The notes under the pieces were generated by a model. That model was given only the letters and a program-made list of their open reading frames with translations. It did not search any database and was not told where the DNA came from. A stretch of DNA of 62,459 bases, filler included, from Stramenopiles sp. TOSAG23-2 (Eukaryota): the NCBI GenBank assembly GCA_900128395.1. It is 20 parts of 20 records of this genome, joined end to end, with 100 filler letters (N's around TTAATTAATTAA, not from the genome) between each part and the next. Parts side by side here need not be neighbours in the genome. Positions count along the whole stretch, not along the records: positions 25,972 to 29,112 come from LT651356.1; 19 more parts are not named here. One strand, written 5' to 3'. Shown piece after piece: positions 1 through 62,459 of this stretch. Positions within the stretch are counted from its first letter, which is position 1. Each line of letters begins with the position of its first letter. The position numbers and the translations under genes are program-made.

Positions 1-61
1 GTACTCGGTCCCTTCACACTAATGGTGTCTCCTCTATACTGTCTGCTTCACTTCTTTTAAA

Positions 62-811
62 ATGGAGCAAGGAGCGTCACGATCTGCAAAGCCGTTACTT
101 ATTTCGGTTTTCATGTTGATTGCTGGTTGCACTATTATTACTGCATTGTTGTTCTTCTTTGAACCATGTTACTCCACCGAGTGCGTATTAAAAGATTGCT
201 ACAATACCGGATATTACATTGCCGTAACGTTGACTACGGTGGGATATGGTGATCAAATACCAACAACTATTATGGGTCGTGGCATTGGTGTATTTGTGAT
301 GGTGTTGGGTTCATTTTACATGGCAATGCCTTTAGCAGTTATTGGTAGCCGTTTTGAAGAGGCGTTTCAAGAGCGTGAAAAAGAAAAAGCAGCATTGAGT
401 GAAGAATATGAAAAATTAGTGTTGAAATCTTTACAAGGTGTGACGAGAAGGCAACGAAGAGAACGAGTATGTCGTCTAGGATACCAAGTAGCAGAATCAT
501 TAGGTGAATTGGAAGAGGTAAAAAATGACATGGGTGATCTTGATGAGACTGAAATTAAAGAACAGCTGCATCAACGCTTGTTGCAGATAACGATGGATTT
601 AAGAGTTCTATTTAGATTGGAAGCACCAATCAAATCAAGCAATAGTGCAAGCAAAGATGGTGGTGAAGAAAAAGGTGATGTCGATTCATTTTGGGATGCA
701 GACTTGTACACTGGTGATGATAGTAATTTAGATGAAATTGGTCATGATAAGTTAGAAGACATTCATATGGCAACAACGAAATTCTTTAATCAAATCAAAG
801 AAGCACATTGA
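62..811 (+). CDS. Voltage-gated (Kv-like) K+ channel, S5-pore-S6 and C-terminal part (5' incomplete)
   Basis: TM helix, K+ selectivity filter TLTTVGYGD, S6 with AMPLAVIGSRF (PVP-like). S1-S4 are absent and there is an in-frame TAA at 20-22, so the 5' part is in a missing exon or lost at the contig edge. Confidence 0.8.
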   Translation: MEQGASRSAKPLLISVFMLIAGCTIITALLFFFEPCYSTECVLKDCYNTGYYIAVTLTTVGYGDQIPTTIMGRGIGVFVMVLGSFYMAMPLAVIGSRFEEAFQEREKEKAALSEEYEKLVLKSLQGVTRRQRRERVCRLGYQVAESLGELEEVKNDMGDLDETEIKEQLHQRLLQITMDLRVLFRLEAPIKSSNSASKDGGEEKGDVDSFWDADLYTGDDSNLDEIGHDKLEDIHMATTKFFNQIKEAH

Positions 812-1171
812 AGTAGATGCCTTTTTACGTGTGCATTATAAAGTTATGATGTTAATTTCACGTAAATTTTATAGGGATTTTGATAGTGGTGGTCCAGCAA
901 TGTTGGATAATCGACAATAGTTTAGTTCATTTAGGTTGATAATATAGGAAAAGAGATATACGTTTGTATAAAAAGAAAAAAAAAGAAAACAAAATTAATT
1001 ACATATTATTAAATAAAAAAGGAAGGGAGAAGAAGCAGCGTGTTGTTGAAAAACAAAAGAAAAAATTAAAAAAATATGTTTTTTTTATTTTTTAATATAA
1101 TTTTTAAAATACGAATTCATTTTAGATATTACATTATGATGTAATATTCTTTTTCTCAATTTTTCTTGTAT

Positions 1172-2611
1172 TTATTGCAAGAAAGTTGATTTATGTTTTC
1201 TCAATCGATCTTGATGTTGATTGCGCAAATTAGTAGGTACTGGTGCTGGCATCGATGTTCCTCGTTTCTGTCTTGTTGGAAAATTTATTGTTTTCTTTTT
1301 CGTTGCTTTTTTTTTGCTTTCATCAATGCCATAATTATTGGATGATGATGAAACATTATTGTTGTCACTGTTATGCAATCTTTGACTATTTAAATTTTGA
1401 ATCTTTTCTTCTAAAAGTTTTTTTTTTAAACCACGATTATCTTTAACAGCTTGTTTCGCCTTTTCAGCCAAATCAGATAAAAATTGTTGTACCAATGTAA
1501 TGAGAACTGATAACATACCCAGCCCGACAGCACAATAGAATACTAGAAAAACATGGCCAGTTGAAGTTTCAGGAAAGTAATCGCCAAAACCAATTGTAGT
1601 CAATGATGTGAAACAAAAATACAACGATTCAATCCATGTCCACTCTCTTCCATGTTTATTATTGATCCCTCCTTCCATATCCGACCAAATAAATACAAAC
1701 GTACCCATTATTAACCAAAAAACAAATAACAATAATGTCGATACTAAACGTTTACGTCGTGCTGAAATTTCTGTTAAATTAAGATGCAATTGTTCACATG
1801 CATCTTGAAATTCTTGAAAATCAACTTGGCCATCATCATTAACATCGACTTCCCTCATAAAATCAAAAAATTGATAATCATCCATCTCAAAACCAAGTTC
1901 TTTTAATGCTAAACGCATCTCGTGATGATCTAATAGGCCGGAACTATCATCATCAAATTCTTTAAATGCATCTTGGACATGATTTTTCCTACCAACAAGG
2001 AGTCTAGCAATTTTATTTAATAACGTTTCTGCTACAACAGATAAACATATTCCTGCAATTGGTATTCCAATAAAACTATACAAAATGCAAAACAACTGTC
2101 CATATGGTGTATGTGGTGTCACTAGACCAAATCCAGTTGTTGTTACAACAGTAAATGAAAACATCCATGAACGACTATAATCCTCAAAATCTCGATATTT
2201 TTCATTTGGATGCCCAGTTAAAAGTGTCAATTCATTGTACAGGTCTGTATCATTTAATTTAACTTTGATACGGTGCATTAACTGCTGGAAGTGGTATCTC
2301 ATCTCTACTTCTTTATCACTTTCTAAATATGAAAAAACAAAAGCACCAATACTGATAATAAACAGTAATAATACAACAACTTTTAATATTCTGAATTCAT
2401 TTTTATGATGCAAAGGTTTCTTATTTACTAATAAAATATCCAAAATATTTTTATCACGAACATTAGTACTATTATTATTCTTATTATTTTCACCAATTGG
2501 TAAAAGTGGATTGTAGTTACTTTTTGTATCATAGTTATTCATTACATCATCGATCTCATCCTCCTCCTCATCGTCGTCATCAAAGTAATCTGAAGTTCCT
2601 TTCAAAAGCAT
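1172..2611 (-). CDS. Two-pore-domain (K2P/TPK-like) K+ channel with an internal EF-hand pair
   Basis: Four TM segments, pore loops TTTGFGLVTP and TTIGFGDYFP, EF loops DDDSSGLLDHHE and DVNDDGQVDFQE between M2 and M3. Start placed at the ATG at 2611; the ORF is open to 2689. Confidence 0.85.
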   Translation of the reverse strand: MLLKGTSDYFDDDDEEEDEIDDVMNNYDTKSNYNPLLPIGENNKNNNSTNVRDKNILDILLVNKKPLHHKNEFRILKVVVLLLFIISIGAFVFSYLESDKEVEMRYHFQQLMHRIKVKLNDTDLYNELTLLTGHPNEKYRDFEDYSRSWMFSFTVVTTTGFGLVTPHTPYGQLFCILYSFIGIPIAGICLSVVAETLLNKIARLLVGRKNHVQDAFKEFDDDSSGLLDHHEMRLALKELGFEMDDYQFFDFMREVDVNDDGQVDFQEFQDACEQLHLNLTEISARRKRLVSTLLLFVFWLIMGTFVFIWSDMEGGINNKHGREWTWIESLYFCFTSLTTIGFGDYFPETSTGHVFLVFYCAVGLGMLSVLITLVQQFLSDLAEKAKQAVKDNRGLKKKLLEEKIQNLNSQRLHNSDNNNVSSSSNNYGIDESKKKATKKKTINFPTRQKRGTSMPAPVPTNLRNQHQDRLRKHKSTFLQ

Positions 2612-3151
2612 GGGAACATATGGTATTATTACACAAGGTCTGCTTCTAGTTACATATTGTTGTTGCAGAAGGAATATGTGTATATGCATACATCTGTTTA
2701 ATATTAAAATTGATTTTTAATATTTTGAAAAGTTCTTCTTTTTATTTTCTTCAACAACAACAACAACAAGAAAAGAAGAAGAAGAAGAAAAAAAGTAATA
2801 TTAATAGTAGCTAGCCTGGCTAGTCGTCTAGCACTCTATAGCAATTTTAAATAAAAAGTATTTTTTATATTTTTTAAAAGAATACACACACACACATGTA
2901 TACACATACAGACCTTACGAATAACAAAAATAATTTCCCCTCTAATAGTGGCAATACCGCTCTTCTCTCCTCTTTGTTAATACCCCTTACAGGTATATAT
3001 TTAAAATTTAAAGAAATATCTTTTCAAGGTATCATATATATATGTCATAATATCTAGATATCTTCTTGATATATATCTAATCACAATTTGAAAATACCTT
3101 TGCCACCCTTAACATATTTTGCCCAGTTTTCACCATACGTATGTACTGGAG

Positions 3152-3251
3152 NNNNNNNNNNNNNNNNNNNNNNNNNNNNNNNNNNNNNNNNNNNNTTAAT
3201 TAATTAANNNNNNNNNNNNNNNNNNNNNNNNNNNNNNNNNNNNNNNNNNNN
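3152..3251. other. Artificial contig spacer N44-TTAATTAATTAA-N44 (first of 19)
   Basis: The same 100-bp spacer starts at 3152, 6400, 9648, 12894, 16140, 19385, 22629, 25872, 29113, 32352, 35590, 38825, 42056, 45284, 48501, 51718, 54933, 58146 and 61358. It places stops in all six frames. Confidence 0.98.
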
Positions 3252-3568
3252 TTACAGAGATAATGTGAACATGGTAATTTAACTGGTTCAAGCATTAATT
3301 CTAAATCAATTGGGCAAATGTAATCATGAATGTCTTCATCGATGTCTTGCTTTTTTTTGTTACAGCCGTGCTTCTTGTGATTTATTATTTGGTCCTCATT
3401 GTTATTTTCATTATGATCCATTTTTTCAATTATGGTAATATCATTATGATCTCGTTCATCAGATGAAACATGTCGCCGTTTTGCTATTATTGCTGGTAAT
3501 TTGATCAACGCACGACGTTTTTCTCTTTCTTCTTTTAAATTATGTAATAATGCTCTTTGTCCTAACAT
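3252..3568 (-). CDS. RING/U-box-type E3 ligase, 3'-truncated fragment
   Basis: YICPIDLELMLEPVKLPCSHYLC is the start of a RING/U-box domain; it runs into the spacer. Confidence 0.6.
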
Positions 3569-4050
3569 AATAACTTTCTTTTATTGATTTTTCTCTTTCT
3601 TTTCTTGTGTCTTCTTTATTTTGGCAATTGGTTTATATATCTTAATGAATATCTTTTGTTGTTGCATTGTGTCTCCATCTACTTGTCTACATCTATATAT
3701 TATAATACCTTTGTAAAATAAAAAATCGTGTGGGTAAAAAATGGCAGCATAGATAAACTGTGTGTTAGTGCTATATCCATAGTATGCTTATTAATATTTT
3801 TAATCTCTTATACGTAATGCTTCACGGTGTGTGTCGAGTGTCGAGCTCAGTCCAAATACCTTAACCTGGTAAATCACAACAAAAAAAAGAAGAAGAATCA
3901 TCATAAAACATGTTGAGCTTGATAAGAAGCACATATAATATGACATAAATTTTTTAGATTTTGTTCTTTATAATAGATATATTTTAGTACACCATATATA
4001 AACAACGAACAGACAATAGAACAGGCATATCAATAGAACACAACACAAAC

Positions 4051-5217
4051 ATGAAATCGTACCGCGGGGCCTCGTTTTTAAACGGGCCTAGTCTAAACTC
4101 CCAGTCGTTTGAAACGTTTGAGGATGAGGATGGATTTGATAATATATGTGAAGGATGGTTATTAATTAAAAAACAATCGAAAAGTGGTTGGAAAAAAAGA
4201 TTTTGTAAAATATATGTTGATGATAAAATATTTTCACTATACGATGGTACGTCTATACATTTAGACGCAAAGCTTGTATTTAAACTTGATGTTTCATCTA
4301 CTTGCGAAACAATGAATAGTGAAAAAAGTAATAAAAATTTTTGTTTTGTACTAAAAAATGATTCACAAAATGATATTATTGCTTCTGCATATGATGAAAT
4401 TGATAAAAATATATGTATGGATTTTATTCAAATTATAATAGATACTAACAATGGCAATAATAATAATAATAATAAAAAAAAAAAAAATTCAACATTAACA
4501 CAATCAAACAGAAATGACAATGAAAAAAGTTGTAACAACAATAATAATAATGAATCAATGATCTCATCTTTGACATCATGGCAGTCTCCAACTGTAAATG
4601 ATATGCAATTATTTGATGATAATAATGGTATAACGAACAATAATAATAATGAATCAATGATCTCATCTTTGACATCATGGCAGTCTCCAACTGTAAATGA
4701 TATGCAATTATTTGATGATAATAATGGTATAATGAATGGTATCAATACAGCAGATAGTAATAACAATAATTCTTCATCCACAATAATAGTAAAACAATTT
4801 ACTACATCGTCCTCCTCTTCCTTATCCCCAGATATGAAAAAATTAAAAGATATATATTGTAGAAAACCATTCAATAAAGATTTATATATTCAAAATGCAT
4901 ATGAACATTGTACAAAAACGGATCTTGCACGTTTATTAGAAAATTTACGAAATGATAAAATACAAACTGAAAATGAAATTAAAAAATGTTTAATACATAA
5001 TTTTAATAATATAGTACATGTTAATGGTGAAGGTCATGATTTCATACAACGTAATGATCGTCATAATAGGAATGGTAAATATCATAGTCGTGTAACATCT
5101 TTTGGTATGATTAATACCGATACAAAAGATCATGATGATATAGATATTGATAAAGCAGTCCAAAATGAACATTTGAAAAAATTTTTAAATGAACAGAATC
5201 TTATATTATTTAATTAA
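4051..5217 (+). CDS. PH-domain protein with a possible Vps51/Exo84-N-like helical segment
   Basis: CEGWLLIKKQSKSGWKKRFCKI ... FCFVLK ... ASAYDE..K is a PH pattern, followed by an Asn-rich linker. PFNKDLYIQ...LARLLENLRNDKIQTENEIKKCLIHNF resembles the Vps51-family consensus (weaker call). Confidence 0.65.
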   Translation: MKSYRGASFLNGPSLNSQSFETFEDEDGFDNICEGWLLIKKQSKSGWKKRFCKIYVDDKIFSLYDGTSIHLDAKLVFKLDVSSTCETMNSEKSNKNFCFVLKNDSQNDIIASAYDEIDKNICMDFIQIIIDTNNGNNNNNNKKKKNSTLTQSNRNDNEKSCNNNNNNESMISSLTSWQSPTVNDMQLFDDNNGITNNNNNESMISSLTSWQSPTVNDMQLFDDNNGIMNGINTADSNNNNSSSTIIVKQFTTSSSSSLSPDMKKLKDIYCRKPFNKDLYIQNAYEHCTKTDLARLLENLRNDKIQTENEIKKCLIHNFNNIVHVNGEGHDFIQRNDRHNRNGKYHSRVTSFGMINTDTKDHDDIDIDKAVQNEHLKKFLNEQNLILFN

Positions 5218-5262
5218 AGTTTCAATCCTTCAAATAACCTACTATAAAAATTAAATGTTATT

Positions 5263-6020
5263 TTTTATAAAAATGCATTAAATAAAATGAGCGAGGAAAA
5301 TATTGATGATATTAAGATTACTGTATGCATACTTCGTATTTTATTTTATATATTTTTGTATTTTATCGTGTAGTTATAAAAACGTGTATTTTATACACAC
5401 TGTACACGCACGGAAGAGAAAATTTGTGTGAAAACCCCCTATATTCGTATATATGTTATAATTTTTTTTATAAAAAAAAAGAATGTTGTTTTAATCTTTA
5501 GATATAATAATAAATTAATTTCAAAGTTAGGAAGTTTATTGGATGAATAAATTAAATGATACGAATTTTTTTTATAAAAATGCATTAAATAAAATGATGC
5601 GAGGAAAATATTGATGATATTAAAATTTACTGTATGCATACTTCGTATTTATTTATATATATTTTTGTATTTTATCGTAGTTATAAAAACGTATTTTATA
5701 CACACTGTACACGCACGGAAGAGAAAATTTGTATGAAACCCCCTATATTCGTATGATATAATATGTTATAATTTTTTTTATAAAAAAAAAGAATGTTGTT
5801 TTAATCTTTAGATATATACTCGTACTTTCTTCAATAAACAATATCTTCCTCATCATCATCGTCCATATCGTCTATATCAACTTCCGGTATATGTTATAAT
5901 TTTTTTTATAAAAAAAAAGAATGTTGTTTTAATCTTTAGATATATACTCGTGTACTTTCTTCAATAAACAATATCTTCCTCATCATCATCGTCCATATCG
6001 TCTATATCAACTTCCGGTAT
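5263..6020. repeat. Imperfect direct repeats in a 3' intergenic region (about 240 bp x2, plus about 130 bp x2 overlapping a gene end)
   Basis: About 5263-5505 recurs at about 5570-5817 with small indels. About 5761-5890 recurs at about 5890-6020. Confidence 0.85.
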
Positions 6021-6399
6021 TTCCCAATGTTCTTTATTTTCACAACAACCTCTATTTTTTAATGTTTTACCACTGGATATTAAAATGAAAAATACATAAA
6101 ATGTATAACGTATTAAAAGTAAAGAAAATGATACTAGTGTATCCCCACCACCATCCGCTGTGGTATTTAACACTGCATCTGGTAAATCAGGTGATATGGC
6201 ATATACCAAAAGTGCTACAATACATAGTATCATAACTAGAAATTGGAACCAATTGCTCAAACAATTGAAATATACGAGGCATTTCGTCGTTTGTCCACTT
6301 TTCACTGGTTTCCAATTAATTAAAAAATATGATCGCCATCCATCATATGCTATTTCTAATACAACATCTGCAACCACTGCAAACGTAACGATGGTTTCT
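5961..6399 (-). CDS. Membrane protein fragment resembling voltage-sensor/ion-transport S2-S4 helices (5' truncated)
   Basis: E...D..LEI..DGWRSYF and NWFQFLVMIL (cf. NxFD), three hydrophobic helices, a single Arg in LLLIRY, acidic tail. Confidence 0.45.
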
Positions 6400-6617
6400 N
6401 NNNNNNNNNNNNNNNNNNNNNNNNNNNNNNNNNNNNNNNNNNNTTAATTAATTAANNNNNNNNNNNNNNNNNNNNNNNNNNNNNNNNNNNNNNNNNNNNG
6501 GCATAACTTATTTTTTAATTTACTCATGATAATTCCTACTCTCCAGAAAGAATATGATACAATAACTGAGACAAATCTATCTCACTAAAACCACTGAAAT
6601 AAAAAACAAATATGTAG

Positions 6618-6641
6618 ACGCGCGCACGCGCGTGCGCGCGT
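6618..6641. repeat. Perfect 24-bp CpG-rich palindrome
   Basis: ACGCGCGCACGC|GCGTGCGCGCGT is its own reverse complement and alternates purine/pyrimidine throughout. Confidence 0.9.
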
Positions 6642-7084
6642 GTTATTTTTTTTACGAAGTAGTAAAAAATATGCATATATTTTTATCTTTTAGCATCTCA
6701 GTAATCTGCATACACTATATGATACAAACTCTTTTTTAGATTTTATATTTTACGTAGGATTTGGTAATCTTGGTAGATTTTATAAACATCATATGATCAC
6801 ATGATATACACTTAACCATCAGGAACATATTTAAAAATATTACAAAAATGATTGTTTTTAGGTTTTTAATATAATTTTTCATACACTTTACACTTTACAC
6901 ACTACACACCGCTCTTCTTCGCATTTTTATATCAATTATCAATATTTTTTTATCACAACGTGACATACAACAACACATTTTGTACATGTACTAATATACG
7001 ACGTAACACCGTAACATATATATGATATGATGTACGCAAACAATAGTTGTATAAAATATGCGGGCATATATATACGAATGGTAT

Positions 7085-8221
7085 TTACTGCTCTTTCTGC
7101 CCAACTTGTTTTAATTGTTCTAATACTTCTTTAACATCTTTTGTGGATGGATGTTCACTACCTAAATGAGTTTCATAGATGGATGATGCAATACTAATAT
7201 GATCAATTGCTTTTGCAGTATCACCAACAAATAAATACAATAAACCTAATGTATAACGTGCTTCCCCAGTTGCAATATGCCCATCGCCTAGAAATTTCTC
7301 TCGTGTTTTTAATATTTCTTTTAACATTTCCATTGCCTCTGCAATTTGTGCTTCACCTAAGGTATCAATATTTTCTGTATTATTACGTACAGATGCTAAA
7401 AATTTATACCATACATCAACGACTTTATCATAAAATGCTAATGAATTTTCAATTTGATTTTGACTATAAAATATATTTGCCATGTGATAATATCCACCTG
7501 CAGTATCAACATGTTCCGGACCAACTTCTAACGAGGCATAATATACATCTTGTGATAATTGTTGCAATGCTTCTGTATGTTTACCTTGTGATGCATACAA
7601 TTTACCAAAATTACGATGTAATTGGGAACGAATATTATTACTACATTCTGGATTTTTCAATACAGACCAATTTGCTAATGATAAAAATTCTTCCGCAGCT
7701 TTTAAACGTTTTAAACCTAAATTTGCTTCTGCTAATAATAAATAGGTTGGAACAATTTCAATACTATCTTCCCCATGGACATCTTTTGTTAAATTCATAC
7801 TTTGTAATGCACCTGGAATAGACAATGCAAATTGTCCACGTGCTAATAAATTCGCTGCTTCCGTTTTAGTTAAATCTATTAATGCACGTTTACTGACATC
7901 TAACGTATAACGTCTTCGTTGGCGTTCCTCCTCGCTACCAATAACAGCAGGTGTTGTACGTATTGGACCTAATAAAGGTAATATTTTATGTAATATACCA
8001 GTCCATGCTATTTCTGCATCTTGTTTGGAACCAAAATACAATATAATATATGGTGTTATCATTTGTATCGTTGCAGGTGCACCAGTCACTTCACATCGTA
8101 AACGAACTTCTTTCGGTTGTGCTAACATATTGACCGGTTCAATACGATATCCTTCTGTCTGTGCTTGTACATTCCATTCTTCCGCTAATTGTGGTTGTGT
8201 ATTATTTGTTACCGATGCCAT
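7085..8221 (-). CDS. ZMYND12: ZMYND12-like TPR protein (flagellar)
   Basis: Matches the ZMYND12 sequence as I recall it along its length: LAQPKEVRLRCEV, SEEERQ, VPTYLLLAEANLGL, WSVLKNPECSNNIRSQLHRNFG, DVYYAS, GGYYHMANIFY. Confidence 0.85.
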   Translation of the reverse strand: MASVTNNTQPQLAEEWNVQAQTEGYRIEPVNMLAQPKEVRLRCEVTGAPATIQMITPYIILYFGSKQDAEIAWTGILHKILPLLGPIRTTPAVIGSEEERQRRRYTLDVSKRALIDLTKTEAANLLARGQFALSIPGALQSMNLTKDVHGEDSIEIVPTYLLLAEANLGLKRLKAAEEFLSLANWSVLKNPECSNNIRSQLHRNFGKLYASQGKHTEALQQLSQDVYYASLEVGPEHVDTAGGYYHMANIFYSQNQIENSLAFYDKVVDVWYKFLASVRNNTENIDTLGEAQIAEAMEMLKEILKTREKFLGDGHIATGEARYTLGLLYLFVGDTAKAIDHISIASSIYETHLGSEHPSTKDVKEVLEQLKQVGQKEQ

Positions 8222-9147
8222 TATTTTATATTTTAATTAATTAATTAATTATATTAAATTAATCCTCAACAATATGTAGGTTTTTATATTACAGTTATTA
8301 TTATTATTACGATCAAAAATATTTAATGATTTCCTTTATTACTTTATCCTATTGATCAATCAATCTTTCAACTATGTACATTAACTCCTAAAATTTTTTA
8401 TTTAAAATATAAAATTTTATTTATTTATTTTTTTTGTAAATAAAAAATGTTTTGTTTTTTTTATTAATTAATAAATATTGCAGATGTTGCTAGGTGTGTT
8501 TTATCATATACTAAGATAATAAACCTTGTGTATATGTTAAATGTAAATATATGTTGTACTTAATAAAATCATCTCCGTTCCTGTTTTATAATTTCTCATC
8601 GAAGAAAACAACAAGAGGAAGATGACAGAAATTTAACGGAATGCAAAACGGCACAAACCGGACGGAGGCCACGATACTGGTAGCAGGTACACAGCACAGA
8701 GGATTGTGTCGGTGCTAATTAAGGTCATATAGCAAATATAGGTGGTATACACTAACACGGTACACAGCACAACGAAAGTCAGAAGAAAGTCTGTCGCCTG
8801 CTGTGCACCTGTTGGATGAAAAGACTAAGAATTTATCATTATGTTGTAATATAATAGCACTATTATAAATAGCAGCTATTATAATACTACTATTGAAACA
8901 TTGTTGAAACTATCAACAGCTACTACTTGCACACTTCTTTTTTCCAAAAAATAATATATAATACTAAATAATATATATATAGATACTTATTATAGTCCAA
9001 GTTTAATTCCACTTGTATTTTCTATCTTTTTCTTCTTCAACACATCATCATACTCTACCAACATCATTGTATTGTTCACAATCATCAGGTTTCATACAAC
9101 GATAACATTGATTTTTACAAACAAGTCTTTGTACATATACAATAACC

Positions 9148-9636
9148 ATGAGTGAATTTCAACAATTGTATAATGCGGTAAAACATGGTGCCGTACCACC
9201 GTTAAAACATTTAATTGAAAATGAACAAATAAATATGTATTTAACGGATTCGTTAGGTAAAAATATTTTACACCATGCTGCTATATTAGGTAAAGAGGAT
9301 ATATTAACATGGTTGATTGAAAAAAAAGAATACGATATAAATTTAAAGTGCACAATAGGATTAAAAATGATGAATTATGCTGCACTACGAAAAACAAAAT
9401 TAACGAAAAAACGATTGTTAAAATTAAATACTGAAGTTAAAGAATTAAATAAAGAGTTAAAAGGTTCAGATGATGCAACTTATGCTAAAATATCAAAACA
9501 ATTGGAACATTTAAATACAGAATTAAAACTTGATTATTCAACATATCCGGCAAAAGATGAAGATGGTGATCTTGTTGATATATACCCAGTTGTTACCACA
9601 AGGCTTGTATATAAACATCATAATTCTCAAATATAA
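9148..9636 (+). CDS. Ankyrin-repeat protein, N-terminal part
   Basis: LYNAVKHG...LKHLIE and GKNILHHAAILGKEDILTWLIE ankyrin motifs, then a coiled coil. Ends next to the contig edge, so probably incomplete. Confidence 0.65.
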   Translation: MSEFQQLYNAVKHGAVPPLKHLIENEQINMYLTDSLGKNILHHAAILGKEDILTWLIEKKEYDINLKCTIGLKMMNYAALRKTKLTKKRLLKLNTEVKELNKELKGSDDATYAKISKQLEHLNTELKLDYSTYPAKDEDGDLVDIYPVVTTRLVYKHHNSQI

Positions 9637-9749
9637 TAAAAAATTACNNNNNNNNNNNNNNNNNNNNNNNNNNNNNNNNNNNNNNNNNNNNTTAATTAAT
9701 TAANNNNNNNNNNNNNNNNNNNNNNNNNNNNNNNNNNNNNNNNNNNNTG

Positions 9750-10658
9750 AAATCCCAAAATATAATAAAGAAGAAGAACCTGGCAATTTTACCACCACCA
9801 TCCACGACGACAAATATCAACGATAATGATAATAATAAAAAGAAGAAACAGGAAGATCTTGCTGCTTTACTTCAAGATATTGAAGAGAAAATGAATGTAT
9901 ACAAAAAGAAAGCGTTAGCATTCAAAAAACAAGGTAATTTAAAAGATGCGAAATCAAATTATGCTCAATACAAACGTTTAAAGTCAATGCTAGAAGATAG
10001 AAAGCCGAAAGCCAAGGAGGTGGTGGTAGTAGATTCAAAACCAATAACAAAACTATCTTCTCCCATCAATACTACTAATATTTCCAATAATAAATCGTCT
10101 ATCACTATGATGAAAAAAGCAAGCGATGTTATAGTGAAGAAAAAAACAACTGTATTATTATCACCGCCAAAAAAAAAAGCAATGGACAATATTAGAAACG
10201 TTAAGTTAACAGTTGATGATATGAATGATCCAGAATTACTAGCAGAATTGAAAATGTTACAAGGTGGAGGAGATCTTCTTGATATTGCATCAAAAAAACA
10301 ACCAAAACAACCACCAGTAGTAGATGTAAAGCAATTAAAACTTGAAATATCAGATAATAAAATTAAAGCAGTTGAAGCAAGACGAAGTGGGGATATGACA
10401 TTAGCAAGGAAATATTATAATGAATATAAACGTTTGCAAAAGGTAATATCGGATAAAAATATNNNNNNNNNNNNNNNNNNNNNNNNNNNNNNNNNNNNNN
10501 NNNNNNNNNNNNNNNNNNNNNNNNNNNNNNNNNNNNNNNNNNNNNNNNNNNNNNNNNNNNNNNNNNNNNNNNNNAGTGGGGATATGACATTAGCAAGGAA
10601 ATATTATAATGAATATAAACGTTTGCAAAAGGTAATATCGGATAAAAATGAGAATTAA
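9750..10658 (+). CDS. DM14-repeat protein (CC2D1/Lgd-like repeats), 5' truncated
   Basis: YKKKALAFKKQGNLKDAKSNYAQYKRL and KIKAVEARRSGDMTLARKYYNEYKRL, plus DPELLAEL. The frame is open from the contig edge. The internal N gap 10463-10574 is flanked by duplicated sequence. Confidence 0.6.
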   Translation, partial: KSQNIIKKKNLAILPPPSTTTNINDNDNNKKKKQEDLAALLQDIEEKMNVYKKKALAFKKQGNLKDAKSNYAQYKRLKSMLEDRKPKAKEVVVVDSKPITKLSSPINTTNISNNKSSITMMKKASDVIVKKKTTVLLSPPKKKAMDNIRNVKLTVDDMNDPELLAELKMLQGGGDLLDIASKKQPKQPPVVDVKQLKLEISDNKIKAVEARRSGDMTLARKYYNEYKRLQKVISDKNXXXXXXXXXXXXXXXXXXXXXXXXXXXXXXXXXXXXXXSGDMTLARKYYNEYKRLQKVISDKNEN

Positions 10659-11017
10659 ATATTTTATTTTTTTTAAAATATATTCTTCTCTATATTCGTA
10701 TAAAATATTTAATTCGTGCGAATAATGAAACGTATTTACCGAAGCTTCTTGGTAGGGATTTAAACTGAGTAGGCAGAGAGTATAGCTAGTTTAAGTATTT
10801 TAAGATCTTTACTGTTCGTAATTTTATAAAATACGTAAAAATTTTTAATACGGCGCGTAAAAAAATATATTTTTATCAAAAGTAGAGAGGATCCTCTCTA
10901 ATCAAAAGTACATATGCATATCTTAATATATATCTCATATGATATCATATCTTTTTTTATCGTCATTGAAAAATAATTTTTATTAGGTACTGGTCGGTGT
11001 GTTTGTCTTACTGTTTT

Positions 11018-12060
11018 TTACTTTTCCTTTTTCTCCTTTTCATTACAACAATTTGTTTTCATCTCTTTCAGCATTATATTTGTAATGACTTCCTGCCTTA
11101 AATACATAACACCTGCAGCGGTAACGCAAAGACAAATACGTTGTAACCATGNNNNNNNNNNNNNNNNNNNNNNNNNNNNNNNNNNNNNNNNNNNNNNNNN
11201 NNNNNNNNNNNNNNNNNNNNNNNNNNNNNNNNNNNCCTGAATACATAACACCTGCAGCGGTAACGCAAAGACAAATACGTTGTAACCATGTGTTGAAATT
11301 TAATGAAACGCACATGAAATATAATATGTAAAAATTAAATATATGTACTAATGTATATACAGTAAATGTGATAACTGAGAAAATACATTTCAATTGTATC
11401 AAAAAATTTGGTAAAATAGTCGTAAGATTCCAAAACATATTTGCATCTTCCATTATTAAAATACTTAATATATATCCAGACCCACCATATGTAGTATATA
11501 AAAATACGAGTACCAATGAAGCACCAGTTAAATGATGTATTACTTGCAATCCTGAACAAATACTAATATCTTTTACAAAATATGCAATTAAAATAAATGC
11601 ATCATATCGTAACCAACAAATACCATTATCACTCATATCATTATTACATTCATCTAATGTAGTACTTAAAAATTTATTTAAATCAAAATCATACTGTTTT
11701 AGTGTAACATACGTTAAATATGGAAAAACGAAAAATTGCGTTGCCCAGCACATATAATACGTCCATAATGGTGATCCCTCATATTCCACTTTCCATTCCG
11801 GTTTGATACAAAATTTAATTAATATTTGATTCATAATAAAACCAATGATAACAGATATGAACAATATATATAAAAATTCATTTGCAGGTTGTCCGCCTAA
11901 TTGTAATAATAAAACCAATGATAACAGATATGAACAATATATATAAAAATTCATTTGCAGGTTGTCCGCCTAATTGTATCCCGTCAAACACGTTCAACAT
12001 GTTATTCAACATTTCCATCCTTTTAGCTGTTGTTATTCTCTTCTTCACTGCGATTTCCAT
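11018..12060 (-). CDS. TLC (TRAM/LAG1/CLN8)-domain membrane protein, split by duplication artefacts
   Basis: AYFVKD...VIHHL...IMEDANMFWN...F..VH is a TLC pattern. Collapsing the 73-bp duplication (11834-11978) and the gap-flanking duplication (around 11152-11235) joins ORFs 11878..12060, 11043..11954 and 11018..11251. Confidence 0.7.
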
Positions 12061-13350
12061 TTATATACCGTGTATACCTTGTATGTATAAGAATATATAA
12101 TATTTTTGCTTCTCTCTTGTGTTTTATGCATTTTAGTATATGCATTCTTATATTTTTCTGTGGCCAGATGATCGATGGACGGAGAATATAGGTTTTTTTA
12201 CGGATATTTTTTCCTGTAAACACTATATGAATACTGTGTAGTGTGTTTCGTATTTGCAATTATAGAATTAATTTAGCATTGGAATATTATTAATATGAGG
12301 TTTTCCCGTTCTCGTATAAATGAAATAAAAGTTGGAAAATTTGGAGTTCGAAATGTGGAAATTTGAGGTCCCAGGAAGGTATAAAAGTATATAGGGGATT
12401 CGTACGCAGATATTTAGTACAGTATTGTATAGTGTGCTGTTCATATAGACTCTAATAGCACTTAGCACTTAGCACTATATAGTATATAGCTGGCTGTGCT
12501 GGCTGAAGGCATCTTTTAGCATGGGGTTAGTACTCTAATTTTTGTATTTATCAAAAAGCAAAAAGCAGGTGGAAAAACGCTTGAAAATAATAAATAATGC
12601 CCCAATGCCTGGAATGCCGTTATCACATTGCTTTCCAAAATAGAAATACCGATGGAAACAAAATATACACAGAGACGAAGTTAAATTTACAGTGTTAGTA
12701 TAAAGATATTTAACATTATAGTTTGAATTCATCTGTTTTTCTTTATTTATAGATAGAGAGATAGAGAGATATTTATTTGTATTGAATATTATTATTTTAT
12801 TATTTTATTATTATTATTTAATTTGAGAAATCATTCAACATAAATAAAAATATGACAGATACAGGTGTAGGATACAACCCAAACGATAGTACTNNNNNNN
12901 NNNNNNNNNNNNNNNNNNNNNNNNNNNNNNNNNNNNNTTAATTAATTAANNNNNNNNNNNNNNNNNNNNNNNNNNNNNNNNNNNNNNNNNNNNTACATAT
13001 GATTGATACATGTATTTTTTTCTTATCGATTATCAGAAATAGAAATCATATGTGCATATCTCTGTCTATCAATGTAATTACAAAATGTAGCATATTTATT
13101 AATTAATAATAAAATATTTATTTTTTTTATTTTTATTAAAATTTTGATAGGTTTAAAATAATTTACTATACGATGTATTATACTTGAGTTATTAAACATA
13201 AATTAGATTTTATTTCATCTCCACATAACTTATTCGACTACTTCGATGATTATTATTACGACTATGAATATCCTCCTCGATGTCGTCATCATGAAATGAT
13301 AAATATTCATTGTAATTATTATACTTGAGTTATTAAACATAAATTAGATT

Positions 13351-15123
13351 TTATTTCATCTCCACATAACTTATTCGACTACTTCGATGATTATTATTAC
13401 GACTATGAATATCCTCCTCGATGTCGTCATCATGAAATGATAAATATTCATTGTAATCATCATGGTACATGTCTTCTCCACAACATTTTCGAGGGCACCA
13501 TTTGATCCTTTCCTCCACGTTGTTTGGATCAAATTTTTCTTTTTCAATATCAATTTTCCTTGCAATTACAAGAACAAAAAGTATGTAATAGATGATACCT
13601 ATACATAACGAGAATATACCAAATAAAACATATCCATCACCAAGTTTATTACAATATTCATTAACTTCACAATTAACTTTACCACAAAATCTTACTTGTT
13701 TCGTAGTATTACCATCAATTGTTTCTGTAAATATATATTTGCCTTGATACTCTGTATTCAAGGTGCCATCACAAATTCCATTATTATGTTCTTTTGCAAT
13801 TTCTTGAAATGCATTACGAATTGGATTTCGTATACTCATCCAAATTTTACTTCCTAGATTCATGAAAGTCATCAAAACGGTAATAAATGTCCCAGGGCAA
13901 CTAGTTGGTGTTATTCTAGATGCATATGAAATTATTAATATGTACACAACTTTCCGGAAAGGTATTCCTATTAAATTTACTATAGTTCTAAAAGGAAACA
14001 CCCAGGTTTCTTTGCCATTGCCATTTGTTGTCCCGTCCATATAAGGTGGTATTACCATTGTACAAAAATATGAGATCCAGCCAATAATACATATTGGATA
14101 CAATATTTTTAATCTTTTTATTCCATCAACACGTGCACCAATATATTGTGTAATTAGAAATATTGAAATAGCTGTTGGTAAAGCATCAATTATGCCTACT
14201 ATTGCAACATCATCCTTTGTATACCCTAAATTTCGTAAATCTACTTTACTCAGAAGTGCTGCTTCACCCCAAAATAGAGCAGAAGCATAGAATGCAATTG
14301 CTATAAACAATGCATTCTGATTGGTAACAATTCTATACAATTCTTTATATGCTCTTTTTAAATTATTATTATTATTATTACATGTTGTATTATTTGTAAT
14401 GTCATCATCAATTAAAATGTCGCTGTTGTTATTATCGACATCATCATTTTCTTTTGCTTTAAATATTAAACAAGCTGAAATTAAACTTACAATTCCAATT
14501 GCTGTAAAACATGATCTAACACCAATTCTTTGCTCTAAATAAATAAATGCAACCCCACCACCACTACTACCAAAAGTATAACCTAAAGTTTGTATTAAAG
14601 CAAAATAACCAATGTTTTTTCCTTGCAAAGCAAGTACAGCAGATCCATCTAAAGCAACATCTGCAATAGCATTAATCAATATTATCGGAAACAGGTGGGC
14701 AAATAATAACGGTGCGTTTGGACATGAATCATCTGGGTCAATAAATGACCAAGTGAAAGTAAGTACAAAAAATATAACTGCAGAAAGAATGCTAGCTACC
14801 AGCATATAACCTCGACGATGAAATTTGTGACTGAAACAAAATAAAGGTATAAAATCAACTATCGGTGCAATCAATAGTTTGAGTGAAAAAGGCCAAAACA
14901 CATTGTCTAAATACGTTTGAACATAATATTTATCTGCGCATTCATGAACTTCATGTGCCATATATGTACCAAGCACCCCGGGAATTTGTAACAGAACACC
15001 TTGAATTAAATAAAAAAAAGTAAACAATGCAATAACATCTATTTGTTCCCATGGATTTGGAATATTATCTTCTTCCATTATATTTTGATGTTCTTTGGGT
15101 GGGGTATTCTTGTTTTGTTTCAT
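13351..15123 (-). CDS. MFS acetyl-CoA transporter-like protein (SLC33A1/AmpG family)
   Basis: YLIQG, WPFSLKLLIAPIVD, RRGY, DVALDG, GTFITVLMTFMNLG, a Cys-rich late loop and DGY; about 11-12 TM segments. Both ends are duplicated by artefact; start placed at the ATG at 15123. Confidence 0.8.
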   Translation of the reverse strand: MKQNKNTPPKEHQNIMEEDNIPNPWEQIDVIALFTFFYLIQGVLLQIPGVLGTYMAHEVHECADKYYVQTYLDNVFWPFSLKLLIAPIVDFIPLFCFSHKFHRRGYMLVASILSAVIFFVLTFTWSFIDPDDSCPNAPLLFAHLFPIILINAIADVALDGSAVLALQGKNIGYFALIQTLGYTFGSSGGGVAFIYLEQRIGVRSCFTAIGIVSLISACLIFKAKENDDVDNNNSDILIDDDITNNTTCNNNNNNLKRAYKELYRIVTNQNALFIAIAFYASALFWGEAALLSKVDLRNLGYTKDDVAIVGIIDALPTAISIFLITQYIGARVDGIKRLKILYPICIIGWISYFCTMVIPPYMDGTTNGNGKETWVFPFRTIVNLIGIPFRKVVYILIISYASRITPTSCPGTFITVLMTFMNLGSKIWMSIRNPIRNAFQEIAKEHNNGICDGTLNTEYQGKYIFTETIDGNTTKQVRFCGKVNCEVNEYCNKLGDGYVLFGIFSLCIGIIYYILFVLVIARKIDIEKEKFDPNNVEERIKWCPRKCCGEDMYHDDYNEYLSFHDDDIEEDIHSRNNNHRSSRISYVEMK

Positions 15124-16467
15124 TGTATTGCTATATTCTATATATTGCAAAACGTGATGATGTGTTCCCATGGATTTGGAATATTATCTTCTTCCATTAT
15201 ATTTTGATGTTCTTTGGGTGGGGTATTCTTGTTTTGTTTCATTGTATTGCTATATTCTATATATTGCAAAACGTGATGATGTGTTATACAAATAAAAATA
15301 AAGGTGGGTGGGTTCAATAATATGGAGAGATGTGAGATGTATGTGATGTATGTATATTTACTTCTTTTTCTTATCGTTTGCAATAATATATATATATATA
15401 GTACTATATGTATTATCATTCAAAGCTATTATTTATATAAGAAATTAAAATATATATATAAAAAGATATTATTTATTATTTATTTTTTTCAATAGTAAAT
15501 AGAGTTATATTAATATGTTGAACTAGCTATTTACAACTGACCGAGTCGCCACTTTGCCACTTTCTTACAAATTATATTAGACAACCACTAAGTATAATTT
15601 CATGTATACTAAAATTTCTATCAATACCAAATATACGTAGGAAGATTAGTAAATATATGAATACAATAAATTATACTTCATACTTCATATGTACATATTT
15701 AGCCAAAAAGTAAGATTGATTTTAGTAGAAATTTGTTTATTGTGATAATCATTTTTACCTTAATGAATATATTTTTACGAGAAAAATTTCCATCGCAACA
15801 ACAACAAATGTACCGTTGCGTTGGCCAGTTGGAAGCACACATCTATAAAAAATAAAAATGCATTTATATGTACAGACTGTTAGATGTGAAAATACCTAAT
15901 ATGAATTGAATTATATATATATATATGTATGTATATATCCCCTCTCCTATATTCAAGGATAAGGTACAATCGTGTTTTCTAATTATTTTGTAAGGTTACA
16001 TTATAATATATTTTTTGTAAAATGGTGGAGTATGCAACGAAAGGCAAGGGTATTCTCAATAATACGCAACGACCTATGACCTCAATCGACTCTATATCTG
16101 AAGTTATTGATAAGCCAAATTTTTATCCTTCCGCATCTCNNNNNNNNNNNNNNNNNNNNNNNNNNNNNNNNNNNNNNNNNNNNTTAATTAATTAANNNNN
16201 NNNNNNNNNNNNNNNNNNNNNNNNNNNNNNNNNNNNNNNCGTCTATATAAATTATTAATGTTATTGTTATAATGAACTATAATTTCATGATCCATTCTAT
16301 GTATATTGGTATATGTCAAAAACGACATCATTCTATTTCTAATAATTTAAATTGCACATACAATTTATATTCTTATAAATTATTACAGCACACTACTACA
16401 TATCGAAATAGAAAGAAGAAGATAAGCACATATTATATAATAATGCCATGGAATGCCAGGAATGTCT

Positions 16468-16575
16468 CTGGCAATCCTGCTAAGGCCTGCCCAGCCTGGC
16501 AATCCTGGCTGGCTGGCAATCCTGGCAATCTGGCAATCCAGCAATCTGGCAATCCAGCAATCTGGCAATCCAGCA
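16468..16575. repeat. Degenerate tandem array of (CT)GGCAATC / CAGCAATC units upstream of the NEK gene
   Basis: CTGGCAATC occurs seven times, including (CTGGCAATCCAGCAAT)x3, forming a GC-rich patch in AT-rich DNA. Confidence 0.8.
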
Positions 16576-16985
16576 AAATGGTGCAACAAAGAAGAAGAGA
16601 ATTAAGAGTGCTGTGGGAGAGCTGGCTGGGTTGGCCAGGTTGATATTAAGGTATAATACTGAACACCTTAAAACCGCAACATGAACGTTGCTTTTGTCGT
16701 CGCGGTCTGCTGCATCGTAGTCTATGCTCTGCTATGCTCTGCGATGTTACAATAGTAAAAAAAAAATAATAATAACTGTACAATTGTATTACCATACTAA
16801 TTTTCAAACTAGAGTCTATATATATTCATAATAATATCGATATAAATATTAAATACAGTATACATCATATACAACAGAGATTAAAAACAAACAATATTAG
16901 TTATATATAACGATAATAAAGAAAGATTATAAGAGTTGTTAAACTAAAGAAAAAAAAGAAAGAAGAAAATAATAGTACAATAATA

Positions 16986-18317
16986 ATGGATCAGTACAGA
17001 GTATTAGATTTAGTCGGTAAAGGCTCTTTCGGTGTTGTTAGAAAAATTCAACGTCGTTCAGATGGACGTATACTTGTATGGAAAGAATTAAATTATGGTT
17101 CCATGAGTGACAAAGAAAAACAGTTAGTAGTATCAGAGGTCAATATACTTCGGGAATTACGCCATCCACATATACTTCGTTATTACGATAGGATCATTGA
17201 TAAACCAACCACGAAACTTTTTGTTATTACTGAATATTGCGAAGGTGGTGATCTAGGCAAACTTATCAAACGATACAGGGCTAAAGCTGGTAAAATTGAT
17301 GAGCAACGTATTTGGAAATATTTTGCACAAATTATTATGGCACTTTCCGCTTGTCATAGACGTAAAGAAAAAGGCATTTTGAAACCAATTTTACATCGCG
17401 ACATTAAACCAGCAAACGTCTTTCTCGACCGACATGGCAATGTAAAAATGGGGGATTTTGGCTTGGCTAGGGAACTAAGTAGCCAATCAAAATTTGCACG
17501 TACAAATGTTGGTACACCATATTACATGTCGCCAGAACAAACGAACGGCTTGAAATATGACGAAAGATCGGATATATGGGCAGTCGGTTGCGTGTTGTAT
17601 GAATTAGCTGCTTTACGACCTCCATTCCAAGCAAGAAATCAAGTTGCACTCGCAATGAAAATCAATGCTGGAAAATTTGATCGCATTCCGATGCATTATA
17701 GTGATGACTTGCACCGTGCAATACGCTGGATGTTGCATATCAATTTGAAAAACAGACCTAGAGTTGAAGAATGCCAAAGTATCCCACAAGTGAAGGCATA
17801 TTACGCATCGCAACAACAAAAACAACAAACAGGAATAGCAGGCAACAACAATGTTAAAAAGGGGAACAGTGTTAAAACTAGTACATCAACTAGTGCATTG
17901 GTTGCACGTGAAAGGAAGGTTTCAGAGAAAGAAATGGAATTATCCAGACGTGAAAAAAAATTAAATGAAAATATTGAAAAAATCAAAAAAGAAGATAAAT
18001 TATTAAAAGAAAGAGAAAGTAATTTAAAACGCTTGGAGCAAAAATTATTAAGATTACAAACAGACTTAACACTTCGCGAGACACGATTAGAAACCGCTGA
18101 AATGGAAATGCGATTAAAGCAACGTACCGCTTCCGTTACAACTTCAAAAACAGCAACAAGTTATTTATCAAATAATAATTATACAACGACAGGACAAAAA
18201 AAAATGGATAGTAATAAATGGGCATCATCGGCAAAACCGTTTGATAACAAAACAAATGCAATGAATTATCATGGTTATAATATTACAAGTGAAACTACAA
18301 AACTAACAGAATTGTAA
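16986..18317 (+). CDS. NIMA-related Ser/Thr kinase (NEK2/NIMA-like)
   Basis: GKGSFG, LVWKELNYGSMSDKEKQLVVSEVNILREL, HRDIKPAN, DFGLAR, VGTPYYMSPE, C-terminal coiled coil. Confidence 0.93.
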   Translation: MDQYRVLDLVGKGSFGVVRKIQRRSDGRILVWKELNYGSMSDKEKQLVVSEVNILRELRHPHILRYYDRIIDKPTTKLFVITEYCEGGDLGKLIKRYRAKAGKIDEQRIWKYFAQIIMALSACHRRKEKGILKPILHRDIKPANVFLDRHGNVKMGDFGLARELSSQSKFARTNVGTPYYMSPEQTNGLKYDERSDIWAVGCVLYELAALRPPFQARNQVALAMKINAGKFDRIPMHYSDDLHRAIRWMLHINLKNRPRVEECQSIPQVKAYYASQQQKQQTGIAGNNNVKKGNSVKTSTSTSALVARERKVSEKEMELSRREKKLNENIEKIKKEDKLLKERESNLKRLEQKLLRLQTDLTLRETRLETAEMEMRLKQRTASVTTSKTATSYLSNNNYTTTGQKKMDSNKWASSAKPFDNKTNAMNYHGYNITSETTKLTEL

Positions 18318-18604
18318 AAATAAATGAAATATGATATGATAACTTTGTTACATATAATACGCATGCCTTTCATTAAATATTTATATACCAAGATAGCGTC
18401 ACTACTATCATAAATAAAACAGAAGAGTAAAAAGCAATTATAATAATAATAAATAAATAAATAAAAAAGCATACGAAGTATGAGATAAGAAACAGATATG
18501 GTATGATATGATATTATGTGATACTCGTATGATATATCATGCTCGTATATCAAGAGATATTAAATGGATATTGGTGAATGATATATAAATTCATACGAAA
18601 GAAT

Positions 18605-18673
18605 ATACGCGGATACGCGGAGATACGCGGAGATACGCGGAGATACGCGGAGATACGCGGATACGCGGAGATA
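18605..18673. repeat. Minisatellite (GATACGCGGA)n
   Basis: Seven copies of the ATACGCGG core with an 8-10 bp period. Confidence 0.9.
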
Positions 18674-19876
18674 GAGAGTGCGAGATGAGAATAAACCAAA
18701 AGGACCACACAGAGAGAGAGAGATTAAAAAATATAATTGGATTTATTTTTTAATTTTTTTTTTATTTTTTAATATAATGGTTAAAATCTAAGTTATAATA
18801 TTTTTACACTTCTCGTGTTAAGTAATATGCTCAATACTCAATCGCAAGAATAATAATGTTATCCTACTATAGTAAAGCTCTAATGCACCTCTGCAAACTA
18901 ATACTCTACAAGCACAAGTATTATAAAAAAAAATATATATATAAGCATAAATATATGATATTTAAAAATATATCCTGCCTCAGTTATTGTATTCTTTTGA
19001 AGACTATGATATAGGAATTATCATGTGGGTAAATTACTTGATACGAACCTTCGTAGTATTTTTTATAAAAATAATTTTTTTATAAAAAGGATATGTTATC
19101 ATATATTTAATATCGTAGATCATACGCGTATTACGTTTGTATTTTTAATATTATATTTAAATAATATACACATTGTCATATATCATATCATATATCATAT
19201 GGTATTATATGATATTTCGTATGATATGATATGACACATTATTTTCAATTTTTATATATTATATATATGATATTATCGCCTGGCGGGCTGGGTAGAAAAT
19301 CTTTCTTTTTACGAATCACTACTATTCAACAAAAGTTTTTTTCTGAGAAACATAAAGACTAGAGTCCATAAATATGCGGTTTGTNNNNNNNNNNNNNNNN
19401 NNNNNNNNNNNNNNNNNNNNNNNNNNNNTTAATTAATTAANNNNNNNNNNNNNNNNNNNNNNNNNNNNNNNNNNNNNNNNNNNNTTCAAAATGTGATTAT
19501 ATGACAGAGTGCAACCCGTCTTGTTGATTCTATTTATATATTAATTTCAATTAGACTTTATATTTAATGGTGAAAAAAAAAGAAGAGAATTTGTTTGTTG
19601 AAAGAATTAGAATGAATTCATCAAAAAAAATATTAATATATACTTCACTCTCTGTTGTTGAAAGGAAAACAGAAATGGTATTTATACCAAAACGTAGAAG
19701 ATCTACCGAATTGCATCAATTAATATATATATATAATCAAAAAAAATTTCTACATCATATATATAGAAAACAACCAAAAAGCATAAGATCTACCGAATTT
19801 CATCAATTAATATATATATATATATATATATATTATACAATTAAAAAATTCCTACAAATAAGAACACATTGATATC

Positions 19877-21267
19877 ATGTTCATTTTAAATCAATTATCA
19901 TTAGTATTTATATTATTGTTATTATTATTTTCACTATGTGCAACAACAGCAACAACATTTCAACAAGATGAAAATACAAATAATAAATGTGGCATATTGA
20001 ATGTATTAGACTTTGGTGCAAAAGGTGATGGCGAAACGTTAGATACAAGTGCCATACAACATACATTTGATGCTGCGTTGAATAAAATGGGATGTATCAT
20101 TCTATTTCCATCCAACCATGTATATTTAACTGGACCATTTAATATTACTTCAACTGGAAATATTGAAATTCAAATTGAACAAGATGCAACCATTCAATTT
20201 TCAGCAAAACGATCTTTACATCCAAAAATTTTCGATCCACATGTTACAGATAAATTACGTTATCAACCCTTGTTTTTTTGTGAATTCAATTGCCCCAATG
20301 TAAATATTACTGGAGGTGGTACAATTGATGGAATGGGACAAGATTGGTGGGCACCAGTACCAACTGGAATGAAACCAAGTAAAAATTTAAATGCACCAGT
20401 TACTGTTGAATGTACATGGTGTGATAATTTCAATGTACAAAATATATTGATTAAACAATGTCCATTTGTTTGTTTACATATTAATAATAGTACCAATGCA
20501 TATGTTTCAAATATAACTATGACGAATCCAATTGATTCACCGAATACAGCATGTGTATATGCAGATGGTTTAACCAATTCACGTATTACTAAATCAAGTT
20601 TTAGTTGTGGGGATGATCATATTACTGTACTTGCTATGACAACGAAAACGGTAAATATGTTAATTGATGAGTCAGTATTTTATCATGGGCAAGGTTTGAC
20701 ACTAGTAAGTAATATTTTCTATTCCACTAAATCTGAGAAAAAAAGACACCTTCTCTAACACCTATCACACCCATTCATATACGCTATATATGCTTCACAA
20801 CACAGGGATCACAAGTATTTCATGGTATGGAAAATGTTACATGGCGAAATATTAAAATGATTGGTGGATTAACTGGTATACGTATCAAATCACAACGTGG
20901 AAAAGGTGGTGATATTACAGGTTTAGTATATGAAAATATACAATTACGTTCTGTTGGAATTATGGTTAGTGTGGAAATGGATTATCATCATACTGGTATT
21001 GTTAGTAAAAATCCGCCATCCTTTAATGGTGTAATTCTTCGTAACATAACCGGTTGGGGTGATTTAGCTGGATATATTTCCTGTTTACCAGAAAGTCCAT
21101 GTAAAGATTGGAAATTTGATAATGTTTTTCCAGATGGTACCTCTGAAGTTGTGTTACCATACCATTGCAATGATTATTTCATCGATGCTACATGTACCAA
21201 TTGTGGCAGTTGGCCAAAATTATGCAACGGAATGGAAAAGAAGAAGAAGAAGAACGAGATATGGTGA
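19877..21267 (+). CDS. Secreted glycoside hydrolase family 28 (polygalacturonase-like); exons 19877-20704 and 20806-21267
   Basis: Signal peptide, NVLDFGAKGDG, GGGTIDGMG, GDD, RIKS. Removing the GTAAGT...CAG intron (20705-20805) gives in-frame HGQGLTLGS, matching the GHGxSIGS motif. Confidence 0.88.
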
Positions 21268-21651
21268 TGGTGATGATGGAAGAGAAGGCCAGAAGAAGAA
21301 GAAGAGGACGATGATGAAGTATATGATGCATATACATATGTATATAGATGAAACCAACAACAATAAACTGAGAGAGGCACACACTATGGCTGAAATAAGC
21401 CCTTTTTACAACGTGCAAAAACCATCAATTTTTTCATCTAATTTTCATCTAATTTTTCATCATTTTTTCATCTAATTTTCATCTCTGTTTTAACCCTGAG
21501 CCTAACACTATCAGGCGTGCGCCATGCTAATTGAAAATCCTCTGGAACTTTTTGATATGGCTAAAGTTTTTGCATTAATGGTTTTATAGTGTTTTAGTAC
21601 GATACCAAGCTTTGTCCCTAGTTCCGCAATTATTTGCATGTGACAACAGAC

Positions 21652-21890
21652 TTATTTGTTACATCTGAAATTTACAACAACAGACTTATTTGTTACATCT
21701 AAATTGCTTTTTAATTTAGTATCTCCAACTACTTCTAATGAATCACCTAAATTTACCGAAGAAACAACACTTAAACTTCCAACTACAGATGTATTACCTT
21801 GTATATACATTGTGCTATCGAATTGTCCAGGTCCTGTAACACTTAGATTATAAAGTTGATACAATTGTAACTAATTTACCTACATGTGCT
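21652..21890 (-). pseudogene. Fragment of a beta-repeat (fibre/polymer-forming-like) protein
   Basis: About 12-aa periodic Val/Gly/Ser repeats (NLSVTGPGQFDSTMYIQGNTSVVGSLSVVSSVNLGDSLEVVGDTKLKSNLDV). No ATG start; a similar unit (HVGKLVTIVSTL) lies upstream in another frame. Confidence 0.4.
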
Positions 21891-21897
21891 AATAATA

Positions 21898-22590
21898 ATG
21901 GACAATAAATTGAATAAATTGAAGAGAGTATGCGAAAGAATTAATGAAAACCGCAGAGATCGAAATGTAAGCTATGTTATAAATGAATACCACAAATTGG
22001 TGCATGCATATTTAATTGAGTTGCCCCCCAGGGTTATCGAAGCAAGTCACCAGGATCACGGTACTCGATATATGTGGTATAAGTACCATATAAACGTATG
22101 TGGCGGTAAAACCTTGGACATTTGTGTGGAAACACACTTATGGGATAATGAGACAGATTATATTGTCCACCCACGCACGCCAGAGAAGGTGAATAACAGA
22201 ATTGGCTTTGCCCTTAGTGGCAACGAATTCTATGGTAATGCAATTAACCTAGATGCTCTGCACACACCAATGCATCATCGTGGGAAAGGTATTACGCAGC
22301 CAATTGTGCTGAGTGTTTTGGCAGATATGAAGAGTGTGGGAATGAAATGGTCCATTGTTAAAAGTGATACAACAACCTGGTATAATAAGATTGGATATAA
22401 GGATCACACATTACATGGACGTTTCATGGATATGGATACTGTAACAGACAATTTGCACAGAAGATTTGGATGGGAATCAGAAACTTTCCTTTGGAAGAAG
22501 ATGTCTATGTTTTTATTGAATGTTTGGGACAATGATATTTACTCAAAAGTCGACCGCCACATTTACATTTCTAAGGGAATATGCTATTAG
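21898..22590 (+). CDS. GNAT-fold acetyltransferase-like protein
   Basis: LDALHTPMHHRGKGITQPIV (motif A, RxxG) and WYNKIGY (motif B-like). Confidence 0.55.
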   Translation: MDNKLNKLKRVCERINENRRDRNVSYVINEYHKLVHAYLIELPPRVIEASHQDHGTRYMWYKYHINVCGGKTLDICVETHLWDNETDYIVHPRTPEKVNNRIGFALSGNEFYGNAINLDALHTPMHHRGKGITQPIVLSVLADMKSVGMKWSIVKSDTTTWYNKIGYKDHTLHGRFMDMDTVTDNLHRRFGWESETFLWKKMSMFLLNVWDNDIYSKVDRHIYISKGICY

Positions 22591-23391
22591 TATTCCCCAG
22601 TCCCTCCATATGCTTCATTGTTAGCATTNNNNNNNNNNNNNNNNNNNNNNNNNNNNNNNNNNNNNNNNNNNNTTAATTAATTAANNNNNNNNNNNNNNNN
22701 NNNNNNNNNNNNNNNNNNNNNNNNNNNNAAATTAGTATACTAAAATAGAAGTTTTGATAGGGGTGTATCGCAGGTCTCAGGTATTAGGTACTGTACTGTA
22801 GTTCTTGGTTTCTTTTTCCTTTTTCCAATTTCCCAAAGACCAAAGACACACCATTATAATCGCCAGCCTGGCCAGCCTTTTTGTATTAAACTTAAACACT
22901 ACCACCTGAATATAATCACGCATTGACTTTTTGCTCTTTGTGTTGCCTGGTTTGCCAGTTTGCTGGTTTGCTCTTGACTCTTGATGCGACGTTACACGCT
23001 TTCCTGGCTGTCCATCCTTCCAGCCTTCCAGCTTCCATGAAAAAAATTACCATCATCATACTGGCATACATCATATTATTATTAATAATATACATATAAT
23101 AATAAAAAATATATTATAGTAATTATTTATTAATTAATTATATTACATGTATTGCACTATTGTTTGTAACTTTTTTTCATCTTATTGCAATTTTTACTAA
23201 ATGATCTGCCCCATAACATACCCCCACAACTTTGAAAGAGTATTTGTCAATTAACGAAATATGCCTTTGTCTAGTAATATTGCAAAACAGATACAAAAAT
23301 CAAAATTACTTAAAATAGAGTTAAAACCAATCTTATCTGCCCCATAACATACCCCCACAACTTTGAAAGAGTATTTGTCAATTAACGAAAT

Positions 23392-24246
23392 ATGCCTTTG
23401 TCTAGTAATATTGCAAAACAGATACAAAAATCAAAATTACTTAAAATAGAGTTAAAACCAATCTTAGGTAGTGTACCAAATGTAAATATATACGGTAATA
23501 GTACGAACCCGTCACCAGTAAAGAAAAAGAAAAGAAGAAAACCACCAACACCAAAACATCAACATGCTGGTGTATGCATCTGTCCTGCATGCGAGCGAAA
23601 TAGAAGATTAGGAAAGCACAATTTAAAACCCAAACCACCACCATCATCAAATCAAAATAATAGTAAGAAAGAAGGCTCGTCTAAAGGCAGACGTTTTAAA
23701 GGTAAAAATGGCCGTAATATTTGTGATCCAACTACAAACCAATTAGAAACAATAATAGGAGGCAAAAAAGTTGTAAAAACAGTTGAAAATGTTACAGAAG
23801 ACGATATAGAAATGTTTGCACTAGAGTATCCTAGAATAAAGCAAATCAATACCCTACGTACACAAATAATGTCCTCAACTAAAGCATGTAACAGAATACA
23901 CCCTGGAAATAATAGAGGAAGAGTAACTTTAAATAGTATGCAAAAAGAAGAAGTTAAAAAACAAAGAAAACGCGACAATTTTTTCAATAGTCAAATTAAT
24001 ACGGAAGAAGAAGCAAGGCATTTAACTGTCTTAAAAGAATATCAAAATATTAGGAAAATAAGACGAATGAAAGCAAATGAAAGAATATTCAATGATTATG
24101 GACAGGCAATTGATTTAGAAATTGTATTAAATTCCGAAGGTAGATATATATGTAACAAAATAGAAGATGACGATGATAGTAATAATAATGGTATGACAAT
24201 GAAAGGTAAAAAAACAAAAAAGAAGCGGACAAAGAAGAGGATATAA
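23392..24246 (+). CDS. Hypothetical basic protein
   Basis: 284-aa ORF, Lys/Pro-rich, with HxxxCxCxxC. Both ends fall in tandem duplication artefacts (periods 131 and 187 bp). Confidence 0.55.
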   Translation: MPLSSNIAKQIQKSKLLKIELKPILGSVPNVNIYGNSTNPSPVKKKKRRKPPTPKHQHAGVCICPACERNRRLGKHNLKPKPPPSSNQNNSKKEGSSKGRRFKGKNGRNICDPTTNQLETIIGGKKVVKTVENVTEDDIEMFALEYPRIKQINTLRTQIMSSTKACNRIHPGNNRGRVTLNSMQKEEVKKQRKRDNFFNSQINTEEEARHLTVLKEYQNIRKIRRMKANERIFNDYGQAIDLEIVLNSEGRYICNKIEDDDDSNNNGMTMKGKKTKKKRTKKRI

Positions 24247-26093
24247 TGGGAAGTGTGTAAAACGAGGGTTTTATACTTGATGTTGAACACATGTTTATAA
24301 TTATTATCAACAAAAGTGTTAAAATAATATACAAGTCGTATATATAGGTTACGTAATATATTAAAAAATTAATTAATAATCCACTATGAAAGGTAAAAAA
24401 ACAAAAAAGAAGCGGACAAAGAAGAGGATATAATGGGAAGTGTGTAAAACGAGGGTTTTATACTTGATGTTGAACACATGTTTATAATTATTATCAACAA
24501 AAGTGTTAAAATAATATACAAGTCGTATATATAGGTTACGTAATATATTAAAAAATTAATTAATAATCCACTCACAATGGTTGTTTAAATTAAAGTAATG
24601 ATAATAGTGTAAACGTTTTATTTCTGTTTTCTTCTTTTTTTTCTCTTCCCGGCAAAATGCAAGCAAAAACCGGCCCCTATACCATATCTCAACACAAAAA
24701 TTTGATGAAAAAATTTAATGATGAGCACATGATGATGACAAAAAAATGTACCCAATCAAAACCGTTTACACAAACCAAAAAATGATACAATCAAAAATGT
24801 AGAACACACACATGTACACACATTTGTGTTTATAAACACAACGATTTACATTAAATATACACACATTCCACATATATATATATAATAAATATATTATAAT
24901 ATACATATATTATGTTCTATCAAACGATGTATATTTTAACTGTTTTGATTTTATTATCATTATTAGTAATAGAAATTAACTCTCAAGGTACATTTGTACA
25001 CAGTGATCTAGGAGGGCACATTGTTACTAATCAAATTAAATTTCCAAATATCGTCATCATTCGTTCCTGGACTCTTACGAAGATGTGGTGGGATATACTT
25101 TTTTGTTTTCGACATGTTTGTATTGTATATATGGACGATAAATCGTATATGTAAAAATTGATTTGATCGAAATAATAATATGTCGTCTTTGTTTAAACTT
25201 GATATGATTTTTGAAAAATTATTAAAAAATATCGATATGTAAAACGTATATTAATTGATCGTTTGAATATATATATATATAATATCAACAAATATAAAAA
25301 GAATAAAAAAGGAAAGGATATTGTATTATTATAGAAACGTATTTGAATATAATGATAGTAATACGATAAAAGATGTTTTGAAATCTATCTATCACTCGTG
25401 TTTATCTCTCTCTCTCTCTTTCTATTTTTTCTTTTTATTCTTCATTGAAATGTGTACTGTATATATACTATTACATGTAATAATATTATAAATGACATCG
25501 ACAAAAAGACGACGGATCACAATTCCCGCGGGGGCAGTCGTGCATAAATTTACCTTAACCTTTTTTTAGTTTTTACTCCGCGGTCGTGCAGTCGTCGCTA
25601 AAAATCAAATTAGTATTCTTTAATGAATTTAACTATATGCCACTTGCAATTTGATAGGGCCCATTCTAAATTAATAAAATAATAATAAAAAATAAATTTT
25701 TTTTTTTATAATAAATAATAGTGCAATACTTGTGCACTTCTTACTATTAATAGAATTAATGAATTTGTATTTATATTAATATATATCTACAAAAATATTA
25801 TATATATACATTTGTAAGTACTTAGTTGTTGTAAGAAACAATTTCCTTTTTATGGCTTAATTGAATAATCANNNNNNNNNNNNNNNNNNNNNNNNNNNNN
25901 NNNNNNNNNNNNNNNTTAATTAATTAANNNNNNNNNNNNNNNNNNNNNNNNNNNNNNNNNNNNNNNNNNNNAAATTTATAAAACACAAAATCTTGTGTAC
26001 ATACGAAAGCAAATCACCCACACCCACATTACACTCTATAGACATGTGAAAAATGTGTGCGTGTGTGATTTTTTTAATTTCCCCTCTCCATTT

Positions 26094-29060
26094 TCAAACT
26101 TCTAATAATTTCGTTCCTTTCAATTTTGTAATAACAGGTTTAAATATTTCATCCATCTTTTTCATCCATATCTTACGTTTACTCACTGAATGAATTTCTT
26201 TTTTCAATTTTTTAATTTCTTTCTTTTTAAATACCCGAAACCATTTTCTCATAACATCCATTGCATCTACTAATTCTACTAAATCTTTCGTTTCCCATGC
26301 ATCCGTTTCACCTTTAACCGTTTGTAATAATGCTGGATCTCGGCGATAAATTTCTGCATCCCATGGTCCAGTAGGTGCATGGTAACCACTACGCTTTGTT
26401 TCATCTACAACTATTCCTTTATCACCACCTTTTGGTTTCACTTCACATCCACCGCAATCTTTTAAATACATCAAATCAATTTTAAATGGATTGCAATCAA
26501 TTTGTGGTTTACCAATATCTGCATTTACCATATTATGTAATTCACAAATCCATGTGGATAATGCTCGACGATTTTCCACACGTGGTGGACCTAATGATGG
26601 TTCGCGTAGCTGTTGTTGCAAATGTTTCCGACATAATTTACAGGGATACAATTGCCCAAATGCAGCAATTAAATTAGTCATTGCTTGCCTATCTTCAGGC
26701 GATGGATGTTCTGGATATTTTGCTGCAAAACTATGTAACACAAACCATGCACGCCGGCCTATAAATTCACGCCATGAACCACCTTTTGAACCATATTCTT
26801 CAAAAAACTTTTTTTCCCGTTTCTTCGTTTCAATCTTTCCATTTTCACCAATATTAATTTCCTTAATAGTATCTCGATCGAATAAATCAAAATCGTTTCC
26901 ATGTGCTTGTACAAACCGTTTTGTCAAATCTTCTCCATGCTTTACATGTATTGGACCACCGGGATGGATAGGTATGAATTCTGTTAAATCATAGGTACGA
27001 TCTTTGACTATAGCATGAATACGCTTTTCTGATGATACGCCAGTGTTGATATCATTTTTTTGTTCCTTAACATGGTTAATATTTGCCGTGGTCGTTAGTA
27101 ATTGCAAATCATCATCAATGGAAAGAATTCGATTATTATTGTTGCTTTTCACCGTTTCCTCTTCCCCGATAAAATGTTCATTTGCATTAGTAATAATTGA
27201 ATTTGCAGCTGCTAAACCAAAGACAACACAATCTAATAAAGAACTACCACCTAAACGATTTTCACCATGTACACCACCCATGATCTCACCTGCTGCATAT
27301 AAATTATTGATTGTTTCGTTCTTTTTATTTAATACGGCACCATTTGGATTTACCATTAATCCACCCATCGTATAATGTAAAACTGGTTCAACGATACCGA
27401 CATAATATGTACCTTTTAATGGTAATTTCGTTGAAACTTTACGATCAATACTCGAAAGGTTGTTCGTCGTGTCTTGAAATGTTTTCTTTAAATTGCTTAA
27501 AATCATCTCATCTTTTCCATCTTCATTCAATCGTTCTTTCACATAGTTTGCTACTCCTTCATATCCTTCAACTGGATTTAATAATCCTTTCCCAGAATAA
27601 ATCTGAATATGCGCATCAATTATTGGCGCTGCATGTGGTGGCACTGCAATAACAAATTTTTCTTGTTTCAATGAATTCATAACATTCACTACTTCTTTCC
27701 GTGTTTTTAATTCGTCAATGAAACGTTTGCCATGTTTTTCAATTAATACAGCACCAGCTCCTCTCACAATTTCTGCACATAATATTAATGATCGATCGGA
27801 TCCTTCATCCATAAAACCTTTTGGTACATCACTAAATCCAGTCGGATGCACTTGTACCATATCTAAATCAATCGTCTCAGCACCAATTGCACGGCCTAAT
27901 TTGATACCATCACCAGTAGCAAATTTGCCATTAGTTGATCCAAGTGTCTGTAATTGTGGCGCAACTTCATTTAATAATGAATGTTCACCTTTATCATTTG
28001 CATAACCACCAGTTGCTAAAATGACAGATGATACTTTAATTCCATATTCTTCATTGTTACTACTACTTAATTTTTGTTGTGTTTGCTCTCGTTTCAACGT
28101 TAATGCCCATCCCAAGTTGTTATTATTTTCATTTTTATCATCATCATCGTTATTTATACATTTTTTATCATCATTTTCATCACAAACATTGGAGGCAAGT
28201 GTGTTGTTGTTATTGTTATCATAGCTACTTGCAAAAATTTCTTCCATGCCTATTAAACGATGCCCTTTTAATACAGTTAGCAATGAATCATCGCCTTTTG
28301 AATATTTCATAACATTGCGTTCTAAACCAGAAATAAATGCAGCACCAGCCAAACGACCACGTGGACGATGTGTCCTTGCTTGACTGTGACCTCCTAACTG
28401 CCCAACATCAGGCAATTCAACATTCGATCTAGATGCAATCCATTCCACTGCTGTTTTTGAATCATCTGCCATTCTACGGACAAGTTTACCAGTAAAGCTA
28501 TTATCCGCACGTTTGGAACTATCCATGGTATCTTTATATAATATATCCGGCTTATCATCAATACCTAAACTTTTTTGCTTCTCTGTCGTACAACCATTTA
28601 TTCCAGAAGAGGCTTTTGCAGAATTACCACCCATAAAAGGTTGCTTCTCAATTAATAATACACGTTTACCTTTTTCTAATAATCGCAAAGAAGCAGTTAA
28701 ACCAGATAAACCGCCACCGATAACAGCTACAACATTTACAATTGGTTTATCTTTTAGCATATTTAAACTTTTTCCTTCACCAACAATTGTTTCTGCTGTT
28801 GTCGTTGTGCTTATTTCATTTAATGCTTGTTCCAACATGATTTTTAGTTTATTTACATCTTTCGTCGATGCTATGTTTTTTACAAGATCAAGTTGAAATT
28901 TAGCAAACTTTTCGTTTCGATCGTTAGATTCTTGCAATGATAATGACGTATTATCACCATCGCAATGTACAAAAGACGTGGTTATAAAACCTACTAATAT
29001 TGTTAATATTAAAAAGTAATATGTGTTATTATTATTATTATTTCTTCCTTTTATTGACAT
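26094..29060 (-). CDS. Fusion: signal peptide + FAD-dependent fumarate reductase (Osm1/flavocytochrome c type) + cytochrome b5 + Erv/ALR sulfhydryl oxidase
   Basis: VIGGGLSG, GGNSAKASSGING, GGHS, ATGG, QVHPTG, EIVRG, DELKTR, HYTMGG, GENRLGGSSL; then YDLTEFIPIHPGG...FVQAH; then GRRAWFVLHSFAAKYP, YPCKLCRKH, WICELHNMVN..IGKP..DC and CGGC. One uninterrupted 988-aa ORF inside one contig. Confidence 0.92.
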   Translation of the reverse strand: MSIKGRNNNNNNTYYFLILTILVGFITTSFVHCDGDNTSLSLQESNDRNEKFAKFQLDLVKNIASTKDVNKLKIMLEQALNEISTTTTAETIVGEGKSLNMLKDKPIVNVVAVIGGGLSGLTASLRLLEKGKRVLLIEKQPFMGGNSAKASSGINGCTTEKQKSLGIDDKPDILYKDTMDSSKRADNSFTGKLVRRMADDSKTAVEWIASRSNVELPDVGQLGGHSQARTHRPRGRLAGAAFISGLERNVMKYSKGDDSLLTVLKGHRLIGMEEIFASSYDNNNNNTLASNVCDENDDKKCINNDDDDKNENNNNLGWALTLKREQTQQKLSSSNNEEYGIKVSSVILATGGYANDKGEHSLLNEVAPQLQTLGSTNGKFATGDGIKLGRAIGAETIDLDMVQVHPTGFSDVPKGFMDEGSDRSLILCAEIVRGAGAVLIEKHGKRFIDELKTRKEVVNVMNSLKQEKFVIAVPPHAAPIIDAHIQIYSGKGLLNPVEGYEGVANYVKERLNEDGKDEMILSNLKKTFQDTTNNLSSIDRKVSTKLPLKGTYYVGIVEPVLHYTMGGLMVNPNGAVLNKKNETINNLYAAGEIMGGVHGENRLGGSSLLDCVVFGLAAANSIITNANEHFIGEEETVKSNNNNRILSIDDDLQLLTTTANINHVKEQKNDINTGVSSEKRIHAIVKDRTYDLTEFIPIHPGGPIHVKHGEDLTKRFVQAHGNDFDLFDRDTIKEINIGENGKIETKKREKKFFEEYGSKGGSWREFIGRRAWFVLHSFAAKYPEHPSPEDRQAMTNLIAAFGQLYPCKLCRKHLQQQLREPSLGPPRVENRRALSTWICELHNMVNADIGKPQIDCNPFKIDLMYLKDCGGCEVKPKGGDKGIVVDETKRSGYHAPTGPWDAEIYRRDPALLQTVKGETDAWETKDLVELVDAMDVMRKWFRVFKKKEIKKLKKEIHSVSKRKIWMKKMDEIFKPVITKLKGTKLLEV

Positions 29061-29440
29061 GATTAATTTATATATTTACTTTTTTTTATTAAAAATTAAT
29101 CTAAGGTACGGANNNNNNNNNNNNNNNNNNNNNNNNNNNNNNNNNNNNNNNNNNNNTTAATTAATTAANNNNNNNNNNNNNNNNNNNNNNNNNNNNNNNN
29201 NNNNNNNNNNNNTATTTTCAATGTTTTTCCTTTGTTTTCATGTAATGAAATGAAAAATCCATCATTACAACAATGAATTACTAAAATTTAGGTTGAAAAT
29301 GATGATTTTAATGAAATTTGATTAAAAATATGCGCGATGTAATGGTAAATAGTGTTATCATATTATATATATATTATACGAAACTTCAAAACACATAATT
29401 ACTCCCACGAAATGTCTTCCCCGACAACATTGAATCTCAT

Positions 29441-31399
29441 TTATGATTTTTGCTCATCGTCAATTGCTTTACCTTGCAAAACTTGTATTTTCTGAAGATC
29501 ATTTTTCAACGAGACATTCTCAGGATCCAATTCCAAAGCATGGCTTAAATCATCCAAAGCCTCATCATATAATCCTAATTTACTCTTTGCTGTTGCACAT
29601 CTAGCCAACGTCTTAACGGACCACATATTGAATCGCGTAGAACCTTTTTGGGGCAATGGACCGACCGGATTAATGTCTCCAATATTTTCAACGTTTTCAA
29701 TTACACCTAATAAACCTAATGCCTTTTTACAATCTTCCACTGCAGCTTCCCATTTTCCCAAAGCTAATTGAACACTAGCTCGATTGCTTAAAACGGATAC
29801 GTAGCCAGGTTCAATTGCCAATGCTTCTGTATAATTTTCAAGCGCTTCTTCAATTTTTCTTTCTTTGAATTTTCTATCTGCAGTCTCCTTCAAGATTGCA
29901 CAATTATTTAATCTCCTAATCATATCTAAATCATCCCACAACGGATCCAATGGTATTTTACCTTTTAAACCTTCATGTAAACCAGTTAAACGTATACCAT
30001 CTTCATAATTTTGTATTGCTTCATGATATTTTCCAAGTTTGCAATATGCACTACCTAAACGAATAAGTACCTTTACCCGTAACCTTTGTGATTTCACATC
30101 CTCACGCATCTGCTTCGCCGTCATTAGCTTTCGTTCTGCAGGTGTCGTACCTTTAACCTTTTCTAGAAGGGTGGTACAATCTTCGACACATTTGTCGTAA
30201 TTATCTATCTGCAACCAACAATTCGATCGATTGGATAATGCAGGAAGCATTGTTGGATCAATATCAATTGCTGCAGAATATGCATTAATTGCAGATTTAT
30301 AATCTTTTGCACGAAAAAAATCATCTCCCTTCCCTTTTATCCAAAATGGATCACGTTCACTGATATCTCGAGTATCACCAGGTTTACGTTTTTCCCCAAG
30401 TCTACGCCCAACATGACTCGCGTTCTTTGCTAACCAATCTTCTTCTTCTCTAGTCTTCGATTCACGCAAAGGTGTCGGAAAGAACCTTTCCGTATGCTTA
30501 ATTTGAATTTTATGAGTTTCACGTGGTGCTGGTATATATTTAATATCATCATCGTCATATTCTTCTTCCTCATTATTGACGACTTCCTCTTCTACACTTG
30601 TATCAATCTTTTTCTTTTCATCAGTGCCATCATCAATATCATCTTCACCAAAAATATCACTTGTCGATGTTATTACATCACTATTATTATTATTATTTTT
30701 ACTAGTAGTAGTATTGCTACTATTATTTTTCGTACTATTATTATTGTTATTTTCCTCCTTTGCAATTAATTTAATATCATCACTATCTATACTACTATCA
30801 GTGTTTTTTTTGGAAGATACTTTCGGTTTTGATGCTTTTCCTTTGTTTTTTTGACGTTCCCTTTCTTCCATTTCCAACTCTTTGAATCGTTCATACATTT
30901 CTTTCTCTGCTTTAGTTTTTTCTTCTTCCTTTAACTCTTCAATATTTTGCCTTTCCCCTTCTTCCAAAGCCATTTGTTTACGTAAAGTCATTTTTTCATT
31001 TGCCCGACGTTTATCTTTGATTAATTCTTTGAGTTCCTCATCTCGCTTTCGTTTACGTGCCATCGCATCTCCTCTTCTTTGGTTGATAAACTTCTTTTTT
31101 TCAGTTTTATTCAAATTATCATCCGTTATTTTAAACATTAAATCTTTCCATTCTTGTGGTGTTTCTTTTGGCAACGTTAAATGTAATTGTCCGTCACGTT
31201 GGTCAAATCGTGCAACACACTTTTCATAGTTAATTTTATCATGTAAGTCAATTGCTAGTAAATATGGCGAAAAGTTCACTTTTAGAAACAGATCAGATAT
31301 GTATATGTCAACAGAAGTCTTTGCAGTGCCTTTCAAAGCGACATGAATCATTACATTTTCCCTGGTTTGCTCCCACGTATATGCAGCTGATATAGGCAT
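29441..31399 (-). CDS. DNAAF4: Dynein axonemal assembly factor 4 (DYX1C1): CS domain, coiled coil, TPRs
   Basis: MPI..YTWEQT...LKG...D.FLKVNFSPYL CS domain; FPTPLRESK..EEEDWL and ERDPFWIKGKGDDFF signature; C-terminal TPR repeats. Confidence 0.88.
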   Translation of the reverse strand: MPISAAYTWEQTRENVMIHVALKGTAKTSVDIYISDLFLKVNFSPYLLAIDLHDKINYEKCVARFDQRDGQLHLTLPKETPQEWKDLMFKITDDNLNKTEKKKFINQRRGDAMARKRKRDEELKELIKDKRRANEKMTLRKQMALEEGERQNIEELKEEEKTKAEKEMYERFKELEMEERERQKNKGKASKPKVSSKKNTDSSIDSDDIKLIAKEENNNNNSTKNNSSNTTTSKNNNNNSDVITSTSDIFGEDDIDDGTDEKKKIDTSVEEEVVNNEEEEYDDDDIKYIPAPRETHKIQIKHTERFFPTPLRESKTREEEDWLAKNASHVGRRLGEKRKPGDTRDISERDPFWIKGKGDDFFRAKDYKSAINAYSAAIDIDPTMLPALSNRSNCWLQIDNYDKCVEDCTTLLEKVKGTTPAERKLMTAKQMREDVKSQRLRVKVLIRLGSAYCKLGKYHEAIQNYEDGIRLTGLHEGLKGKIPLDPLWDDLDMIRRLNNCAILKETADRKFKERKIEEALENYTEALAIEPGYVSVLSNRASVQLALGKWEAAVEDCKKALGLLGVIENVENIGDINPVGPLPQKGSTRFNMWSVKTLARCATAKSKLGLYDEALDDLSHALELDPENVSLKNDLQKIQVLQGKAIDDEQKS

Positions 31400-32451
31400 T
31401 TTTTATTTTTAACTAGTGTACGTATTGATATATATATATATATATATATTCAAAATATCAGTGATATATTATACAAAATTTACTTTATTAAATATATATA
31501 TAATAATGTTACTTGTACTATATATATATATATATAAATATTCTTTGCCAACAACGTAAAAATAAAGAAACTATATATTTTATTTAATTAAAACGATAGA
31601 AATGTTTGAATTATTATCTTTTGGCCAAAAAATATATCAAAATCAAAATCAATTCAGGTTCTCTCTCTTTCTAATTAAGTATAACTAATACTGTTTTATT
31701 TCTTTTTCAAAAACTTGAATTTGATCAAGCCAGCAAGTTTTGTTTTCAAAAAATTAAAATAATAATAAAAGAAAGAGAAGAAACGATTTCAAAAAAGTCA
31801 CATACCGAATAATTTATACTTGAATGGGAAATTAGAATACTCAAACAAGACATCATCATATTTCGACCACAGATTTAGATTAGTATATAAATAACACTAA
31901 GTAGATTTAAGGTTTTTTATCGATTTGTGTTAATGGATAGGAAAATTTCTTAACATACTAATATTTGTACTTACACGAAATAGCAGGAACACAGTAAAAG
32001 GTATGGGTTTATACCAGATTAAGATGGCGTAAATAAAAATGGATGGTGCCAGTGTGTTGTACTCTGGCAAGCGTTGCACTTTTGAGGAAGATTATTTTAT
32101 TTTATGGCGAGGAGTTTATTGTACAAATAAATATAGACTAATTGTATGTATAGATATACATGGAGATATGATATATGGAACGTGATCATTATATAATAGA
32201 TATATATAAGCTACGACAAAATTATCTAAATGCATTACTCATACCACTGGATATAACACCAATATACCCCTTTTTATATACTAGTTATACAAGTTCAACG
32301 GAAAAAAAATTAATACAACTAATAATAATAAAATAATGGATGATAGTACTTNNNNNNNNNNNNNNNNNNNNNNNNNNNNNNNNNNNNNNNNNNNNTTAAT
32401 TAATTAANNNNNNNNNNNNNNNNNNNNNNNNNNNNNNNNNNNNNNNNNNNN

Positions 32452-32915
32452 GATTTTCCATAATGTGTTTGTGCAATTTTTGTTTTTGTTTTGTTGAGTA
32501 ACCGCAGCGTAAACAATTGTGTCCTTGTCTTTCGTATTGAATAAGATCATTGTCTTCATACGAATTTCCTGATGGAATCATCTGATGTTCTTGATGACTG
32601 TGACGCCTATTACGATTTTGACGTCTATACCAATTTGGTTTTGAATGTTGCTTAAACACTTGATGTTGGTGTCCAAAATGATTGTAATCAATCGATAAAC
32701 ATATTCCAATTGAATTATATATATATATATATATATATTGTGTTGTTATTGTTGGTAAAAGTATTTCGTTTTGAATGTTGCTTAAACACTTGATGTTGGT
32801 GTCCAAAATGATTGTAATTACATCCTCGATTGTTATGTCCTTGATTGTTATTACGTCCTTGGTTGTTACGTCCTCGATTGTTGCGTCCTCGATTATTACG
32901 ATATCTGTGTTTCAT
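32452..32915 (-). CDS. Arg/Asn-rich protein start with a C2H2-like finger, interrupted and 3' truncated
   Basis: MKHRYRNNRGRNNRGRNNQG, then CLRCGYSTKQKQKLHKHIMEN at the contig edge. A 49-bp direct repeat (32639-32687 / 32769-32817) encloses an AT-rich insert. Confidence 0.4.
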
Positions 32916-33439
32916 AATTAATTCTTTTTTTCTCTTATATATTTTATTTAAACGCTTTACTTTTCTTTTATAAAAATTGTATATATATATGCTGGTATAT
33001 ATATGTGTATATATGCTTTTTTTCTTTATCCATATGAATATATATACTACTATTATATATATAGTATAATACATCTCAGCTGGTTAGGGTAAACTCAAAT
33101 GTTGGTTCAACTGGTCTTTATTTTGACCAACATTTTATTATTTTTTTTGGCCTTTTTCCTATTTCCTATATTACTGTAGCTCTACCTATGTACCTGGTAA
33201 TAATAAATTATTCCAAAATTATTTCAATAATATACAGGTAATAATTGCCAAGCAACTACCCAACATTATTATTATACCAGGTATGATATGTAGTGATACT
33301 ACAAAGATACAAAAATACAAATATAATATATCATCCAGTCGTTTGTAAATGAAAGAAAAAGAAGAAAGAAACTTAACGCAATTTAAAACTACGAAACGTT
33401 TAAAAAACAATTTACAAAAATAACATTTACAAATTAAAG

Positions 33440-35589
33440 ATGAAATTTGATAATACTTCTGCTGCGCCAAGTGGTGGATTTACTTTTGGAGGAGGACATT
33501 CTAGTCACTTCAGTGCAACATCTTCAAATGTTAAAAAATCAACAAACCATAATGGTTTCGGAAGCACAACAAATGGTTTTAGCTTCGGTACAACATCTTC
33601 AAATGTTAAACCGTCGACATCGACCAGCAGTTATCAGGGAGATTATCAGGGAGAATCGCCCTGCAGTTATACACCAGATGGTGTCACCCCAGGTAAATGC
33701 ACTTTTAGTTTTACGCCATTTACGCCATCGGGAAAATTTAAAAGTGCAATTCAAAAATTAGATTCTGTAGGAAATAAAACGAAAAACAACGCGCCGCTCG
33801 CATTTTGGTGTCACCCCAGGTAAATGCACTTTTAGTTTTACGCCATTTACGCCATCGGGAAAATTTAAAAGTGCAATTCAAAAATTAGATTCTGTAGGAA
33901 ATAAAACGAAAAACAACGCGCCGCTCGCATTTGGTTCAACACCATCTTTGGAAAGTGGCAAATCTTCATTTACGACGAACATGTTCTCCATAGTGGGCAA
34001 GAAGTCGGATAATGATTTTAAATTAAAATATCAGCAGCCATGGTATTGTCAAACCTGTGGAACCATGAACAATTTTGACGTGTATACGTGTTCGAACACA
34101 AGTTGTTCTTCTAAAAACATATTGAAGAAAAAACAATTGCAAGTCATTTCGAAAATCCAAAGTCGATTTAGATTCAGAAAAAAGTTTGGTTTAATGAACG
34201 CCGCAATGAAACGTAAGACTTTTCAGGATTGGCACAGTTTTAGTAAAAAATCGAAATCGAGAAATAAAATATGTAAGCAATTGAAGAAAGAAAGTCAAAC
34301 ATCAAGCAAACCACTGTTTGTAACGATGTTAAACATGTTAAAAGAAAAAGCAAGTGTGAATCTTGTCAATACGGATATTGAGAGATATTGTTTCCTAGAT
34401 ATTTTATTGGAAGAAATGGTCAAAAGAAAAGACAATATGTTAAATGCAAGATGTGTCATTTTAGATGACGTTCCACCAATAAAGGAAGTAACAGAGTTTC
34501 TCTATCTCTTGCTTATTTGTGAGAAAATTCATGTGAATTTGCGTTCACAATCGTTTTTGTTAATATTAAAATGGTTAACATGTCATGATTTTAATCATAA
34601 AAACATTTTGCAAAATATAGTTGCATATTTCGGAATTTCTGGCTCATCAACATTTATACAATTCTATACAAAGAACGGGACCGACACCACTGCAAAAAAG
34701 AATGAAAATAAAACAAAACCCTTTGTACGTCATGAGATAAAATCAAGTGGAGGTTTCCAGTTCGATCCAAATTTAAGTTTCAACAACAATATCTTTAATA
34801 TTGCAAAAGAAGATCAAGCGGAGTATTTAAAGGGTGTATTTAAAAAAGATACTAAAGGTGATCCAAAACAAAAAAAACATGCATCCAAGTTAGGTAAAGG
34901 GAAAAATATTTTTGCTAGCTTAGGAATTAAGACGAAAAAAGATCTCGAAGCAGAGAAAAAAAATATTACCAACGCTTCTTCTGCTTCGCGTGCATGTAAA
35001 GAGAAAAATATATTTGCTAGCTTAGAAATTAAGACGAAAAAAGAGATCACCAACAACGTTCTAAACGATAAAAGTCATGTTGCAGCAGTCTCATCTGATA
35101 TAAAATGCAATATCATGATTGTAATGATTCATATAATGCAAGAATATGGTAACAGTGATAGAAGAGACAATTTATATGACTTATCTGATGATATGAAATT
35201 ATTTGTTCGTGATTTCTTAATCCATATTTACTTAGGAAGTGTCCAACGAACAAAAACGGAGTTGGAATTTATCGAAGTTGACAAGGTCACGAATAATAAT
35301 GAGAAGAAGCAATATCTTTATGCAGAATTATCTGAAGACAAAAAGAACGTAATATTTATGACGACAAAAGGACTGTCAAATGATAACGTAGTGATTGAAT
35401 ATCGATTGAAAGCAAGGAGAAAAAGTACAGCTGTGGGTTGGACAAGATTTCCTATTGTTACATACGACAGTGTCAAAAAATGTTTTAAATCGGAAACGTT
35501 GGCGAAAGGGACATTTGGAACAGATAGCGAAATTCGCTTAAAAATTAATGACATAGTTGTAGATACTACTGATGAAAAAGAGGCTTTAA
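33440..35589 (+). CDS. FG-rich N-terminus + RanBP2-type Zn finger + unknown domains (3' truncated)
   Basis: GGFTFGGG, GFGS, GFSFG, LAFG; WYCQTCGTMN-x6-C-x4-C; IQ-like IQSRFR. Collapsing the 127-bp duplication (33680-33934) joins ORFs 33440..33823 and 33948.. in frame (PLAFGSTPSLESG). Confidence 0.6.
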
Positions 35590-36320
35590 NNNNNNNNNNN
35601 NNNNNNNNNNNNNNNNNNNNNNNNNNNNNNNNNTTAATTAATTAANNNNNNNNNNNNNNNNNNNNNNNNNNNNNNNNNNNNNNNNNNNNTCGTTGTTTAT
35701 ATGTTATTGATTTTTGTCTGTGATGTTATTGGTATATATTTATTTACCAACAGATAAAGTTAAGTTGTTTATAGTGGTGTGTTGATGCTAATGTGTAACG
35801 TATAATATTAGTGTGTAGTGTTAGTGTGTGTGTATTAAACTTGTATTGTTGTGTTGTTAAAAAAAAAGGCTGTGGGCTAAGTAAAGATAATATGTATACT
35901 ATATGATAATTTTAATAGGAATTTGGCAGTGATGAGGAAAAAAAGAGGCTATATCGCTATATCCTCCTCGTGCTATAATAATACGTCTTCATAAAGTAGT
36001 GCTAAAACCAGTTGTTCTGATGATGTGATTATGATGAGATAATTATAATGATAATAATAATAATAAACCAAAAGGAGGAAGAAAGGAAGTATTTGATAAC
36101 TAATAAACTAAAATACATATATATATATCAATAGTAATGGGATAACAGAATAAACGTATGTCATTTTGTAACACGCATATATAAATAATATAATAGAAAG
36201 AAATCCAACATGATTATTCCATATTTTTGCCAACGTTTGTCTTGTATCTGTTTTGTTCTTTTCATTCTTATTAATACTACTGTTTTATCAGCAAAATAAT
36301 ATAATAGAAAGAAATCCAAC

Positions 36321-37271
36321 ATGATTATTCCATATTTTTGCCAACGTTTGTCTTGTATCTGTTTTGTTCTTTTCATTCTTATTAATACTACTGTTTTATC
36401 AGCAGTAATACGTCGTCCAGCACCGCATGGTAACTGTTATCATGAAAATACATTGTATAAAAAGTTAATAGAAGACGAAGAAGTAAATGCTGAACCTCAT
36501 GCTGATGGAGATAGAATGGAGGAAGAATATAAGCCAAACACTGCTATACCCGCTGGCACTACAAGTGGATGTCATGCAGGTAATACTGATAGAGCACAAT
36601 GTAGATTAATAAGTAACGAGCAGTATTATACATGGTGGAAAGGTAAAAATCCTAAAAAACAATGTTCGTGGTGCGTAAAAGGACAGAAAAAAAAATGTTT
36701 GAGTTGTGGCGATGTAAATGCAGAAATTGATGACGGCTGGTATTGTTCCCCAGGGAAATCAGAATGCGAGAATGGTGTAGTAGCAGAAGAAGGGAAGCCA
36801 GGTTCAAAAGGTGGCTTTTATCCAAATTTAATTTCCAATGGCTATATGCACCATGGTATCAAACGTATTCCTTGGACAGCAAAAATGTTTTGTAGAATGA
36901 TGCAAAAACATTTATCAACTTTTGTAGCTTCAGCATATCCTCCCGTAGATATAGCATGGCACTTTACAGTTTATTGTCGAAATATTTTAGGGACAGTATG
37001 CACCGATCAATGTGAAAGATTAAGTACTTTGTATGATCAATCATCACGTCCTTCAACAATCCAAGATAATTATGATGAAAATGGTGGAATAATTAAAGCA
37101 GCTCAACCTCAACCATCGGTATCAAATTACAAATTAAGTCATGTTGATTGTTTTCGATGTTTAGAACTGGATATGTGTACCCCGGAGTGTATGTTAAATG
37201 GCGATTGTGCTGAATGGGATGATTTTTCACAAGATGCACCAATGAAAGCATACGATTATCTTAAAATGTAA
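36321..37271 (+). CDS. Secreted cysteine-rich protein of unknown function
   Basis: Hydrophobic signal peptide, PSI-like CSWC...CLSC, further CxxC pairs; 316 aa. Confidence 0.65.
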   Translation: MIIPYFCQRLSCICFVLFILINTTVLSAVIRRPAPHGNCYHENTLYKKLIEDEEVNAEPHADGDRMEEEYKPNTAIPAGTTSGCHAGNTDRAQCRLISNEQYYTWWKGKNPKKQCSWCVKGQKKKCLSCGDVNAEIDDGWYCSPGKSECENGVVAEEGKPGSKGGFYPNLISNGYMHHGIKRIPWTAKMFCRMMQKHLSTFVASAYPPVDIAWHFTVYCRNILGTVCTDQCERLSTLYDQSSRPSTIQDNYDENGGIIKAAQPQPSVSNYKLSHVDCFRCLELDMCTPECMLNGDCAEWDDFSQDAPMKAYDYLKM

Positions 37272-37875
37272 TTATAATTACGAATTTGATATCCCGGAGT
37301 GTATGTTAAATGGCGATTGTGCTGAATGGGATGATTTTTCACAAGATGCACCAATGAAAGCATACGATTATCTTAAAATGTAATTATAATTACGAATTTG
37401 ATATCTAGATATAATATATATATCTTTTTAATATATTTGATTAAACACTGTTTGCAACTTTTAATTCTACTACTGCATAGTTGCTACTATAATTGGACGA
37501 AAAACATTATTATTATTTTTTTATAACTTCTAAAAGATTTCTCTTTAGACTACTAATTCTATACTTAATTATATGGACACAATCCTAAAAAAAACAAAAA
37601 AAATAATGAATCACGTCTATTCGTCCTCCCCAATTTTTCTTACTACTAATAAGCACCTACAGCTGTACTAAGTTCGAATGAGCTTACACATAAATATACA
37701 AAACAACCACCACAAGCGAATAACAAGCTGGAGAAATAATGATCAAATTGTATATATATAGATGTAAATAAAGTATGTACAGGCCGATTAAAGTAAGGTA
37801 TCCAGAGAACCATACATTTTTTCAAGATGTGGAGAAATAATGATCAAATTGTATATATATAGATGTAAATAAAGT

Positions 37876-38463
37876 ATGTACAGGCCGATTAAAGTAAGGT
37901 ATCCAGAGAACCATACATTTTTTCAAGATGCAGATCTATTATATGCGAAAACAATAAAAAATTCATCAATAGGTTTTTATGATACATTAATTGGAAAAAA
38001 TCAACTAAAAAAGAATAAATTCGTATCGAAATTTCCTTGTGGTGTTAACGGTTGTAAAGTACATTTTATATCAGTGGAAAAATATATGATGCATTATGAA
38101 GCAGCTCATCGATTTGCATGTAGTATATGTAATTTATCATTGCCTGGTCCACGATATTTAGATATACATTTACGTGAGGTACATGATAATTTTTTCCTTG
38201 CACAAAATGAAAGACAACCAATGTACGAATGTTTAATAGAAAACTGTCCATATAAATTTTCTTCACATTTAGAAAGAGGAGAACATTTAGTCAATATGCA
38301 TAATTATCCTTCTGATTTCAATGATATTATCATTGGTAAAAAATATGTAAAACAAAATAATCATAAAAAGAAGAAGAAAAAGAAGAAGAAGAAAATGAAA
38401 AGTAATAAAAAATCGTCATTATCGTGTAATAATAATCGTCGTAAGAATCGTTTGTGTGTTTAA
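37876..38463 (+). CDS. ZNF511: ZNF511-like C2H2 zinc-finger protein
   Basis: FPCGVNGC...HYEAAH..CSIC...LDIHLREVHDNFF....ERQPMYECLIENC..KF....R.EHLV..HNYPSDF matches ZNF511 spacing. Confidence 0.82.
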   Translation: MYRPIKVRYPENHTFFQDADLLYAKTIKNSSIGFYDTLIGKNQLKKNKFVSKFPCGVNGCKVHFISVEKYMMHYEAAHRFACSICNLSLPGPRYLDIHLREVHDNFFLAQNERQPMYECLIENCPYKFSSHLERGEHLVNMHNYPSDFNDIIIGKKYVKQNNHKKKKKKKKKKMKSNKKSSLSCNNNRRKNRLCV

Positions 38464-38964
38464 ATTTAAAAAATTCCTCCCAAGTAAACCTGGTAAAATA
38501 TCATTTTTTATAAAAATAAAAAAAAATATACGAGTGTTAGAGTAAAATTTTAAAAAATCGTCTTTTATATTACACTCGTCGTGTCGTCGTAATCGTCGTA
38601 AGAATCGTTTGTGTGTTTAAATTTAAAAAATTCCTCCCAAGTAAACCTGGTAAAATATCATTTTTTATAAAAATAAAAAAAAATATACGAGTGTTAGAGT
38701 AAAATTTTAAAAAATCGTCTTTTATATTACACTCGTCGTGTCGTCGTGATCAATATAAAATTTACACTTCTCACGATTGTATAATATCTAACGATTCTTC
38801 TGGTGCCAATGAAATCATTTTTTGNNNNNNNNNNNNNNNNNNNNNNNNNNNNNNNNNNNNNNNNNNNNTTAATTAATTAANNNNNNNNNNNNNNNNNNNN
38901 NNNNNNNNNNNNNNNNNNNNNNNNAATTGTATCTCTCTATTTATATACATATATTGACACGCAT

Positions 38965-39001
<37 letters not shown>

Positions 39002-39100
39002 CAATTACTATTCTAACTATAGATTCAACATTGTTGGCACTTGTAACTTGGCACATTATTTTGTTGTGTGGTGATTCAAAAAAATAATTCTAATAATAAT

Positions 39101-39597
39101 GACTTCCGGATTAACAGGTACACAGCACTGGTTATTTGTTCATTGTCAATAACCAGTCCTGTGTACCTGTTAAAACAGTATTTGCGTCGACATTATTATT
39201 ACCAGCCATGGTCGTGATGTATGGTATATATTTATCGTATATAATATATATATATATATATATATGTAATATATATGTATGTATGTACTTTACAATTCAA
39301 TTTGCAATGTCTGTGTTCTATTTGTAAAAAATTTTTGAAATATATTATTATTCTTTTAGTTATGTGCAACGTGCATGTGCTTATATTTGTTTGTTTTTTT
39401 GTGAAAGCATTTTGCTCCTAACCCTATGGCTCACCAGGATAATTCTTAAAAAATCGCTAAATTTCTCTTGAATATGGTGATTCTTATTTAGAATACTAAC
39501 TATTGTACTTCATTATATGATATTTTCCTACCGATTTCCGGATTAACAGGTACACAGGACTGGTTATTGACAATGAACAAATAACCAGTGCTGTGTA
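39101..39597. repeat. Two copies of a palindromic hairpin element in opposite orientation
   Basis: 39111-39173 has a 26-bp stem (1 mismatch) and an 11-nt loop. 39543-39597 is the exact reverse complement of 39119-39173. Both are preceded by GA(C/T)TTCCGGA. Confidence 0.9.
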
Positions 39598-40057
39598 GGC
39601 GCATCACTTTTATGGATAATGGACCCGATTAGGTTTATTGACATTATATTATCACCCGTTCTCCCTTCTCTTAACAAGGACAATCAGGACATCCAATTCA
39701 ATGTGTAATACTAAATCGATGTAATTTTACTAATGGCCAACATTTGACGACAAAAACAAAATCTATACAACAATTTAAGCAAGAATTGCAAGACATGAAA
39801 TAACTTGAAAATTAACATTAATAACAATTGTATAATTTTAATGACATAATAAAATGGGGTAGGCAAAGTGTGATGTGTGATGTGAAACATCGCGCACACA
39901 AATTTCGCAAAAGAAAAATATACATACATATTATGAGTAAGAAAAGAAAAGAAAAGAAAAAGAAATGTTATTGATATATAACCAGGAAAAGTAATTATTT
40001 ATCAATCATAACAGAAAAAAATAAAACAAAACTAAAACATACAAGAAAATCGCATCT

Positions 40058-41800
40058 ATGACATCTCTAGTTACGGACAATACAGCTAACAACAACAACA
40101 ACAATAATAATGTTGGGAAATGCAGCTTGACAAAGCCTAGTTGGCCTAGGAGAAAGGGTAATGATAAAGTTTATATTCAGGGGCGTTTAAAAAAAAATCG
40201 TAACTTTAGTCTTGGATCTAATATATTAAATGAATTAACGAATTACAAAGATATGGTAGATTATGTCAATAACTCGATTAATATGGACGTGTCAAAGATT
40301 GAAGATAAAGTGCAAAAGGATGGAGCAAATTTAAATGAGTATTTAGAACAGAATTTAGGTAGCTTGCAAGAGTTAGATATCGGCTCAAATCATCACAAAA
40401 TATACGATCAGGAAAGTCGAATTAGAGAACATTTGTCTGATAAATTTGTGAAAACGTACAATGACCCGAGGTGTCATTACGAAACGTCTTATTATAAGAA
40501 GCAACACCGCGAACCTTTACGTTGTTTTAAACAAAAACAGATAAAACCAAGAAAATGTGCTGAAGATCAGACAGCACATGACGTGGGATATTGCTTGGAA
40601 ATATTTGTGAAAGACTTTATGAACGCTAATGGTTGTCCAGAATGCAAGCTATTCAATTGTTTTGTAGATGGTGGTACCTTACCTTGGGGCGATTGTATTT
40701 GCATGTCGAAAGTTTGCCAAGGAAAAACTTTTATTGAAGCGAAGTCGAAATACAAAGAGAATGATATTAACCAAATTTTAAAGAACAAACAAAAGGAAGC
40801 AGGATCATATATGCAATACGTGAAGCAACATTTAGCTGGAGTTGAAAATCATTACTTGTTTTTGTTGTCAAATAACTTTGAACAATGTGGTGATTCTGTA
40901 TACTTGATGAAGATCAAAGACATTCATCCGTGTATAAATGACAGCTTTTGCGCTGACTTTACACAATCAGGAGGAAAGAGAGGATCGCTTAAGTCGATGG
41001 TTGAATGGGATATAATGAAGTCAATTCCGTTGAATAATTCCTTGCAATCTTATCCTTCAAGAAAAGATTTGCTGGAAGCAATTACTTTTGCAAAGAAGAC
41101 ATGCAATTCAGTTAAAGATATAAATTATGCTGAAAAAGAAACACAATTAGATTTAGAATTCAGGAAAAAAGGGTCTATTGGTATAAAATTTACTCAGTGT
41201 ACGCATACCACTGGTAAAGTCAATTTTACATACGGCACAAGAGGTAACTGTGATGATTCTGAACGTAAGAAAATAGCAATCGGCGATGAAATTGAAATAA
41301 AGGGTAATCGAAATAGAAGACCACTTAAAATTCATGTTCGTCGTACTAGAAGACCACTTAAAATTCATGTTCGTCGTACAGTCCTGGAAAAACGTCAAAG
41401 TGAATTGAAAAAAAAACAACCAGTAAGCAGTAAAAACAATGAAAACAACCGCAGAAATGTAAATGTTACTGAAAATGTGTTGTCTGATTTAGCAAAATTA
41501 TCTATACGTACGACTGGAAGACAACATACAAATAGAAGACCACACCAAGGCACTCGTAACCGCTCTCACCATGGTCGCTCTCACCATGATAGCTCTTATC
41601 ATGATAGCTCTTATGATGACAGCTCTTATCATGACAGCTCTTATGATGATTACTCTCGCTATGAGAATTTGCAAGAACATATTCTTGACAGGTATGAACG
41701 TCGGAACAAATATGTACGAAACCAGGTTAGTTTGAAAAATAGCTCTGGGTACGATGGTCACCAGAGAAGGACAAAAAGAAAAGGAAAAAGAGACTACTAG
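40058..41800 (+). CDS. Orphan protein with a DpnI/DRP-like PD-(D/E)xK nuclease motif pattern and a low-complexity tail
   Basis: LEIFV...CPEC...PWGDCIC..(x4)C...IEAKSK...GSY...HYLFLL; 33-bp in-frame duplication (RRPLKIHVRRT x2); HDSSY 15-bp repeats at about 41566-41660. Confidence 0.6.
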   Translation: MTSLVTDNTANNNNNNNNVGKCSLTKPSWPRRKGNDKVYIQGRLKKNRNFSLGSNILNELTNYKDMVDYVNNSINMDVSKIEDKVQKDGANLNEYLEQNLGSLQELDIGSNHHKIYDQESRIREHLSDKFVKTYNDPRCHYETSYYKKQHREPLRCFKQKQIKPRKCAEDQTAHDVGYCLEIFVKDFMNANGCPECKLFNCFVDGGTLPWGDCICMSKVCQGKTFIEAKSKYKENDINQILKNKQKEAGSYMQYVKQHLAGVENHYLFLLSNNFEQCGDSVYLMKIKDIHPCINDSFCADFTQSGGKRGSLKSMVEWDIMKSIPLNNSLQSYPSRKDLLEAITFAKKTCNSVKDINYAEKETQLDLEFRKKGSIGIKFTQCTHTTGKVNFTYGTRGNCDDSERKKIAIGDEIEIKGNRNRRPLKIHVRRTRRPLKIHVRRTVLEKRQSELKKKQPVSSKNNENNRRNVNVTENVLSDLAKLSIRTTGRQHTNRRPHQGTRNRSHHGRSHHDSSYHDSSYDDSSYHDSSYDDYSRYENLQEHILDRYERRNKYVRNQVSLKNSSGYDGHQRRTKRKGKRDY

Positions 41801-42156
41801 AAACCATGCTAGTTCGAGTATATAAACTACAGATAAGTACAAATATCAGAGAAGATGTTTTAGAAATCTGGTTATTAAACATACCAAATATAAAGCGAGT
41901 ACGGCAATATTGAGCAGGTAATGATCATACGGGTATAAATAAATAACGTTGGTGGTAATAATATTGTCTTGCGTAACTCTCTCTCTCACTCTCTTTCGTT
42001 TTTTTTGTTTTTTTATTCTTTTATTGACAGATTATCAATCATAGCAGAAAGATCGNNNNNNNNNNNNNNNNNNNNNNNNNNNNNNNNNNNNNNNNNNNNT
42101 TAATTAATTAANNNNNNNNNNNNNNNNNNNNNNNNNNNNNNNNNNNNNNNNNNNNC

Positions 42157-45100
42157 ATGACTGTTGAACACCCGACCGATAGTAACACTGCCAACAATGA
42201 CATTTCTGAGAATACTGAAAATGAAGTAGAGGAAGAAAGAATAAAGTGGTCCACTAAAGTAATCAAAAAGGTTCGTAGGCGTACCCTAAATGTTGTAAAA
42301 AAAAGGAAGTGGTCCACTAAAATACAAAAGATTCGCCGGCATACCCTGAATGTCGTATCAAATGGAAGATTGAATACTGAAGTAGAGCTATCGTCTTACA
42401 ATAATGGCGAAATTTGCCGAATGCGTTGGTGGATTTGTGTGAAGCTAGGTATTTACTTATATTACCTTTTATATTATCTCACTATTTTCGGGATTATACT
42501 AGCATTTGCACTAGCATTTATTTATTCATTGATAGAACCTTGGTATTTTGGTTTTAAATATCTTTATGTAACTGTTTCGGGATTTGACGATTATTATGAG
42601 CAAATTCGCGTTGAGTATGTAACGTCATGTATAATTGCATGTGTATCGGTCGTTTTCTCTATATGTCATATTTTGTGTTTTATTATGTATGCATGTTATA
42701 TTCCAGATACGGAAAACCCACCCGTTATTATATCATGTTTATTAACGATCGCTACTGGTATTACTGGCTTAGCATTCGTTACTTACTTCGTTATGGTATT
42801 GTGGCGTTTACCAAGATTATTTTTTTTATCAAGCAATGACTGCAAAAAAAATTATTATTATCATACATATAATAGTGAAAGTGTAGAAAGCACATCATTG
42901 TTCAACTCATACAGAGAATGCCGAAAATGTCCACCGATGACTTTCACCAATAAAAATGGATCATTTTCCTGTAAAGCTATTACAAATTATGTATGCCCTG
43001 ATGGTATGGGGATAGAGTATTTTCCGGTATTAACAAACACCAGTAGCTTTTTAAAACCAGTATGTGTTACATGTAAAATTGGATACTTCAGCAAGAATTC
43101 AACATGTGAGCCTTGTCCACCAGGTCATTCTTCGGCTATTGGATCGAGGTATTGTTACAACTGTGGGCCGGGGCGGTACTCGTACAACAATACGGAGAAA
43201 GTCTTACATTGCCCATTGTGTCCAAAGGGGAAATATTCACTCAATGACGGTAACATTATTTGCAAAGACTGTAGTCGTGGGAAATATACCCTTAAAAGGG
43301 GGCAAATACACGCAGCAGCCTGTATTACATGCAAAAGCAACAAATTCTTTGTTTTGAAAAATACCGAAGACCATGCAAACCAAATTTCCATCGGATTGAA
43401 GCTCGAATGTCAAAATTGTCCTTATGGCCAATATAGCAACGACGAGATTGGTTTTAAATGTAAATCATGCCCCATTGGAAAATTTATGCCGAAAGGTGGA
43501 AGACAAAGCGAAGCGAGTTGCACGCTATGCCCAGCGGGGAAATTTGGACACTCATATTACAATAAAACATTTGGATCATTTTGTTCTGATTGCCCCATAG
43601 CAAAATATACCAATAAAATCGGCAGCTAGCATTGCACTTCGTGTGTGCGATCAAATAGTTTTACAATTGTAGCAGGGGAAAAATCTTGCAAGGAATGCCC
43701 GGTTGGAACATTATCTATTGGTTATAAATGTTGCCTGCCCAGTTTTAGCGCCTCATCATCATTTCAATCAAACGATACCACCTGCTCAAAATTGGAGATA
43801 TTATCACCATTTGGAAATTTCACTACTATTGAAATACCTCATGATAAACAACTGGCGATAGAAACAACACAGTATTGTACGTTGGCATTACTTATCATTG
43901 GGGTTCTTTTTTTCCTATTGTCGTTTTTTTTCAATGGAATGCGGAAAAAGATGAAAGATCCTTTGCAAAAAAAAAACACTTCGAGTAAAAAGACTGACGT
44001 CATACATGCAGATGTTCAGTCACCAAAAGAGATTCATATGGTGCGTATTTTTCATGATTCAAGGAAACCAGATCCCCTAGTAGATCTACTACAAAATGAA
44101 ATTCCAGACAAACAAGACTTAGAAAAGCTAGTAGATTTTGAGAATATCGACACTGCAGTGAAAACAAACATTGTCGTTTTATTTCTAGAAGATAAGATAT
44201 TTATAAGAAACGGAAAAGGAATGTTTGAAGAGACGCACGGTTCAGTTGGTAATCAACTTTCTGATCTTCGGCTAATCATTGGTATTTTTTAAAAAAAATG
44301 GTATCAAGGCGAGACTCACGTTTTAACTTTACGACCTGTGAGATGGATAATCACGTGTTTATATTTTATTGACAGCGACAAGTTAAACCAGGAGGAAGAT
44401 ATTATTGGTAAACAAAATGGGCATCTCCAGGTCAAACTACCATTTACTAAAGTATTGCCTGAAACAAAGGGCATCCTTTCAAATCTAGATATTGGAATTA
44501 GCCGCAGCAAATTATTTGAAACTTATTCAAAAGCAATTATGAATGGTTGTGGGTGGCAAAAACAAGAAATTCACTTGGAAATATTTGCAGGGACAACCAA
44601 GTATGGTTTGAAAGATGCAATTCCTTTTGAATTAGAATCGGGTGATAATTTGACAGAAATTATATCCCTAAATGTCAAATTTAAACATAGAGAACAAGAG
44701 GAAGAGGAACAAAAGAAAGAGGAACAAGAGGAAGAGGAACAAGAGGAAGAGGAACAAGAGGACGAACAGCTTCATTTGTACTTTTTTTGTGATCATTGCG
44801 AAAAGAAAATTGTCGGTAAACGTCATAGCTGCGAATATTGTATGGATTATGATTTGTGTCAAGATTGTTATAATAATCCATTGATATTACAAAAGGCACA
44901 TTTAAATTCACATCCAACTCATACATTTGATACAATTGATGGGGAAATTGCACTGGTGAATGATGATGAGGCTGAATTTGATTATGATGGCCGAAAATCC
45001 TCCGGAAAAAGTTCTAACATATATCGTCGTGGTGATTGTGTAGAAGCAAAAGTAAAAGGTTGGACAAAATATTACGGTGGTGAAATTATACGTGTAAACG

Positions 45101-45283
45101 ATGATGGAACGTATGATATTAAATTTAATGATGGTGAGCGTAAATGTGGAGTTAAAACATCTGAAATCAAAGTTGGAAAAGATGACGATGATGAATCTGA
45201 TTATGACGATCGTCGTTCAAAACAGAGTAAATCACCAAAAAAGAAATCATCTACTGGTAAAAAAATACGCCGTGGAGATCGTG
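42157..45283 (+). pseudogene. Multi-TM + Cys-rich (GCC2/GCC3, ephrin-receptor-like) repeats + TM + ZZ finger + Tudor-like domain; one frame with two internal stops
   Basis: ORFs 42157..43629, 43645..44292 and 44338.. share a frame, separated only by TAG (43627-9) and TAA (44290-2). CxxCPxG repeats, FCDHC...CEYCMDYDLCQDC, GDCVEAKVKGWTKYYGGEI..VNDDGTYDIKFNDGE. Confidence 0.65.
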
Positions 45284-45494
45284 NNNNNNNNNNNNNNNNN
45301 NNNNNNNNNNNNNNNNNNNNNNNNNNNTTAATTAATTAANNNNNNNNNNNNNNNNNNNNNNNNNNNNNNNNNNNNNNNNNNNNCTGTATATATACGGCTG
45401 CACTACCGACTGCCGCTAAATATGTGATGCGAGCACATTTACAACAACGATATTAATTGCAGACGACAGCCACCTTTGATAATAATAAAAAATT

Positions 45495-46711
45495 ATGGGA
45501 TTGAACACATATTCATTTATATTATTAGTTCACTTCTCCGCCCTGTTTCATGTTACTTTATCACTTGAAACAGTTAGATGGCATTCACAACATTTACAAG
45601 ATCAATTTGTTATGTCAAAAATATTTAACAATAAAACAAATGGATACTTTATAGAATTGGGTGCCGCAGATGGGTTGTTAATGTCCAATACAATCTCCTT
45701 GGAAAAATATTTCAATTGGAATGGGATATGTATTGAACCTAGTAGCGTGTACAAAAAGCTTGTATTAAGTAATAGAACGTGTGTTAAACGTGGGGATTTA
45801 ATTGGGTATCCATCAGGAGATGTAGTAGAATTTATTGAGCAATTATCGGACGGCGAGAATGAAATTGCTAAAAATAACGATTTTAATTATGTAAACCAAG
45901 GTACAATAATTCGAAAATATTAAAAGTGGTTCGTACATTAAGTGATATATTGGATGAATCAAATGCGCCAAATTATGTAGATTTTCTATCATTAGATACA
46001 GAAGGTTCTGAATTTGAAATACTTGAACATTTTCCTTTTTCAAATCGCAAATTTGGAGCAATGGCCATAGAGCATAATTATAATAATTCACGACGTACTG
46101 CAATAAAAAATTTACTGGAGAAAAACGGATATGTCTGGATCAACTGTGTAAATACAGATGACATTTATGTGAATGTAAAATTGATGTTAAAACAGAACGA
46201 TATTAAAGTCGATACAAGGATGTGTATGGGCACATTGATCGAATATACATGCGATCCAAATGACATAGCAAATGTTTGTACAGGTATAGAGCAAGAGGAA
46301 CTATCGTTTGTTGAAAACGACAAAGAAATAATTAATGGATTATTAAAAGATATAAAAGATTCAGGATACACAATTCCACAAGTATGTAATATGTTAAAAG
46401 CACATTGTCAGCAAATTACAAAAACACAAAAACATGATGTCATGATACCATTAATAATGTCTAGTGGACCTAAAATAGAAGTAGAAGTTGGTGATAGCTA
46501 TCGTGAATCTACTGTAATTCAATTTTCATCTCCAGATACAATTGAGGAGGCCAAACAATTTGTCAAAGACTTACAATTAAATGAGAGAGATGGTGACAGC
46601 TTTGTGGCAAGTGCAGTGGAAATCGTTCGTAATTACATAGATAAAGAGACGAAAGAGAATATTGAAAAAGTTCTTCTTTTAAGTGCGACAGCAGCAGGGC
46701 AGGCAAAATAA
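45495..46711 (+). CDS. FkbM-family methyltransferase with signal peptide/anchor, frameshifted near 45890-45925
   Basis: SQHLQD..V, GYFIELGAADG...SNT..LE...NWNGICIEP in the first ORF; TLSDILD..NAP..VDFLSLDTEGSE..IL..F...IEHN in the second ORF, in a different frame. Confidence 0.8.
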
Positions 46712-46948
46712 AAATAAATTGACACAAATACGAAGTCGTACTTGTAACAAAATGGTACGTACGTATCTACAAATGGTAGCGCTTAAATTTAAAAAAATGT
46801 AGTATGATAATAAGGTCTTATACAATATACTTAATTTAAAATTAATTGCTGTTGTTGTTTATATTCTTTGTAATATCATATTCGTACCTTGGTTTGATAT
46901 TTTTATGATTAATCTGTCGTCTCTCTAATGCATATATATGTTTTTTGC

Positions 46949-48217
46949 CTACAAAGTAATTTTTGGTTTTGTAATTAAATCTACCCAATATATTTCAAAA
47001 ACAAATCTTAGTTCCAATTTTTGATCAATGAAATAATGATCATAAGCAAATTTCTTCTCTCTTTTACGAAGCAATGATAATTGATCATGCTCCGCATTAG
47101 AATAATCAAAATCTACACCGTCGTATCCAATATCTTTTGCATCGGAGTGTCTAATTAAATCACATTCATATTCATAGTGATCATGCAGTGCCCGATAAAA
47201 AATCTCTGTTACTTTCTCGTCAATTATATTCAATTCCGTTTCATCACATTTAATTTTACGAATGGCACTTCTACCACGTACATAATTTTTAACACGATCT
47301 AACGATACACCTACATCATATCGTACTTCTGGCATTTCCATGGAAGATATTACATTTAATGGATTAAATTTATTATTATTTTCAAAAGCGGACTTCCATG
47401 TTCCATATTTTATTGCCAAGTCTGATTGTGAATAATATGGCGATATAATATCTTCAATCTCTTGTATCCATGGTATGGTTGTATCAAGCCTACGCCATAT
47501 TAAACCCAGCCTACCACCTTGTACTAGTACACGAGATATTTCATTTAATGATTTTTCATTTGCAAACTTATGAAATTCATTACATACAATTACACTTTTT
47601 ACACAACCATTCCGTAAGGGTATTTTCGATGATGAGCCCCTTGTTACAGGGCATTCAGGCGTCCTATTGGAGAATTCCACTCTATTTTCGAGTACTGGAT
47701 CACACGCAATCATGTTAATAGAATCATCTCGTTTAAATATTTGTTGTGCAAGTAAACCTGGGCCACAATGTAAATCCAATATGTCGAAATCATACAATAC
47801 ATTTGTATCTAATACGTTATGGTAATGTACAGTTTGTAACAAAGAATTAATTGCTGTTTTCGAAAATGGCTTGTTGACAAAAAAGTATTCTACCAATTTA
47901 CTAGTAACAGGAAATTTTCTCCTTCNNNNNNNNNNNNNNNNNNNNNNNNNNNNNNNNNNNNNNNNNNNNAGCCAACCTGAGCTACTTCGTTCATTTTTTT
48001 TTTCATCATTTAATGTTTTAAAGAAATTTAAATTTGGATTCATCAGTTTTTTATTTACATATATTTCATTTGGATCTTCATCATCTACTTTTAATTTCTC
48101 ATCAATAGCGATATTGAATTTTTCTTCATTTTCAGTACTAAATCTTCGATTGAAAACCTTCAATTTTCGAGCTATGTTGGTCCAACCATACTTTGTCTTT
48201 TTTACAATCTTGTACAT
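46949..48217 (-). CDS. Class I SAM-dependent methyltransferase (Methyltransf_11-like), possibly mitochondrial
   Basis: ILDLHCGPG, IACDP, GSSSKIPL, FHKF, EISRVLVQGGRLGLIW; basic N-terminus. Internal N gap 47926-47969. Confidence 0.75.
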   Translation of the reverse strand: MYKIVKKTKYGWTNIARKLKVFNRRFSTENEEKFNIAIDEKLKVDDEDPNEIYVNKKLMNPNLNFFKTLNDEKKNERSSSGWXXXXXXXXXXXXXXXXRRKFPVTSKLVEYFFVNKPFSKTAINSLLQTVHYHNVLDTNVLYDFDILDLHCGPGLLAQQIFKRDDSINMIACDPVLENRVEFSNRTPECPVTRGSSSKIPLRNGCVKSVIVCNEFHKFANEKSLNEISRVLVQGGRLGLIWRRLDTTIPWIQEIEDIISPYYSQSDLAIKYGTWKSAFENNNKFNPLNVISSMEMPEVRYDVGVSLDRVKNYVRGRSAIRKIKCDETELNIIDEKVTEIFYRALHDHYEYECDLIRHSDAKDIGYDGVDFDYSNAEHDQLSLLRKREKKFAYDHYFIDQKLELRFVFEIYWVDLITKPKITL

Positions 48218-49136
48218 ATTTAAAATATCGCAAAACAAATTAAAAAATCTATACTACTACTATACAATGAAATGTTAATACATACATATATATATATATA
48301 TACTACAAGTTGTATTGCTTGTTTCATTATACAACAACTATTTTATTTGTATTATATTGACATATTCGATCGAATGCCTGAATGATCAAATAAAAATTAA
48401 TAATAATTTTTGATGAGATTTTTTTAAAGCACCTTAATGGATTTAATGGGTTTAAGGCATTCTCGAAAGACGACTTTTTTAACCTTCAAATTTATTACAA
48501 NNNNNNNNNNNNNNNNNNNNNNNNNNNNNNNNNNNNNNNNNNNNTTAATTAATTAANNNNNNNNNNNNNNNNNNNNNNNNNNNNNNNNNNNNNNNNNNNN
48601 TAAGCATAATTTTATACATTTTAATGCTGTGTCCATGTAGTTGTGCCTATCGGTGCTGCCGTCCTCTCTTCTCCTTGATGTCCATTAAAAATGAATAAAA
48701 ATAAGTTGAAATATATGAAATATAGGTCCTAGCTAGGAAGCTCTAGCTAGTCTTGGTAGTAGAGAAGAGCAGCAAAAAGATAAAGAGGAAGAAGAAATAT
48801 AAAATAAATTACTATTGTGGGATACACATTGAGATAATTTATATGGACACACAATGGGAATTTTAGGTACTTATACTTACATGACATAGCACTATCTTTG
48901 TCTTTGTGAGCAGGAGAGTCTTAATACTACTACAAAAATATTATTATATTTTATTTCAATTATATATAGTTTTAATTATTATAAGATATAGATTATCGAC
49001 AACAACAAGAACAGTAGATATAAACTTACAACCAATACAATCATATTAAAGACATAACATACGTTCGTTTTTCTATTTATATTTTTTTTTTTCAAAAACA
49101 ATACGAGTATATATATATAATATATATATTGCTAAC

Positions 49137-51002
49137 ATGCTTCGCACTGCTGTACGATCGATATTGAGAAAGAACAATACGAAACAACAACAACAGAATG
49201 TATTGAAAAAAATGAATAATAAAAATTATACAACATTGTTAAATAATAATAGCAATAGGATAAAAAATAATAGTAATAGTAGAAACATGATTTATAACCA
49301 AATCAATAATATGAATTCTGTTTCTAGAGTTTTAGGCACCACCAGCCAAATGCATAATAAAAGAATGTATCATTCTATTGACGATAGAGCACCTGTTATT
49401 GATGGGAATGTTGATAAAAATGAAGAAGCTTACAAAAAAAATTATGAAGATATGACTGCAGTTATTAACCAGCTAAGAGGTGATTTGGATACTATTAAAC
49501 AAGGTGGAGGTAAGAAAGCACGTGAATTGCACACTGGAAGAAACAAAATGTTGGTACGCGACAGGATCGATACATTGTTGGACCCACAATCACCATTTCT
49601 TGAATTATCACCTTTAGCTGGTTGGGAATTATATGATGGAGAAACAATTCCATCTGGTGGTGTTGTTACTGGTATTGGACGTGTTGCAGGGCAAGAGTGC
49701 ATGATAGTTGCAAACGATGCGACCGTGAAAGGTGGTACTTATTACCCGATCACAGTTAAAAAACATTTACGCGCACAAGAAATTGCTGCAGAAAACAATT
49801 TACCATGCATTTATTTAGTAGATAGTGGTGGTGCATTTTTACCAAAACAAGATGAAGTCTTTCCAGATCGTGATCATTTTGGACGTATATTTTACAATCA
49901 AGCAAATATGTCTGCAAAAGGCATACCACAAATTGCAGTTGTAATGGGTTCTTGTACGGCTGGTGGTGCGTATGTACCTGCAATGAGTGATGAAAGTGTT
50001 ATTGTGAAAAAAAATGGAACAATTTTCCTTGGTGGACCACCATTGGTCAAAGCAGCTACTGGTGAAATTGTATCCGCAGAAGATTTAGGAGGTGCAGATG
50101 TTCATTGTAGAACAAGTGGTGTTACGGATCATTTTGCAAATAACGATCAACATGCATTGCAAATTGCACGAAGAATCGCGAAGAATTTAAATCGTCGTAA
50201 AGAACCAAATTTAAGTTTAAATGCAAATTATGACGAGCCACTTTATTCAGCTGATGAATTACGTGGTATTGTGCCATGTGATTTGACAAAAACATTTGAT
50301 ATACGACAAGTTATTGCTAGAATTGTGGATGGTAGTCGTTTCGATGAATTTAAAAAATTCTATGGTACGTCTTTAGTGACAGGTTTTGCTGAGATGTATG
50401 GCATGCCAGTTGGTATTGTTGCAAACAATGGTATTTTATTTTCAGAAAGTGCAGTAAAAGGCGCTCATTTTGTCGAGCTTTGCAGTCAACGTGGTATACC
50501 ATTGTTGTTTTTACAAAATATTACTGGATTCATGGTTGGCAGAACATATGAAGCTGGTGGTATTGCAAAGGATGGTGCAAAAATGGTAATGGCAGTTGCA
50601 TGTGCAAATGTACCTAAAATTACTTGTGTAGTTGGTGGTAGTTATGGTGCTGGAAATTATGGTATGTGTGGTAGAGCATATTCACCACGTTTTATGTACA
50701 TGTGGCCAAATTCACGCGTTAGTGTTATGGGTGGTGCACAAGCTGCAACAGTTTTATCCACAGTAACACGTGATGGAAAAGAACGCAATGGAGAAGAATG
50801 GAGTGCAGAGGAAGAAGAGAAATTTAAAGAGCCAATTGTATCGAAATATGAGCATGAAGGGCATCCATATTATGCAAGTGGTCGTTTATGGGATGATGGT
50901 GTTATTGAACCGGAAAGTACACGTAGTGTTATCGGTTTAAGTTTAAGTGCTGCATTAAATCAACCAATTGATGATACTAATTTCGGTGTGTTTAGAATGT
51001 AA
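49137..51002 (+). CDS. MCCC2: Methylcrotonoyl-CoA carboxylase beta subunit, mitochondrial
   Basis: [58 protein letters not shown]-terminal FGVFRM; presequence-like N-terminus. Confidence 0.96.
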
Positions 51003-51246
51003 TAATATATTTTATCGGAAGAGAAGAGAAGAGAGAGAGATTGGTGTTGTGACCAAGAAAAGATATTCGTGTACCATAATTTTATTATATATAATATATG
51101 TTATAAAAAAAATACACATATGTACCATACTTGGATATGCAAAAAAAAATTTTTCTAAATATATATATTTTTTTCCTTTCTATGATTTGTAGAAAAAAAA
51201 ATGTTTTTCTCTGCACATTGAATAATCCAATTTCTATAAATTATAA

Positions 51247-51450
51247 TTAAAAATCCCCATCAAAATCCCAAGTCCCTTCTTTAGCTTCCTTCTGTAGCGT
51301 AACCAAGTGTTGTTCTTCCTTTTTCAATGCATTTTGGAACGCATTAAACGTTTTAACAGCGGCTGCATCGTCCCAGTCAAGTTTCTCTCCCATTGATTTT
51401 CTTTGTGCTTGCATTTGACTAACTTTTGCTTTTTGTGCGTTTACTGACAT
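51247..51450 (-). CDS. Small helical protein (67 aa), unknown function
   Basis: Clean ATG...TAA with coding-like composition inside very AT-rich flanks; acidic-aromatic tail WDFDGDF. Confidence 0.6.
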   Translation of the reverse strand: MSVNAQKAKVSQMQAQRKSMGEKLDWDDAAAVKTFNAFQNALKKEEQHLVTLQKEAKEGTWDFDGDF

Positions 51451-52509
51451 TCTAAATAATTTATAAATATATATTCTTTTGTTTTACTTCAAATTTACGT
51501 TTATTTTATGTTTTCTATTTTTCTTCTTTATAAATATAAAATCGTTTTTTTATTATTTTATCTGTTTCTTATTTCTTTTAATTAGTGATACAATATATAT
51601 ATATATATATATTCATATTGAACTTTGTTGTTTCTTGTATCTCTCTTAGTTAGTTTTCGTTTTAAAAAAAATGCCATACGGCGAGGGCCCTACATTTGTT
51701 TTTTAAGGGTGTGAGTTNNNNNNNNNNNNNNNNNNNNNNNNNNNNNNNNNNNNNNNNNNNNTTAATTAATTAANNNNNNNNNNNNNNNNNNNNNNNNNNN
51801 NNNNNNNNNNNNNNNNNTTCTTATGAAGTATATCTATCGTTTGTAAAAATGAGATGTAAAAAGTTTAATATATACTATTTTATTCTTTTGTTAACTATGT
51901 ATATGAATTTGTTTGAATGTATATATAATTGAAATAATATATATACTTTCAATATATATAAATATATATACTTTCTGGGGTGAAAATTAGTATATATATT
52001 AGTATACTCGTATTATATAGGCATATCATAAATATCAGCTCGTGTACATACTAGACTAGATCTACCTATGATATGTAAAAATATAATAAAAAATATAATC
52101 AATTAATCCAGGTTGATATATGAGTATTTTTCTGATATTATATTGGATGGACATTTATGATGTGTCATTTGATAGACGCCAGCCCTATAAGGCAAGCTAA
52201 TACAGTATAGATGATGAAAGAGATGATACATGATGAGAAGTCCAAATGTCCAGATCTAAAAGTCCAAAATCATGCAAAATCCGAAAATACAAATTTTCTA
52301 AGATATGCATATATATATATTTCATCAATATATATAAAAGATACACCATTTCATTTTGTTGTAATGATAATACAACAAATGCATGTATGTGAATTATACC
52401 AAGGTTTTTATTTATCTATTTATTTCAAAAAGGGTGTTAAATGTAAGAATATATCTATTTTATATTTATATAATATATATAATAGACAACCATATTGATA
52501 AACTATAAG

Positions 52510-53262
52510 ATGATACGTGTATATGGACAACCACGTACAAGGACTGGACGTACCATTTGGTGTTTAAGAGAGATTGGTGTTGATTTCAAGGTGGAACAGA
52601 AAAAATTATTTGCAGGTGTAAAAGATTTTAATCCAAATAATAAACAACCTGTTATCGTCGATGTAGATGGTACTATTGTATATGAAAGTATGGCTATTAA
52701 TTTATATTTAGCGAAAAAATATAAAGATGTAAATCCTGATTTTGCACCAAAAAATATGAAAGAAGAGGCGAAAACGTTGACTTGGTCATTTTGGGTTATG
52801 ACCGAGTTAGACAGAGTATTTTTTGAAATGTTATTTATCAACAAAGGCGTTGCAACAAGGTCTGCGCATCCGCTAACGAATGCAGAAAATTACACAAATC
52901 GTTTTGGACGCCCTCCAACAGAAAGACTTGCAATGAGATTAGCAGGTGAAGCAGAAATTGCGTTGAATATTTTAAACAGCGAATTAGCTGATGGAAAAGA
53001 ATATTTAGTTGGTAATCGATTTACCGTAACTGATTTAAACATTTGTTCTGTTTTAACATGGGCTCAATATGCTCCATATCCACTTTTAGATAAATTTGAA
53101 AATGTAAAACGATATTTTAACAGATGTATTGAACGGCCAACATCATTAAGTTCAAATTCATATCCAACAAAAGTAGCGAATAGCAATGAATCATTTCCTG
53201 CAAATATTGAAACTTTCAATTCTAAATATGCAAAAATTGGATATGTTGCGGCAAAATTATAA
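52510..53262 (+). CDS. Glutathione S-transferase
   Basis: RTRTGRTIWCLREIG, NPNNKQPVI.D....YESMAINLYLA, YLVGNRFTVTDL. Confidence 0.88.
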   Translation: MIRVYGQPRTRTGRTIWCLREIGVDFKVEQKKLFAGVKDFNPNNKQPVIVDVDGTIVYESMAINLYLAKKYKDVNPDFAPKNMKEEAKTLTWSFWVMTELDRVFFEMLFINKGVATRSAHPLTNAENYTNRFGRPPTERLAMRLAGEAEIALNILNSELADGKEYLVGNRFTVTDLNICSVLTWAQYAPYPLLDKFENVKRYFNRCIERPTSLSSNSYPTKVANSNESFPANIETFNSKYAKIGYVAAKL

Positions 53263-53448
53263 AATATTATATAAAAGAAGAGAAAAAGAGTTATACGATA
53301 TATTATAAAGAAAAAACAGAATAGTATTTAATACCGAGGGGTGCAAATAAAAAAATACTATATGAGATGTCTATTTTTAAATCTTCTTTTTTTAAAATAT
53401 TATATATTATATCATATTTTTGCCTTTTTTCTTTTCTTTTTTTTTTTT

Positions 53449-54468
53449 TTAATGCTTCCATTTAATACCATGTTTTTGAAATTGATTTTGTATGGTAAAG
53501 GTGAATTGTATGAATTTATTCCAATCGTCTAAATGATATGAGCAGTTCTGGCCCAATACATATAGACGATTTAGAATTAATGAAACTATACGAGTTTTTT
53601 GACCTTTTTGTGACCGAATAATTTCGATTACATCCTTTGTCTCGTTATAGGTAATTGATTTGGCTTTTGAATGTTGCTGTATTTGCTTTAAATCGTTGAT
53701 TAATAAGTTCTTTAGCTTCAATTTGTATTCACTTAAATTTATTGTAATTGGTATTGACAGATCATCATCAATAATTTTTGGAATAATAGATGTTTCCTCC
53801 TTTTTCGTCTCTTCTTTTTTCTTCTTTTCATCTAATAATAATCTTTGTTTTTGCTGGGCATGTAAATCCATTGCTGATCCAATTGAAAAAGCAGATGGAA
53901 TTTTTTCACACCCAGAAAGAGGTACCGCTCCGACTATAGCCCATGGCCCTTTGGAACCCCTTGCAAGCACAAAAACATGATTTACATCAAAGCAAGATAT
54001 TTTTAAACTCGACGTATATTGTTGTTTTAAGCATTGAACTTTATTTTTAGCAACACTTCCTAATCCTACGTGTGGAACCCACGGCTCTTCCACTTTAAAA
54101 CCGCTATTTTTAATAGCTTGAGGTAAGTTAGTAAGACAGGTCGGATCGCTATAATTTGTTGTCGGGACAACGTAGATGACACTCGTCTTCCCATAATTGA
54201 ATGTCTTCAGGCCGTCCAGCTTGATGCAAAATGGAATATGATTTTTAAGATTTTTTTTTAGCTTTTCACATATATCAGCTATTGACTGATTGTTGTATTT
54301 TGTTTGAGCTAATGTGATATGGGGAAAAGCCCTGCGTCCACGCTTATATAGACTCTGTTTTAAATATTGTTTCTTGATCGCTACATATTGTGGCCATTCC
54401 TCCGAAGGCGGGATTAAAGCTATCATAAGCTCCTTTGGTTTAGAGTTTGAATTTGTAAATTTGGACAT
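53449..54468 (-). CDS. 2H phosphoesterase (2'-5' RNA ligase-like) domain protein
   Basis: ALIPP..W, FPHITL, PF.I.L....F, VIYVVP and WVPHVGLG. Confidence 0.7.
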   Translation of the reverse strand: MSKFTNSNSKPKELMIALIPPSEEWPQYVAIKKQYLKQSLYKRGRRAFPHITLAQTKYNNQSIADICEKLKKNLKNHIPFCIKLDGLKTFNYGKTSVIYVVPTTNYSDPTCLTNLPQAIKNSGFKVEEPWVPHVGLGSVAKNKVQCLKQQYTSSLKISCFDVNHVFVLARGSKGPWAIVGAVPLSGCEKIPSAFSIGSAMDLHAQQKQRLLLDEKKKKEETKKEETSIIPKIIDDDLSIPITINLSEYKLKLKNLLINDLKQIQQHSKAKSITYNETKDVIEIIRSQKGQKTRIVSLILNRLYVLGQNCSYHLDDWNKFIQFTFTIQNQFQKHGIKWKH

Positions 54469-55291
54469 TCTTTTTTTTTTATATATATATATATAAATTT
54501 TGAAATGTATTATTTGATTTTCTATGTGTTTAAATTTATAATTTATTCTGTTTTTATTATTTTTGTTGTTTAAACGTATTCTTTTGTTTATTCTTTGTTT
54601 GTTTTGTATTTTTAGATCTATAGACTTTTATATAATATATATTATTATAGCTTGTAGATATACTGTAGTATATTACTATTAAATACTTTTGTATTTAATA
54701 AATCGAACGAAAGGAAAAGTATAAAAAGGAACATCACTCTTCTTCCTTTTGATAAAATGTTGGGCCGAAATAAATCTGGAAAGCTGGAAAGCTGGAAAAA
54801 GTTTCTTCACCTTAAAGGTGTGAGAGATGGGAGATGGAGCTATTGTGCCTGTATTGGCTGCAAAACCTATTTCTTTTGTAGTCTAAGAATCGAAGAAACT
54901 TTGAAAAATATATAAATATTTTCCTAATATCTNNNNNNNNNNNNNNNNNNNNNNNNNNNNNNNNNNNNNNNNNNNNTTAATTAATTAANNNNNNNNNNNN
55001 NNNNNNNNNNNNNNNNNNNNNNNNNNNNNNNNACACTATTTACAGAAACCAGGATGAAAAAATGAATTACGTATATCATACGCGAGTATGTCAAGATGTA
55101 TGATATTAAATACGAGAGAAAGTTCGTACATTTTAGTACGTAACACAATAAAAAGATATATAAAATATTACAGCACGAAGTGTGTCGCGTGTATTACTAA
55201 AATAAAATATCGCGCTCTTTTAATATATAAAAATGACTATTGAATAAAATAAAATACTATACACTCTCAATACATTTGATAAAAAATGTTT

Positions 55292-58135
55292 TTACATGAT
55301 GGTCTTTACATCCATTGGTTGCATTGTTAATTTAGGAGGGGCTAATGCACCTTTTGCTGCTTTAGCTGGTGCCTTCCATTTTTCTTTCTCATCATCATTT
55401 TCCTCTTCTCCTTTATTCTTCAATTTTTTATCCAATATAATACCTTCTCCACCGCTTGCGCCACTTGCGCCATCTTTCTTTTCTTCATCTTTTTTCTTTT
55501 CGTCTTTCTTTTCATCGTCATCTTTCTTTTTATCGTCACCTTTCTTTTTATCGTCATCTTTCTTTTTATCATCATCACCACCATCTTTCTTTTCATCTTT
55601 GTCATCTTTTTTCTTTTCGTCTTTTTTATCTTTTTTGTCCTCTTCTTTCTTCTCGTCTTCCTTCTTGTCCCCTTCGCTACCACTAGCACCACTGGAATCA
55701 CTTTCTGGTCCACTAACACCTAATATTTTTTCTAACTCGCTAACTTTCTCATGCATTTTCATCAATTTGCTTTTAGCTGGGCCGGATGCTCCAGAACTAC
55801 CGGAACTACCACTTTCTTCGCTACCCGATGCACCACTTTCTGCACCACTTTCACTACCAGATGCGCCACTTTCACTACCAGAGGCACCACTACTACTACT
55901 ATCATCAGGACCTGATGCGCCACTTTCACTACCAGATGCACCACTGGAATCACCTGGCAATCCAGTCAATTTCAACAATGATTTTGCAATCTCGCGCAAT
56001 GCTTTTGCATCTTCACTTTCATCTTTACCATCTTTTTCAAGTCCAGTAGTAGAATCAGCGGTTGCTAACTTACGAGCGATTTCCATCAATGCTTTGCTAT
56101 CTTTTTTATCGACTTTGCCGATTTGTTTTGCTATTTTTTCGATAGCTTTTGAATCTTCAAATGGCTGTTCATCACCTGGTGTTTGTGGTTCTGCACTTCC
56201 GCTAGCGCCACTAGCACCACTGCCACCTTTTGGTGTTCCCATGCCATCCATTCTAGATGCAATTAAACGTAAGATGGTACCGTCGGTGATACCATTGATT
56301 GGTGCGCCGCCACTAGCGCCAGATGCACCAGAGCTTCCACTACCATCTTCCTCTGGTCCGGATGCACCAGATTCTGATCCACTAGCACCACTAGAACCAC
56401 TTTTACCGTACAATTCTTCTTCTAATGCTTTTAATTTCTTATCGACTGGGGTTTCACTTCCTGATGCGCCACTTTTACCGGCACTACCAGATGCGCCACT
56501 TTTACCGGCACTACCAGATGCTCCACTTTTACCTGCTGCGCCAGGGCCAGATGGACTAGCTCCACCAGATGCACCAGCAGCAGCTTCTTTTTCTGCATTT
56601 GCATCTTTATCTGCTTTCATTTTCCCATGTTCTTTCTCCATTTTTTTAACCGCACTCCACACTTTGCCTGGAGAGTCCGCATCGCCTTTTTTATTGAAAA
56701 CTGTTGTTACGGTAGAAGTTGCACCATCGGAAACAAATGTACGGGTCAAAGATTTCATTGCTGGGCCGGAAGCACCAGATTCAGCACCAGATGCACCACT
56801 TGCATCCGCATCTTCATCTTCCTCAGCACCGCCACTTGCACCGGATGGAGCAGTAGCATTTTTCTTTGGTCCACCTAACATTTCTCTTGCCATTTTAGCA
56901 ATACCTGCCATGCGTTTCTTTAACACTTCGAATGGTGTCAGCTCGGTGCTATTACCAGCATCGCTTGGACCACTTGGGCCACTGGAAGCAGCAACTGCTT
57001 CAGCTGGACCACTAGCGCTAGCGCTACCACTTGCATCGCCTTCAGCACCACTTCCATCACTGCTGCTTGGTGCAACACCTAACGCAACGTCTAAATCATC
57101 ACGTGCCTCGTTTGCTTTTTCTAATTTTTCTCCAACGGCAGTTCCCAATTTATCTAATTCTGGGGTTGCCCAATTTGGTTGTTCTTTCTCGTCCTCTTCT
57201 GGTGGTGTTTTATTTGGATCTTTTTCAACAAACGGTTTTCTGCCTGCTTCTGCTAATTGAGCATTTAATTTCTCCAACAATACACCTTTACGTCCTTTTA
57301 AAGCTTTAATATATTTTTTCAAATGAATACCTGCTTCAGCGGCAAGACCAGTTGTTCGTAATTTTAATTGAACATGTTTATCTTCACCTTTCGTAACTGC
57401 ATCTTTTGCCAATGCACTAACGTGTGCACCAATGGCTAACATAGCTTTCAGCTGTGCTTTGGAAAGTTTCAATTTTGCTTTTGCTAAATCATATGCTTTA
57501 CGTGCAACTTTAATACGTTCATCACGAATACCTTGTAGTTCATCCACAGCAGCTTGATATACTAAACATGCTTTCTTTTGTGTAACAGTTGCTTTGTCTT
57601 TGACTTTTCTCAATGCTTTTACTTTTGGGCGCATACTCAACGTTTTTTTCGTATCTTCTAATGCAGTTTCCAAATTACCAAGGACCATATCACCAGCTGC
57701 TTCTTTTTGATCAGTATGTGCATCTGATATACTCATATGCGCAGTTTTTAATTTAGCTAATAAATCTTGACGTTCATCATCCCACGCTTCCGTAGCATTT
57801 TGTAAAAACTCATTTGCATGGTCACAAGCAATTTTAGTAATTTCCATTTTAGCTTTTGCACCTGCTAATTCAGGATCTTCTGGTTCAGCAAATGGTACAA
57901 CCGTATCATTCACAGGGCCAGTCGCTGCACCAGTCGCTGCGCCAGTTGCAGCTGCACCAGTTGCACCAGTTGCTTTCTTCTTCTTCTTTTTTGGTGCTTT
58001 CTTTGCAGCAGCTGGACCAGACGAAGCTTTTTCAGGTTCATCTACATCTTCCGCTTCATCTGTTTCTACAAAGGCAAATTGATACGCTGGTTGTGCTTTT
58101 ACACCTAATGCCGTGTTTTTCTCTTTGTCTGGCAT
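55292..58135 (-). CDS. Low-complexity Ser-Gly-Ala repeat / coiled-coil protein (probably 5' incomplete)
   Basis: 947-aa ORF: Ala/Lys coiled coil, many SGASG/SGP units, Lys/Asp-rich tail. It starts 10 nt from the contig edge. Confidence 0.75.
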   Translation of the reverse strand: MPDKEKNTALGVKAQPAYQFAFVETDEAEDVDEPEKASSGPAAAKKAPKKKKKKATGATGAAATGAATGAATGPVNDTVVPFAEPEDPELAGAKAKMEITKIACDHANEFLQNATEAWDDERQDLLAKLKTAHMSISDAHTDQKEAAGDMVLGNLETALEDTKKTLSMRPKVKALRKVKDKATVTQKKACLVYQAAVDELQGIRDERIKVARKAYDLAKAKLKLSKAQLKAMLAIGAHVSALAKDAVTKGEDKHVQLKLRTTGLAAEAGIHLKKYIKALKGRKGVLLEKLNAQLAEAGRKPFVEKDPNKTPPEEDEKEQPNWATPELDKLGTAVGEKLEKANEARDDLDVALGVAPSSSDGSGAEGDASGSASASGPAEAVAASSGPSGPSDAGNSTELTPFEVLKKRMAGIAKMAREMLGGPKKNATAPSGASGGAEEDEDADASGASGAESGASGPAMKSLTRTFVSDGATSTVTTVFNKKGDADSPGKVWSAVKKMEKEHGKMKADKDANAEKEAAAGASGGASPSGPGAAGKSGASGSAGKSGASGSAGKSGASGSETPVDKKLKALEEELYGKSGSSGASGSESGASGPEEDGSGSSGASGASGGAPINGITDGTILRLIASRMDGMGTPKGGSGASGASGSAEPQTPGDEQPFEDSKAIEKIAKQIGKVDKKDSKALMEIARKLATADSTTGLEKDGKDESEDAKALREIAKSLLKLTGLPGDSSGASGSESGASGPDDSSSSGASGSESGASGSESGAESGASGSEESGSSGSSGASGPAKSKLMKMHEKVSELEKILGVSGPESDSSGASGSEGDKKEDEKKEEDKKDKKDEKKKDDKDEKKDGGDDDKKKDDDKKKGDDKKKDDDEKKDEKKKDEEKKDGASGASGGEGIILDKKLKNKGEEENDDEKEKWKAPAKAAKGALAPPKLTMQPMDVKTIM

Positions 58136-58765
58136 CGCACTCTACNNNNNNNNNNNNNNNNNNNNNNNNNNNNNNNNNNNNNNNNNNNNTTAATTAATTA
58201 ANNNNNNNNNNNNNNNNNNNNNNNNNNNNNNNNNNNNNNNNNNNNTCGCTTGCGCTCAGAATTCCTGATTTTGGGCTGTAGCAGGCCCAGGCAGGCGAAG
58301 ATGAGGGGATCGAGTAATCCATGTTCCATGTTCCATTCAACATTTTTAACTAATTCTCTGTGCTATATGGCACTACGAAGGAACAAATATCATTTTCCAT
58401 ACTATTTATATAGTATATCACAGATCAAAAATGTTCTTCGTCGTTGTTTCGATTTATTCTATTTCCTTTTTGGAAAAAAAAAGGCTTTTTCTTAATTGAG
58501 ATTAACATATACACAGCATTATATAGAGAAGGTTAATCGCATCGTCATTTTTATTACCACAAACTACCCTTATACACACAGAGTATTATTATATAGTAGA
58601 TTGAAGAACACATATATTTTATAACCATATACATATATACAATACATATACGAGGAGTAATAATAATCATAATAAACAAATATATACAGAAAACATTTAA
58701 TTAACATTTATAAATATATACACGTGTATCAACTCCATATACATACACAAATATTACCAATCTAA

Positions 58766-61112
58766 ATGTCGACATTTACAACAAATAAAAACATGATACA
58801 TGACGATCTATGTATTGCTACACGCATACATTCAATGCCGAAAAATACAACTTCATTTAAAAATGATTTAAAAACTTTTATTGAAAACGGTATTACATAT
58901 TCAAACGCAATTTTAATTGCAGTAAAGGCAAATATTGCTGATTTCAGGGATAATCACAATGAAAATAATCTATACAAGGTATCAATGTCTGTAGTTGCTA
59001 ATCTTTCGAGGGATATCGAAACAAAAATTACCATCTTACCAATTTTAGACTGGGGTGTGTTTACGACGGCATTAAATACACTATTATTACGAGCGGGTAA
59101 AATGAAAGGTATGAAATATATTTTATACAAATCATTCGAAGTTCGTATAAGTCAAGAGGATGTGAACATTTTGAGGAATGAATTAAAATTTGGTGATACG
59201 TTAGTTGCTGGAGGAAGGTTAGAATGTCATGATTTCAAATCTATATGCAATCAACATCAAGATACTCTAAGAAGTAGAAGAAGTAATTATATTACAAATA
59301 TCAATGGTCGAACCGTTCCATGGAATACGTAAGTATATACATCATATATATCTTATTGTTATTTTTATAGCATATTTGCAATATGAAACAAACCGGATAC
59401 TCACAATAATACACTTATAAAATAATCAAAAATCAATATACTAACATATTATATATTTACAATTCATGATTCGTCGACACGACATGTTGTATCAAAAAAT
59501 ATATGATTTTTTATTTAGATGTGCAATGTGGAACATACGATTGTTATCGAAAACAGGATTTCAAATGATCAGTGATGGTCTTATATCAGGGCATGGTGTG
59601 GAAGAAGTGGTTACAATATCGGTGTTGCAACAATTGCACGAAGACAATGAAGCAAAAGCTAAATTATTAGAATTACAATCAATTGTATGGAAAACGAAAT
59701 TTGAAAATAACATTGGTCGCCAAATTGCACATCGGAAGAAAATGATTTCAAAATTGAACCGCGCAGAAAGCCAAATGAAGCATTTTTCAAATTTAAATCC
59801 TGGAACGGTGGAACATGTACAATATCAGAAAAAGGCACGATATGACAATGTTCAAATCGGATTTAAATGGGGGGAAGATTCATCCTCATTGTGCGAAGAG
59901 AAGAAAATGGAAGTAGAAAATACCACTATGCGAAATGCAATGGCTCATTTAGAGGAAATACCTCGTGTTATTAAAGCAACTATTCCAAAAAACGATTCGT
60001 TTGATTCGATACGTCAAATTGATGAATATGTTGAAGTGGGAACATCCGAAAGTGAAGGCGAAGAAGAGAAAAAAGAAACTAAGCAACAACACTTATCGTA
60101 TCCATCCAAAGCAATACTCAACATGACATCTTGTGTAGGAAACGGAAAGACCATTTTATTGACCGGGGGTGCTGGTTTCATCGGTTCCCATACATGCGCT
60201 GAATTGTTAAAACGTGGTGACAATGTCGTTGTTGTTGATGAGGTGAATGATTATTACGATGTGTCCCGTAAAAAAAATAATCTGGAATGGCTAAAAAAAA
60301 TAAGTTTAAAATCAAAAGGATATTTCGAATTTATCAAAGCAGATATATGCGACAATGTAGCCATGGAGACGGCATTTGAACGGTATCAACCCACTCATAT
60401 AATACATTTAGCTGCAAGAGCAGGTGTACGCGCATCTATAAACGATCCGTTGACATATGTACATAGCAACGTGCGCGGCACAACGACATTATTGGAATTA
60501 GCGAAGAAATACAAATGCAAGCATTTTGTATATGCATCTAGCTCAAGTGTCTATGGTGGGAGTGAAAATGAAGTATTTCGTGAAAGTGATGTAGTCAATG
60601 CTCCTGTATCCCCATACGCAGCTACGAAAAAAGCATGTGAATTGCTTGCCAGCACATATACGCATTTGTACCAATTGCCAACTGCCGGTTTGCGTTTTTT
60701 TACCGTCTACGGTCCACGTGGTAGGCCAGACATGGCACCTTATAAATTTTTACATCGTATATTCAATGATATAACAATAGATCAATATGGCGATGGGACA
60801 AGCGAGCGTGATTACACATATGTTGGCGATATTGTTGATGGTGTAATACGTGCATGCGATAGGCCGCTTGGATGCCAGGTATATAATTTAGGAAATGGGC
60901 GCCCAATATCGTTGAAACGGTTCATACAAATTGCAAGTACTTGTGCTGGTAAAAATGTGAAAATTAACGTATTGCCAATGCAGCCTGGAGATGTACCACG
61001 CACTTGTGCTGATATTTCAAAAGCGTCAAAATTATTAGGATATCGACCTAATGTTAAATTTGAAGATGGGATGAAGATTACTGCAAAATGGTACAGAAAC
61101 ACATTTATGTAA
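58766..61112 (+). CDS. Unknown N-terminal domain fused to a UDP-glucuronate 4-epimerase-like SDR; exons 58766-59328 and 59519-61112
   Basis: GTAAGT donor at 59329, CTAAC at 59442, first downstream AG at 59517-8; splicing gives in-frame VPWNTCAMWN (718 aa). C-terminal half has TGGAGFIGSH, HLAARAGVR, ASSSSVYG, YAATK, RFFTVYGPRGRPDMA. Confidence 0.82.
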
Positions 61113-61457
61113 TTAATTTTGAGTGGATGTATTTAATAATTATTTAAAAATTGAAAAAATATTTTTTAAATATAAAATATAATATATATATCGTTAAAGG
61201 GCTACGACAACCAGTCAAAAAGGAACAAAAACAACCACAACGACCATTTACCGCTGTTGATTCCTCAGGATCTATCATACACAAAACATAAATAATTCTT
61301 TCACACTCTTTCATTTTATGCAATTCTGTTTAGGTAATAGTATTAATTATTTCTGGTNNNNNNNNNNNNNNNNNNNNNNNNNNNNNNNNNNNNNNNNNNN
61401 NTTAATTAATTAANNNNNNNNNNNNNNNNNNNNNNNNNNNNNNNNNNNNNNNNNNNN

Positions 61458-62459
61458 TATGAAACCCACAAAAAGTTCCAATTTTAAAGCTGCTGTTGAA
61501 TCGTGTGTTTATAAATGCTATAGAAGGTTTAAAGGTTTCGTCTGTTGCATGTTTATACGTCATTATGTGATGACCTCTGATACCTATATTCTCAGCAATA
61601 TAGGATTCGCGGATACTAACAATTGCACGGTACTCCAAATATAACCCCCCTCCCCCGCGGGCCGCGGAGTTTTGTTCTTCCTGTTTATTACCTGTCACAA
61701 TTCCACGAGTCATTGCAAGCGAAGCGCCTCTGAGGTAGAGACCTCCTCCATAACTTTCTGCTACATTGCTTTCGAAGCGTACGTCCGTCATTTCAGAGGT
61801 TGTACCTGAGTAGAGGGCAATGCCACCACCATATACTGTACAAATTGAATTGGTAATATTTGTTTTTTGAAGAATTACAGTAGCACTGCCCGAATACGCC
61901 ATAATACTGCCACCGTATTTGGCTCTGTTGCCAGTAAACAAACAATTCCAAGCAACAAGCTTACTGTTATCTCCAGTCACAAACACAGAACCTCCCATGC
62001 AACCAGAATAATCAGGTTCAAACTCTTCACCACTAGTTCCCCGCCGCTCTCGACTTTAAACAAACGGTTCGACCCTCCACCGATGATTTTTGGCAAATTT
62101 CCTTCAGCGTCTGGGATGCCTGTGACGTTTAACTTGCCCGTGACGACGATTTGGAAGTAGAGAATGCAGTCGCTGGTGATGGTGGCGCTGCCGCTGGTAG
62201 GGATGGGGCATTGGGGTTTACATTCGACGCCTTCCTTGGGGTTGGGTTTGTCAACGCATCCATAGTACGGGGCGTACCCGTTGTCAGCGCACTGGTTCGG
62301 GGCGGCGGTGCAGCTTTTTGGTGTTGCATATCCACTAACAGTTTTTGTGTTTACAAGATTAAACACAGCATTAATGAGAAAAACGGCAATAGATGGTTCT
62401 GTACCCCAACTCATAACAACGTCACCATCAGTGGAGGCTTTGTTATCAATAAATTTGCT
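61458..62459 (-). pseudogene. Pectin-lyase-like / polymorphic-membrane-protein beta-helix repeat protein, partial and frameshifted
   Basis: FxxNxA..GG(G/S) repeats (FTGNRAKYGGSI, FESNVAESYGGGL), a Cys-rich linker and RLFKVESGGELVVKSLNL. Frame change near 61990-62010; open at both ends. Confidence 0.65.

Follow-up and report, generated by a model that had tools for sequence, protein, structure and literature searches.

A marine protist gene encoding a three-domain protein lies on the minus strand of the window, the term used here for the whole 62,459-nucleotide stretch of DNA that was analysed. It consists of a single stop-free open reading frame (ORF), which begins with ATG and encodes 988 amino acids followed by a stop codon (P0001). 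The ORF sits in an N-free part of the window, with neither a gap nor an internal duplication. From the N-terminus, P0001 carries a signal-like segment, a soluble fumarate reductase (FRD) domain of the Osm1/Fcc3 type, a cytochrome b5-like domain, an Erv/ALR sulfhydryl oxidase domain and a conserved C-terminal tail (Table 1). The original prediction that an FRD-b5-Erv gene is located here is confirmed: all of the motifs it quoted for the three domains are found in the translation, and its domain ranges, once expressed as residues (107-623, 680-733 and 763-860), agree with the Pfam domains. The Pfam and PDB matches of P0001 are far beyond chance.

Table 1. Features of the FRD-b5-Erv gene, in positions of the window and residues of P0001.
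Feature	Position	Strand	Basis
Whole ORF, P0001	26094..29060	(-)	ORF listing and translation; RNA-library contigs colinear
Signal-peptide-like segment, residues 1-33 (hydrophobic core 14-31, then VHC/DGD)	28962..29060	(-)	Hydropathy
Conserved N-terminal helical hairpin, residues 43-88, no family assigned	28797..28934	(-)	AF2 helices and alignment
Osm1/Fcc3-type soluble FRD domain, residues 107-632, predicted FAD-binding	27165..28742	(-)	Pfam, PDB matches, Foldseek
Lineage-specific low-complexity Asn/Asp-rich insertion in the FRD clamp region, residues 283-335	28056..28214	(-)	Alignment A1
Cytochrome b5-like haem domain, residues 677-745, axial His candidates H699 (HPGG) and H720 (AHG)	26826..27032	(-)	Pfam, phmmer
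Erv/ALR sulfhydryl-oxidase core, residues 762-867	26460..26777	(-)	Pfam, PDB, structure matches
Distal C869-G-G-C872 pair in a flexible segment right after the Erv core, candidate shuttle disulfide	26445..26456	(-)	Alignments
Conserved C-terminal helical bundle, residues 898-983, no known family; preceded by a G898-P-W900-D...Y905 motif	26112..26369	(-)	Models

The hydrophobic N-terminus, already described as signal-like in the original prediction, includes YYFLILTILVGFITTSFVHC (residues 14-33 of the translation). Its Kyte-Doolittle score peaks at 2.74 at residue 16 (12-residue window), and residues 1-45 have an AF2 pLDDT below 50. A comparable segment (hydropathy of at least 2.0) is found in 14 of the 17 full-length members of the FRD-Erv family, and no further TM-like segments were seen downstream in the family by hydropathy, apart from the Rossmann strand. 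The conserved hairpin that follows is formed by AF2 helices at residues 43-65 and 69-88 (block pLDDT 86-89). Residues L72, L76 and L80 of this hairpin are conserved in alignment A1, which comprises the 17 full-length fusion members.

The FRD domain is matched by Pfam FAD_binding_2 (8.1e-57, 193.7 bits), with the best stretch extending up to residue 608. Rossmann matches start at residue 111, with DAO and NAD_binding_8 at 111-152 in Pfam, and the dinucleotide-binding motif VIGGGLSGL occupies residues 113-121. The PDB sequence matches are yeast Osm1 (5glg, 6.5e-73), Shewanella Fcc3 (1qo8, 9.8e-54) and urocanate reductase (6t85, 4.2e-37). In Foldseek, the model of the domain matches Osm1 5glg with a TM-score of 0.90 on the target over 534 columns, and 6t85 with 0.82. 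The catalytic set lies in the motifs QVHPTG (H405), EIVRG (E430/R433), DELKTR (R454), HYTMGG (H562) and NRLGG (R602). In HMMER alignments to Osm1 and Fcc3, these six residues align to H365, E378, R381, R402, H504 and R545 of Fcc3, its substrate-binding and proton-delivery residues; mutants of the first four are named in PDB titles. R454 also aligns with the position of Osm1 R326, which is Ala in 6ku6. All six are invariant in the 17 full-length fusions, and the Fcc3-type set is intact, as it had appeared to be in the original prediction. Most of the remaining 16 sequences in A1 have a gap where the clamp insertion lies, and pLDDT falls below 50 within it at residues 287-294 and 300-304.

The cytochrome b5-like domain begins approximately 45 residues downstream of the FRD domain and ends approximately 16 residues upstream of the Erv core. 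Its Pfam Cyt-b5 match (residues 677-724, 5.7e-6) is weak, covering profile positions 10-61 of 74 with 26.7 bits against a cut-off of 23.7; the homologs P0005 and P0009 score 35-36 bits. The HPGG motif and the second histidine, H720 within FVQAH, are present as first reported. By phmmer, H699 and H720 fall on the ligand positions of b5 4b8n (1.8e-5), of 1sh4 and of the flavocytochrome b2 haem domain 3ks0. H699, P700, G701, G702 and H720 are invariant across all 17 full-length fusions, and the two conserved histidines suggest that the domain binds haem.

The Erv/ALR domain is covered by a near-full Pfam profile (Evr1_Alr, residues 770-860, 2.8e-26, 92.1 bits, profile positions 2-89 of 93). By sequence the core is nearest to ALR/Erv1, with PDB matches to ALR (3o55, 1.1e-22; 3mbg, 6.3e-22) and Erv1 (4e0h, 2.1e-20). 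The model matches the fold of Erv1 3w4y (Z 16.6), Erv2 1jr8 (Z 16.1, rmsd 2.0 over 105 residues) and AtErv1 2hj3 (TM 0.89). In alignments with ALR, the active-site C807-K-L-C810 falls on the CEEC motif, and the structural pair C839-X16-C856, whose first cysteine lies in WICELHNMVN, falls on the C-X16-C. W772, H776, H842 and N843 belong to the FAD site. The CxxC and CX16C cysteines are invariant both in A1 and in the 41-row alignment A3.

The original prediction did not include a second cysteine pair, which lies immediately beyond the core. C869, G870 and C872 are invariant in the 17 full-length fusions; in A3, C869 is invariant and C872 is conserved in at least 90% of rows. The pLDDT is below 50 at residues 868-887, which would be consistent with a mobile arm, and C869-G-G-C872 is the putative shuttle pair. 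The conserved helical tail, also missed originally, has a block pLDDT of 85-96 in both models. It has no sequence match in the PDB, and structure searches with it returned generic helical matches only (Z of at most 5.2). As a matter of speculation, the tail could stand in for the dimer contacts that bring a shuttle arm to the active site. No thioredoxin family match was found in P0001 at E of 0.01 or below, and no Pfam match to the ERO1 domain PF04137.

Transcripts spanning the domain junctions are represented by two RNA-library contigs. The first (X7 record 9, 2303 nt, from an oligo-dT RNA library) is colinear with positions 26086-28388 and crosses both junctions with 13 mismatches and no gaps. 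The second, from another study (X8 record 17, 1089 nt), is colinear with 26059-27147 and crosses the b5-Erv junction. All matches on the RNA side are Logan contigs of RNA libraries, in which DNA carry-over is possible. The X8 contig, which is of low depth, has one extra T in a run of seven at 27054 that would shift the frame; the X7 contig, of higher depth, agrees with the window at this run. The fusion gene is not a chimera, and it is expressed as one colinear RNA. It was found in seawater and marine metatranscriptomes from ten studies, and no signs of anoxia were seen in the sources of these libraries. The idea that the fusion serves oxygen-independent folding has no support from habitat, which hints at no anaerobic niche; a benefit from avoiding H2O2 has at least equal likelihood.

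The fusion is shared by other organisms. Among the 120 best homologs, at least 21 carry both FRD and Erv domains, with 45-99% identity; these include Triparma proteins (P0005 is from Triparma laevis) and P0006, a complete MMETSP transcript of a cultured organism. The same domain order is present in 17 full-length homologs from independent sources, and their FRD domains form one clade (SH-aLRT 100) on a long stem of 1.34 changes per column. The fusion is conserved and under selection. P0009 and P0020 carry two b5 domains. A variant of 442 amino acids, P0130, consists of a signal, the N-terminal helical hairpin, two b5 domains and Erv, and lacks the FRD domain; if it is truly full-length, b5-Erv can work with another acceptor. 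This small family, which the original prediction overlooked, is already in public protein sets and is unstudied. No description of the FRD-b5-Erv architecture was found in the literature, in line with the novelty first suggested. Of the four checks named with the original prediction as able to refute or weaken it, three spoke in its favour: RNA contigs span the junctions, the fusion recurs in homologs, and a published characterisation was not found. The Erv subfamily also occurs in QSOX-like protist proteins (P0283, P0285 and P0289), encoded by separate genes in other organisms, where it has 49-62% identity, retains the CGxC pair and is joined to two thioredoxin domains; one of the three has an N-terminal hydrophobic stretch.

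A second fusion involves ERO1. The order ERO1-FRD-b5 was found in all eight proteins tested (P0106 from Hondaea fermentalgiana, P0047, P0093, P0099, P0143, P0144, P0146 and P0151); Atlas clusters of 58 members, all with ERO1, and of 98 members belong with them. These proteins occur in labyrinthulids and in Atlas clusters labelled diatoms and chlorophytes, and no publication on them was found. They share with P0001 the attachment of the same FRD-b5 cassette to a disulfide-generating flavoenzyme, and the N-termini of most are signal-like. They differ in that the partner is ERO1, which is N-terminal, the FRD belongs to another clade, and the b5 domain is canonical (65-76 bits, compared with 27 in P0001). 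Since the FRD domains of the ERO1 and Erv fusions fall in separate clades, it follows that both eukaryotic families of disulfide-generating flavoenzymes have been joined to an FRD-b5 cassette. The Rosetta-stone logic applied to the fusion is strengthened by these independent events, beyond what was first envisaged.

On balance, P0001 is probably a soluble flavocytochrome with three redox centres, working in the secretory pathway as a thiol:fumarate oxidoreductase. The mobile distal pair C869/C872 would receive electrons from reduced PDI-like proteins or from the dithiols of substrates, and would exchange with the active-site C807xxC810 beside the Erv FAD. The flavin would then pass single electrons to the b5 haem (H699/H720), and the haem would hand them on to the FRD FAD, a role that the haem domain has in bacterial flavocytochrome c3. 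Fumarate would be reduced to succinate at the H405/E430/R433/R454/H562/R602 site, and the net outcome would be disulfides formed without the use of O2 and without H2O2. This scheme presumes that the cofactors are loaded, and it also presumes the route of the electrons, the nature of the thiol donor, the role of fumarate as acceptor and a secretory or ER location, as well as the thiol-dependent fumarate reduction itself. Typical b5 haems lie near 0 mV, above the FAD of Fcc3 at about -150 mV, and fumarate lies at +30 mV. The step from haem to FAD may accordingly be uphill, although the path from thiol to fumarate is favourable overall.

The yeast precedent holds as it was first stated. Osm1 with fumarate accepts the electrons of Erv1 with about the efficiency of cytochrome c (PMC5638582) and transfers those of the Ero1 FAD to fumarate (PMC6242907), and fumarate via Osm1 is proposed to replace O2 as the final acceptor for both enzymes (PMC5638582, PMC6242907). 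PMC5638582 also describes the reduction of cytochrome c, a haem protein, by Erv1. A secretory setting would fit the hydrophobic N-termini of 14 of the 17 members and the presence of the same Erv subfamily in thioredoxin fusions. None of the family members checked ends in KDEL or HDEL, which gives no indication of retention in the ER; the protein could equally reside in the Golgi or the vacuole, or be secreted.

The alternative that survives best keeps the protein and changes the wiring, and it is considered unlikely. The b5 haem may be an exit to an external acceptor (a cytochrome, Fe(III) or O2), or Erv may keep O2 while FRD re-oxidises free flavins or maintains lumenal redox balance, with the fusion simply co-localising the two. 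In flavocytochrome b2, whose haem domain aligns to the b5 domain of P0001, the b5-type haem is the exit to cytochrome c. P0130 and the two-b5 members P0009 and P0020 indicate that the haem module is variable and can exist with Erv alone. Lumenal redox balance has been proposed as a role for Osm1, and PMC6242907 describes oxidation of free FAD, FMN and riboflavin by Osm1. However, when the Osm1 pocket residues given there were mapped by us onto the Osm1-P0001 alignment, just four of the nine lining residues (K149, S151, L427 and Y488) were identical in P0001; P162 aligns to Ala, and W295 to Ser in a region that adjoins an alignment gap. The order FRD-b5 is constant in fungal FRD-b5 proteins, in the ERO1 fusions and in this family, an indication that b5 is a partner dedicated to FRD, and co-localisation alone would hardly account for disulfide generators having been fused to FRD-b5 twice independently.

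It is improbable that the FRD-like domain reduces another alpha,beta-unsaturated acid in place of fumarate. The flavoenzyme family includes urocanate reductase, of which 6t85 is a clear relative, and the long stem of the Erv-fusion clade would allow for a change of substrate; yet fumarate reductases, namely Osm1 and Fcc3, give the top matches both by sequence and by fold, and every residue aligned to the fumarate-binding and proton-delivery positions of Fcc3 is invariant. Little probability is likewise given to a mitochondrial intermembrane space (IMS) location, where the protein would serve a MIA-type import pathway as Erv1 and Osm1 joined in one unit. In Erv2 and plant Erv1 the shuttle pair lies at the C-terminus, and in yeast Erv1 at the N-terminus; flavocytochrome b2, with its b5-type haem domain, is an IMS protein. 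The Erv core is nearest to the IMS enzymes ALR and Erv1, and yeast Osm1 is dual-targeted, its ER-like N-terminus also being able to target mitochondria (PMC5638582). Against this, the family N-termini have short n-regions and resemble ordinary signal peptides, not bipartite presequences, the shuttle pair of P0001 is C-terminal, and in the nearest free-standing relatives the Erv domain of this subfamily is joined to PDI-like thioredoxin domains. That neighbouring FRD-b5 and Erv genes were wrongly joined in assembly or gene modelling is barely credible, as this has only the general risk of such errors and the extra T of the low-depth X8 contig in its favour, against one uninterrupted frame, the colinear X7 contig and the common order in 17 homologs including a complete transcript.

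A wider reading of the thiol:fumarate proposal is possible, although it is held tentatively. Two independently evolved machines, FRD-b5-Erv (in this gene and its relatives, stramenopile and other) and ERO1-FRD-b5, may hard-wire secretory disulfide formation to fumarate in many marine protists and algae, with H2O2-free oxidative folding widespread even where the water is oxic. The b5 haem would then be where electrons generally enter eukaryotic soluble fumarate reductases, and Osm1, which lacks it, the exception. The fusions of both Erv and ERO1 to FRD-b5 offer evolutionary evidence for a coupling that is genuine, has been selected for and is widespread beyond the fungi; for Arabidopsis, a Plant Cell paper (PMC9516139) states that no such fumarate system has been identified. 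As the enzyme is self-contained, the path from thiol through disulfide, flavin, haem and flavin to fumarate would be measurable in one purified protein. If the proposal is true, the view that one H2O2 per disulfide is unavoidable in eukaryotic oxidative folding would change, the uncharacterised b5 domain of most eukaryotic soluble fumarate reductases would gain a role, and a compact module for making disulfide-bonded proteins without oxygen would be at hand.

Several known systems resemble P0001 in part. Archaeal thiol:fumarate reductase couples thiol oxidation to fumarate reduction. A DsbB-menaquinone-fumarate reductase route is described for bacteria in PMC5638582. Both couple thiol oxidation to fumarate when O2 is not used, but their proteins are unrelated to P0001, rely on a quinone or on Fe-S/CCG domains, and are membrane-bound or cytoplasmic. 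QSOX is likewise a natural fusion that places Erv beside a redox partner in the secretory pathway; it fuses the thioredoxin donor and still depends on O2, whereas P0001 fuses the acceptor side, haem and FRD, and has no thioredoxin domain.

The Erv/ALR enzymes (3o55, 3w4y, 1jr8, 2hj3) share the CxxC at the FAD, the CX16C structural disulfide and the four-helix-bundle fold, and Erv2 and plant Erv1 also have a distal cysteine pair on a flexible C-terminal arm. P0001 differs in its fusion to FRD-b5, in its extra conserved helical tail of approximately 90 residues, and in its acceptor, presumably the built-in haem and not O2 or free cytochrome c. In Shewanella Fcc3 (1qjd, 1qo8), likewise an FRD that is soluble and single-chain, a covalently attached haem domain feeds the FAD, and the His/Glu/Arg set of Fcc3 is conserved here. 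The haem domain of Fcc3 is an N-terminal tetrahaem c domain that receives respiratory-chain electrons, whereas P0001 has a single C-terminal b5-type haem and a built-in Erv donor. The proposed chemistry, from a disulfide-generating flavoenzyme to fumarate, is also that of yeast Osm1 acting with Erv1 in the IMS and Ero1 in the ER; Osm1 is the top FRD match and has the same catalytic residues. The yeast enzymes are separate proteins, a haem domain is absent from Osm1, and electrons pass via direct contact or free FAD, whereas P0001 holds FRD, b5 and Erv in one chain.

The open reading frame (ORF) at 26094..29060 (-) lies in an N-free part of the window and, in the ORF listing, runs through 988 amino acids with zero internal stops. 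Within its protein, P0001, Pfam places FAD_binding_2 first, followed by Cyt-b5 and then Evr1_Alr. The fumarate reductase domain (FRD) has yeast Osm1 as its nearest PDB sequence (5glg, 6.5e-73), followed by the Shewanella flavocytochromes c3 (1qo8, 9.8e-54). ALR (3mbg, 6.3e-22), Erv1 (4e0h) and Erv2 (1jr8) are the nearest PDB sequences to the C-terminal part. All of the motifs named in the original prediction are present in the translation, and its coordinates for the three domains agree with Pfam to within a few codons.

Domains of the fusion protein P0001 (in residues) and neighbouring genes (in window nucleotides)
Feature	Position	Strand	Remarks
FAD_binding_2	Rossmann-type matches from residue 111, best stretch to 608		Pfam 8.1e-57
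Cyt-b5	residues 677-724		Pfam 5.7e-6, 26.7 bits against a cut-off of 23.7
Evr1_Alr	residues 770-860		Pfam 2.8e-26, profile positions 2-89 of 93
CS + TPR protein	29441-31399	-	directly upstream of the fusion ORF, same strand
Protein kinase	16986-18317		
GH28-like protein	19877-20758		
EF-hand K+-channel-like protein	1172-2689		
Methylcrotonyl-CoA carboxylase beta	49137-51002		
NAD-dependent epimerase/dehydratase	59466-61112		

HMMER alignments to Osm1 and Fcc3 place H405, E430/R433, R454, H562 and R602 of the FRD on Fcc3 H365, E378/R381, R402, H504 and R545, respectively, residues whose roles are taken here as commonly understood. PDB titles include Fcc3 mutants at H365, E378, R381 and R402, and R454 is aligned with the Osm1 arginine that is changed to alanine in 6ku6. 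The AF2 model of P0001, built from a 66-row alignment (mean pLDDT 81.5, pTM 0.68), superposes on Osm1 with a TM of 0.90. Osm1 has a second, free-flavin pocket, for which the available text of PMC6242907 (section 8) gives nine residues. Only four of the nine are identical in P0001 (K149, S151, L427 and Y488), with W295 replaced by serine and P162 by alanine. This divergence is only suggestive, as the W295 region adjoins an alignment gap. The altered Osm1-type pocket in the FRD (27165-28742) may represent a remodelled electron-entry site. Three residues aligned to Osm1 N359, F362 and Y363 (H484, I487 and Y488) are invariant across the fusion family.

The b5 domain is short and divergent, aligns with cytochrome b5 and with the haem domain of flavocytochrome b2, and has both ligand histidines. 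The Erv core is aligned with ALR from end to end, with CKLC on CEEC and the CX16C pair on its ALR counterpart. Modelled separately, residues 745-988 (pLDDT 83.2) match Erv1 (Z 16.6), Erv2 (Z 16.1, rmsd 2.0) and AtErv1 (TM 0.89). An invariant CGxC lies three residues past the last Erv core helix in a segment of low model confidence, which is presumably mobile. Erv2 and plant Erv1 carry their shuttle disulfide at this position. Membership of the QSOX family was considered for P0001 and then rejected.

A homolog search of 5.8 billion clustered proteins, of which the best 120 matches were examined, returned 21 that carry PF00890 and PF04777 together, so that the fusion sought by the original prediction recurs in other sequences. 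Seventeen of these are full-length or almost so (801-988 amino acids, 45-99% identity). They include a Triparma laevis protein with the UniRef name “Sulfhydryl oxidase” (P0005) and a transcript annotated as “type:complete” from the MMETSP set of cultured-organism transcriptomes (P0006). The remaining members come from EukProt, MMETSP, JGI, ENA and Logan, and shorter pieces are found in Triparma columacea (P0270) and a MAST-3 CDS (P0132). When 1.84 billion representatives at 50% identity were scanned exhaustively with HMMER, the family was reduced to three full-length proteins (P0012, P0014 and P0018) and about 20 fragments; so small a number of representatives indicates a compact family. The Protein Atlas returned FRD-b5 and ERO1-FRD-b5 clusters, none with Evr1_Alr, which is no evidence of absence, since the family is probably under the 50-member threshold of the Atlas.

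In the alignment of the 17 fusions, the invariant positions are H405, E430, R433, R454, H562 and R602 in the FRD; H699-P-G-G and H720 in b5; W772, H776, C807, C810, C839, H842, N843 and C856 in the Erv core; and the additional pair C869-G-x-C872. In two members (P0009 and P0020), the full fusion contains the b5 domain twice in tandem. A 442-amino acid predicted protein (P0130) combines the signal segment of the family, the N-terminal helix, two b5 domains and Erv, and is without the FRD. Two family-wide segments, on which the original prediction was silent, are an N-terminal helical hairpin (residues 43-88) and a C-terminal extension (873-988) with a G-P-W-D...Y motif and a three-helix bundle. 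Model pLDDT in these two segments is 85-96, and PDB sequence and structure searches found no relatives of either in sequence or fold. The tail had zero PDB sequence matches and only generic helical matches by structure (Z ≤5.2). Nothing supported a reading of the tail as a degenerate Erv/HRR pseudo-dimer partner of the QSOX kind; in the alignment, QSOX rows are confined to the Erv core.

According to the available text of PMC5638582, yeast Osm1 with fumarate is about as good an acceptor of electrons from Erv1 as cytochrome c, Erv1 reduces cytochrome c, and in anaerobic E. coli DsbB works through menaquinone and fumarate reductase. Osm1 with fumarate also takes electrons from the FAD of Ero1, as described in the accessible part of PMC6242907. 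By analogy with these systems, the FRD-b5-Erv protein probably couples the oxidation of dithiols to fumarate through the b5 haem. The Erv domain with its shuttle CGxC would be the donor module, joined in one chain to a relay and an acceptor. The b5 haem would pass single electrons between Erv and the FRD, and the FRD would act as the acceptor. Substrate dithiols would thus be oxidized with fumarate as the terminal acceptor, consuming no O2 and producing no H2O2. In Fcc3, haems supply electrons to the FRD flavin.

The main competing account, which is rather unlikely, accepts the parts as read but has the haem serve another acceptor, or the two flavoenzymes work independently. The pLDDT falls below 50 at linkers 636-647, 657-676 and 752-767, so the tether of the haem domain is long on the FRD side and short on the Erv side. 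A docking prediction of FRD 104-632, Erv plus tail 746-988 and haem, with b5 668-745 as partner, scored 0.00 without controls and speaks neither for nor against b5 docking. It is improbable that the FRD acts on an enoate other than fumarate, a proposal to be set beside its residue-by-residue alignment with Osm1 and Fcc3. Electron flow in reverse was rejected, as on commonly accepted potentials the fumarate/succinate couple at +30 mV cannot drive the reduction of a disulfide.

A strongly hydrophobic segment follows a short n-region at the N-terminus of 14 of the 17 fusions, and the other three look N-terminally incomplete. None of the 17 has another transmembrane-like segment, and a C-terminal KDEL or HDEL is absent from all of them. 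This Erv subfamily (49-62% identity, with the CGxC retained) also lies behind two thioredoxin domains in the QSOX-like proteins P0283, P0285 and P0289, one of which has a hydrophobic N-terminal stretch. These hydrophobic N-termini and QSOX-like relatives make the secretory pathway the favoured location as judged from sequence, with the ER, the Golgi and secretion all compatible. A coupled dithiol oxidase in the mitochondrial intermembrane space has only a slim chance by comparison, its appeal being that the ER-like N-terminus of yeast Osm1 doubles for mitochondrial import (available portion of PMC5638582). In P0281, P0283, P0285 and P0289 the subfamily retains some of the tail as well as the CGxC pair, and in one case it stands behind EF-hands. 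Its occurrence behind thioredoxin domains and EF-hands marks this Erv type as a mobile module among protist secretory redox proteins.

The ORF stretch is present in 19 of 21 listed public runs, 14 of them recorded as RNA, from 10 studies and all labelled marine or seawater. As a signal of habitat, these seawater RNA libraries give no reason to suppose anaerobiosis. It may be speculated that avoidance of peroxide is a likelier selective benefit of the fusion than anaerobic life.

Contigs were aligned from four runs of four studies (X1, X5, X7 and X8); these are Logan contigs of RNA libraries, in which DNA carry-over is possible. In X7, an oligo-dT transcriptome library, a 2303-nt contig is colinear with 26086-28388 (13 mismatches, 0 gaps) and runs from the stop codon through the tail, Erv, b5 and the two linkers into the FRD, of which it covers about three-quarters. 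In X8, from a different study, a 1089-nt contig covers Erv, b5 and the end of the FRD (26059-27147), and more contigs tile to 28980. The RNA support that the original prediction looked for across the junctions is therefore present, X7 crossing both and X8 the b5-Erv junction. Coverage in X1 (25979-26911 plus scraps) adds nothing on the FRD-b5 junction. X5 holds 0.72 of the words, yet gives just three short pieces at 90-95% likeness and no support for that junction. The initial 80 bases of the reading frame, start codon included (28981-29060), are uncovered in all four runs. No intron-like joints were seen in the contigs of the four runs except one in X1 that skips 26229-28121, taken as a low-complexity artefact (21-letter sides, 58 foreign letters).

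The low-depth X8 contig has an extra T at 27054, which would break the frame. The adjoining run of seven T at 27055-27061 lies in the FRD-b5 linker and corresponds to seven A of the coding strand; it is read as eight in X8 and seven in X7. Since X7 is deeper and matches the window here, the extra T is possibly a homopolymer error or a minor or strain variant. With junction-crossing contigs from RNA libraries and homologs that share the fusion, a chimera is ruled out and an assembly or gene-model artefact is scarcely credible.

Genes are densely packed in the window, which is AT-rich (GC 0.24-0.43 per 2 kb) and apparently poor in introns, and no redox connection to the fusion is obvious for any of the tabulated neighbours. 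A search with the conserved methylcrotonyl-CoA carboxylase beta gene gave dictyostelids, oomycetes and bacteria as the nearest named matches, at 68-72%, which is uninformative on lineage. The most GC-rich part of the window (0.43), at 55292-58135, contains two long ORFs overlapping on opposite strands, of 947 (-) and 654 (+) amino acids, and short tandem repeats of 9-36 bp. The minus-strand ORF had zero matches in a Pfam search, and the region is probably repetitive coding sequence of low complexity.

An ERO1 domain was found in four of the best 120 homolog matches and in all four long representatives chosen from the HMMER scan. The Pfam order is ERO1-FRD-b5 in all eight (P0047, P0093, P0099, P0106, P0143, P0144, P0146 and P0151), which are 998-1312 amino acids long, mostly with signal-like N-termini, and include one from the labyrinthulid Hondaea fermentalgiana. 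The Atlas holds an ERO1-FRD-b5 cluster of 58 members, with ERO1 on 100%, and a 1171-amino acid FRD+b5 cluster of 98 members, of which the few named ones are diatoms; the cluster labels are Chlorophyta and Bacillariophyta. An IQ-TREE of 51 FRD rows (17 Erv fusions, 8 ERO1 fusions, 15 FRD-b5, 9 FRD-only and 2 bacterial outgroups) was made as a quick tree without bootstraps, its root fixed by the two bacterial rows. In this tree the Erv fusions group together in a single clade (SH-aLRT 100, stem 1.34). A different clade (96) takes in the ERO1 fusions, intermingled with six FRD-b5 rows, and a third consists of fungal FRD and FRD-b5 rows. Fungal FRD-b5 proteins such as P0029 have the same FRD-b5 order as both fusions. 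The separate clades indicate that the Erv and ERO1 fusions are separate events on one shared FRD-b5 cassette.

Sequences of FRD-b5-Erv type are already public under automatic names such as “Sulfhydryl oxidase” and “flavocytochrome c”. A search of open-access full text, with subscription journals and supplements outside its scope, did not find an FRD-Erv fusion, an FRD-ERO1 fusion or an FRD-b5 cassette. The novelty claimed for the architecture thus holds within that literature. In the available sections of the Osm1 papers PMC5638582 and PMC6242907, “fusion” and “fused” refer to laboratory constructs only, and cytochrome b5 is not mentioned. The accessible part of a 2022 Plant Cell paper (PMC9516139) states that an alternative system of this type has not been identified in Arabidopsis. 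The single-chain, haem-bridged architecture and its spread among marine protists appear undescribed; the chemistry, and the partnership of Osm1 with Erv1 and Ero1, are known from yeast.

Follow-up and report, generated by a model that had tools for sequence, protein, structure and literature searches.

Positions 40058-41800 of the window (that is, of the whole stretch of DNA analysed, at its full length of 62,459 nucleotides, and not of the gene itself) probably hold an intact gene of a marine eukaryote, encoding a protein of 580 residues with a PD-(D/E)XK core of the DpnI lineage and a kinship to giant-virus proteins. In this explanation, the open reading frame would be intact as a gene and come from a marine eukaryote that is gene-dense and rich in AT, and residues ~118-330 of its product would represent a divergent branch of the DpnI/Dam-replacing catalytic lineage, with a PD-(D/E)XK endonuclease core in which D212 and E227-x-K229 would form the metal-binding active site, E181 would lie on an upstream helix, and C193, C196, C215 and C220 would interleave with the catalytic residues as in the Zn site of DpnI. 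We infer that the 580-aa protein is an active Mg2+-dependent DNA endonuclease. The gene is laid out as follows:

40058-41800, plus strand: complete coding sequence, 580 aa, from ATG to TAG, uninterrupted, intron not seen
40088-40111, plus strand: poly-Asn run, aa 11-18 (AAC repeat at 40088-40104)
40409-41047, plus strand: homology to the ~280-aa proteins of giant viruses, covering aa 118-330, from phmmer, alignment A4 and tblastn
40583-41032, plus strand: DpnI-like PD-(D/E)XK core with Cys4 site, aa 176-325, from the profile match to 4esj and the structure model
41120-41407, plus strand: C-terminal module, aa 355-450, conserved only with the orthologue P0002
41314-41379, plus strand: 33-nt tandem duplication, perfect and in frame, giving two copies of RRPLKIHVRRT (aa 420-441)
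41408-41797, plus strand: basic low-complexity tail rich in His, Ser and Tyr, aa 451-580, absent from the orthologue P0002

The start of the 580-aa protein, MTSLVTD, matches the MASLVTD of the orthologue P0002, a protein of 499 aa encoded on a 1784-nt contig (L004), which has the same architecture and is 48% identical over 446 aa. A metagenome scan returned only the contig of this orthologue, and no paralogue was found in the window. Residues 118-330 comprise N-terminal helices and the nuclease core, and the viral ~280-aa proteins map by tblastn to 40310-41038 of the window. The C-terminal module (aa 355-450) has a pLDDT below 50 in the AlphaFold model and gave no match in Pfam or, as aa 352-446, in the Atlas. 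Three candidates were rejected: a PDZ domain suggested by the look of SIGIKF...IAIGDEIEI, for which there was no Pfam or Atlas match and a pLDDT below 50; a row for a SAND domain (1h5p, aa 374-451, E 0.48), whose matching residues are absent from the orthologue; and a Tom37 Pfam row on the 580-aa protein, which at 18 bits lies under the Tom37 cut-off. The poly-Asn and low-complexity regions described in the earlier note are present, at aa 11-18 and in the C-terminal tail, the latter containing 15-nt repeats at 41562-41649. The sole joint in the contigs that match the coding sequence is a skip of the 33-nt repeat; this one-copy form is seen in P0009 and among the contigs of the RNA runs X4 and X11, and could be either a true allele or the product of a collapsed assembly.

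The assignment of the domain as a divergent homologue of the DpnI/Dam-replacing (PF06044) catalytic domain is supported at the level of sequence via relatives and a profile. The 580-aa protein by itself gave nothing useful against Pfam, NCBIfam or PDB, and PF06044 produced no row at E<=10 in either the whole protein or aa 170-320. However, a phmmer search with aa 131-360 against 1.84 billion representatives returned 6 proteins at E<=0.001, the best being P0003 at 9.2e-10, and several relatives clear the curated Pfam cut-off for PF06044, a gathering threshold of 26.7 bits, with P0003 scoring 29.5, P0008 29.2 and an ORF of the viral record G001 26.9, exceeding it by just 0.2-3 bits. Relatives P0004 (25.5 bits) and P0005 (17.3 bits) fall under the cut-off, and no PF06044 match was found in the relative P0006 or in the orthologue P0002. 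The family was matched at E<=1 by 4 of the 7 members of A2, a 7-sequence profile that includes the 580-aa protein, and 9 of the 10 proteins of one relative set carry a precomputed PF06044 label. Searched against PDB, the A2 profile found DpnI (4esj) as the best of 8 rows with an E value of 0.0033, the next row standing at 0.92, and the alignment pairs E181 with E25, CPEC with CPNC, P209..D212 with P50..D53, the second Cys pair with its counterpart, E227-x-K229 with E64-x-K66 and GSY with GAY. These are exactly the anchors that the earlier note had listed for DpnI, and its proposal of a eukaryote-style gene with a DpnI-like PD-(D/E)xK domain interleaved with four Cys is borne out by the PDB match and by the relatives that pass PF06044. 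A viral-only profile (A5, 10 sequences) gave nothing at E<=1 against PDB, and DpnI was not reached from P0008 alone or from the untrimmed profile A1. The untrimmed A1 was swamped by a long KH-fusion protein in PDB and homology searches alike.

A script search of the 580-aa translation located all seven motifs of the earlier note within 40580-40870 and in the order claimed, from LEIFV (aa 180-184, nt 40595-40609) through CPEC (193-196), PWGDCIC (209-215), C220, IEAKSK (226-231) and GSY (249-251) to HYLFLL (265-270, nt 40850-40867), so spanning aa 180-270. Of the six spacings, x8, x4 and x5 had been given correctly; the other three were each one residue too short and read CPEC-x12-PWGDCIC, IEAKSK-x17-GSY and GSY-x13-HYLFLL. 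Within these motifs lie the residues that correspond to DpnI, for which the chain numbering of 4esj is offset by 3 (chain E28 is native E25):

40598-40600, plus strand: E181, equivalent to the DpnI helix glutamate E25, from the profile alignment with 4esj
40634-40645, plus strand: C193-P-E-C196, putative Zn-site cysteines, first pair, from the profile alignment and alignment A4
40691-40693, plus strand: D212, equivalent to DpnI D53 (with P209 equivalent to P50), from the profile alignment
40700-40717, plus strand: C215...C220, second Cys pair of the putative Zn site, from alignment A4
40736-40744, plus strand: E227-A-K229, active-site ExK equivalent to DpnI E64-L-K66, from the profile alignment

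The catalytic order of helix E, D and ExK (E181/D212/E227/K229) is kept as in DpnI, as is the order of the Cys residues, with C193 and C196 before D212 and C215 and C220 between D212 and E227; in DpnI, according to PMC3424567, two Cys lie between E25 and D53. The four Cys of the 580-aa protein are therefore placed as a putative Zn site like the structural one of DpnI. All eight residues occur in 90% or more of the rows of the 15-row alignment A4, the exception being the fragment P0017, in which that part is missing. The second Cys pair is C-x4-C with an extra Cys, C213, whereas CxxC is found in DpnI and in the viral relatives. Taken together, the phmmer matches and the conservation of these residues in A4 indicate a likeness of motifs beyond chance.

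It is nevertheless conceivable that the likeness to DpnI is convergent or fortuitous, and that the domain is a Cys-rich zinc ribbon of another fold, for example PUA- or YTH-like, and inactive as a nuclease. This is very improbable, given that E, D, ExK and the four Cys fall in the DpnI columns of an independent HMM alignment, that the same residues are conserved in viral and eukaryotic members, and that the curated family cut-off is cleared by several relatives, although the 580-aa protein has no direct Pfam match and the viral-only profile misses DpnI. The structure model bears on the same question. In the AF2 model, pLDDT is mostly 70-92 over model residues 100-335 and mostly 77-92 in the core (model residues 157-306), with dips to 61 at 181-190 and 68 at 281-290; the core is followed by one long helix and then a low-confidence chain. 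Model helix 157-172 bears E162 (aa 181), strand 194-196 is the site of D193 (aa 212) and strand 205-212 carries E208 and K210 (aa 227 and 229), the blocks containing these elements having pLDDT of 79-91. The canonical PD-(D/E)XK elements, a helix Glu, a D strand and an ExK strand, are thus present in the core as modelled. In structure comparison, DpnI came top on VIA re-alignment, 4kyw_A ranking first with Z 7.1, rmsd 3.5 and 131 aligned residues (model 152-306 against chain 15-158), though Foldseek ranks YTH domains higher. By the scale of VIA itself this Z of 7.1 is middling, with SPARDA, Hjc and others within 1 unit, and the unbiased VIA search put DpnI at rank 41 (Z 5.6) behind helical matches. 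Foldseek against PDB gave no match to the model at E<=0.001; its top 30-odd rows are YTH domains (E 0.006-0.04, the first at 5.8e-3), DpnI follows at ranks 47-48 (E 0.06), and ASCH and YTH rows also appear at Z 5-6 in VIA. The YTH/PUA reading of the core was rejected, the YTH alignments being poor (rmsd 6.6-17 A, TM 0.3-0.4). A single-sequence AlphaFold prediction of aa 131-360 had a pLDDT of 40 and was unusable. Also in the VIA list, at Z 5-7, are SPARDA, Hjc, NhoI, SwaI and cap-snatching nucleases, which we take to be PD-(D/E)XK enzymes; scores of this size speak for a common core fold and nothing further, and these proteins are absent from the 8 PDB sequence-profile rows.

The window itself looks cellular rather than viral in origin. 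Pfam families were found in 20 of the 29 window ORFs scanned, every one of cellular type, and among the 29 Pfam revealed none of the families for capsid, packaging ATPase, polymerase or primase, parts of the window being masked by runs of N. Open reading frames cover 0.63 of the window and lie a median of 390 nt apart; the viral loci are denser, at 0.86-0.88 and ~37 nt, and only 2 of 57 viral-locus ORFs match the window, solely the DpnI-like ones. Codon usage is host-like: the RSCU of the gene correlates at 0.79 with that of the remaining window ORFs, inside the window range of 0.70-0.94, and its GC3 of 0.306 is among the higher values of the window. An alternative is that the gene is a passenger within inserted giant-virus DNA, or that the contig is itself viral, with the nuclease serving the virus. 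The nearest relatives do lie on viral contigs, an Atlas feature search leads to clusters that include Nucleocytoviricota, a Megaviridae environmental protein is among the best BFVD rows (E 1.5e-3), the GC3 is on the high side, and the window encodes an Erv1/Alr domain, an FkbM methyltransferase, ankyrin and K+ channels, families that are presumably common in giant viruses. However, this alternative is quite improbable given the gene density far below that of the viral loci, the absence of hallmark families just described, the near absence of shared ORFs, the codon usage, and a eukaryote-type architecture common to the orthologue; that this architecture is shared at 48% identity argues for long residence in eukaryotes.

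The gene is represented in RNA libraries and may be transcribed. Contigs from 3 marine metatranscriptome studies, two of them poly-A, match it at 99% identity or more, and define one further feature:

39980-41957, plus strand: putative transcript with short UTRs, approximate span from RNA-library contigs

Record 1 of X11 starts at 39980, record 6 of X11 ends at 41957 and record 10 of X4 ends at 41947; since the span is drawn from contigs, its ends are approximate, and presence in an RNA library is not proof of transcription. Giant-virus transcripts can be polyadenylated too. Just upstream, 39700-39979 is covered by no RNA contig and is present in the DNA run X5; as one RNA run alone sets the 39980 end, this gap is not evidence.

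Outside the orthologue, the nearest relatives are PF06044 proteins of ~280 aa from uncultured giant viruses, with 27-33% identity over the domain. Two of these short relatives are encoded on gene-dense viral contigs with giant-virus-type genes: L001, with topoisomerase II, TBP, a Pox_A22 resolvase, patatin and asparagine synthase, and L002, with patatin, dUTPase, ankyrin and RabGAP. In the viral record G001, a fragment with a CheckV completeness of 26%, no match was found to PF02086, PF01555 or PF04451, a weak negative, the capsid model having matched nothing in any genome, controls included. With P0008 as the query, a viral locus was not found. The giant-virus proteins (P0003 and P0010-P0016, with the loci L001 and L002) have in common with the 580-aa protein the GG loop and GSY, the N-terminal helices, and Q and H positions. 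They are short, stand-alone proteins whose genes lie in tightly packed viral arrays; they have CxxC and a conserved C-terminal F..YA.KIQ..YKK tail, which the 580-aa protein lacks, having other C-terminal modules instead. A tree of 14 rows, from which P0017 was dropped as too short, resolved only the pair of the 580-aa protein and its orthologue (99/97), and given its long branches and the absence of an outgroup it gives no direction of transfer. The suggestion in the earlier note that the gene was virally acquired is thus plausible, the nearest relatives being on giant-virus-like contigs, but the tree does not supply the direction that it implies; most likely, the gene has been exchanged between giant viruses and protists, in either direction.

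Compared with R.DpnI of Streptococcus pneumoniae (Type IIM; 4esj, 4kyw), the best PDB match both by sequence profile and by VIA re-alignment, the helix Glu, P..D, ExK and interleaved Cys pairs are common to both proteins. The gene described here differs in being eukaryotic and in encoding a protein that is itself below Pfam detection, with ~115 extra N-terminal and ~250 extra C-terminal residues, a C-x4-C in place of CxxC and no C-terminal winged helix. The last of these agrees with the earlier note, to which a winged helix was not evident: no Pfam family was found beyond aa 282 at E<=10. Residue roles in DpnI are described in PMC3424567 and PMC4117772, the latter naming Asn48, Arg126 and Arg135 as target readers and Leu129, Arg135, Trp138 and Gly140 as the methyl cleft. 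In the profile alignment Asn48 pairs with T207 and is the only target or cleft residue within the aligned stretch, L129, R135 and W138 lying beyond the part that can be aligned. Asn48 reads the guanine of the G:C pair in DpnI and is not conserved here, being replaced by Thr, so the target may differ from GATC. The catalytic domain of DpnI is methyl-specific without its winged helix, as stated in PMC4117772, and loss of the winged helix is therefore compatible with methyl-directed cutting.

By analogy with characterised members of the family, the 580-aa protein may cut adenine-methylated DNA, a reading that we favour but hold only tentatively. To our knowledge those members are bacterial enzymes, all cutting Dam-methylated DNA. 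Somewhat doubtful in its turn is the alternative of an active nuclease of the DpnI lineage that has lost methyl-dependence and taken another nucleic-acid role, such as a part in repair or recombination, the cleavage of junctions or flaps, the non-specific breakdown of DNA from prey or host, or the cutting of RNA or ssDNA. The winged-helix reader was not found and Asn48 is not conserved; Hjc resolvases, SPARDA and cap-snatching RNA endonucleases tie with DpnI structurally; the eukaryotic proteins carry extra modules not known from restriction enzymes; and in the relative P0006 the domain is fused to two KH domains. KH domains usually bind RNA or ssDNA. Set against this, a repair-type partner domain was not found, DpnI (PMC3424567, PMC4117772) and Neisseria Drg (PMC4269198) are reported to be methyl-directed, and methylation is sensed by the DpnI catalytic domain without the winged helix (PMC4117772). 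Neisseria Drg/DRP, the bacterial namesake of PF06044, is likened here by family only, being in the Pfam family to which the viral relatives belong; its product is reported to be a GmeATC-specific endonuclease (PMC4269198). The winged-helix fusion Type IV enzymes and HHPV4I share the theme of adenine-methyl-directed restriction, but the winged-helix sensor is theirs only; 6mA sensors that depend on it, one of them virus-encoded, are described in PMC11037411 and PMC10101028.

Some protists mark their own chromatin with adenine methylation. Many giant viruses use it as well, according to PMC7253447. If the enzyme is methyl-directed, the cell could use it against foreign DNA that bears 6mA, whether of giant viruses or of bacterial prey, and leave its own DNA intact. 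It is unlikely that the protist and giant viruses share an adenine-methyl-directed restriction endonuclease as a weapon in an arms race, in which the cell would cut 6mA-marked viral or bacterial-prey DNA and the viruses would turn their own copy on 6mA-marked host chromatin or on competing viruses. No description of the PF06044 family in giant viruses or protists was found in literature searches; a 2012 survey of PD-(D/E)XK proteins assigns the family to 'Bacteria' and shows small counts in brackets in other columns (PMC3424549). Should the activity not depend on methylation, the gene would encode a horizontally shared nuclease of modest interest. The occurrence of a conserved DpnI-type nuclease on both sides of a virus-host conflict would make the 580-aa protein an assayable candidate for eukaryotic methyl-directed restriction. 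It might also yield a reagent, as a new enzyme that depends on 6mA and has another target site, and, if it is methyl-directed, it would represent modification-dependent restriction as innate immunity in a eukaryote.

The DpnI-like domain lies in a single ORF without interruption, in which a script search located every motif that the earlier note had read at 40580-40870. All of them fall inside that interval; three of the six spacings had been set one residue too low and are x12, x17 and x13. The poly-Asn and low-complexity regions described for the rest of the protein are both present and flank its conserved part.

40058-41800, plus strand, 580-aa ORF, stop codon TAG
aa 11-18, poly-Asn run
aa 180-184, LEIFV
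aa 193-196, CPEC
aa 209-215, PWGDCIC
C220, single Cys
aa 226-231, IEAKSK
aa 249-251, GSY
aa 265-270, HYLFLL
aa ~451-580, basic, His/Ser/Tyr-rich repetitive tail

The gene has a GC content of 35.1% in an AT-rich window (31.7%), and none of the periodic 44-nt N runs of the window falls inside it. These runs occur in pairs about every 3240 nt across the entire window (e.g. 38825-38924 and 42056-42155) and look like masking, not assembly gaps.

The window protein has no significant match in Pfam, NCBIfam or PDB sequences. A word-indexed search with aa 130-360 identified one protein of 182 candidates, the orthologue P0002, a 499-aa entry of a eukaryote proteome collection (E 2.9e-73). The two are 48% identical across 446 aa and have the MxSLVTD N-terminus, the nuclease region and a C-terminal module in common, but P0002 lacks the low-complexity tail; a 1784-nt metagenome contig (L004) encodes P0002 bar one residue. 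An exhaustive phmmer search of 1.84 billion representatives, with aa 131-360 as the query, yielded six proteins with E<=0.001 and none with E<=1e-10.

Proteins matched by phmmer at E<=0.001, with scores for the Pfam DpnI family, PF06044 (cut-off 26.7 bits)
P0003: 278 aa; E 9.2e-10; 29.5 bits
P0004: 285 aa; E 1.2e-8; 25.5 bits, under the cut-off
P0005: 283 aa; 17.3 bits, under the cut-off
P0006: 652 aa, two KH domains upstream of the DpnI-like domain; no PF06044 match
P0007: 73-aa fragment
P0008: 270 aa; 29.2 bits

The KH fusion, P0006, is a GC-richer relative from a contig of 2971 nt and hints at a nuclease guided by an RNA- or ssDNA-binding module in some lineages. The fragment P0007 matches aa ~284-361 of the window protein at 55-61% identity and is scrambled in places; it may be a paralogue that has decayed, or the copy carried by a related organism. 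Eight further relatives came from a profile search, P0010-P0016 (274-290 aa) and the 117-aa fragment P0017, and nine of the ten proteins of that search carry a precomputed PF06044 label.

The link to DpnI was made through the family. A profile of a trimmed seven-sequence alignment (A2), window protein first, was searched against 177,635 PDB sequences and returned eight rows at E<=10, with DpnI (4esj) at the top (E 0.0033) and the second row at 0.92. The alignment supports the DpnI-like Cys4 and PD-(D/E)xK domain proposed in the earlier note: in native DpnI numbering (chain numbering after a 3-residue offset), E181 aligns with E25, CPEC with CPNC, P209..D212 with P50..D53, the second Cys pair with that of DpnI, E227-x-K229 with E64-x-K66 and GSY with GAY. 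The active site of DpnI is described as E25, D53, E64 and K66, and its zinc site as four Cys, one pair lying between E25 and D53 and the other in a hairpin located between D53 and ExK (PMC3424567; PMC4117772). The window protein repeats this arrangement except in the second pair, which is spaced C215-x4-C220 where DpnI has CxxC and is accompanied by an additional C213; the pattern in the orthologue is identical. All eight residues (helix Glu, four Cys, Asp and the ExK Glu and Lys) are found in at least 90% of the 15 rows of a wider alignment (A4), the one exception being the fragment P0017.

At the level of Pfam, four of the seven A2 members matched PF06044 at E<=1, and where relatives exceed the cut-off, as do P0003, P0008 and an ORF on the viral record G001 (26.9 bits), they do so by a narrow margin only; neither P0002 nor the window protein matched. 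A viral-only profile of ten sequences gave no PDB match at E<=1, and DpnI was missed in PDB searches both with P0008 alone and with the untrimmed profile. Homology of the window protein to DpnI is well supported, and distant.

AlphaFold gave no usable model from the single sequence (pLDDT 40); with A4 as input alignment, aa 20-450 were modelled at a mean pLDDT of 61.9, mostly 70-92 across model residues 100-335. On whether D, E and K cluster, a point raised in the earlier note, the model goes as far as placing them on the expected secondary-structure elements: E181 lies in a helix (model 157-172), D212 at a strand (194-196) and the E227/K229 pair on the strand that follows (205-212), which in the model is the canonical PD-(D/E)XK arrangement. 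Foldseek with this model gave no PDB match at E<=0.001; YTH domains led (E from 5.8e-3, rmsd 6.6-17 A) and DpnI stood at ranks 47-48 (E 0.06). In a Foldseek-independent VIA search the leading matches were to a long helix pair, with Hjc (Z 6.1), NhoI (5.7), DpnI 4esj_A (5.6, rmsd 5.0, 139 aligned) and RecU (5.5) lower down. A second look with VIA, re-aligning 998 Foldseek candidates, ranked DpnI 4kyw_A first (Z 7.1, rmsd 3.5, 131 aligned, 16% identity; model 152-306 against chain 15-158), followed by a SPARDA nuclease (7.0), 4esj_B (6.9) and Hjc (6.2), with cap-snatching endonucleases and YTH domains at Z ~6. Given that a VIA Z below 8 is middling, the predicted fold is consistent with a PD-(D/E)XK nuclease nearest to DpnI and is not decisive alone.

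Outside the core, helices and short strands of aa ~118-175 are held in common with the viral proteins, and a long helix (aa ~335-353) is predicted to pack on the N-terminal helix. Residues 355-450, modelled at pLDDT <50, are conserved with the orthologue alone and gave no Pfam or Atlas lead; the viral proteins differ in ending on a conserved F..YA.KIQ..YKK motif. The winged helix of DpnI, which the earlier note had found not evident, was likewise undetected in the window protein.

P0003 is encoded at 98% identity on a 67.8-kb viral contig, where the surrounding 14.6 kb hold topoisomerase II, patatin, a trypsin-like protease, TBP, a Pox_A22-type resolvase, a histone-chaperone-like protein and asparagine synthase. 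A second locus (L002), on an 83.6-kb viral record of 26% CheckV completeness, carries a copy with 62% identity beside patatin, M16 peptidase, dUTPase, ankyrin, PLD, DAGAT and RabGAP-TBC genes. Judged on gene content, both are read as giant viruses; the class of the L002 virus is only tentative, because a weak Terminase_6N match (14912-16732, plus strand; 24.2 bits against a cut-off of 22) lies among its otherwise giant-virus-type genes. No capsid gene was found in the viral fragments examined, with a capsid model that matched nothing in control genomes either, and one viral record searched, a fragment, held no Dam-type or N6/N4 methyltransferase. Weaker leads agree with viral kinship: in an Atlas feature search, clusters that include Nucleocytoviricota members and restriction-enzyme families scored 0.93, and the best BFVD rows were the unnamed entry E5ESH8 (E 3.6e-4), then an environmental protein of Megaviridae (E 1.5e-3). 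The tree of the relatives is unrooted.

This kinship raises the possibility that the window itself is viral. Nevertheless, the locus is very probably cellular and eukaryotic. Pfam families were assigned to 20 of the 29 other ORFs scanned, among them two-pore/EF-hand ion channels, PH and TPR proteins, an acetyl-CoA transporter, a protein kinase, GH28, propionyl-CoA carboxylase beta, GST and proteins of the 2'-5' RNA ligase, NAD-dependent epimerase/dehydratase and ephrin-receptor-like Cys-rich membrane types, and no capsid, packaging ATPase, polymerase or primase family was seen in the scan. The window has an ORF cover of 0.63, a median gap of 390 nt and eight gaps >1 kb, whereas both viral loci are tightly packed (0.86-0.88; ~37 nt). 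Only two of 57 viral-locus ORFs of at least 80 aa match the window, namely the DpnI-like ones, and the codon usage of the DpnI-like gene falls within the range of the window (RSCU r 0.79, against 0.70-0.94; GC3 0.306). Some doubt remains because Erv1/Alr, FkbM, ankyrin and K+ channels, families common in giant viruses, are present.

Further genes of the window were noted in passing.

26094-29060, minus strand, 987-aa ORF with FAD-binding (fumarate-reductase-type), cytochrome b5 and Erv1/Alr sulfhydryl oxidase domains
42157-44292, plus strand, otherwise coherent gene with an in-frame TAG at 43627-43629
45926-46711, plus strand, FkbM-family methyltransferase
46949-48238, minus strand, class-I SAM methyltransferase
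61458-61998, minus strand, ORF with Chlamydia polymorphic-membrane-protein (PMP) repeats (E 1e-8) on an otherwise eukaryote-like contig

The domain fusion in the first of these looks unusual. Beyond the in-frame TAG, ephrin-receptor-like Cys-rich repeats carry on, and then come a hydrophobic, transmembrane-like segment and a tail, 221 codons in all to TAA; this could reflect an error of sequencing, a pseudogene, or a TAG that is read through or reassigned. Stops of 30 long window ORFs are TAA (24), TAG (4) and TGA (2), and read-through of the DpnI-like gene would add 11 codons only. The two methyltransferase genes are found 4-6 kb downstream from the DpnI-like gene, with no sign that either product acts on DNA.

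Part of the stretch is present in 20 of 24 listed runs (13 studies), seven of the 20 being RNA libraries; its source may be two small DNA runs. Contigs were compared from three metatranscriptomes of three studies (X4, and the poly-A selected X6 and X11) and one metagenome (X5). Of the RNA-run contigs over the ORF, the longer ones match at >=99% and differ by no more than one letter; they lie between ~39980 and 41957, show no intron-like joint, and attest presence in the libraries and do not prove transcription. The sole joint omits 33 nt (41313 to 41347), one copy of a tandem duplication.

41314-41379, plus strand, perfect 33-nt tandem duplication encoding RRPLKIHVRRT twice

The one-copy form occurs in X4, X11 and a 212-aa fragment (P0009), and short contigs of X5 and X6 cross the copy junction with 30-33 letters each side only. 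The difference reflects an in-frame length polymorphism or else the collapse of the repeat in short-read assemblies.

The catalytic and Cys4 residues are intact and conserved across viral and eukaryotic members at ~30% overall identity, which argues for a working metal-dependent nuclease; by analogy with the DpnI family, it would act on DNA and carry a structural zinc. The catalytic domain of DpnI is itself separately specific for Gm6ATC, a cleft of L129, R135 and W138 taking both methyl groups (PMC4117772), and therefore the lack of a winged helix is compatible with methyl-dependence. The methyl-cleft loop falls beyond the alignable stretch of the window protein, and the position of Asn48, a guanine contact of DpnI (PMC4117772) and the one base-reading residue that could be aligned, is T207, adjoining a family-invariant GG. 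Adenine-methyl-directed cleavage can be suggested only tentatively, with GATC as the site less probable still.

A full-text literature search found no description of the DpnI family in giant viruses or protists. Where a giant-virus methylome paper mentions DpnI it is as a reagent only (PMC7253447), the relevant passages of a review of eukaryotic adenine methylation concern DpnII-system methyltransferases only (PMC4738411), and the PF06044 entry of a PD-(D/E)XK survey is bacterial and patchy in distribution (PMC3424549). What appears to be new is a DpnI-lineage catalytic domain without its reader domain, set inside a larger protein in the protist and forming a short stand-alone protein in giant viruses.
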